Origin: an uncultured Bifidobacteriaceae bacterium | Lineage (GTDB): Bacteria; Acidobacteriota; Vicinamibacteria; Vicinamibacterales; UBA2999 | NCBI GenBank assembly: GCA_964442845.1 | Contig: CAYUAX010000027.1 | Span: forward strand, 1 to 24,000 | Reading direction: 5' to 3' | Length of the DNA: 24,000 bases | Part shown: positions 1 to 24,000 of the stretch, in pieces | Position numbering within the stretch: the first letter of the stretch is position 1 | How the letters are laid out: the number at the start of each line of letters is the position of its first letter | Translations under genes and position numbers: made by a program | Notes under the pieces: model-generated | The model's input: the letters and a program-made list of their open reading frames with translations, nothing else | Told to the model about the DNA's origin: nothing | The model's database searches: none

Positions 1-48
1 CTCGATCGCCTGACGATGATGCTGCTCATCGGCCGTATTTCAGCAGCC

Positions 49-57
49 TGCTAGAAT
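49..57 (+). promoter_or_regulatory. Possible extended -10 promoter element (TGCTAGAAT) immediately upstream of the first gene; would imply a leaderless or near-leaderless transcript
   Basis: TGcTAGAAT at 49-57 is an AT-rich island in GC-rich sequence, 9 nt before the ATG at 67. No Shine-Dalgarno lies between it and the ATG, and there is no convincing -35. Confidence 0.2.
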
Positions 58-66
58 GCCTGCGCC

Positions 67-1212
67 ATGCTCACCCGCCGCACCTTCCTCACTTCCACCA
101 CCCTCGCCGCCGCCACCGCCCGCGCCGCCTCGGCCGCACCCCGCTCGGCTGAGCTGCTGATCCAGCGCACGGTCAAGCCAGTGGTCATCTCGGACTACTC
201 CGGCTTCCAGTTCACCAACGGCGGGTCCGAGAACTGCGTCACCCGCGCCTTCCGCCTCATCACCGAAGGCAAGGACGTGCTCGACGCGCTGATCGCCGGC
301 GTGAATATCCCCGAGCTCGACCCCACCGAGACGGGCATCGGCTTTGGCGCGCTGCCCAACGCCGACGGCGTCATCGAGCTCGACGCCTCGTGCATGCACG
401 GGCCGCTGAAGCGGGCCGGGGCGGTGGCCTCGCTGCAGGGCGTGCGCACGCCGTCGCTGGTCGCCAAGGCGGTGATGGACTACACCGACCACCACCTGCT
501 GGTCGGCACCGGCGCGCAGCAGTTCGCGCGCAACATGGGCTTCACCGTCGAGGACAGCCTGCACACCGAGAACTCGCGGCGGCTGTGGCTGGAATGGAAG
601 CGCCGCTCCGACCCCGAGCACTACCTCGACCCGAAGGGCGAGGGGCGCAAGCCCAAGGACAGCCACGAACGCGATCCCGGGCTCGAGGCCGGGCTGTCGA
701 TGGTGCGCGACGGGCTGATTCCCGAGGGCAGCTTCTGGGGCACCATCAACTGCGACGGCATCGGCCCCAACGGCGATATCTGCGGCGTCACCACCACCAG
801 CGGCCTGGCGTGGAAGATCCCCGGCCGCACCGGCGATTCGCCCATCCTCGGCGCCGGGCTCTACGTGGACAACGAAGTGGGCGCCGCCGGCTCCACCGGG
901 CGCGGCGAGGCCAACCTCTACAACCTGTGCTCGTTCCTGATCGTCGAGGAGATGCGCCGCGGCAAGGCGCCCAAGGACGCCGGCATGGAGGCGCTGCGCC
1001 GCATCAAGAGCAACACCGTGGAGAAGCGCCTGCTCAACGCCCGCGGCGAGCCCAACTTCAACATCCGCTTCTTCGCGCTCAACAAGCGCGGCGAGTATGC
1101 CGGCGTGGCGATGTATCGGGCCGGCGAGACCAAGTACGCGGTGTGCACCGAGAACGGCGCCCAGGCGCTGGAGCTGGAGCCGCTGCTGCCGGGTGCGCCG
1201 ACGGAGGCCTGA
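67..1212 (+). CDS. Tat-secreted Ntn-hydrolase of the asparaginase-2 / glycosylasparaginase (N4-(beta-N-acetylglucosaminyl)-L-asparaginase) family
   Basis: 381-aa ORF with high GC3. Twin-arginine signal MLTRRTFLTSTTLAAATARAASA. Family hallmarks: WGTINCDG (autoprocessing Thr region), GVTTTSGLAWKIPGRTGDSPILGAGLYVD and GAAGSTGRGE. Confidence 0.85.
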   Translation: MLTRRTFLTSTTLAAATARAASAAPRSAELLIQRTVKPVVISDYSGFQFTNGGSENCVTRAFRLITEGKDVLDALIAGVNIPELDPTETGIGFGALPNADGVIELDASCMHGPLKRAGAVASLQGVRTPSLVAKAVMDYTDHHLLVGTGAQQFARNMGFTVEDSLHTENSRRLWLEWKRRSDPEHYLDPKGEGRKPKDSHERDPGLEAGLSMVRDGLIPEGSFWGTINCDGIGPNGDICGVTTTSGLAWKIPGRTGDSPILGAGLYVDNEVGAAGSTGRGEANLYNLCSFLIVEEMRRGKAPKDAGMEALRRIKSNTVEKRLLNARGEPNFNIRFFALNKRGEYAGVAMYRAGETKYAVCTENGAQALELEPLLPGAPTEA

Positions 1213-1215
1213 GCC

Positions 1216-1791
1216 ATGCCCCGTCGCATCCGCACGTTCGTGATCCTCGCGACGCTTCTCGGCGCGAGCCGTTCCGTTCTCGGCAGCTCTGAAGAGCTGC
1301 CCTACATTGCCGCTCCGGAGGAGGCGCAAGCGTCGGCGGCCGAGGAGGCAGCCATCCTCGCGGTGATCGACCAGTTCATGCACGCGGTCACCAGCGGCGA
1401 CAACGCCGCCATGGCACGCATCCGGTTGGAGGGCACGACCACCACCATGGAGCGGCCCGACCCGGCAGGTGGCACGACGATACTGCGCCGCCCGTTTCCG
1501 GCGCCTCCCACGGGCCCCGCCGCAAGCTCAGCTCCGGCGGCGGCGAGCGCGGGCGCGATGCGCGAGCGCTACTGGGATCCGGTGGTGCACGTCCGCGGCC
1601 GCCTGGCCATCGTCTGGACGCCGTACGAGTTCTGGCGCGACGGCAAGTCCAGCCACTGCGGCGTGGACGTGTTCGAGGTGGTCAAGCAGGACGGCGCCTG
1701 GAGAATCGGCCACGTGATGTACACCGTCGAGCCCGACGCATGCCCGGCGATGCGGCCCAAGGACGCGTCGCGGGTGCGGCCATCGCCCTAG
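1216..1791 (+). CDS. Secreted NTF2-like (SnoaL/DUF4440-like) protein with a Pro/Ala-rich insert
   Basis: GGAGG at 1203-1207 sits 8 nt before the ATG, and the start is 4 nt after the upstream stop. Signal peptide MPRRIRTFVILATLLGASRSVLG. NTF2-like pattern: AAILAVIDQFMHAVTSGD ... LAIVWTPYEFWRDGKSSHCGVDVFEVVKQDGAWRIGHVMYT. Confidence 0.6.
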   Translation: MPRRIRTFVILATLLGASRSVLGSSEELPYIAAPEEAQASAAEEAAILAVIDQFMHAVTSGDNAAMARIRLEGTTTTMERPDPAGGTTILRRPFPAPPTGPAASSAPAAASAGAMRERYWDPVVHVRGRLAIVWTPYEFWRDGKSSHCGVDVFEVVKQDGAWRIGHVMYTVEPDACPAMRPKDASRVRPSP

Positions 1792-1872
1792 AAGTCGCGC
1801 GGCGTGCGCATCAAGAAGCCGTCGGCGCCAAATGAGCGGTAGTGCATCAGGCTGATCGTCGAGTCGCTGTCG

Positions 1873-1892
1873 CATGCCAGTGGCTTGGCATG
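1873..1892. promoter_or_regulatory. 7-bp inverted repeat (CATGCCA-N6-TGGCATG) upstream of the antitoxin gene; candidate autoregulatory operator
   Basis: The arms at 1873-1879 and 1886-1892 are perfect reverse complements, located 37-56 nt upstream of the ATG at 1929. Type II antitoxins classically autoregulate through palindromic operators. Confidence 0.3.
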
Positions 1893-1928
1893 GACATCTG
1901 AGCCGGCAAGCACCACTATATCTGCCCT

Positions 1929-2135
1929 ATGCGGACGACGTTGGACCTACCTGCGGGACTGGTCGAGGAGGCCCGCGATGCCCTCGGATTGAGATCGAAG
2001 ACGGAGACCGTGGTCTTCGCTCTCAGAGAGCTTGTCCGCCGCAGTCGCGTGAAGACTCTGAAAGCCTTGGTCCAAACGGTGGACTTCGCGGTCGACCCCA
2101 CCACACTGCGCGCACTAGACCGGAAGCGCCGATAG
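1929..2135 (+). CDS. vapB: Type II toxin-antitoxin system VapB-family antitoxin (ribbon-helix-helix type); no partner toxin present
   Basis: 68 aa. MRTTLDLPAGLVEEARDALGLRSKTETVVFALRELVRRSRVKTLKAL matches the canonical VapB antitoxin opening (MRTTLDIDDxLL.EA...G.k.K.E.V..ALRELVRR). Codon usage is atypical for the window (AGA, TTG, CTT, AGT, ACT, AAA, CAA). Confidence 0.75.
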   Translation: MRTTLDLPAGLVEEARDALGLRSKTETVVFALRELVRRSRVKTLKALVQTVDFAVDPTTLRALDRKRR

Positions 2136-2160
2136 TCATCGCCTTCCGTGCGACGCCGGC

Positions 2161-2688
2161 CTATGGCAGCGGCGGCGCCTCCGCCTTCGGGCCGCGGTAG
2201 ACGGTATCGAACGACGTCCGATACAGCTGCCATCGGCCGTCGGTCCGCCGCGCCACGCTCGTGAAGCGGCCGACGAACGCCGTGCCGTCGTTGAACTCCT
2301 CGCGCAGCACGTAGCGCGAGATCGCCAGGTCGCCCTCGATGTCGATCGACACCGGGCGCATCGCGGTGGAGACGGCGCGGTTGCCGGCGTCGTACCACGT
2401 GCGCACCCGGGCCAGGTAGGTGGCGCGCTCGACCGGCGCGGCCCCGCCGGACCAGTTGGTGTAGCTGTCGTGGAAGAGCGCGGCGTAGGCGTCGAAGCCG
2501 TCGCGGGCCAGCACCAGGGCCACATCTTCCTCGAGGGCGCGGACGGCGGCGCGGACGGCCTCGAGGTCGCGCGTCTCGGGCACGGGTGGGGGAGCGGCGC
2601 CCCTGCACGCTGCGGTGGACCAGGCGAGCAGGACGATCGCGAACTGAGCGACGAGGCGGGAGGCAGGCATCGAAGCCTCAGACGCCAT
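2161..2688 (-). CDS. NTF2-like (SnoaL/DUF4440-like) lipoprotein
   Basis: Only the C-terminal 175 aa of the 304-aa track ORF look real. ATG at 2688, with an alternative at 2670. Signal and lipobox-like MPASRLVAQFAIVLLAWSTAAC. NTF2-like pattern: AVRAAVRALEEDVALVLARDGFDAYAALFHDSY ... GDLAISRYVLREEF..GRFTSVARRTDGRWQLY. The upstream part of the track ORF is antisense to yhbY. Confidence 0.65.
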   Translation of the reverse strand: MASEASMPASRLVAQFAIVLLAWSTAACRGAAPPPVPETRDLEAVRAAVRALEEDVALVLARDGFDAYAALFHDSYTNWSGGAAPVERATYLARVRTWYDAGNRAVSTAMRPVSIDIEGDLAISRYVLREEFNDGTAFVGRFTSVARRTDGRWQLYRTSFDTVYRGPKAEAPPLP

Positions 2689-2704
2689 CGGCGCCGGTTC
2701 GGCC

Positions 2705-3025
2705 GTGGCGCCCACCGCTACAATGAGCGGCGTGGCTCTGCAGCTCTCCGCCAAGGAACGCGCCCACCTCAAGGCGCGCGCCCATGCCCTCGAACCGGTC
2801 GTGCACATCGGCAGCGCGGGCGTCACCGACAACGTGATGGCCGAGATCGAGCGCGCGCTCACCGCCCACGAGCTGATCAAGGTGCGCGCCGGCGCGCAGG
2901 AGCGCGATGAGCGGCGCGAGGTGCTCGACACGATCTGCGCCCGCACCGGCGCCGCGCCGGTGCAGACCGTCGGCAAGGTGATGGTGCTGTGGCGGCCGCG
3001 GCCCGAAGAGGAGCGGCAGGCCTGA
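2705..3025 (+). CDS. yhbY: Ribosome-assembly RNA-binding protein YhbY (CRS1/YhbY CRM domain)
   Basis: LSAKERAHLKARAHALEPVVHIGSAGVTDNVMAEIERALTAHELIKVR...VQTVGKVMVLWR follows the YhbY family pattern. The start is either GTG 2705 or, perhaps more likely, ATG 2723. Confidence 0.85.
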   Translation: MAPTATMSGVALQLSAKERAHLKARAHALEPVVHIGSAGVTDNVMAEIERALTAHELIKVRAGAQERDERREVLDTICARTGAAPVQTVGKVMVLWRPRPEEERQA

Positions 3026-3034
3026 AGGCCTGCC
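3015..3034. terminator. Perfect 8-bp GC hairpin (GGCAGGCC-TGAA-GGCCTGCC) shared by convergent yhbY and ampG; candidate bidirectional terminator
   Basis: Stem at 3015-3022 and 3027-3034. The loop contains the yhbY stop codon TGA (3023-3025), and the hairpin abuts the ampG stop (3035-3037). There is no U-tract, which is common in high-GC genomes. Confidence 0.45.
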
Positions 3035-4363
3035 CTACGAACGGTTCTCGGTGCCGGCGGTGCCGATCGACACATCCGCCAGGCCCGAGCGCACCATGTA
3101 GGCGTAGAGCGCCACGCCCGGCAGCGCGATCAGCGTCGTGAGCAGGTAGTAGTTCACGTAGCCCATGGCCTCGATCAGGCCGCCGGCGGTGGTGCCGGTG
3201 AGGAACCGGCCGGCGATGCTGGCCAGCGCCGAGAGCAGCGCGTACTGGGTGGCGGTGAAGCGCAGGTTGCACAGCGCGGAGAGATACGCCACCACCGCCA
3301 CGCCGCCGATGCCGCTGGCGAAGTTCTCGAAGCCGATCGCCAGGGCCATGCCGATGTTGCTGTGGCCGTAGGCGGCCAGCGCCGCGAAGCTGAAGTTGCT
3401 CACCGCCATCAGCACCAGGCTGACGAGCACCGAGCGCTTCATGCCCAACGACGCGTACATCCAGCCGCCCACGAACACGCCGGCGAGCAGCGCCGCGAAG
3501 CCGACGCCGACGTCGTAGAAGGCGATCTCGTCGTTGGTGAACTGCAGGTCCTGGAAGAGCAGCCGCAGCGTCAGGTTGGCCAGCGTGTCGCCGATCTTGT
3601 GGATGAGCACGAACGCCAGCACCACCCAGGCGCCGCGCCGCTGGATGAATTCCTTCAGCGGACTGAAGAAGGCGACGAGCGTCGCCACCACGCCCTGCGG
3701 CGGCGGCGCGGGACGTCGCCGGGGCGGCTCGCCCATCACCAGGCCCACCAGCATCGCCGGCAGCGCGAACAGCGCGGCCGCTGAGTAGGCCGCACCCCAG
3801 CCGTAGCGCGCGGCGACGACCAGGGCCAGCGCGCCGGCCGAGGCGGAGCCGATGCGCCAGCCGTACTGCGACATCCCCGAGCCGACGCCGAGCTGCTGCG
3901 GCTCCAGCAGCTCGATGCGATAGGCGTCGATGACGATGTCGTAGGTGGCGCCGACGACGCCGACGAGGATGGCCGCCACGACCACCTGCGGCAGGCTGGT
4001 GGAGGGGTCGAGCACGCCGAGGTAGACCACAGCCGCCATCAGCAGCAGGCCGACGAACCACAACCAGCTTCGCCGCTGACCGAAGCGGGCCAGCCCGGGG
4101 ATGCGCACCGTGTCGACCAGCGGCGCCCACAGGAACTTGAAGTTGTAGGCCAGGAACGTGAACGCGAAGGCGGTCACCGCGCTCTTGCGGATGCCGTATT
4201 GGGCCAGCCGGGTGGTGAGCGTGGCGGCGATCATCGCGAAGCCGAAGCCCGACGAGATGCCGAGGAACGCGGCCGCCAGCGGCGCGGCTTCCAGGTAGGG
4301 CCGCACGCCGACCGGCAAGCGGGCCGCCCATGTCGGGGCGGCGGTGGCGGTGGGCGGCGTCAT
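3035..4363 (-). CDS. ampG: AmpG-family muropeptide MFS permease
   Basis: 442-aa polytopic membrane protein. Carries the AmpG-type motif AYNFKFLWAPLVD and the overall MFS repeat pattern. Its ATG is 8 nt downstream of the upstream gene's stop, so the two form an operon. Confidence 0.85.
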   Translation of the reverse strand: MTPPTATAAPTWAARLPVGVRPYLEAAPLAAAFLGISSGFGFAMIAATLTTRLAQYGIRKSAVTAFAFTFLAYNFKFLWAPLVDTVRIPGLARFGQRRSWLWFVGLLLMAAVVYLGVLDPSTSLPQVVVAAILVGVVGATYDIVIDAYRIELLEPQQLGVGSGMSQYGWRIGSASAGALALVVAARYGWGAAYSAAALFALPAMLVGLVMGEPPRRRPAPPPQGVVATLVAFFSPLKEFIQRRGAWVVLAFVLIHKIGDTLANLTLRLLFQDLQFTNDEIAFYDVGVGFAALLAGVFVGGWMYASLGMKRSVLVSLVLMAVSNFSFAALAAYGHSNIGMALAIGFENFASGIGGVAVVAYLSALCNLRFTATQYALLSALASIAGRFLTGTTAGGLIEAMGYVNYYLLTTLIALPGVALYAYMVRSGLADVSIGTAGTENRS

Positions 4364-4371
4364 GCGGACGG

Positions 4372-5277
4372 TCAGATTACCTTGGCGCCGCGCATCACGG
4401 CCTCGGCCTTGGGCACGATCTCGCGGGCAATCTCATAGGGATCGCGGGTCTGGAATCGCGGCGCGAAGAGCTCCACCGAGAGCGGCCCGGCGTAGGCGGC
4501 CTTGTCGGCGAGCACCCGCAGGATGGGCACGAGCGGCGCCACGCCGTCGCCAGGCATCACGCGCGTGGTCAGGTCGAGCATCTCGCGCGGCAGGTCCTCC
4601 ACGTCCTGGAAGTGCACGTGCTTCACGTCCCCAGGGCGGAGCTGGTCGAGATCCTCGAGCCGGTTGTGCCCCGACCAGAAGTGGTAGCAGTCGAACAGCA
4701 CGCCGGTGTTGGGGTGGCCGGCGGCGCGAACGATCCGCAGCAACGTCGGCAGCGTGGACGCAAACGTGGACTGCCGCACGAACTCGAACATCATCGTCAG
4801 CCGGAACTGCGCGGCGATGTCGCCGGCCGTGCGCATGTGCCCGGCGGCGGCCGCGTAGTCGTCGGCCGTCGGCTTCGCGGTGGTCGCGGTGGTCGCATAG
4901 GTGCGCGTGAGGCCGAGCGTGGCCAGCATCTCGCATCGCCGCTTCAGGCGATCGAAGGCGGCGGCGCGATCGGGATTCGGCTCGATCAGCCCGCCCACGC
5001 CGCACGACGCCGACACCGGCGTGAGCCCGTGGTCGGTGAGCACGCGCCTGGCCGCGGCCAGCGTCTCGGTCTTCAGGAACGCATCGAGCAGGTTGTTGGC
5101 GATCTCCACCTGGCGGACGCCGGCGCGGGCCCAGCCCTCGAGCGAGGCCTGGTACCCGGCGCCAGACGAGGTGTTGTGGTGAAGCGCGAGCGTCATCTTG
5201 CCGTCGGCAGCTGGCGTGGTGCCGGCGGCGGCGGCCAACGCCGCAGGGGCGAGCAGGATCTCGCGTCGTGAAGGCAT
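4372..5277 (-). CDS. Sugar phosphate isomerase/epimerase (xylose-isomerase-like TIM barrel), Tat signal
   Basis: Start chosen at MPSRREILLAPAALAAAAG (Tat-like SRREIL). The body (GYQASLEGWARAGVRQVE, GLIEPNPDRAAAFDRLKRRCEMLATLG, FDCYHFW, VHFQD, SVELF) fits the AP-endonuclease-2/xylose-isomerase-like TIM family. Confidence 0.8.
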   Translation of the reverse strand: MPSRREILLAPAALAAAAGTTPAADGKMTLALHHNTSSGAGYQASLEGWARAGVRQVEIANNLLDAFLKTETLAAARRVLTDHGLTPVSASCGVGGLIEPNPDRAAAFDRLKRRCEMLATLGLTRTYATTATTAKPTADDYAAAAGHMRTAGDIAAQFRLTMMFEFVRQSTFASTLPTLLRIVRAAGHPNTGVLFDCYHFWSGHNRLEDLDQLRPGDVKHVHFQDVEDLPREMLDLTTRVMPGDGVAPLVPILRVLADKAAYAGPLSVELFAPRFQTRDPYEIAREIVPKAEAVMRGAKVI

Positions 5278-5393
5278 CGCCGGTCCAGGATGGCCCATCT
5301 TACTCGCGCGCCGTCCCCGCGCTCGTCCCTGTCAATCGCGGCGCCACCGGGTCGGAGCCCGGCCAGCCGGGTGGGATGGGCGTATGTAGGGGC

Positions 5394-7805
5394 ATGCGTT
5401 TCACCGGGCTCATCGCCGACCTTCGCTTCGCCCTGCGGCTCGTCCGCGCCGACTGGCGCTTCTCGGCCACGCTGGTCGCCACGCTCGCCATCGGCATCGC
5501 CGCCAGCGGCGCGCTGTTCAACGTGGTGAACGCCACGCTGCTCCGGCCGCTGCCGATTCCCGACGAGGCCCGCGTGTATCGCCTGCAGGACTACACCGTG
5601 GGTCGCGACGGCGGCCAGGTGCGGCGCTCGAACCGCGTGCTCAACTTCCTCGACATCCGGACCGAGGCGCGCGCGTTCACGCAGATCGTCGGCATGCGCA
5701 GCCTGTCGTGGTCGCTCATCGACGGGTCGACACCGGTGCCGGTCGACGTGGGGCTGGTGTCGCCCGGATCGTTCGAGCTGCTCGGCGTGCGGGCGGCACT
5801 GGGGCGGCTGTTCACGGCCGAGGAGGAGCAGCGCGGGCTGGACGGCGGCGTCGTCGTGATCAGCCACGCGCTGTGGCAGCGCCAGTTCGGTGGGCGGCCC
5901 GATGTCGTGGGCCGCACCGTGCGGGTGGAGGACCACACGCCCACCGTGGTCGGCGTGCTGCCGGCAGGGTTCCGCTTCCCCTACGACGTCGAGGCGTGGA
6001 TGCCCGAGCGCGTCGACCCGCGCATCGAGGCGTCGCTGGCGGTGTTCGCGCGGCTGGCGCCCGAGGCGTCGCCGGCGCAGGCGCAGGCCGAACTCGACGC
6101 GATCGCCGTGCGGGCCGAGGCGGTGCGGCCGGTGGTCAATCGCGGCGTGCGCTTCGCGATGACGCCGATCCGCGAATCGCTGGTGGGCGCCAACGCGCGC
6201 ACGTCGCTGGCGCTGATGGGCGCGGCGGTGCTGTTGCTGGTGCTGGCCTCGGCCAATGTCGCCAACCTGCTGCTGGCGCGGGGGGTGCGGCTGGCCAAGG
6301 AGATCGCGGTGCGGGCGGCGTTGGGTGCCGAACGTGGCCGCCAGGTGCGGCAGATGCTGGTGGAGAGCGTGGTGTTCGCGGCGTTCGGCACGGCCGTGGG
6401 CCTGGCGGCGGCACATCCGCTGAGCCGGCTGCTCGTGGGGCTGGTGCCGAACACGTTGCGCGATCAACTCGGGCTCACCGACACCACGGTGGACATGCGC
6501 GCGGCGCTGTTCGCGGCGGCGATCACCGCGGGCGTGGGCGTGCTGGCGGGGCTGGTGCCGGCTTTGCGGCTGGCGCGCGCCGACGTGAGCGATACGCTGC
6601 GTCAGCATTCCCGGGGCGTGTCGAGCGGGCATCGCCTGATGCGGGGACTGGTCGTCGGCGAAGTGGCGCTGGCCGTGGTGCTGCTGGTGAGCGCCGGCCT
6701 GATGGTGGAGAACCTGCAGCGGCTGCTCGCCGCCAACCTCGGCCTGCGCGCCGACGCGCTCTATGCCGTGGCCCTGCCGCTGCCGCCGCGCTACGCCGAG
6801 GCCGACCAGCGCATCCAGGTGGTGCGGCAGCTGCACGAGGCCGCGCGGGCCATCCCCGGCGTGGAGCGGGCCGGGCTGTCGACGTGGAACCCGCTGGATC
6901 GCGGCAGCTTCGGCGCGTCGCTGGAGGCGGAGGATCATCGCCTCGAGCCGGGCCAGAGCGGCATCATCGTCAATCACCGGCAGGTGACGCCGGAGTGGTT
7001 CGAGACGGCCGGCGTGGCGCTGCTGCGCGGGCGCACGTTCACCGCCGCGGATGCCGCGGGCGCGCAGCCGGTGGCCATCGTCAGCCGGCGGCTGGCCGAG
7101 CGGCTGTGGCCGGGCGAAGACGCGCTGGGCAAGCGGCTGCGTCAGGCGCGTCCGGAGAATCCGTGGATCACGGTGGTCGGCGTGGTCGGCGACGTGCGCG
7201 ACTACGGCGAGTGGCCCGAGACGTGGTACGTGCCGTACGAGCAGCACGGCGGCACGCTGGCGGCCGGCACCGTGCACCTGATGGTGCGATCGCAGGTGGA
7301 TGCCGGGGCGGTCGTCGCGGCGCTGCGCGCGGCGAGTGCGTCGATCGATCCGCTGCTGCCGGTGCCGGATGCGGTGGTGATGACCACGATGTGGCAGGAG
7401 GCGCAGACGCCGCAGCGCATGGGCGCGCTGGTGGCGACGCTGTTCGGCGCGAGCGGGCTGCTGCTGGCCGCGCTCGGCACCTACGGCGTGCTGGCGTATC
7501 TGGTGTCGGCGCGAGCGCGGGAGTTCGGCATCCGCCAGGCGCTGGGGGCGCGTCCGCGGGACGTGGTGGCGATGGTGCTGCGCGACGGCGCCGCGCTGGC
7601 GGCCCTCGGGCTGGCGGTGGGCGGCGTGCTGAGCGTGGGCGCGGTGCAGGCGCTGCGCGGCGTGACCACCGAGGTGGCGGGCGTGCCGGCGGCGCTGCCG
7701 TGGCTGGTGGGCGCGGCGCTGGCGGGAGCTGCCCTCGTCGCGTCGTGGGTGCCGGCGCGCCGGGCCACACGCGTCCAGCCCGTCGAGGTCATGCGCAGCG
7801 AGTAA
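5394..7805 (+). CDS. Duplicated MacB/FtsX-type ABC transporter permease (ADOP-like, no adjacent ATPase)
   Basis: ATG at 5394 preceded by a purine-rich stretch (GTAGGGG). N-terminus MRFTGLIADLRFALRLVRADWRFSATLVATLAIGIAASGALFNVV. There are two FtsX-like 4-TM halves, each preceded by a periplasmic MacB-like domain. C-terminal ARRATRVQPVEVMRSE is typical for the family. Confidence 0.85.
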   Translation: MRFTGLIADLRFALRLVRADWRFSATLVATLAIGIAASGALFNVVNATLLRPLPIPDEARVYRLQDYTVGRDGGQVRRSNRVLNFLDIRTEARAFTQIVGMRSLSWSLIDGSTPVPVDVGLVSPGSFELLGVRAALGRLFTAEEEQRGLDGGVVVISHALWQRQFGGRPDVVGRTVRVEDHTPTVVGVLPAGFRFPYDVEAWMPERVDPRIEASLAVFARLAPEASPAQAQAELDAIAVRAEAVRPVVNRGVRFAMTPIRESLVGANARTSLALMGAAVLLLVLASANVANLLLARGVRLAKEIAVRAALGAERGRQVRQMLVESVVFAAFGTAVGLAAAHPLSRLLVGLVPNTLRDQLGLTDTTVDMRAALFAAAITAGVGVLAGLVPALRLARADVSDTLRQHSRGVSSGHRLMRGLVVGEVALAVVLLVSAGLMVENLQRLLAANLGLRADALYAVALPLPPRYAEADQRIQVVRQLHEAARAIPGVERAGLSTWNPLDRGSFGASLEAEDHRLEPGQSGIIVNHRQVTPEWFETAGVALLRGRTFTAADAAGAQPVAIVSRRLAERLWPGEDALGKRLRQARPENPWITVVGVVGDVRDYGEWPETWYVPYEQHGGTLAAGTVHLMVRSQVDAGAVVAALRAASASIDPLLPVPDAVVMTTMWQEAQTPQRMGALVATLFGASGLLLAALGTYGVLAYLVSARAREFGIRQALGARPRDVVAMVLRDGAALAALGLAVGGVLSVGAVQALRGVTTEVAGVPAALPWLVGAALAGAALVASWVPARRATRVQPVEVMRSE

Positions 7806-7806
7806 A

Positions 7807-7859
7807 TGTAATCGGCTCTGAGCCAGTGGCTCAGAGTCAGTGACTCAGAGCTGATTACA
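7807..7859. repeat. Intergenic modular palindromic element, copy A: left arm TGTAATCGGCTCT, then 14-bp units GAGCCAGTGGCTCA and GAGTCAGTGACTCA, then right arm GAGCTGATTACA
   Basis: The outer 16-bp arms (7807-7822 and 7844-7859) are reverse complements with 1 mismatch. An inner perfect 9-bp hairpin pairs CTCTGAGCC (7816-7824) with GGCTCAGAG (7828-7836). The element lies between convergent stops at 7805 and 7872. Related copies are at 12011-12056 and 21652-21720. Confidence 0.8.
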
Positions 7860-7871
7860 ATTACGGATTCG

Positions 7872-8789
7872 TTATTCGGCGATGTAACGCCACGGGCCTT
7901 CGGGCGTGGCGCGATACCAGATCGTGAAGAACGGCGAGCCGTTGGGCGGGGCGCCGGGCGGCGGCGCGCCGTTTGGGCGGATGTAGCCGAACGAGATGCC
8001 GAGGTCGCCGCTCGATGCGACAACGGCGACGTCGGTGGACCACTCCACCGGACTCGTCGGTCCCGGCGCCCCGGCGCCTACGTTCCTGCCAATCGCGGCT
8101 GCCCCCACCACGTAGCCGGGGCTGTTGGGACCGCCCATGTTCACCGCGGTGTCGCTGCCCCACTTGGCGAATGCCGCGCCGAGGCCGATCTTCTGCGCTT
8201 CGTCCGAGAACGCGCGCTCGGCGGCCGCCAAGTCCTTCTGCAGCGCCGCCAGGTGCGCCACGTCGCTCTTCGCCGGCACCAGCGCCGCCGGCAGCAGCGG
8301 CGTCATCGGCGCCATCGACACGTGGCCCTCGGGCCGCCGCGCCCGCTTGTAGCCCAGCACCTTCCAGCCGCTCGCGCCCTTCAGCCAATACGCCATGTAC
8401 TTGAGCGGCAGCGTGGTGCCGTCGGCTTTGCGCTGCGTCATGAACCCGAACGTGAAGCCGTGCATCCCATCCGCCGAGAGCCCGAGGCGGATCGGCGTCC
8501 ATTCGAGACGACCACCGAGGTTGTCGGGATTGGCGCGCAGCGCCGCCGTCACCGCCGCGATGCCTCGATGCAGCGTCCCCGGCGGCCCCGGCATGATGAC
8601 CTCGGGGTCGAACATCGCCGTCAACGCCGTCACCGGATCCGCCTGCGCCGCCGCCGCGGCGAACGCCTGCTCGGCAGCGAGCAGCGTCTCGCCCACCGAC
8701 CCCGGGGTCGGCTGCGCCAGGCTCCCCGTCGTCACACCCGCGGTCATCGCCAGGGCCAAGGCCGCCGCACGGGCCATGTCGCTCGTCAT
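7872..8789 (-). CDS. Secreted protein with two tandem NTF2-like (DUF4440/SnoaL-like) domains
   Basis: Start chosen at ATG 8789 (GGAGAGG about 9 nt upstream); the track's 403-aa N-terminal extension is Arg-rich junk. Signal MTSDMARAAALALAMTAGVTTGSLA. There are two repeats of the AEQAF/AERAF...G...AF pattern, ending in ...WKVLGYKR and ...WRYIAE. Confidence 0.65.
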   Translation of the reverse strand: MTSDMARAAALALAMTAGVTTGSLAQPTPGSVGETLLAAEQAFAAAAAQADPVTALTAMFDPEVIMPGPPGTLHRGIAAVTAALRANPDNLGGRLEWTPIRLGLSADGMHGFTFGFMTQRKADGTTLPLKYMAYWLKGASGWKVLGYKRARRPEGHVSMAPMTPLLPAALVPAKSDVAHLAALQKDLAAAERAFSDEAQKIGLGAAFAKWGSDTAVNMGGPNSPGYVVGAAAIGRNVGAGAPGPTSPVEWSTDVAVVASSGDLGISFGYIRPNGAPPPGAPPNGSPFFTIWYRATPEGPWRYIAE

Positions 8790-8998
8790 CGCCGTTGCCT
8801 CTCCGCTTCGATGCTCGCGCATCCCCTCCCGTTCGCCAAGCCGGTGGGGCCCGATCGCCGTCACCCTGGGACGAATGGCCCGCCGGGTGAGGGAGCGGCG
8901 GCGCCGACGGCGCCTTGTGCTACAAGGTCCCGGGCGGTCCTCGTCCACCGGCTCCCCCGCCGTGGACCCCCGTGCGCCTTCCCCCAGGAGGACCGTCC

Positions 8999-10093
8999 AT
9001 GGCCAAGTCCCGCACCCGTCGCGCCACGTCGCGCGCCGTCCCCGTGTCCCGTCGGCGCACCGCGAAGGCGAAGTCCGCCGCACCCGGCACCGGCCCCGTC
9101 ACGCTGAAGCAGGCGCGCGCCCTGGCCAGGCTGGCCGTGCCGCTGCCCAAAGGCGGCAAGGCCGCGCTGGTGCCGGCATCGCCGGCCAGTGTCGGCGTCG
9201 AGCGGCGCAAGCTCGCGCTCAAACAGGAGCAGGAGAAGCGGCGGCGCATCAAGGAGTACCGCGCCACGATGGCGATCATGAAGAAGCGCGGCGTGAAGGG
9301 CCTGGCGCCCACGCGAAAGCGAGGAGCGCCGGCGCCCAAGGCCCCGCCCAAGCCCTTGCAGGTGTTCGCCGAGGGCGACTCGTGGTTCGACTACCCGGTG
9401 CCGTTCTTCGGCGGCGGCGTGATCCCGCGGCTCGAAGACAAGCTCGGCGTGCCGATCCTCAACCTGGCCAAGGCCGGCGACGAAGTGCGCTACATGCTGG
9501 GCGTGAAGGAGCGCAAAGAGCTGATCACCCAGTTCACCAACGGCTGCCCGGCCGGCGGGCCCTGGGACGTGCTGCTGTTCTCGGGCGGCGGCAACGACAT
9601 CGTCGACAACCCGATGGCGCTGTGGATTCGCGACTTCAACGCCACGCTGCCGCCCGCGGCGCTGGTGCACCAGGGCCGCTTCGACGCCGCGCTGGCGCTG
9701 GTGCGAGCCGGCTACGAGGATCTGATCGGCCTGCGCGATCGGCTGAGTCCGCAGACGCACCTCGTGTTCCACGGCTACGACTTCGCCATTCCCGACGGCC
9801 GCGGCATCTGCCACCTGGGGCCGTGGCTGAAGCCCACCTTCGATCTGCGCGGCTTCCCCTCGCAGGCGGCGGCGTTCGCGGTGACGAAGATCCTGCTGCA
9901 GCAGTTCGCGGCGATGCTGGCGTCACTCGAGGCGGCGCATCAGCAGGTGACCTTCCTCAACGGGCAAGGCACGCTGGCGGCGACGGCCGGCGCGTGGCAC
10001 AACGAGCTGCACCCGTCGAAGGACGGCTTCAAGACCTTCGCGTCGCTCTTCCACCAGAAGCTGAAGGCGCTGTTCCCGACGAAGGTGCCGTAG
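8999..10093 (+). CDS. SGNH/GDSL-family hydrolase with a 119-aa polybasic N-terminal extension; no signal peptide
   Basis: Strong RBS AGGAGG (8986-8991) 7 nt before ATG 8999. SGNH blocks: I FAEGDSWFDYP, II NLAKAGDEV, III FSGGGNDIV, V WHNELHPSKDGF (an N sits where the block-V Asp is usual). Residues 1-119 contain 34 K/R against 4 E and 0 D. Confidence 0.75.
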   Translation: MAKSRTRRATSRAVPVSRRRTAKAKSAAPGTGPVTLKQARALARLAVPLPKGGKAALVPASPASVGVERRKLALKQEQEKRRRIKEYRATMAIMKKRGVKGLAPTRKRGAPAPKAPPKPLQVFAEGDSWFDYPVPFFGGGVIPRLEDKLGVPILNLAKAGDEVRYMLGVKERKELITQFTNGCPAGGPWDVLLFSGGGNDIVDNPMALWIRDFNATLPPAALVHQGRFDAALALVRAGYEDLIGLRDRLSPQTHLVFHGYDFAIPDGRGICHLGPWLKPTFDLRGFPSQAAAFAVTKILLQQFAAMLASLEAAHQQVTFLNGQGTLAATAGAWHNELHPSKDGFKTFASLFHQKLKALFPTKVP

Positions 10094-10337
10094 CGCGCGA
10101 CCGGTCGGACGCGGGCGCCAGCGCCTTGGCGATGAACAGGCGATCGCGGCGGAGGCCGTCGACGACGACCTCCTGTCCGGCCATGTCCTCGAGCACCGCG
10201 TCGCGCATCGGCGGCCCGTCGTAACGGCGCAGCTGCAGCCGCTCGCCGTCGGCCGTGACGAGGAACGCCTGGTGCCGGCGCGCGCTCTTCGACGTGCCGC
10301 CGAAGGGTCCGATCTCGATTCGCCCCTGGAGGCGCAT
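10029..10337 (-). CDS. Small hypothetical protein (about 75-aa core plus low-complexity tail) encoded 30 nt downstream of the protease-like gene
   Basis: About 93% GC3 over the first 75 codons (MRLQGRIEIGPFGG...GQEVVVDGLRRDRLFIAKALAP). GC3 drops in the last ~25 codons, which overlap the convergent SGNH gene. No recognisable family and no strong SD. Confidence 0.5.
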   Translation of the reverse strand: MRLQGRIEIGPFGGTSKSARRHQAFLVTADGERLQLRRYDGPPMRDAVLEDMAGQEVVVDGLRRDRLFIAKALAPASDRSRATAPSSGTAPSASGGRATRRS

Positions 10338-10367
10338 TCCGTGATTGTATGCCCCGTCCGGCAGCGA

Positions 10368-11909
10368 CTACCGGCTCTCGACGATGCGCGTCACCACCTC
10401 GCCGTTCACCTGATAGGCCAGCAGGCCCTCGATACGCGGCGGCGGCGCGGCCGGACCGCGGGCCGCGGTCTTGCGCCGCTTCGTGGCCACGAACACCAGC
10501 TGCGCCTTCGGCATGGCCTTCAGCGCCTTGCCCATCACCTGCCTGGCCGCCGCCGGCTCGTGCACCTGGAACGCGCGCATGTGGGTGAAGCGGCGCCGCG
10601 CCGCCGCCAGCGCCTTGCGACGCATGGCCGCCGCCGCCTTCTGCGGCGACTTGGCTGGCACGGTGTAGGCGGTCTCGCGCGCCAGCCGCTCGCCCGCTTT
10701 CATCAGCCGCACCCGCCGCTGCAGCCGCGCCGCATGCGCCGCCGACTTGGCCTGCGGCGAGGCGCCGGAGCGGGGCGTCGCATCGGCCGCGAACGGATGG
10801 ATCGACGGGTCGCCGAGCAGCACGAACTGCGCCAGCGTCTTCTCGTCGTAGGGATCGACCACGCTCTGCTGCCGCACGTAGGCAAGCCGCGCCTCGAGCA
10901 GCGCCCGCCCCAGCGACGCGCCCTTGAGCAGCTGCTCCAGGAAGAGCTGGCAGACGATGTCGGCGTTGGCGTTGTCGTCGGCCGGCCCGTAGGCGATGGT
11001 CGTGGCGGCCACGATGCCGACGGCGCCCTTGGCCAGATAGGCGTTGGCGATGCTCATGGCCGGCAGCCCCTGCGGGTCGTAGAGCTCGGCGCCGTAGCAG
11101 CACTCGAAGGCGGCCACGGTGCCCGCCGACACGCCGGTGAGTTTGCGCGCGTCCATCGCCGTGGCGTAGACGTCCTTGGGGAACTCGCCGCTGAAGGTGT
11201 GGTCGGCCTCGTTGCCGTGGCAGTTGACGAAGTGCACCTTCTGGCGCAGCTGCGCGGCCGTGAAGGTCGGCCCGGCCGTGGGCGACGTGAGCACGACCGG
11301 CACGGCGCCGAGGAGGTTGCGCACGCTCATCTTGGTGGACTTCACCCACACCTTGGCCGTCAGCGCGAAGCACGAGTCGGGCCGCGGCTGCGGCGTGGCG
11401 GCGGCGCTCGCCTTCAGTTGCGCGAGCAGATAGGCCGGCGTCGCCGCGCCGGTCAGGTCGGGGATGCGGCCGACGACACGGGTCGGGCCGAGGAACTTCG
11501 TCGTCACCTGGCTGTACGGCGCCTCACAGGCGTACGGCAGGTCGCTGCCGGCGAAGCGATCCGGGTCGGAGTCGGGGTCGGCCGGGTCGTGCAGCTTGTT
11601 CTTCAGGTCCTGGTACGGGACGACGTCGTGCGAGCCGAGAATCACCAGGTACTCGGGCCGGTGCTTCTTGACCACCGCGTCCACGGCGGCCTTGTTCTCG
11701 GCCGGATCGGCGGGGTCGATGACGCGCGCGGCGCCGAGCGGCGACGCGTCGAGGTAGAGGAGCCGGGTGGCCAGACCGCGCCGGGCATCGGCCGTGGCCA
11801 GCGTCTTCACGCCCTGCTCGATGGCGGTCAGGCCGCGGCTGCCGTACTTGGCCAACAGGGCCCCGCGGTTGGTCACGAGGAGCTTGCTCGAGAGCGATCT
11901 GGTCGCCAT
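10368..11909 (-). CDS. Gingipain-like (peptidase C25-type, clan CD) protease homolog, cytoplasmic (no signal peptide), with a basic C-terminal extension
   Basis: 513 aa. GGAGGGG RBS 5 nt before the ATG. C25-like landmarks in order: KLLVTN, YLVILGSHDVVPYQ, SDLPYA...PTRVVGRIPD, VHFVNCHGNE (His231-Gly), AAFECCYGAELYD (Cys270/271) and FVLLGDPSI. Residues 373-513 are Ala/Arg/Lys-rich. Confidence 0.65.
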   Translation of the reverse strand: MATRSLSSKLLVTNRGALLAKYGSRGLTAIEQGVKTLATADARRGLATRLLYLDASPLGAARVIDPADPAENKAAVDAVVKKHRPEYLVILGSHDVVPYQDLKNKLHDPADPDSDPDRFAGSDLPYACEAPYSQVTTKFLGPTRVVGRIPDLTGAATPAYLLAQLKASAAATPQPRPDSCFALTAKVWVKSTKMSVRNLLGAVPVVLTSPTAGPTFTAAQLRQKVHFVNCHGNEADHTFSGEFPKDVYATAMDARKLTGVSAGTVAAFECCYGAELYDPQGLPAMSIANAYLAKGAVGIVAATTIAYGPADDNANADIVCQLFLEQLLKGASLGRALLEARLAYVRQQSVVDPYDEKTLAQFVLLGDPSIHPFAADATPRSGASPQAKSAAHAARLQRRVRLMKAGERLARETAYTVPAKSPQKAAAAMRRKALAAARRRFTHMRAFQVHEPAAARQVMGKALKAMPKAQLVFVATKRRKTAARGPAAPPPRIEGLLAYQVNGEVVTRIVESR

Positions 11910-12010
11910 GGACCCCTCCGCGCGGGACGGGGGAGCACCCGGACCCGCGTCACGGACTATCGCTCAGGTAGCGTCGCCGGGCGTCGAGCGACCTCAATAC
12001 GGCGTGCAGC

Positions 12011-12056
12011 TCCGAGTCATCGACTCCGAGTCGATGACTCAGAGCCGATGACAAAT
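12011..12056. repeat. Intergenic modular palindromic element, copy B: units GAGTCATCGACTCC and GAGTCGATGACTCA, then right arm GAGCCGATGACA
   Basis: 14-bp periodic GAGTC-N3-GACTC units at 12014-12041. The right arm at 12042-12053 matches copy A's right arm 10/12. It sits between the stop of the ATP-grasp gene (12069) and the promoter region of the protease-like gene. Confidence 0.7.
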
Positions 12057-12068
12057 GGTGCAGATTCT

Positions 12069-13604
12069 TCAACTTGAGACCGGCATCGACGGCTGCGTGC
12101 GCCAGTACTCCAGGGTCAACCTCGCTACCCGTCGCAGGTCGAGCGGCGCGGCGCCGCGGGCGCGGTTGGCGGCGCCGATCTCGAACACCAGCTGCCACTG
12201 ACGCGACAGGGTCCGCCACGCCCGCCAGGCGCCGTACGCCGGGTCGTAGATGTTGGTCGATTCCGAGGTGACGCCGTTCAGCTCGACGATCGTCAGGTCC
12301 TCGCCGCGCCGGAACCCCTCGACGCGCCGGTACCGCACGTCGAACCGGCCGATGTAGAAGCCCGGCACCGCCCGGGCAATCTCGTCGATGCGCGCCGACA
12401 GCGCCGGCGTGACGAGCTCCGCGCCATCGAGGAACACGGCGCCCTGGCAGTGGTTGCCCGACGTCACCAGCGCCAGCCGTTCGCCGTCGCCGAGCACGCG
12501 CGCGCCGTCGTGACGCTCCAGGAACAACGGCACCTGCAGCCGGTAGCGCGGATGCTCCCAGAGCAGCGCCTCTACCGTGGCCACGCCGTCGCCCGTCAGC
12601 ACCGGGAAGCGCTTGTCGGTCACGCTGAAGATGTGGCCGCGCGTCTCGCCGGGCCGCCGGTAATAGAAGACGCCGGCCTCGAACGGCCCTGGATGCCACG
12701 GCTGCACGATCACCGGGCCGCGCTCGCGCGCCAGGTACGCGACTGCTTCGTCGCGCGAGGCGATGCGTCGCACGCCGACGCCTTTCTGGCCGACGTCGGG
12801 CTTGAGGATGAGCGGATAGGTCCAGCCGCCATCGGCCACGGCGGCATCGAACGCGCGCAGCCGGACGATCGGCTCGGCCGCCGCCACCAGCGCCGAGGGC
12901 GCCGTCCACCGCGACGGCAGCGCCTGCAGGATGGCGAACTTCGACTCGCCGACGAAGCCGCCGTCTTCGAATCCCGGATTGGCAGCGCCGATGGTCCCGA
13001 CGCCGCCGTGCCGTATCGCCAACCAGAGCAGCCACGGGCCAAGCGGGCCGTAGACCATCCACGACGGCCAGAACTCGGGCCGCAGCCAGCGATCGATGCG
13101 GGCGGTCGCCACCCGCCACACCCGACGCCCGCGGTCGGTGCGCGACGCACGGAGCAGCGCCAGCAGCAGCACCCCGCCGACCAGCAGTTCGGAGGTCCCC
13201 AGCACGATCAGCGGCGTCCACAGCGTGACCGCCAGCGCGGTCCAGGCGAAGAACGCCCGCGGCCGCGTGCCGAACACCCCGGCGGCCAGGTACAACGGCA
13301 GGCGCGTGCCGGGCAGAAAGCGGCTGGCGACGAGGGCGGTCGGTTCGTCCACGGCCAGCACCAGTGCGCGGCCCAGCACGCGCGGCATCCGCTGCACGCA
13401 CCAGCGGTGCAGGCGTTCGCTGCAGGCCAGCCCGCGTCCGGCCAGCCACAGCCCGACATCGCCCAGGTAGATGCCGGCGCCGCACGCGATCAGCGCCTGG
13501 CTCACCGTGAGCTCGCCCGAGCGGACGAGCCATCCGGCCCAGAGCGCCGCGGCGTCCTCCGACACGAAGGTGCCCAGCACGATCCAGAACGCCGTCGCGG
13601 TCAT
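12069..13604 (-). CDS. Fusion protein: N-terminal DedA/VTT (SNARE-associated) membrane domain plus C-terminal ATP-grasp carboxylate-amine ligase-like domain
   Basis: Start at ATG 13604, overlapping the upstream stop (ATGA). DedA motifs: FVSEDAAALWAGWL, GIYLGDVGLWLAGRG, ASRFLPGTRLPLYLAAGV. ATP-grasp-like body: YPLILKPDVGQKGVGVRRI, VIVQPW, FPVLTGDGVATVEALL, GNHCQGAVFLDG, GRFDVRY, IVELNGVTSESTNIYDP. Confidence 0.75.
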   Translation of the reverse strand: MTATAFWIVLGTFVSEDAAALWAGWLVRSGELTVSQALIACGAGIYLGDVGLWLAGRGLACSERLHRWCVQRMPRVLGRALVLAVDEPTALVASRFLPGTRLPLYLAAGVFGTRPRAFFAWTALAVTLWTPLIVLGTSELLVGGVLLLALLRASRTDRGRRVWRVATARIDRWLRPEFWPSWMVYGPLGPWLLWLAIRHGGVGTIGAANPGFEDGGFVGESKFAILQALPSRWTAPSALVAAAEPIVRLRAFDAAVADGGWTYPLILKPDVGQKGVGVRRIASRDEAVAYLARERGPVIVQPWHPGPFEAGVFYYRRPGETRGHIFSVTDKRFPVLTGDGVATVEALLWEHPRYRLQVPLFLERHDGARVLGDGERLALVTSGNHCQGAVFLDGAELVTPALSARIDEIARAVPGFYIGRFDVRYRRVEGFRRGEDLTIVELNGVTSESTNIYDPAYGAWRAWRTLSRQWQLVFEIGAANRARGAAPLDLRRVARLTLEYWRTQPSMPVSS

Positions 13605-14377
13605 GAGGCCGCCTTCGCCGCCCACCCCGAGTTGGCTTCGGCGCCCAAGGCCAGCGCGACCAGCGCCGCGCCGCGCCGCTCGATCGACAGCCACGCCGGC
13701 TGCCCGATCCCGTCGCGCATCGACTCGTAGCGCATGCGCACCCGGCTCGGCGTGACGTCCACGGTGGTGACGCTCTGCGTGGCCCAGTCGTGCCGCCGCA
13801 TGTGCACGCTGAGGTGCGGACGGTCGGGCCAGCGATGCCGATGGAACGCGTCCTGGCCGTCGAGGGGATCGACGGCGCCGGTCACCAGCGTGTCGAACAG
13901 GGCGCGGCGCGCCGGCTCGGCCTCGGTGTCACCCGGCGGCACCGCGGTGAAGCCCACCGGCCCACGCATCGGATAGGTGTCCATGCTCAGCCCGCCGGGC
14001 CGCACGCGCAGCTCGAGCGTCTTCGTGCCGTCGCTCGCCAGCAGCCGATGCGGCGGCCAGCCGCGCCAGGTGAGCGCCTGCGCGCGCGCCACCACCTGCC
14101 GCAGGTCGGCGCAGTCGAGCATCTCCAGGATGAGACGGCTGCGACTGGGCGCCGTGGACGACACCTCGCCGTGCCCGTTCAACAGCGCGAACACCAGACC
14201 CGCCGACGTGGCGGCGATCCACGTGCCGCCGCCCTGCGGGTCGATCGGCAGCAGCGCCAGCGCGCCGCCGGCGCGGGTGATGAGCGGCGGGTGCGCGGCG
14301 GGCCGGTCGTGGCGCTCGTCGCGGTTGGCCATCACCCGCAGGTGATCGCCCATCGGCAGGAACGTGACGGTGCACAT
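13601..14377 (-). CDS. NRDE-family protein (TANGO2-like, Ntn-hydrolase-like with N-terminal Cys)
   Basis: MCTVTFLPMGDHLRVMANRDERHDRP carries both the Met-Cys start and the eponymous NRDE motif. There is 1 nt between the upstream stop and this ATG. Confidence 0.8.
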   Translation of the reverse strand: MCTVTFLPMGDHLRVMANRDERHDRPAAHPPLITRAGGALALLPIDPQGGGTWIAATSAGLVFALLNGHGEVSSTAPSRSRLILEMLDCADLRQVVARAQALTWRGWPPHRLLASDGTKTLELRVRPGGLSMDTYPMRGPVGFTAVPPGDTEAEPARRALFDTLVTGAVDPLDGQDAFHRHRWPDRPHLSVHMRRHDWATQSVTTVDVTPSRVRMRYESMRDGIGQPAWLSIERRGAALVALALGAEANSGWAAKAAS

Positions 14378-14378
14378 G

Positions 14379-14747
14379 TCAGAACACCCGCAGGCCGTCG
14401 CGATGCAGCCAGGTGGTGGCGGCGGCGCAGAGGAACACGAGGCAAGCCAGCGCGAACAGCAGACCGCCGTCGCCCTGCACCTCGATGCCGAGTCGGGTCA
14501 GGTGGCTGCCAATGGCGCCGGCCATCAACCCCATGGCCAACACGCCGCCGAGGCCCGCGGTGCCCGTCCACAGCAGCAGGCCCGAGGCGACCAGTTCGGC
14601 TACGCCGCTGCCGATGCGGCCCCACGGCTCGGCGCCGAGCGTGGTGAAGATGTAGACCGACTCGGGCGCGCCGGTGAACTTGAAGAACAGCGTCTGCAGC
14701 AGGATGCCGGCGGCGACGAGCCGGACGATCCAGTCGAGGGCGGCCAT
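14379..14747 (-). CDS. DoxX-family integral membrane protein
   Basis: 122 aa with four hydrophobic segments. WIVRLVAAGILLQTLFFKFTG...GSGVAELVASGLLLW...GAIGSHL fits the DoxX pattern. Its ATG shares 1 nt with the upstream TGA (TGATG). The rest of the 315-aa track ORF is out-of-frame overlap with the YHS gene. Confidence 0.75.
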   Translation of the reverse strand: MAALDWIVRLVAAGILLQTLFFKFTGAPESVYIFTTLGAEPWGRIGSGVAELVASGLLLWTGTAGLGGVLAMGLMAGAIGSHLTRLGIEVQGDGGLLFALACLVFLCAAATTWLHRDGLRVF

Positions 14748-15268
14748 CACCGGCCGCCTTTCTTCGCGGCCGGCGCCGGCGACGCGCCCGCCGGCGCGGT
14801 GGTGGCCCGCGACGTGGCCGCGGACAGCAGCCCCGGCCAGTTGGCGTGCCCCTTGGCGATGTTGCCGTCGCGATCGAGCCGCCAGCGCGCCTGCACGAAC
14901 GACGAGTAGTTCACGTAGAGCTTGCCGTTGACCACGGCGAACGCCTCGGGGTCGATGTCGGCGGTGTAGTTGCGGCTCACCGCCCAGGCGCAGTAGCCGC
15001 CGAACTGCGGGGCGTACTGCTCGGGCGCCTTGGCGAAGCGGTCGCGGTTGGCGGCGCTGGCGAAGCGCCAGCGGGCGCCGCTCCAGGCGTGCTCGAACTG
15101 CGCCGTCCCGGCCACGGCGCGGCCCTCGGTGAAGTAGGCCACCGCGTCGTAGCCGTGCAGGGCCAGGCCCTGCGCGTCGACGTTCACCGGGGTGGCGGGC
15201 GGGCCCTGGGCGGCCAGACCGCCCACGAGCACGAATCCCATCAATGCTGTCAGTAGTCCTCGCCGCAT
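14747..15268 (-). CDS. Secreted YHS-domain protein (Cys form of the YHS-domain (seleno)protein family)
   Basis: AAGGAGAG RBS about 10 nt before ATG 15268. Signal [22 protein letters not shown]. Family pattern: [11 protein letters not shown]...G......[34 protein letters not shown]...[15 protein letters not shown]. Confidence 0.75.
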
Positions 15269-15296
15269 GGCCGTCACTCTCCTTCGCCGCCTCTGA

Positions 15297-15325
15297 TGTC
15301 CAGACGGTCGTCGGGTGTCTGGACA
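15297..15325. promoter_or_regulatory. 9-bp inverted repeat TGTCCAGAC-N11-GTCTGGACA in the divergent promoter region between the YHS operon and the GH63 gene; candidate operator
   Basis: Perfect reverse-complement arms at 15297-15305 and 15317-15325. They lie 29 nt upstream of the YHS ATG and 31 nt upstream of the GH63 ATG. Confidence 0.3.
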
Positions 15326-15355
15326 CGGAGCCCGGCCGCCGGCATCTGAGGCCGC

Positions 15356-18079
15356 ATGACGCCCGAACATCTGCGGCTCGAGGACGACGCCGCCCGCACC
15401 CGCCACTGGAAGCGTTGGGGCCCGTACGTGAGCGATCGCGCCTGGGGCACGGTGCGCGAGGACTACAGCCCGCACGGCACCGCGTGGGACTACTTCCCGC
15501 ACGACCACGCCCGCTCGCGCGCCTACCGCTGGAACGAGGACGGCCTGCTGGCGATCAGCGATCGCCACCAGCGCATCTGCTTCGGGCTGGCGCTGTGGAA
15601 CGGCCGCGATCCGATCCTGAAGGAGCGGCTGTTCGGCCTCACCGGCAGCGAAGGCAACCACGGCGAGGACGTCAAGGAGTACTACTTCTACCTGGACAGC
15701 ACGCCGACGCATTCCTACATGCGGGCGCTTTACAAGTACCCGCAGGCGGCGTTCCCGTATCGGCAGCTGGTCGACGAGAACGCCCGGCGCGGCCGCCAGG
15801 CCCCCGAGTTCGAGCTCGTCCACACCGGCGTCTTCGCCGAGTCACGCTACTTCGACGTCCAGGTCGAGTACGCCAAGGCCGACACCGACGACTTGCTGGT
15901 CCGCATCGCGGTCACCAATCGCGGCCCCGACGACGCGTCGCTGCGGCTGTTGCCCACGGTGTGGTTCCGCAACACGTGGGCCTGGGATCCCGGCGGCATC
16001 AAGCCGGTGCTGCGCGCCGACGGCCCTGGCGTCATCCGCCTGGACGAGCCGAGCTACGGCACCCGGTGGCTCTACTGCGACGGCGCCGACCGGCTGCTCT
16101 TCACCGAGAACGACACCAACACGGCGCGGCTGTTCGGCACGCCCAACGCCGGCTACGTCAAGGACGGCATCAACGACTGCGTGGTCGACGGGCGCACCGA
16201 GGCGGTGAATCCGGCGGGCGTCGGCACCAAGGCCGCCGCCGACTACGCCCTCGACGTGCCGGCCGGGGCCACGCGCGTGGTCCGCCTGCGGCTCACCGAT
16301 CGATCGCTCGAGCGGCTGCCGGCGGGCCCGTTCGGCCCGGCGTTCGACCAGACCATGGCGCGGCGGCTGCAGGAGGCCGACGACTTCTACGCCGAGGTGA
16401 TTCCCGCCACGCTCGGCGCCGACGAACGGCGCGTGATGCGCCAGGCGCTGGCCGGCGTGCTGTGGTCCAAGCAGTACTACCACTACGTGGTGCGCTACTG
16501 GCTGCAGGGCGACCCGGCGCAGCCGCCGCCGCCCGACGCCCGCCAGCAGGGCCGCAACCGCGAGTGGCCGCACCTCTACAACGCCGACGTCATCTCGATG
16601 CCCGACAAGTGGGAGTACCCCTGGTACGCGGCCTGGGACCTGGCCTTCCACTGCCTGGCGCTGGCACTGGTCGATGCGCAGTTCGCCAAGGACCAGCTCG
16701 TGCTGATGCTGCGCGAGTGGTACATGCACCCCAACGGCCAGCTCCCCGCCTACGAGTGGGCGTTCGGCGACGTCAACCCGCCGGTGCACGCCTGGGCGGC
16801 GTGGCGGGTCTACAAGATCGACAAGAAGCGCACCGGCACCGGCGATCGCGTGTTCCTCGAACGCGTCTTCCAGAAGCTGCTGCTCAACTTCACGTGGTGG
16901 GTCAACCGGAAGGACGCCGAGGGTCGCAACGTCTTCCAGGGCGGCTTCCTGGGTCTGGACAACATCGGCGTCTTCGACCGCAGCGCCGCGCTGCCCACCG
17001 GCGGACACCTCGAGCAGAGCGACGGCACCAGCTGGATGGCGATGTACTGCCTGAACATGCTGGCCATCGCCATGGAACTGGCCGCCGACAACCCGGCCTA
17101 CGAAGACACGGCGAGCAAGTTCTGGGAGCACTTCCTCTACATCGCCCATGCGATGGGCACGCACGGCGAGGAGGGCGGGGATCTCTGGGACGAGGCCGAC
17201 GGCTTCTTCTATGACGTGCTGCACCGGCCCGACGGCGACAAACAGCCGCTCAAAGTGCGCTCGATGGTCGGCCTGATTCCGCTCTTCGCGGTGGAGACGC
17301 TCGAACCGGAGCTGCTCGACAAGCTGCCCGGCTTCGCCCGCCGCCTCGAGTGGTTCATCGACCATCGGCCCGACCTGACGCGCCACACCGCCTGCATGCG
17401 CAGCCCCGGCCGCGGCGAGCGGCGCCTGCTCTCCGTCGTCGATCGCGATCGGCTGCGCCGTGTGCTGCAGGTGATGCTCGACGAGGAGGAGTTCCTGTCG
17501 CCGTTCGGCGTCCGCGCGCTCTCGCGCAAGCATCGCGACGAGCCGTATTCGCTGATCGTCGACGGGCACGAGCATCGCGTGAGCTACGAGCCGGCCGAGT
17601 CGTCGACCGGGCTGTTCGGCGGCAACTCCAACTGGCGCGGGCCGATCTGGTTCCCGGTGAACTTCCTGTTGGTGGAGTCGCTGCAGAAGTTCCACCACTA
17701 CCTGGGCGACGACTTCACCGTCGAGTGCCCCACCGGCTCGGGCCGGATGCTGACGCTGTGGCAGGTGGCCGAGGAGATCGCCGGCCGCCTCACCGCGATC
17801 TTCCTGCGCGATGCCGACGGACGACGGCCGGTGTTCGGCGAGGAGCGGCTCTTCCAGGGCGATCCGCACTGGCGCGACCTGGTGCCGTTCCACGAGTACT
17901 TCCACGGCGACACCGGCGCCGGCGTGGGTGCCAGCCATCAAACCGGCTGGACGGCGCTGGTCGCCAAACTGCTGCAGCAGCGCGGCCAGCACGTGGCGCG
18001 CGCGGCCGGCGACGACGCGGCTATGCGTGGCGCCCCTCGGGAGGCCGCGGCCGCGGCGGCCGCGTTCAAACGCGCATGA
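15356..18079 (+). CDS. GH63-like (MGH1-like) glycoside hydrolase / glucosidase
   Basis: 907 aa with clean GC3. N-terminal [42 protein letters not shown] and a C-terminal (alpha/alpha)6-type region with [30 protein letters not shown] and GTSWMAMY are typical of this family. Confidence 0.85.
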
Positions 18080-18095
18080 TAAACTCGCGCGCTCG

Positions 18096-18731
18096 ATGGC
18101 TGTCGCGCCCGATTCCGAAGAGGCCGCCGAAGCGGCGCTGCTCGCCGGGCTGCGCGCCGGCTCGGATGCGGCGTACGAATCGCTGGTGCGGGCCAACTCG
18201 TCCCGCCTGCTGACCGTGGCCCGGCGCATCCTCGGCTCCGAAGACGACGCCCGCGACGCCCTGCAGGAGGCGTTCATCTCGGCCTTCCGCGCGCTGCCGC
18301 GCTTCGAGGGCCAGGCCCGGCTCTCCACGTGGCTGCACCGCATCGTCGTCAACACCGCGTTGATGAAGCTGCGCAGCCGCAAGCGCCGCCCCGAAGAGCC
18401 GATCGAGTCGATGCTGCCGGGCTACAAGGACGACGGACACCAGCACATCGAGCCCGTGGAGTGGTCGGACGGCGCCGACGTGGCCCTGGAGCGGGCCGAG
18501 ACCCGCGCCTACGTCCGTGCACAAATCGACAGACTGCCGGAGAACTACCGTACCGTCCTGCTGCTGCGCGACATCGAAGAGATGAGCACCCCGGAAGCGG
18601 CCGCCGCGCTGGGCATCACCGAGAACGCCGTGAAGATTCGACTCCACCGCGCCCGTCAGGCCCTGCGCGCGCTGCTCGACCAGCGGCTGCGGGGCTCGTC
18701 CGCCGCGGACGCGGAAAGGACGCCGTCGTGA
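18096..18731 (+). CDS. ECF (sigma-70 group IV) RNA polymerase sigma factor, paralog 1
   Basis: Sigma-2 region DARDALQEAFISAFRALPRFEGQARLSTWLHRIVVNTALMKLRSRKRR. Sigma-4 region LPENYRTVLLLRDIEEMSTPEAAAALGITENAVKIRLHRARQALR. The ATG is 16 nt after the GH63 stop. Confidence 0.9.
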   Translation: MAVAPDSEEAAEAALLAGLRAGSDAAYESLVRANSSRLLTVARRILGSEDDARDALQEAFISAFRALPRFEGQARLSTWLHRIVVNTALMKLRSRKRRPEEPIESMLPGYKDDGHQHIEPVEWSDGADVALERAETRAYVRAQIDRLPENYRTVLLLRDIEEMSTPEAAAALGITENAVKIRLHRARQALRALLDQRLRGSSAADAERTPS

Positions 18732-18976
18732 CCTGTCGTGAGTTCGCCGAATTCATCATGGAGTATCTCGACGGCGAGCTGGCCGGCGACGTGGCCGCGC
18801 CGTTCGAACGTCACATCTCGCGCTGTCCGGCCTGCGACCGCTACCTGCGGCAGTACAAGGCGACGGTCGCCGCGGGCCATGCGGCGTTCCACAAATGCGG
18901 CGACGGCGAGCTCCCCGACGACGTGCCCGAGGAGCTGATTACCGCGATTCTCGAGAGCCGCCGGCGCGTGCAGTGA
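18728..18976 (+). CDS. Small soluble zinc-binding anti-sigma factor (ZAS, RsrA-like, zf-HC2)
   Basis: GTG start overlaps the sigma stop (GTGA). VTCREFAEFIMEYLDGEL...FERHISRCPACDRYL gives the C-x26-HxxxCxxC ZAS signature. 82 aa with no TM segment. Confidence 0.75.
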   Translation: MTCREFAEFIMEYLDGELAGDVAAPFERHISRCPACDRYLRQYKATVAAGHAAFHKCGDGELPDDVPEELITAILESRRRVQ

Positions 18977-20839
18977 CCGCCGGCCGCCGGTAGGGCGCCA
19001 GTTCACGCTCGATCGGCAGGAACACGTCCCACCCCGATCCATCCGCCTTCAGCGCGTCCAGATACCGGGCCACGTCCCCCGCCTCGCCGAGCCCGGCGGC
19101 CACCAACGCGAACTCGAACGGCGACACGTAGCGGGCGGCCGCGGTCTGCGTCAGTTCGGCCAGCAGCGTGCGCGCTCCGGCCACGTCGCCGTCGAGGGCC
19201 AGTGAGTAGGCGGTGTAGGCCTTGACGTAGGTGCGGCCGCCGGCCCGCGGCCCGGCCTCGCGCACCGCGGCGCGGGCCGCCTCGGCCTGGCCGAGCGCGC
19301 GATAGGTCTGGGCCTTGCCGATCCACGCCGAGGCGTACTCCGGCGCGCCTTCGAGTGCGCGATCGAACTCGCGCAGCGCCTCGTCGTAGTGGCCGGCGTA
19401 ATAGAGGCGATAGGCGACCGTCGTCCCCGACGCCGGCGAGAGCGGATCCAGTTGCAGGGCGCGGCGGGCTGCGGTGACGGCGTCGTCGGCCCGGCCGGTG
19501 ACGACCAGCACGGTGGAGAGATAGCGGTGCGCCAGCGCGTCGCTGGGGTTGAGGGCGATGGCGTGGCGGATGTCGTCCTCGGCGCCGGCGGCGTCGTGGG
19601 CCCAGAGCCGGCACAGGCCGCGCACCGCGTAGCCGTCGGGCAGCTTGGGGTCGAGCTCGATCGCCCGTTTGGCGGCCTCCAGGGCCTTGGGCCACACCTG
19701 GCTGGGCCGCTCGAACTCCCAACCTGGTCCGGCTGTCACCAGGTACACGTCGGCGAGGCCGGCATGCGCCGGCGCGTAGGTGGGGTCGAGGGTCACCGCC
19801 CGCTCGAAGTAGGCGCGGGCCTTGTCGAGCGACGCCGCGGTGGCCTGATTGCGCAGCGCGCGGCCGCGCAGCGTGGCGTCGTAGGCTTCGGCCGACGGCA
19901 TGTGCTGCACCGGCGTGACCCGCAGCACCGACATGGCCAGCGAGTCGGCGACGCGCATCGCGACGTCGCGCTGGGTGAGCAGCACGTCGCGCACGTCGTG
20001 GTCGTAGCTTTCGGCCCAGAGCTGCGTCTGGGTCGTCACGTCGATGAGCTGCGCGGTGACGCGCACCTGCTCGCCGGCGCGGCGGATGCTGCCCTCGAGC
20101 ACGTACTGGACGCCGAGCGCGCGGCCGATCTCGTCCACGCTCTGCCGGGTGTCGCGGTAGCGGGCCACGGTGGTGCGGGCGATGACGCCCAGCGCGTCGG
20201 GATTCAGCCCGCCGAGCTGCGCGATCAGCTCGTCGGTGAAGCCGTCGCTGAAGTAGTCCTGGTCGGAGGAGCCGCTCAGGTTCTCGAACGGCAGCACCGC
20301 GATCATCGCCCGGCCGCCCTGGCCGGCGACGAACCACCGCGGCGGGCCGCTGCGCAGGACGACGGCGGTGAGCACGCCGAGCGCGATCACGCCGGCAACG
20401 GCTGCCCAGGTCCAGGCACGCAGTGACCGGGCCGCCGGAAGCGGGGGGGCGGTGCTGGCGCGGGCAGCGCCGGGGCGATTTGAGGTGGCGGCAGCGCCGT
20501 GAGCCGCTGCACCGGCGCGATGAAGCGGTAGCCGCGGCGGGGCATCGTCTGGATGAAGCGCGGGTTCTCGGCGGTGTCGCCCAGCGCGTCGCGCAGGCGG
20601 TTCATGGCCGCGTTGAGGCCGTGGTCGAAGTCCACGAAGGTGTCGGCCGTCCACAGGTGGGCACGCAGCTCGTCGCGCGTCACCAGGTCGCCGGGGCGTT
20701 CGAGCAGGTAGACCAGGATGTCGAACGGCTTGCCGCGCAGGCGCACCGTCGTGCCGCCCTTGGTGAGCGCCGCGGCCGCACATTCCACCTCGAAGACCCC
20801 GAAGCGGTAGCCCCGGGCGGCGGCGGGATCCTGGCTCAT
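18939..20839 (-). pseudogene. Frameshifted CadC/OmpR-type winged-helix - TM - TolB-like - TPR transcriptional regulator
   Basis: The wHTH domain (MSQDPAAARGYRFGVFEV...LRGKPFDILVYLLERPGDLVTRDELRAHLW...RRGYRFIAPV) is in frame 20839..20387. The TM segment (WAAVAGVIALGVLTAVVL), the TolB-like IAVLPFENLSGSSDQDYFSDGFTDELI and the TPRs are in the frame of ORF 18939..20951. The span length is 1901 nt (2 mod 3). A G7/C7 run at 20443-20449 lies exactly in the switch zone. Confidence 0.7.
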
Positions 20840-21028
20840 GGTTGCCCGGTCGGATGCCGGGCGCGCCGGCGGGGTTTCGGGCGGCGCTGAGACGCGGCTG
20901 CAACTGACTGAAAGGGCGGGACTTCACGAATGAGGTCGGGCTGAGCGACATGTGCGCGCGGCGTGCGCCATTTCGCGTACCTGCGGCCGTAGGGGTGGGC
21001 GTCGAACCGGCGACCGAGGGAGACCCCG

Positions 21029-21646
21029 ATGAGCCACGACATCATGCCCGCCGCCGCCGACAGCCCGTGGAACGAACAGCAGGTCCTCGACGGCATGCGC
21101 CGCGGCGACGACGAGGCCTACGAGCAGGTGTTCCGGCGCTACGGCGGCCGCATGCTGGCCACGGCGCGCCGTCTGCTGGGCAACGACGAGGACGCCCGCG
21201 ACGCCGTCCAGGAGGCGATGCTGTCGGCGTTCCGCGCCGTCGGCCGCTTCGAGGGCGGGGCGCAGATCGGCACGTGGCTCCACCGCATCGTGGTCAACGC
21301 GGCGCTGATGCGGATGCGATCGAAGCGTCGCAAGCCCGAGGCGTCGATCGAGGACCTGCTGCCCGACTACCAGGGCGACGGGCATCGGCTGCTGAAGGCC
21401 GAGGGCGACCCCTATCCCGATCAGCTCGTCGAGCGCGACCAGCTGCTGGCGCTGCTCAGGTCGTGCGTGCCGGAGCTGCCGGACGGCTACCGCCAGGTGT
21501 ACCTGCTGCGGGATGTCGAGGAGATGTCGAACGAGGAGGTCGCGCTGGCCATGGGCCTGACCCCGAACGCGGTGAAGATCCGTCTCCACCGCGCCCGTCA
21601 GGCGCTGATGACCCTGGTGCAGCAGCGCTACACCCGCCATTTGTAA
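21029..21646 (+). CDS. ECF RNA polymerase sigma factor, paralog 2 (no adjacent anti-sigma)
   Basis: GAGGGAG RBS. DARDAVQEAMLSAFRAVGRFEGGAQIGTWLHRIVVNAALMRMRSKRRKPEASIEDLLPDY and LPDGYRQVYLLRDVEEMSNEEVALAMGLTPNAVKIRLHRARQAL are colinear with paralog 1, at roughly half identity by eye. Confidence 0.9.
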   Translation: MSHDIMPAAADSPWNEQQVLDGMRRGDDEAYEQVFRRYGGRMLATARRLLGNDEDARDAVQEAMLSAFRAVGRFEGGAQIGTWLHRIVVNAALMRMRSKRRKPEASIEDLLPDYQGDGHRLLKAEGDPYPDQLVERDQLLALLRSCVPELPDGYRQVYLLRDVEEMSNEEVALAMGLTPNAVKIRLHRARQALMTLVQQRYTRHL

Positions 21647-21651
21647 CCGGT

Positions 21652-21720
21652 TGTAATCTGCTCTGAGTCACTGACTCGAAGTCACCGACTCAGAGTCACT
21701 GACTCGGAGTCGGCCGGGGC
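21652..21720. repeat. Intergenic modular palindromic element, copy C: left arm TGTAATCTGCTCT, then 14-bp units GAGTCACTGACTCG, AAGTCACCGACTCA, GAGTCACTGACTCG and a partial GAGTCGGCC
   Basis: The left arm matches copy A 12/13. There are three full 14-bp units at 21665-21706 plus a partial unit running into a GC-rich imperfect hairpin (GTCGGCC..GGCCCGAC). It lies between convergent stops at 21646 and 21726. Confidence 0.8.
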
Positions 21721-21725
21721 CCGAC

Positions 21726-22493
21726 CTATTGCTCCTGGTAGAACCAGGTCAGGCCGCCATCCACGACGTAGGTCGACCCGGTCACGTAGGCGGCTTCGTC
21801 CGACGCCAGGAACACGGCCACGCCGGTGACGTCGTCGGTCGAGCCGAGCCGGGCGAGCGGGATCTGCTCGGTGAGCGAGCGCAGCTTGACCGGGTCGTTG
21901 AGCAGCGCCGTGTTGATGGGCGTGGCGATGGCCCCCGGCGCGACGGAGTTGACGGTGATGCCGAGCGGACCGAGCTCCACCGCCAGGTTGCGCGTCAGCA
22001 TCTTCAGCCCGCCCTTCGACGCGCAATAGGCGGCGAAGTTCGGAAACGGCAGCTCCTCGTGCACCGAGCTGATGTTGACGATGCGCCCCGGCCGGCCGCC
22101 GTCGCGCAGGTGCCGCACCATCGCCTGCGTGGCGAAGAACGGGCCCTTGAGGTTGACGTCGAGCACCTTGTCGTAGTCGGCCTCGGCCACGTCCCAGAAC
22201 GGCGCGTGCGTCTCGACACCGGCGTTGTTCACCAGGATGTCGAGGCGCCCCATCGCGGCGACGGCTTCGGCGATCAGGCGCTGCACCTCGGCCACCCGCG
22301 ATACGTCGGCCTGGATGGCCACCGCACGCACGCCCGAGGCCCGCGCCGCCTGCGCCACCTCCTCGGCCATCGTCGGGCCGGAGCGGTAGTTCACCACCAC
22401 GTCGGCGCCCTCGCGCGCGAACCGCTCGACGATCGCCCGGCCGATGCCCTGCGCGCCGCCGGTCACCAACGCCACTTTGCCCTGCAGTCTCAC
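21726..22493 (-). CDS. Short-chain dehydrogenase/reductase (classical SDR, glucose 1-dehydrogenase-like)
   Basis: TGGAQGIGRA Rossmann motif, NNAG, S...YCASKGG (YxxxK), PGAIATP. Confidence 0.9.
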   Translation of the reverse strand: MRLQGKVALVTGGAQGIGRAIVERFAREGADVVVNYRSGPTMAEEVAQAARASGVRAVAIQADVSRVAEVQRLIAEAVAAMGRLDILVNNAGVETHAPFWDVAEADYDKVLDVNLKGPFFATQAMVRHLRDGGRPGRIVNISSVHEELPFPNFAAYCASKGGLKMLTRNLAVELGPLGITVNSVAPGAIATPINTALLNDPVKLRSLTEQIPLARLGSTDDVTGVAVFLASDEAAYVTGSTYVVDGGLTWFYQEQ

Positions 22494-22497
22494 GATG

Positions 22498-23241
22498 TCA
22501 CCTCAGATGGCGGCCGCCATCCACGCGGATGGTCTCGCCGGTGATGAAGTCGGTCTCGATCAAGGCCAGGACGGCCTTGACGATCTCCTGCTCGCCGCCC
22601 CACCGCCCCAGCGGGGTGGCCGCGGCCACTTCGGCCTGCTCGTCGGCGGTCATGTCGGGCGGGGCGAGAATCGGCCCCGGCGCGATGGCGTTGACCAGGA
22701 TGTCGGCCGGCGCCAGTTCCAGCGCCAGCGCCTCGGTCAGCGCGATCACCCCGGCCTTGGCCACGTAGTAGGCGACGAAGTCCGGATAGTGCGGCCGGCC
22801 GCTGCGCGCCAGCCAGTCGGCGAAGTTGACGATGCGTCCGCCCTCGCCGCGCCGGCGCATCTCGCGCGACGCCGCCTGGCTGCACACGAATGCCGACTTC
22901 AGATTGACAGCGAGGTTGCGGTCCCACGCCGATTCGGTGAGCGTTTCGAGCGGCTCCGGTCCATAGACCGACGCCATGTTGATCACGACGTCGAGGCGGC
23001 CGAGCGCGGCCACCGTGCCGGCGACCAGCGCCTCGCACTCGGCGGCCTTCGACACGTCGGCCTGCAGCGCCACGCCGCGACGGCCCTGCGCCACCGCGTC
23101 GGCGATGCCCTGCTCGGCTTCGCCCTTCGATCCGCGATAGGCCAGGGCGATGTGGGCCCCGCGGGCGGCCAGTTCGTGGGCAACGGCCAGGCCGATCCGG
23201 CGTCCGCCGGTGATGAGCACGACTTTGTCGGTGAGGGTCAT
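22498..23241 (-). CDS. Short-chain dehydrogenase/reductase family oxidoreductase
   Basis: Start at ATG 23241 (MTLTDKVVLITGGRRIGLAVA). YYVAKAG (YxxxK), NAIAPGPI. Its stop is 4 nt before the next SDR's ATG, so the two form an operon. Confidence 0.85.
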   Translation of the reverse strand: MTLTDKVVLITGGRRIGLAVAHELAARGAHIALAYRGSKGEAEQGIADAVAQGRRGVALQADVSKAAECEALVAGTVAALGRLDVVINMASVYGPEPLETLTESAWDRNLAVNLKSAFVCSQAASREMRRRGEGGRIVNFADWLARSGRPHYPDFVAYYVAKAGVIALTEALALELAPADILVNAIAPGPILAPPDMTADEQAEVAAATPLGRWGGEQEIVKAVLALIETDFITGETIRVDGGRHLR

Positions 23242-23324
23242 GGTGGCTCTGATGAAGGGACGACGGCGGCGTTTCGTCGATCGCAACGCCGAAACAGGCG
23301 CGGCGTGACGGCATCGAAGTCGTC

Positions 23325-23603
23325 GTGCGCGAGGACCTGGCCCGCATTGTCGTCTGGATTGCCGGCACTTATCTGACGCTCGGCCTGCTCTTCGCGGTGC
23401 CGTTCGTGCTGCGCGGCGTGCAACGGATCGATCCGGTGGCGCGCGAGGGCACCTGGGGCTTCCGCGCGATCATCGTGCCGGGCGTGACGCTGTGCTGGCC
23501 GTTGCTGGCACGACGCTGGGCCGTCGGCGCGGTCCACGCGCCCACCGAACACACCGCCCATCGCCGGCGCGCCGCCGCTCGCGGCCAGGAGGCGTCCGCA
23601 TGA
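23325..23603 (+). CDS. Small hypothetical membrane protein (2 predicted TM segments)
   Basis: GTG start, good GC3. Hydrophobic segments IVVWIAGTYLTLGLLFAVPFVL and AIIVPGVTLCWPLLA. Its stop overlaps the next ATG (ATGA). Confidence 0.45.
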   Translation: MREDLARIVVWIAGTYLTLGLLFAVPFVLRGVQRIDPVAREGTWGFRAIIVPGVTLCWPLLARRWAVGAVHAPTEHTAHRRRAAARGQEASA

Positions 23604-23740
23604 TCCGACCGCTGCGCCGCGCGCATCGCGCCGCCATGCTGCTGCTGGCTGTGGCGCTGCCGGCGCTGCTGCTTGCCGCCGTGCTGCTCCGCGCGGCGCC
23701 GCCGGCGCAACGTCCGTGGCCACTCGCGGTGATGCGATGA
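23600..23740 (+). CDS. Very small hypothetical single-TM protein (46 aa)
   Basis: AGGAGG (23587-23592) 7 nt before ATG 23600. MIRPLRRAHRAAMLLLAVALPALLLAAVLL. ATGA overlaps at both ends couple it to the flanking ORFs. Confidence 0.35.
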   Translation: MIRPLRRAHRAAMLLLAVALPALLLAAVLLRAAPPAQRPWPLAVMR

Positions 23741-24000
23741 GCGTCGCCTATCGCGCTGTCGGCTGGAATCCGCAGAAGCGCCGCTACGACGCCATCGTCC
23801 TGGCCGGCGTGCTCGGGCTGCTCGTCCTGCTGGTCGGCGGCGGCGCCCTCGTCCAGCCCGAGGCGACGATCGAGACCCTGCTGATCCGCGGGCTGGCGGT
23901 GACGGCGATCGTGCTGCTGCACGTCGTCCTGTCGATCGGCCCGCTGTGCCGGCTCGATCGCCGGCTGCTGCCGCTGCTCTACAACCGGCGCCATCTCGGC
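23737..24000 (+). CDS. Ferric-reductase-like / YedZ-like transmembrane domain protein, 5' partial (runs off window)
   Basis: Not in the ORF track because there is no stop inside the window. My translation is MSVAYRAVGWNPQKRRYDAIVLAGVLGLLVLLVGGGAL...LLIRGLAVTAIVLLHVVLSIGPLCRLDRRLLPLLYNRRHLG. The TM-His and NRRHLG pattern resembles ferric-reductase-type membrane domains. Confidence 0.45.
   Translation, partial: MSVAYRAVGWNPQKRRYDAIVLAGVLGLLVLLVGGGALVQPEATIETLLIRGLAVTAIVLLHVVLSIGPLCRLDRRLLPLLYNRRHLG

Follow-up and report, generated by a model that had tools for sequence, protein, structure and literature searches.

Several bacterial operons join a cysteine or serine protease to a small cognate inhibitor, among them staphopain-staphostatin, SpeB-Spi, and PopC-PopD, and the staphostatin fold is an eight-stranded barrel. 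A lipid hydrolase acts as suicide effector in CBASS in the form of CapV, a patatin-like phospholipase. Both the C25 (gingipain) proteases and the SGNH hydrolases include many secreted enzymes. Proteases are also frequent neighbors of pore-forming effectors, as 43 of 50 bacterial gasdermin genes adjoin protease genes (Johnson et al., 10.1101/2021.06.07.447441), and a caspase-like protease is present in the TIR-based type IV Thoeris system (10.1101/2024.10.24.620036). The window, i.e., the whole 24,000-nt stretch of DNA analyzed here, harbors a locus of three genes coding for a protease, a small protein, and an SGNH/GDSL-type hydrolase (Table 1). The comparison of this locus with its relatives and with the above systems suggests an undescribed protease-controlled enzyme cassette. 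The reading favored here, which is given an even chance of being correct, is that of two linked units: an operon of a C25 protease with an OB-like partner, and an SGNH enzyme that would be switched by an interchangeable adjacent protease.

The three genes were found to be positioned as in the initial annotation, and their coordinates were re-derived. The SGNH ORF opens at 8915, and its start was set at the ATG at 8999, where the homologues begin. The two further statements on the layout, a small ORF 30 nt downstream of the protease gene and an overlap of 3' ends with the SGNH gene, agreed with the measured spacing of 30 nt and the measured overlap, and an overlap of equal length was present in the loci L001, L002, L005, and L092. 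No N-terminal hydrophobic stretch was seen in the protease, the small protein, or the SGNH protein, in keeping with the earlier description of all three products as devoid of secretion signals.

Table 1. Positions of the genes, protein regions, predicted catalytic codons, and repeat sites in the window.
Feature	Position	Strand	Remarks
C25/gingipain-fold clan-CD cysteine protease gene	10368-11909	-	513 aa, no signal peptide
Small partner gene	10029-10337	-	102 aa, modeled OB-like beta-barrel, probably DUF5818-related
SGNH/GDSL-type hydrolase gene	8999-10093	+	364 aa, no signal peptide
Convergent 3' overlap, small ORF and SGNH gene	10029-10093		65 nt
SGNH N-terminal extension, aa 1-122	8999-9364	+	conserved in 23/23 aligned homologues
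Protease His231 codon (NCHG motif), predicted catalytic	11217-11219	-	invariant in 24/24 diverse homologues; codon checked
Protease Cys270-Cys271 codons (ECC motif)	11097-11102	-	both invariant in 24/24; codons checked
Protease C-terminal region, aa 376-513	10371-10784	-	variable linker, long helix, small alpha/beta domain
14-bp repeat site	7807-7860
14-bp repeat site	12007-12054
14-bp repeat site	21660-21710

The 513-aa protein is a clan-CD cysteine protease of the C25/gingipain fold with an intact His/Cys dyad. Pfam Peptidase_C25 (PF01364) matched its residues 220-370 with 44.9 bits (cut-off 23, E = 1.2e-11) and was present on all the full-length homologues listed. The AF2 model (pTM = 0.89) showed RgpB (4ief, 1cvr) and Kgp (4rbm) as the top PDB matches in Foldseek (E = 3.5e-12 to 3.6e-11), followed by SAVED-CHAT and then by separase and caspases; a search of the PDB with the protease sequence profile found no chain. 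The protease fold assigned in the initial annotation was thus borne out by both the Pfam match above the cut-off and the structural matches. The His231-Gly232 pair was invariant in 24 of 24 sequences, and Cys270-Cys271, one of which is the predicted nucleophile, follow His231 at a spacing of 39-40 residues, as in clan-CD enzymes. Gingipain sequences share with the window protease the SD..Y motif, the His-Gly pair, and a Cys about 40 residues further on. The likeness to the Porphyromonas gingivalis gingipains RgpB and Kgp (MEROPS C25, clan CD) further comprises the top structural match and the two-subdomain alpha/beta catalytic fold. Unlike the gingipains, the window protease has no signal peptide, pro-domain, Ig-like domain, or C-terminal sorting domain (the Pfam scan recognized C25 only), and its N-terminus forms strand 1 of the fold, which starts at residue 7 in the AF2 model. 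Instead, a conserved C-terminal helix with an invariant RxxRR is followed by a small alpha/beta domain, and the protease gene has an obligate small partner. This C-terminal region had been described as an extension; it is not a loose tail but is predicted to be folded, with a helix at 385-412 followed by strands and helices (mean pLDDT of 10-residue blocks about 56-93), and the homologue alignment showed its architecture to be kept across the family, the long helix carrying invariant R395, R398, R399, and G406. At least 1386 homologues of the protease were found, and its relatives occur in about 447 species genomes of many phyla.

The small protein has a conserved core of about 75 of its 102 residues. 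Its AF2 model (mean pLDDT 75.8) showed five strands, and its matches to the OB folds of IF1, CspA, and SilF were weak (E about 0.02). Of 54 family members, 20 matched PF19135 (DUF5818), with E = 6.5e-6 at best; for the window protein, the E value was 0.099, at 12.7 bits (cut-off 27). As modeled, the small protein is an OB-like beta-barrel, probably related to DUF5818. An invariant Lys17-Ser18 (GSKSE[RH] motif) is located in the beta1-beta2 loop, which is exposed and of low model confidence. Homologues outside the convergent-overlap arrangement lack the 25-aa C-terminal extension of the window protein. As in the known protease-inhibitor operons, a small beta-rich cytoplasmic protein is encoded directly downstream of the protease and always inherited with it; the barrel here is 5-6-stranded, OB-like, and probably DUF5818-related, in contrast to the barrel of staphostatin, and we know of no sequence similarity to inhibitors of the staphostatin/Spi/PopD type.

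The loci sampled were those most similar to the window and are therefore not phylogenetically independent; of the 75 informative ones, 74 had the small ORF directly downstream of the protease gene and on its strand, mostly at gaps of -4 to +30 nt. Of 79 related loci, 16 (∼20%) had an SGNH gene next to the pair, in one of three arrangements: convergent with the 65-nt overlap, or co-directional on either the downstream or the upstream side. The 16 loci belong to Acidobacteriota, Planctomycetota, Verrucomicrobiota, Leptospirales, and Alpha-, Beta-, and Gammaproteobacteria. The SGNH protein of Bradyrhizobium is ∼60% identical to that of the window, and a second SGNH subfamily of ∼30% identity, also with a basic N-terminus, adjoins C25 genes as well. 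The co-localization expected for the three-gene module proposed earlier was hence observed in several phyla, but the module is not a fixed unit. The genes for the protease and the small protein form its core, a self-contained operon that has spread horizontally, and the SGNH gene is an optional and independently mobile third member. For the ∼80% of pairs without an adjacent SGNH gene (e.g., L006, a close relative with the C25 and small protein genes), a different target or role of the protease has to be assumed. On Rhizobium plasmids, the pair is present beside genes for radical SAM, ferritin-like, and peroxidase proteins.

The SGNH protein contains the motifs GDS128WF, GGN199D, and N335ELH338P, of which the former two are invariant. 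In block V, the His is present and the Asp is replaced by an invariant Asn; SGNH enzymes with a Ser-His dyad exist. The window protein gave 27 bits with PF13472 (Lipase_GDSL_2), under the cut-off of 32.9, but many of its homologues carry this family in the precomputed annotation, and the distant C25-linked subfamily exceeded the cut-off with 44.6 and 41.2 bits. The SGNH fold named in the initial annotation is supported by the motifs and the homologues. The N-terminal region begins with a variable polybasic stretch, continues with a conserved GPVTLxQARALA segment and a helix-like conserved segment, VGxERRKL...RRIxEYKATLAIMKKRG, and closes with a variable basic/Pro/Ala linker preceding PLQVFAEGDSWF. 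A profile of this region yielded 86 matches among 1.84 billion representative proteins; all 16 matches inspected were SGNH proteins, with no occurrence on other effector domains among them.

To define the partners of the SGNH family, 84 SGNH-centered loci were collected, of which 44 were informative. A protease of one of at least three unrelated classes was present in a compact cassette with the SGNH gene in 34 of the 44, comprising C25 with the small protein (15), S8 (9), astacin-CHAT (8), and an S41-associated gene (2). The remaining 10 had no adjacent protease, and more such loci are obtained if those with a single flank are counted. The S8 partner is usually accompanied by an 86-aa protein, and the astacin-CHAT partner matched PF12770 with 122 bits. 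In most loci, the CHAT gene and the SGNH start share ∼16-19 nt (one locus is reversed, and one has the CHAT gene on the opposite strand), the S8 gene starts ∼12-25 nt past the SGNH gene in most loci, and the genes flanking the cassettes lie on the opposite strand; the SGNH-protease spacing looks operonic. Cassettes are swapped even among close relatives, as the locus L083 retains the NTF2-like and GH genes that flank the window locus, with S41 and S8 genes in place of the small protein and C25 genes. The N-terminal region of the SGNH protein is kept whichever partner type the gene has, and no partner-specific cleavage motif was seen in the linker across the partner types. The SGNH-protease adjacency lends indirect support to a protease-effector relationship. 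In the gasdermin-protease operons of bacteria and fungi (10.1101/2021.06.07.447441; Clave et al., PMC8851545), a compact arrangement of effector and protease likewise involves several unrelated protease classes, with CHAT and subtilase S8 common to both. The present cassettes differ in that the candidate effector is an SGNH hydrolase rather than a pore former, and the candidate regulatory part is a 120-aa basic N-terminal region rather than a short C-terminal peptide. C25/gingipain is not named among the gasdermin partners by Johnson et al. (10.1101/2021.06.07.447441).

The initial annotation had noted Arg/Lys/Ala-rich regions on both large proteins. Their enrichment was evident from the composition of the C-terminal 138 aa of the protease (R 14%, K 7%, A 23%) and of the N-terminal 122 aa of the SGNH protein (R 15%, K 13%, A 18%) as against R 4-5% and K 5% in the protein cores. 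The visible similarity claimed between the two regions did not stand, as the Smith-Waterman score of 48 was equivalent to that of composition-matched shuffles (48.6 ± 8.3, p = 0.50). The segment pairs originally singled out gave p = 0.23 and 0.035 against shuffles, and profile-profile comparison of the tails returned a probability of 0.2% over 6 columns. The protease C-terminal region is unrelated to the SGNH N-terminus as well as to the small protein.

The simplest reading of these arrangements is that the SGNH enzyme may be processed or controlled by proteolysis. The cut by the adjacent protease would fall within the flexible basic linker of the SGNH protein or close to it, at about residues 100-120, detaching the catalytic domain from the conserved N-terminal region and thereby switching the activity or location of the hydrolase, in a protease-to-effector relay as in gasdermin-protease operons. 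The invariant Lys-Ser loop of the small partner is the most likely site of contact with the protease, on which this protein would act as a regulator or pseudo-substrate. The SGNH enzyme probably acts on lipid or on some other esterified component of the cell, and probably does so in the course of a stress or conflict response. The sequences directly show the folds, the catalytic residues, the constant pairing of protease and small protein, and the recurrence of SGNH genes beside proteases of several classes in several gene orders; the cut, its presumed activating rather than inactivating effect, the part played by the small protein, the SGNH substrate, and the biological role are inferred. As a possible terminal effector, a cytoplasmic enzyme of the esterase/lipase type resembles CapV, but SGNH is not a patatin fold, and the presumed trigger is proteolysis rather than a cyclic nucleotide. 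A bolder version, put forward tentatively and considered possible rather than probable, is that the SGNH family with the basic N-terminal region represents proteolytically gated suicide or stress effectors. They would correspond to gasdermins without forming pores, and each lineage would arm them with the protease cassette that it happens to possess. The C25 pair would then be a new sensor-protease module, with the small protein as a bait or inhibitor that frees the protease upon a trigger, e.g., infection.

The comparison with bacterial conflict systems made in the initial annotation was followed up with PADLOC, whose models gave no match for the protease, the small protein, or the SGNH protein. 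Among the 120 nearest neighbors of the C25 pair, few matches were observed (including three subtilase and one MotB/ZorB-like), the Pfam content was mainly housekeeping, and no defense-island enrichment was detected. No phage copies were found. The caspase-hemoglobinase fold, the cytoplasmic location, and a presumed activity on demand are shared with TPR-CHAT/Csx29 of Craspase, SAVED-CHAT, and the caspase-like protease of type IV Thoeris (10.1101/2024.10.24.620036), but no CRISPR, SAVED, TIR, or NTPase sensor is present near the C25 pair. The PADLOC result, the housekeeping neighbors, and the lack of phage copies count against the proteolytic relay, as do the C25 pairs without SGNH, the roughly one quarter of informative SGNH loci without a protease, the linker devoid of a partner-specific cleavage motif, and the confinement of the N-terminal region to the SGNH family among the matches inspected.

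In the most credible of the alternatives, considered unlikely on the whole, the protease and the SGNH enzyme act without regulatory cleavage on one cytoplasmic substrate containing both ester and peptide bonds, e.g., an acylated or lipidated peptide or a polymer. The small partner would serve the protease as a chaperone or inhibitor, and the peptidase step would be filled by different classes in different lineages. Mostly metabolic or housekeeping neighbors devoid of defense enrichment, the Rhizobium-plasmid gene context, the majority of C25 pairs without SGNH, and the SGNH genes without a protease speak for such shared degradation. It leaves unexplained, however, the conserved, family-specific basic N-terminus of the SGNH protein, and genes for transporters, regulators, or additional pathway enzymes are absent from the cassettes. 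Their rare and patchy distribution over phyla, together with the ∼60% identity of the acidobacterial and Bradyrhizobium SGNH proteins, fits better with mobile accessory cassettes. Swapping among four proteases of unrelated mechanism points to a need for any protease that cuts the partner rather than to a specific catabolic step. A toxin-antitoxin-like pair, with the C25 protease as the effector, the small protein as its inhibitor, and the SGNH gene as a frequent passenger, is judged improbable. The near-constant pairing at tight spacing, the exposed loop of low model confidence with its invariant Lys-Ser, and the many loci devoid of SGNH are in agreement with it, and staphopain-staphostatin and PopC-PopD are precedents, but hitch-hiking hardly explains the adjacency of two divergent SGNH subfamilies to C25 in three gene orders or the independent joining of the SGNH family with CHAT, S8, and S41.

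It is very improbable that the locus encodes secreted degradative enzymes for nutrition or virulence in the manner of classical gingipains. The secreted members of both families and the signal peptide of the adjacent NTF2-like protein could point in this direction, but the absence of a signal-like N-terminus from all three products, a protease that begins with the first strand of its fold and has neither a recognizable sorting domain nor a gingipain pro-domain, and the restriction of the NTF2-like gene to the synteny of close relatives argue against it. That the three genes are functionally unrelated chance neighbors with simply compositional basic tails is hardly credible. Tail similarity is indeed at the chance level, and the G+C content of the genome (71%) favors Arg/Ala/Pro-rich sequence, but this explanation is contradicted by co-localization well above chance, as seen in the recurrence of the small protein gene beside the protease, of the rare SGNH family beside the pair, and of a protease in 34 of 44 SGNH loci, and both tails are conserved family features.

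If the proteolytic relay is real, the rule that a protease arms a dormant effector would no longer be confined to the pore-forming gasdermins but would also hold for an enzyme with lipids or other esters as its probable substrates, and a single effector family would be shown to work with four unrelated classes of protease. A widespread cytoplasmic branch of the gingipain family, and the DUF5818-like protein that always accompanies it, would also acquire their first function. Degradation of a common substrate would instead amount to a modest improvement in annotation. As the cassettes consist of two to three genes and Bradyrhizobium sp. BWA-3-5 (L060, NZ_CP136626.1), a strain in culture, possesses one, the idea is directly testable.

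The module had also been described as bracketed by copies of a 14-bp repeat. Two copies do flank it, but the third site in the window (Table 1) shows that the repeat is not a specific bracket; it is a dispersed intergenic palindromic, REP-like element. The neighboring NTF2-like protein possesses a signal-like N-terminus, and the synteny of its gene is limited to close relatives.

The protease and small-protein genes of the window form an obligate two-gene unit (the C25 pair), and the SGNH hydrolase encoded next to them belongs to a protease-associated, independently mobile enzyme family. The window has a G+C content of ∼71%, and its nearest relatives are Vicinamibacterales of the phylum Acidobacteriota. 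The three ORFs were found as the initial annotation had placed them, including their overlapping 3′ ends, the overlap being 65 nt between the small ORF and the SGNH gene. The proposed lack of secretion signals was also borne out: a signal-like N-terminus was present in the neighboring NTF2-like/DUF4440 protein and absent from the protease, the small protein, and the SGNH protein, and secretion of the module proteins is unlikely. The search for regulatory RNAs, promoters, and terminators near the module genes gave nothing above chance. Two genes lie upstream of the protease: a 258-aa gene and one for a VTT/DedA membrane domain fused to an ATP-grasp-like domain. As conservation of either is limited to the closest relatives, they are probably unrelated to the module.

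Coordinates of genes and elements in the window and in the comparison loci
Feature	Location	Strand	Remarks
Protease ORF	window 10368-11909	-	513 aa
Small ORF	window 10029-10337	-	102 aa; start 30 nt past protease stop
SGNH gene	window 8999-10093	+	364 aa; homologs all begin at MAK... (ATG 8999), downstream of the mechanical ORF opening (8915)
SGNH block V	window 10001-10018		NELHP
VTT/DedA-ATP-grasp-like fusion gene	window 12069-13694	-
258-aa gene	window 13601-14377	-
14-bp repeat, first site	window 7807-7860		intergenic
14-bp repeat, second site	window 12007-12054		intergenic
14-bp repeat, third site	window 21660-21710		intergenic
C25 pair without SGNH	L006 9863-12890
SGNH + 57-aa gene + S41 + S8 + 86-aa gene	L083 3784-10981
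S8 beside SGNH, then small protein	L080 6100-9830
50-aa ORF right after SGNH gene	L081 6058-6210
SGNH gene split into several frames	L003 11830-12908
SGNH gene split into several frames	L048 11931-12807
C25 pair on Rhizobium plasmid	L164 (NZ_CP121657.1) 1-8000
C25 pair on Rhizobium plasmid	L165 (NZ_CP104153.1) 780-11254

The protease matched Pfam Peptidase_C25 with 44.9 bits (cut-off 23). Its AlphaFold2 model, obtained from 24 diverse homologs, was confident (pTM 0.89), and the closest solved structures were those of RgpB and Kgp, both gingipains (E = 3.5e-12 to 3.6e-11), followed by SAVED-CHAT, separase, and caspases, in agreement with the C25-like fold assigned earlier. When solved structures were searched by sequence, neither the protease profile nor the SGNH profile gave a significant match. 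His231 (NCHG) and Cys270/Cys271 (ECC) are invariant in the family, and the protease therefore looks catalytically competent, as judged from sequence. It falls outside the gingipains proper: no signal peptide, pro-domain, or recognizable sorting domain is present. Its C-terminal region, described initially as an Arg/Lys/Ala-rich tail, instead comprises a variable linker, a long helix bearing invariant R395, R398, R399, and G406, and a small α/β domain, and is kept family-wide. A relationship of this domain to the small protein was ruled out (hhalign probability 0.4%). No domain fusion hinting at function was seen in the long protease ORFs of L047, L056, L079, and the homolog P0041, which showed the C25 domain only. 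Four other protease homologs (P0022, P0035, P0051, and P0055) carry the source name “GNAT superfamily N-acetyltransferase,” a label that is at odds with their assignment to C25 by Pfam and is apparently erroneous.

The basic regions at the C-terminus of the protease and the N-terminus of the SGNH protein, which had been called visibly similar, are alike in composition. The Smith-Waterman score of the two was 48 as against 48.6 ± 8.3 over 2000 composition-matched shuffles (p = 0.50), the segment pairs originally singled out gave p = 0.23 and 0.035, and a comparison of the family profiles by hhalign found nothing (probability 0.2%). Measured against such shuffles, the yardstick that the initial annotation itself had named, the similarity is refuted.

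The small protein is predicted to fold into a five-stranded OB-like β-barrel (mean pLDDT 75.8), and the model weakly resembled IF1, cold-shock proteins, and SilF in fold (E ∼0.02). Pfam DUF5818 was matched by 20 of the 54 family members (best E = 6.5e-6; window protein E = 0.099). Across these 54 sequences, only G5, K17, S18, L36, and D46 are invariant, with K17-S18 lying within the GSKSE[RH] motif of the β1–β2 loop, where the confidence of the barrel model is lowest. The final 25 residues of the window protein are restricted to the arrangement in which its gene overlaps the SGNH gene; as they are antisense of the conserved SGNH C-terminus, their conservation is uninformative on function.

Relatives of the protease were found in ∼447 species-representative genomes, whose hosts include Acidobacteriota, Nitrospira, Verrucomicrobiota, Planctomycetota, and several proteobacterial classes (cultured Bradyrhizobium and Rhizobium among them). 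Bins labeled Nitrososphaeraceae (archaea; L020 and L035) also contain the C25 pair, with proteases 40–44% identical to that of the window, reflecting either inter-domain transfer or bin contamination. The neighborhood of the protease was evaluated in 79 loci with 10-kb flanks, of which 75 had room for the small ORF. The latter lay 3′ of the protease, in the same orientation, in 74 of these 75, mostly with a gap of −4 to +30 nt. The SGNH gene was the sole further recurrent neighbor, placed beside the pair in 16/79 loci; the remaining shared neighbors represent synteny among close relatives. Three arrangements were observed: convergent, sharing the 65-nt overlap (window, L001, L002, L005, and L092), co-directional downstream of the small gene (e.g., L036, L041, L060 from Bradyrhizobium sp. 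BWA-3-5, and L074), and upstream of the protease, where the gene belongs to a second SGNH subfamily that is ∼30% identical (L026, L031, L061, and L078). Co-localization with the protease thus holds for the small ORF and, in a minority of the loci, for the SGNH gene; 80% of the C25 pairs lack an adjacent SGNH gene.

The SGNH protein contains the invariant motifs GDS128WF, GGN199D, and N335ELH338P, and hence the Ser, Asn, and His residues are present. In block V, the usual catalytic-triad Asp is replaced by Asn in 23/23 aligned homologs. The window protein falls slightly under the Pfam cut-off; many homologs carry PF13472, and the distant subfamily lies above the cut-off. The N-terminal 120 aa are conserved as a family feature, amounting to more than low-complexity sequence, and consist of a variable polybasic start, GPVTLxQARALA, VGxERRKL...RRIxEYKATLAIMKKRG, and a variable basic/Pro/Ala linker preceding the catalytic domain. 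This region is the same with every partner type. Its profile retrieved 86 matches from 1.84 billion representative proteins, and all 16 that were read belonged to this SGNH family, as members or fragments; a role of the region as an exchangeable adaptor for other effectors is therefore unsupported. In L003 and L048, the SGNH gene beside an intact small gene is split into several frames; these broken copies could be pseudogenes or assembly errors.

Of the two directions of comparison, that centered on the SGNH gene was the informative one. The sample comprised four look-ups and 80 metagenome loci, 40 of the contigs being too short on one or both sides. A protease partner was present in 34 of the 44 informative loci and belonged to at least three unrelated catalytic classes. 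In 15 loci, it was the C25 protease with the small protein, and in 9, a subtilisin S8 protease (PF00082, 170 bits) that usually has a conserved 86-aa protein after it. Eight loci (e.g., L105) carried an astacin-CHAT fusion protease (PF12770, 122 bits), and two carried the N-terminal part of an S41 protease cassette. None of these partners was present in ten loci with full flanks. In most loci, the CHAT gene overlaps the SGNH start by ∼16–19 nt (the order is reversed in one locus, and in another CHAT lies on the opposite strand), and S8 starts ∼12–25 nt past SGNH; C25, small-protein, and SGNH genes are tens of nucleotides apart. The spacing looks operonic, and the cassettes are bounded by opposite-strand genes.

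Close relatives of the window organism retain the flanking NTF2-like and glycoside-hydrolase genes and vary in what lies between, which suggests one variable genomic spot with exchangeable cassettes. In L083 (NTF2-like gene 78% identical), S41, S8, and 86-aa genes replace the small-protein and C25 genes, and L006 contains the C25 pair without SGNH. The 50-aa ORF of L081 joins the N-terminus of S8 to the C-terminus of the 86-aa protein and looks like a deletion scar of the S8 cassette. In L080, L084, L086, L087, and L091, S8 beside SGNH is followed by a conserved 83–86-aa protein without a Pfam match, a layout that parallels the protease and small partner of the C25 unit; beyond the S8 unit, L080 also carries a basic protein of 82 aa along with an S41 protease cassette. 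A reading of the 86-aa protein as an I9-type propeptide/inhibitor, prompted by a visual impression, had no Pfam support even at E = 5 and is not claimed. The initial annotation had also regarded the module, with the neighboring NTF2-like gene, as bracketed by a 14-bp repeat. The tandem palindromic units (GAGTCAGTGACTCA-type) on both sides are real, but a third site occurs within the window (14 matches in the whole window as against 0.17 expected by chance). The repeat is a dispersed REP-like intergenic element of this genome; it gives no specific evidence for the module as a bounded cassette and was rejected as its border.

The module genes are very probably linked in function, and chance adjacency is unlikely. 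Bacterial gasdermin genes lie beside a protease in 43/50 cases, the bacterial partners including CHAT and C14 and the fungal ones subtilases (10.1101/2021.06.07.447441); likewise, the SGNH family here adjoins interchangeable, mechanistically unrelated proteases. The simplest explanation would be that the SGNH protein is a protease substrate, and the chances that the link consists of its proteolytic processing appear about even. Gingipain-type enzymes cleave after Arg or Lys. Cleavage within or close to the flexible basic linker (aa ∼95–120) could alter the activity or location of the enzyme, and the small protein may act as a regulator of, or bait for, the protease by means of the invariant Lys-Ser loop. 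The foremost rival reading is that the enzymes jointly catabolize a substrate bearing both ester and peptide bonds; the second is that the C25 genes encode a protease-inhibitor pair and SGNH is a passenger. The many C25 pairs without adjacent SGNH, together with the approximately one-fourth of SGNH genes without an adjacent protease, count against a dedicated three-gene system.

A role of the module in conflict or cell death is doubtful. PADLOC models matched none of the three proteins, and no enrichment near defense islands was seen: the 120 nearest flanking ORFs of the C25 pair were mainly housekeeping, with few PADLOC matches. A known defense system or defense-island context is accordingly unsupported, which counts against a defense role. 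Phage-borne copies of the protease were looked for and none was found. No description of the module composition was found in PADLOC or in the searchable literature; searches on DUF5818, on Peptidase_C25 with phage, and on SGNH with anti-phage and protease retrieved nothing, and an eLife 2020 paper on conflict systems holds nothing on SGNH, lipase, or gingipain. The logic of a protease with a dormant effector is already known. The components are new: the C25 protease is cytoplasmic, its partner is DUF5818-like, and the SGNH enzyme has a dedicated N-terminal region. New, too, is that protease classes are exchanged around an enzymatic effector.

The protease was also located on ten plasmids, all from Alphaproteobacteria and mostly large rhizobial replicons. 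On the Rhizobium plasmids L164 and L165, the C25 pair adjoins radical SAM and ferritin-like genes, to which one plasmid adds DyP-type peroxidase and peroxidase genes and the other a tryptophan halogenase. Restricted to one lineage, this context hints that the C25 pair has another or a further role there.

Follow-up and report, generated by a model that had tools for sequence, protein, structure and literature searches.

Amino-acid lipids and the enzymes that tailor them provide the closest described systems. Taurine-ornithine, Ser-Gly, and Orn-Ser-Gly lipids contain an amide on the alpha-carboxylate, for which ligases have not been assigned; the taurine and Ser-Gly lipid producers are Gluconobacter or Bacteroidota. 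Tailoring genes located beside the synthase are the rule in the field of the OlsF, OlsBA, and GlsBA pathways. None of the known tailoring enzymes (the OlsC, OlsD, and OlsE hydroxylases and the OlsG methylase) is an ATP-grasp, DedA, TANGO2, or DinB protein. Transfer of taurine to the carboxylate of ornithine lipid is an ATP-dependent orphan activity, and di- and tripeptide aminolipids exist (PMC12971839). This cerilipin taurine transferase forms the type of amide on a head-group carboxylate that the ligase described below would form. Operons encoding a synthase and a hydrolase for lipid aminoacylation are a further precedent (PMC6103681). MprF combines a cytoplasmic head-group-modifying domain with a lipid-translocating membrane domain, a design that our ligase appears to share, and a product hydrolase (AhyD, VirJ, or PesT) is encoded alongside, which is periplasmic in proteobacteria (PMC6103681; see also PMC11980842). 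Unlike MprF, which depends on aminoacyl-tRNA transfer and its own flippase, the present system would use an ATP-grasp acyl-phosphate, a DedA/VTT domain, a Cys-Ntn NRDE protein, and an alpha/beta hydrolase (ABH), and there is no sequence relationship.

A second model is GspSA from E. coli, in which a Cys-nucleophile amidase and an ATP-grasp synthetase in one chain break and make the same amide bond. Oxidation of the amidase cysteine tips the balance of GspSA toward synthesis. The amidase-like partner in our locus belongs to the TANGO2 family. By its structure, TANGO2 belongs to the Cys-Ntn hydrolases and has a large pocket of lipid type; it binds acyl-CoA (PMC13044924, PMC11867700), and the purified human protein was reported to be no acyltransferase (PMC11867700). 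In Shewanella, the TANGO2 homologue HtpA reportedly delivers heme for the maturation of cytochrome c (PMC10470608).

The four-gene operon

The operon lies on the minus strand of a 24,000-nt stretch of DNA (the window) from a soil acidobacterium. It encodes a secreted YHS-domain (seleno)protein-family member (14747..15268, 173 aa), a small membrane protein of the DoxX/MauE superfamily (14379..14747, 122 aa), a cytoplasmic NRDE/TANGO2-family protein (13601..14377, 258 aa), and a DedA(VTT)::ATP-grasp fusion protein (12069..13604, 511 aa). The YHS and DoxX genes share one base at 14747 in TGATG (...ggccggTGATGgcc...), the DoxX and NRDE genes are separated by a one-base spacer at 14379/14377 in TGAcATG (...ttcTGAcATGtgc...), and the NRDE and fusion genes overlap by 4 nt at 13604-13601 in ATGA (...ctcATGAcc...). 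The ORF coordinates and the base-level junction sequences were exactly as an earlier note on this DNA had described. The chosen starts agree with the homologues: relatives of the fusion protein are likewise 511 aa long. The YHS start is preceded by a GGAG Shine-Dalgarno sequence and followed by a signal-peptide-like N-terminus, and the NRDE protein begins with Met-Cys.

A perfect hairpin of 17-19 bp on the minus strand (~12007-12047; GAGTCATCGACTC/GAGTCGATGACTC) is located directly 3' of the last stop codon, with a predicted RNA folding energy of −36.4 kcal/mol (z = −2.97). It probably terminates transcription without the help of a U tract, but it may instead be a palindrome to which a protein binds; a scan for U-tailed terminators called none at the operon, the hairpin included. 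At the other end, a divergent intergenic region of 87 bp (15269..15355) separates the YHS gene from an operon for GH63-like, ECF sigma, and anti-sigma proteins. This region presumably holds the operon promoter, and a sigma-70 consensus scan found none in it. Together, the strong hairpin and the divergent region set the limits of a four-gene transcription unit. Both the divergent layout with the GH63, ECF sigma, and zf-HC2 genes and the tight packing (1-nt and 4-nt overlaps) are kept in two relatives, L081 and L084.

The GC content of the window is 71%. From their ORF coordinates, a sigma/anti-sigma pair (~18728-18731) and an SDR pair (~22490-22493) in the same window also overlap, and overlapping junctions appear ordinary here. 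The junctions show an operon; they are nothing exceptional and do not show the stoichiometric expression that had been read from them.

The YHS protein matches Pfam YHS with 33.5 bits and the NCBIfam model NF041384, "YHS domain-containing (seleno)protein", with 154 bits (cut-off 70), confirming the family assignment. It is a cysteine form (GGYCAW). The proposal that this cysteine corresponds to selenocysteine was borne out by 11 metagenomic YHS genes in which an in-frame TGA occupies precisely the cysteine codon of GGY-[C]-AW, with ~55 conserved codons downstream. The DoxX assignment was upheld through orthologues only. The window copy gives a weak match to MauE only (17.9 bits), whereas its orthologues from ligase loci exceed the gathering scores of DoxX_2/DoxX.

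The ligase and its TANGO2-like partner

The DedA::ATP-grasp protein is the anchor of a conserved cluster. We collected 2989 homologues and 259 genome loci, and the ATP-grasp half alone gave 1123 representative clusters at E ≤ 1e-30. An AF2 model had a pLDDT of 82.9. The DedA/VTT membrane domain (~aa 1-155; 13140..13604, minus strand) has a conserved acidic pair (E16, D17) and an R95-x-x-P-G-x-R101 loop. It scores 33.7 bits with the Pfam model VTT_dom, whose cut-off is 33.9, and the L064 orthologue scores 58.8 bits; the DedA hallmark residues are invariant in our alignment of the family. The following juxtamembrane region (EFWPSW ... AANPGxxDGGFVGESK, ~aa 156-235; 12900..13139, minus strand) is family-specific, stands where ATP-grasp enzymes normally have their N-terminal subdomain, and is helical in the model. 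Its invariant columns are E177-F-W-P180, A208-N-P210, and G215-G-x-V-G-E-S-K222, and it is retained in ATP-grasp-only and TANGO2-fused relatives.

The ATP-grasp catalytic core (~aa 236-505; 12090..12899, minus strand) has an intact ATP-binding lysine and Mg ligands. No ATP-grasp model of Pfam or NCBIfam reaches threshold on this half. A profile search of the PDB found the G domain of cyanophycin synthetase (E = 2.6e-4), with LKPD (K268), RFD (D422), and VELNG (E441, N443) aligned, and Foldseek matched 7wae (E = 1e-7), 3ln7 (GshF), and Ddl structures. Together with the VTT domain, these fold matches support the proposed assignment as a DedA::ATP-grasp fusion. Cyanophycin synthetase, the GshF C-terminal domain, and Ddl are the best matches by both profile and fold and share the KPxxGxxGxG loop, GDGxxT(L/I)xxL(I/L), and the D...ExN Mg site. 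However, their identity to our protein is only 14-20%, and their N-terminal subdomain is swapped here for juxtamembrane helices with a fused DedA domain. By fold, the nearest relatives of the ATP-grasp domain are ligases that elongate an N-acylated amino acid or peptide at its free alpha-carboxylate.

The NRDE protein matches Pfam TANGO2 (PF05742) with 32 bits. M1-C2-T3 and N18-R19-D20-E21 are invariant in its alignment, and the alignment profile found the human TANGO2 structures 9bwa/8sv7 as its sole PDB matches (E = 2.8e-4), so that the earlier family assignment stands. It is a putative Cys-Ntn amide hydrolase or transferase. Like human TANGO2 and Shewanella HtpA, it has Cys2, the NRDE motif, and GGTW and SRG segments, but it belongs to a divergent bacterial subfamily. 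Furthermore, it is operon-coupled and its relatives are ligase-fused, an arrangement with no counterpart found in the eukaryotic and Shewanella literature searched.

The earlier note paired the ligase with a Cys-nucleophile amidohydrolase, and this pairing is strongly supported. The NRDE gene lies within 3 kb of the ligase gene on the same strand in 49 of 80 loci, directly upstream of it in most, and natural fusions occur. A TANGO2::ABH::VTT(DedA)::ATP-grasp protein was found in two independent sources (P0364 and P0392, the latter in the canonical context), and P0487 is a TANGO2::ATP-grasp fusion with a 223-bit TANGO2 domain. NRDE and DedA::ATP-grasp thus form a conserved functional pair that is a single polypeptide in some organisms. 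The sequence order of P0364 places NRDE and ATP-grasp in the cytoplasm and ABH beyond one transmembrane helix, in the periplasm. Between about one in four and one in three ligases (~21-31 of 80 loci) carry an N-terminal ABH domain (ABH::VTT::ATP-grasp); elsewhere ABH is a separate neighboring gene, and the window ligase and many others have no such domain. The three TANGO2 fusions share with GspSA the order of N-terminal amidase and C-terminal ATP-grasp. In contrast, the amidase of GspSA is CHAP and ours is Ntn, our proteins are membrane-embedded, and GspS was absent from the top 50 fold matches. One bond is made and broken in GspSA; the two domains here may act on one bond as well.

The conserved neighborhood

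Synteny and co-occurrence were analyzed in 80 species-level ligase loci from at least eight phyla, spanning Acidobacteriota, Planctomycetota, Desulfobacterota, Calditrichota, Spirochaetota, Acidimicrobiia, Rhodothermales, and others. In these loci, the ligase retains NRDE, DoxX (38/80), and YHS (20/80) neighbors. The four genes are not the conserved unit: the window-type order occurs in 3 of 80 loci, and a YHS homologue of 70% identity is also a stand-alone gene. The most faithful partners (DinB_2, OlsF-like, OlsA-like, alpha/beta hydrolase, and MsrQ-like::Rieske) are absent from the operon and had been missed. DinB_2 is a neighbor in 55 loci, and an OlsF-like bifunctional aminolipid synthase (N-/O-acyltransferase) in 49, within 3 kb in 42 of them; an OlsA-like acyltransferase is near the ligase in 19. 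The NRDE-ligase pair is genetically tied to the OlsF-like, OlsA-like, DinB_2, and alpha/beta hydrolase genes. As in the OlsF, OlsBA, and GlsBA pathways, full-length OlsF-type and OlsA-type acyltransferases are co-encoded, here with the ligase cluster. Co-directional contiguous chains such as OlsF>PlsC>DinB2>NRDE>ligase were observed, and one locus (L010) reads OlsF>DoxX>DinB2>NRDE>ligase with gaps of ≤25 bp. In 23 loci the chain includes OlsF or PlsC; another 9 loci have a convergent OlsF gene within 400 bp. Independent gene calls and Pfam confirmed the gene order in three loci (L083, L084, and L091). The OlsF-like proteins match the NCBIfam model "bifunctional ornithine lipid synthase OlsF" along the full length with 402 bits, below its equivalog cut-off of 620, so that an amino acid other than ornithine may be used. 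OlsA models are the best match of the PlsC neighbor.

No OlsF-like, OlsA-like, or DinB_2 gene was found within the window. In the nearest relative, the contig with the operon also carries an OlsF-like gene, 29 kb away and beside its usual ligase-adjacent neighbors. We infer that DinB_2 was deleted from the operon in this lineage and that the OlsF-like gene moved ~29 kb away. A literature search found no paper describing this gene cluster, which is widespread and undescribed.

Redox genes also recur beside the core. Near the end of the window lie the small membrane protein c13 (23325..23603, plus strand; HMM 96.7 bits at 23319-23552) and the start of a ferric-reductase-like (MsrQ-like) domain fused to Rieske, cut by the window end (23710..24000, plus strand; HMM 132 bits). 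Orthologues of the latter match Pfam Ferric_reduct and Rieske and have an MsrQ-like N-terminus in NCBIfam. The c13 - MsrQ-like::Rieske - c9 trio adjoins the ligase cluster in ~15 of 80 loci and in L091. The heme-b domain and a membrane route of reducing power to the envelope resemble MsrPQ, but there is no MsrP partner and the MsrQ-like domain is Rieske-fused. TSA-like and NDH2-like proteins recur as well, and planctomycetes have YHS domains joined in one protein with a TSA-like domain that contains CxxC. The mycobacterial DoxX-SseA-SodA complex is a membrane thiol-managing system. It resembles the combination of a DoxX-family protein with a periplasmic Cys/Sec or CxxC protein seen here; however, SseA and SodA partners are missing, and the companion of DoxX is a YHS protein.

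Proposed aminolipid tailoring and alternative readings

The OlsF-like neighbors and the pairing of a ligase with a TANGO2 relative point to membrane-lipid modification by a way not previously described. Among three guesses offered earlier (envelope redox, small-molecule, or lipid modification), the last is the one favored by synteny. We tentatively read the operon as a locally reduced form of a widespread cluster for tailoring an amino-acid lipid of the OlsF type, with a probability of about 0.4. The OlsF-like and OlsA-like enzymes would make an acyloxyacyl aminolipid with a carboxylate left free on its head group and, in many cases, an amine as well. The DedA domain and the conserved juxtamembrane helices would hold the ATP-grasp domain at the cytoplasmic membrane face, where it would activate a carboxylate as an acyl-phosphate and so give the head group a new amide. 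Joining of an amine or amino acid to the alpha-carboxylate of the lipid is the likeliest form of this reaction. DedA may present the lipid, flip it to the outer leaflet, or both. The NRDE amidase may use Cys2 to hydrolyze or transfer the amide of the same lipid for reversal, editing, or homeostasis; this make/remove logic is based on the precedents of aminoacyl-PG synthase/hydrolase pairs and glutathionylspermidine synthetase/amidase. Where present, the periplasm-facing alpha/beta hydrolase would act on the flipped product. The YHS protein is probably an accessory periplasmic redox component and would form with DoxX a variable periplasm/membrane thiol-redox module, replaced or joined elsewhere by TSA-like, NDH2-like, or MsrQ-like::Rieske proteins; a cysteine-oxidation switch as in GspSA would fit these neighbors. 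What the ligase acts on, which bond it makes, and which way the NRDE reaction runs are all inferred. Several observations count against this reading: the window has no OlsF-like, OlsA-like, or DinB_2 gene, 31 of 80 loci have no OlsF-like gene within 7 kb of the ligase, the OlsF-like proteins stay below the equivalog cut-off, purified human TANGO2 was reported to lack acyltransferase activity (PMC11867700), we know of no ATP-grasp enzyme established to act on a lipid substrate, and simple head-group extension does not explain the recurring YHS-Cys/Sec, DoxX, TSA-like, NDH2-like, MsrQ-like::Rieske, and DinB_2 neighbors.

The domain order of P0364, and ABH as a frequent fusion or neighbor, would also suit a carrier route, in which the cytoplasmic ATP-grasp domain charges an aminolipid or polyprenyl phosphate with an amino acid or amine, DedA flips the carrier, ABH transfers the group to LPS, peptidoglycan, or protein in a Dlt-like manner, and NRDE edits the mis-loaded carrier. 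Polyprenyl phosphate is considered because some DedA proteins flip undecaprenyl phosphate; UptA and PopT recycle C55-P, the DedA hallmarks are conserved here, and the ATP-grasp enzyme Aslfm modifies peptidoglycan precursors. This route is unlikely, since no peptidoglycan, LPS, or polyprenyl genes recur across the 80 neighborhoods, the recurring lipid genes are aminolipid acyltransferases, and the window protein and many others have no ABH. Repair of oxidized lipids appears quite unlikely. In it, the redox modules would reduce hydroperoxides of lipids or head groups that had been damaged; the stripping of damaged O- and N-acyl chains would fall to ABH and NRDE, and the rebuilding of the lipid, as in a Lands cycle, to OlsF, OlsA, and ATP-grasp. 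The recurrence of redox genes, the co-encoded hydrolases and acyltransferases, the adjacent ECF sigma/anti-sigma genes, and the increased lipid peroxidation in human cells lacking TANGO2 (as summarized in PMC13044924) are consistent with it. However, an amide ligase has no evident role in a deacylation/reacylation cycle that has acyltransferases, and conservation is lowest in the redox modules, YHS also occurring alone.

A soluble low-molecular-weight thiol or small-molecule pathway is very unlikely, despite the GshF and cyanophycin synthetase fold matches, the prominence of DinB_2, and the thiol-redox neighbors. In it, ATP-grasp would act as GshB/GshF, NRDE as an EgtC-like enzyme, and DinB_2 as a thiol-dependent transferase, with DedA exporting the product to periplasmic YHS/DoxX; many enzymes of the DinB fold are thiol S-transferases, and a DinB_2 domain is part of EgtB. 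Genes handling cysteine, histidine, or glutamate, sulfoxide synthases, and methyltransferases do not recur, and the strongest non-core neighbors are lipid acyltransferases. Moreover, conserved membrane-proximal helices replace the usual soluble N-domain, and DinB_2 is absent from the window operon. The earlier analogy with ergothioneine biosynthesis likewise found no specific support. Highly improbable is a mosaic operon, in which NRDE serves heme trafficking for heme/redox membrane proteins as HtpA does (PMC10470608), with the ligase and YHS-DoxX as unrelated co-transcribed passengers. MsrQ-like heme-b proteins recur nearby and YHS is separable, but NRDE and ATP-grasp are fused in three independent proteins, their genes adjoin even in loci without any heme protein, and heme binding by TANGO2 is non-specific according to a 2026 crystal structure (PMC13044924).

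Tailoring of an amino-acid lipid is thus the reading we prefer, and the cluster offers a testable context for TANGO2, DedA, and the orphan ATP-dependent enzymes that modify aminolipids.

A membrane-anchored ATP-grasp ligase and its natural fusions

The last gene of the operon (13604-12069, minus strand) encodes a 511-aa fusion of a DedA (VTT) domain and an ATP-grasp domain, hereafter the ligase. The DedA domain of the window protein scores 33.7 bits against PF09335 (cut-off 33.9), its orthologues reach 50-59 bits, and precomputed PF09335 matches exist for nearly all ligase homologues. Residues E16, D17, D49, and R95...P98-G99-x-R101 are invariant in the ligase-family alignment. We take them to correspond, by motif rather than by structural alignment, to E39, D51, R130, and R136 of YqjA, which are membrane-embedded re-entrant-loop residues.

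An AF2 model of the ligase (pLDDT 82.9) gave 229 Foldseek matches in the PDB at E<=1e-3, and the best 50 of these 229 are all ATP-grasp ligases. Cyanophycin synthetase is the top match (E = 1e-7), and GshF and D-Ala-D-Ala ligases were also found. By profile, the C-terminal half aligns with the G domain of cyanophycin synthetase. The ATP-binding lysine (K268) and the Mg site of the D...ExN type (D422, E441, and N443) are invariant and align to the cyanophycin synthetase motifs. Where ATP-grasp enzymes usually have their N-terminal subdomain, the ligase has a juxtamembrane segment of strong conservation (EFWPSW ... AANPGxxDGGFVGESK). No Pfam match to a curated ATP-grasp family was obtained for the C-terminal half at E<=0.01, and NCBIfam matches were limited to 12-17 bits. 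Judged by sequence against Pfam and NCBIfam, the ATP-grasp domain is an undescribed subfamily.

The NRDE protein (258 aa, 14377-13601, minus strand) matches Pfam TANGO2 (PF05742) with 32.2 bits (cut-off 22.6) over its N-terminal third only. A profile of its subfamily, searched against all PDB sequences, retrieved human TANGO2 alone (9bwa and 8sv7, E = 2.8e-4); it superseded a single-sequence PDB search whose matches to RelB were spurious. M1, C2, T3, and N18-R19-D20-E21 are invariant across 13 diverse cluster members, and the xC...NRDE pattern is found in 48 of 53 extracted homologues. The structure of TANGO2 points to a Cys-Ntn hydrolase whose cavity is large and of the lipid type, and TANGO2 binds acyl-CoA via the NRDE motif (PMC13044924, PMC11867700). 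As its substrate, the crystal-structure paper of April 2026 proposes no more than "fatty-acid derivatives larger than 500 Da" (PMC13044924).

In ~21-31 of the 80 ligase loci compared between species, the ligase ORF starts ~350 codons earlier, and the extension consists of a transmembrane helix and an alpha/beta-hydrolase domain (ABH; GxSxG elbow; Abhydrolase_1, 105 bits). An apparent gap of ~1 kb between the NRDE and ligase genes in ~24 loci is this ABH domain; masked sequence or a missed gene was rejected as its explanation. In locus L064, the ORF at 5840-8581 has the N-terminal transmembrane helix and an ABH with an HxVGFSMGGGV nucleophile elbow. ABH::DedA::ATP-grasp proteins of 820-940 aa occur in L064, L039, L041, L050, L055, L058, L061, L065, L069, L072, L076, and others, while some planctomycetes and Leptospira have the ABH as a separate gene beside the ligase. 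A split version was found in Leptospira alexanderi, a member of a cultured genus (L073, 6349-10529), where a DinB-like gene, the ATP-grasp gene, an adenylate cyclase gene, and a separate alpha/beta-hydrolase gene follow one another; this ATP-grasp protein (365 aa) keeps the juxtamembrane segment without a DedA domain.

An exhaustive HMMER search of 1.84 billion representatives, with the ATP-grasp half as query, returned 2716 relatives; E<=1e-30 is reached by 1123. Their architectures include ATP-grasp alone, DedA::ATP-grasp, ABH::DedA::ATP-grasp, ABH::ATP-grasp, and ATP-grasp::ABH. The TANGO2 domain itself is also fused to the ligase, both as TANGO2::ATP-grasp (protein P0487, 722 aa; TANGO2 domain 223 bits) and as TANGO2::ABH::DedA::ATP-grasp (proteins P0364 and P0392, ~1120-1130 aa; locus L091, 8001-11393). 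These TANGO2 fusions stem from three independent data sources. P0392 stands in the canonical context, behind the neighbour protein c13, an MsrQ-like::Rieske protein, the neighbour protein c9, a TSA-like protein, and DinB_2. P0364 has a single hydrophobic helix, preceded by an arginine run, between its NRDE and ABH domains. Because this one transmembrane helix parts the ABH from the cytoplasmic NRDE domain, the ABH of P0364 most likely faces the periplasm, whereas its NRDE and ATP-grasp domains would necessarily be cytoplasmic. The TANGO2 domain of P0487 is far nearer to the canonical (eukaryote-type) profile than the window NRDE protein (223 vs 32 bits), and the contig of P0487 (L090) carries none of the remaining cluster genes.

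The gene cluster across genomes and its form in the window

In the window (GC content ~71%), whose closest relatives are Vicinamibacterales (Acidobacteriota) MAGs, the NRDE and ligase genes are preceded by those of a YHS protein (173 aa, 15268-14747) and a small membrane protein (122 aa, 14747-14379), all on the minus strand. The latter reaches 17.9 bits against MauE, below the cut-off of 27, and does not match DoxX; its orthologues pass DoxX_2 (31-32 bits, cut-off 26.3) or DoxX (24.5-25.5 bits, cut-off 23.6). With the DoxX assignment made through these orthologues, and the DedA assignment helped by the higher scores of the ligase orthologues, the families named in the earlier note hold, the others by profile and fold matches. 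The junctions it described (TGATG, TGA-c-ATG, and ATGA) are likewise present in the window sequence, and a GGAG-type ribosome-binding site lies upstream of the YHS gene, the first of the operon. The tight packing is also present in relatives. Since ORF coordinates show overlapping junctions elsewhere in the window too, these junctions indicate an operon and are not unusual in themselves.

Directly 3' of the operon stop codon, a perfect palindrome (GAGTCATCGACTC/GAGTCGATGACTC, 12007-12047, minus strand) forms a hairpin of 17-19 bp without a U tract (dG -36 kcal/mol and z ~ -3 by RNA folding). It is likely a terminator and could be a regulator-binding site. Consensus scans of the window detected neither a sigma-70 promoter nor a U-tailed terminator. 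On the other side, a divergent spacer of 87 bp separates the YHS gene from the gene of a GH63/MGH1-like glycoside hydrolase (907 aa, within 15356-18976, plus strand), which is followed on the same strand by genes of an ECF sigma factor (~18100-18731) and a zf-HC2 anti-sigma factor (~18728-18976). This divergent arrangement is kept in loci L081 and L084, and in L083 a zf-HC2 gene is immediately upstream of DoxX; control of the operon by the ECF sigma factor is therefore possible.

A scan of one genome per species yielded 259 ligase relatives, and the best 80 of these 259 loci were analysed with a flank of 7 kb each. They span Acidobacteriota, Planctomycetota, Desulfobacterota, Calditrichota, KSB1, Leptospiraceae, Acidimicrobiia, Rhodothermales, and others. 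Neighbour families were defined by conservation-weighted ORF choice, Louvain clustering, and HMMs. DinB_2 (55 of 80 loci) and NRDE (49 of 80) are always on the ligase strand within 3 kb. A protein of ~600 aa with Acyltransf_2 and Acetyltransf_5 domains is equally frequent as NRDE (49 loci, 42 within 3 kb), followed by DoxX (38), YHS (20), a PlsC-type acyltransferase (19), and a trio of c13, Ferric_reduct::Rieske, and c9 (~15). The ~600-aa neighbours are full-length homologues of OlsF, the bifunctional ornithine lipid synthase with an N-terminal O-acyltransferase and a C-terminal N-acyltransferase, matching NF052615 end to end with 402 and 376 bits, below the equivalog cut-off of 620. These scores suggest the architecture of OlsF rather than OlsF equivalogs and do not imply ornithine specificity. 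The PlsC neighbour is closest to OlsA, the lyso-ornithine-lipid acyltransferase (NCBIfam).

Co-directional chains of contiguous genes are common and include DinB2-NRDE-ligase (13 loci), YHS-DoxX-DinB2-NRDE-ligase (10 loci), and OlsF-PlsC-DinB2-(NRDE-)ligase (at least 10 loci). Locus L010 combines OlsF-DoxX-DinB2-NRDE-ligase with gaps of <=25 bp; a DoxX::DinB fusion considered there was rejected because the two are separate, overlapping genes in different frames. For L083, L084, and L091, the neighbour order was confirmed by independent gene calls and precomputed Pfam matches. In Desulfobacterota, neighbours that read as LepA-like, FAH-like, methyltransferase-like, and NDK-like were judged to be lineage-specific housekeeping genes. 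The NRDE, DedA, and ATP-grasp domains, in part with the ABH, form a conserved functional unit together with DinB_2, and this unit is genetically coupled to OlsF/OlsA-type aminolipid acyltransferases. The cluster is widespread and, in the literature searched, undescribed. The earlier note had presented the four genes as a system; the operon was correctly observed, but it is a lineage-specific slice of this larger cluster, and the order YHS-DoxX-NRDE-ligase without DinB_2 occurs only in the window's three nearest relatives.

The 24-kb window contains no OlsF-like, OlsA-like, or DinB_2 gene. Locus L084, from a relative with 54% identity, has the same flanks as the window (GH63, ECF sigma, anti-sigma, SDRs, c13, and Rieske); DinB is retained there between DoxX and NRDE, and 37 bp after the ligase lies a convergent OlsF-like gene. 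The closest relative genome carries an OlsF-like gene (P0166) on the contig of the operon, ~29 kb away, with the same SGL, HbpS-like, and glyoxalase neighbours as in L084. On these gene orders, the window operon is therefore a derived form, with a clean deletion of DinB_2 and with the synthase separated through a rearrangement. The accompanying block (L084, 11426-15414; L085, 1-3954) consists of SGL (gluconolactonase-like), an HbpS-like/cupin protein, a 131-aa protein, and a tandem glyoxalase/VOC protein, and it stays with the OlsF-like gene whether beside the ligase or 29 kb distant; the VOC protein (neighbour family c10) occurs in 13 of the 80 loci. In the window's lineage, the position held by the OlsF-like gene in related lineages is taken by the next gene after the operon on the same strand (10368-11909), which encodes a protein with a peptidase C25 (gingipain-like) domain, weakly similar to PorU, the type IX secretion sortase.

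The YHS protein and other redox neighbours

The window YHS protein matches NF041384, "YHS domain-containing (seleno)protein", with 154.1 bits (cut-off 70; profile positions 2-112 of 113) and Pfam YHS with 33.5 bits (cut-off 30.3). It is the Cys form (GGYCAW), and this cysteine had been proposed to align with the selenocysteine of other family members. A metagenome scan for GGNGGNTAYTGAGCNTGGGC bore this out: 11 of the 120 matches belong to the YHS family and have a TGA in frame where the window has its Cys codon, followed by ~55 conserved codons (L144, L170, L131, L195, L201, L126, L183, L109, L210, L160, and L211). All 20 YHS copies in the ligase loci have Cys, and the majority of the Sec-containing copies stand alone. 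In L170, a ligase homologue lies 1.9 kb from the TGA-type gene on the opposite strand. YHS proteins 70% identical to that of the window are encoded by isolated genes without the operon partners; in L087, L088, and L089, a lone YHS gene lies between those of a luciferase-like monooxygenase and an Abhydrolase_10 protein, with DoxX, NRDE, and the ligase absent nearby.

Planctomycete loci encode proteins in which the YHS domain comes after a signal peptide and a TSA-like domain with a CxxC motif, and this fusion supports a redox role for the YHS protein. Such fusions are encoded at ~4400-5400 in L009, 4191-5138 in L023, and 4089-5030 in L030; the N-terminal secreted TSA/thioredoxin-like domain has a CPxC motif, and the proteins weakly match the NCBIfam "SelL-related redox protein". 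Other lineages have TSA-like, NDH2-like, or MsrQ-like::Rieske proteins beside the core, replacing or joining YHS-DoxX. The redox theme is thus persistent, though its components are interchangeable.

In L083, on a 437-kb metagenomic contig, a type-II NADH dehydrogenase-like flavoprotein (Pyr_redox_2 and NDH2_C, 7353-8726) is encoded between DoxX_2 and DinB_2, as a further exchangeable redox partner. At the end of the window (23325-24000, plus strand), the gene of c13, a small membrane protein, is followed by the first part of an MsrQ-like heme-b domain::Rieske gene, cut by the window end; in ~15 other species c13, MsrQ-like::Rieske, and c9 directly adjoin the ligase cluster. Neither c9 (~270 aa), which has a conserved C...C...C segment, nor c13 (~75 aa) matched a Pfam or NCBIfam family.

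Possible function in aminolipid metabolism

Among the functions suggested in the earlier note, lipid modification is favoured by the coupling to OlsF/OlsA-type acyltransferases. Our tentative main reading, to which we give a probability of roughly 40%, is that the cluster is an aminolipid head-group tailoring system. On the cytoplasmic side, the ATP-grasp domain would create an amide bond on the head group of the aminolipid; an N-acyl amino acid has a free alpha-carboxylate that would resemble the C-termini of the peptides on which the closest structural relatives of this domain act. DedA would present or flip the lipid. Amide and ester bonds of this lipid may be cleaved or transferred by NRDE and the ABH, whether to reverse or edit the modification or for extracytoplasmic use. 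YHS-DoxX would be an exchangeable redox accessory. Aminoacyl-PG synthases are balanced by operon-encoded hydrolases (PMC6103681). The likeness of the cluster to an MprF-like synthase-flippase or a GspSA-like ligase-amidase is one of architecture and logic only, and no profile or fold match to MprF or GspSA is among the matches listed.

This simple version leaves the redox neighbours and DinB_2 unexplained, and there is therefore room for a lipid-anchored redox head group. It seems very unlikely that the cluster makes and services such a group, but the steps can be envisaged. The ATP-grasp domain would take a thiol-bearing moiety, for example cysteine or a peptide resembling glutathione, and join it to an aminolipid made by OlsF, at the free amine or carboxylate of that lipid; the result would be a membrane-bound low-molecular-weight thiol. 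DedA would flip this lipid thiol, DinB_2 would take it as a thiol-transferase cofactor, and the periplasmic YHS (Cys/Sec), TSA-like, DoxX, and MsrQ-like::Rieske proteins would recycle it. By analogy with glutathionylspermidine synthetase/amidase, the TANGO2-type amidase would remove the thiol group, and oxidation of its Cys2 would turn it off. A soluble thiol pathway, a carrier route for envelope decoration, and a repair cycle for oxidised lipids were each given lower weight than head-group tailoring. The same holds for a mosaic operon in which NRDE is a heme chaperone: heme trafficking was proposed by the sole bacterial TANGO2-homologue study in the literature searched (PMC10470608), but the natural fusions of TANGO2 to ATP-grasp-type ligases speak strongly against such a mosaic, and this reading was therefore down-weighted.

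In the literature searched, no paper links DedA to ATP-grasp, and none brings TANGO2 together with OlsF, ornithine lipids, or aminolipids. A review of March 2026 describes three routes of aminolipid synthesis and five modifications, lists as unidentified the enzyme for the ATP-dependent transfer of taurine to the ornithine-lipid carboxylate, and includes head groups of the Ser-Gly and Orn-Ser-Gly type, for which glycine lipid is the precursor (PMC12971839). The membrane-anchored ATP-grasp protein of OlsF clusters is a candidate enzyme type for such head-group extension (taurine-ornithine, Ser-Gly, and Orn-Ser-Gly). Lipid substrates of DedA proteins are only now being assigned, and a ligase-fused DedA offers a natural handle on the DedA-bound lipid.

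In humans, TANGO2 causes a severe metabolic disease. Its bacterial homologue in this cluster shares an operon with an ATP-dependent amide ligase, a lipid-handling DedA domain, and an esterase-type hydrolase, and in some organisms is physically fused to them, beside N-acyl amino-acid lipid synthases; this coupling provides a concrete, genetically tractable hypothesis for the TANGO2 substrate class. If the lipid-anchored redox head group were real, N-acyl amino-acid lipid amides would be the first physiological substrate class for the TANGO2 family. The ligase family comprises more than 1,000 representative clusters at 50% identity, in major soil, sediment, and aquatic phyla and in Leptospira; therefore, any new class of lipid or mechanism of lipid homeostasis would be widespread in the environment.
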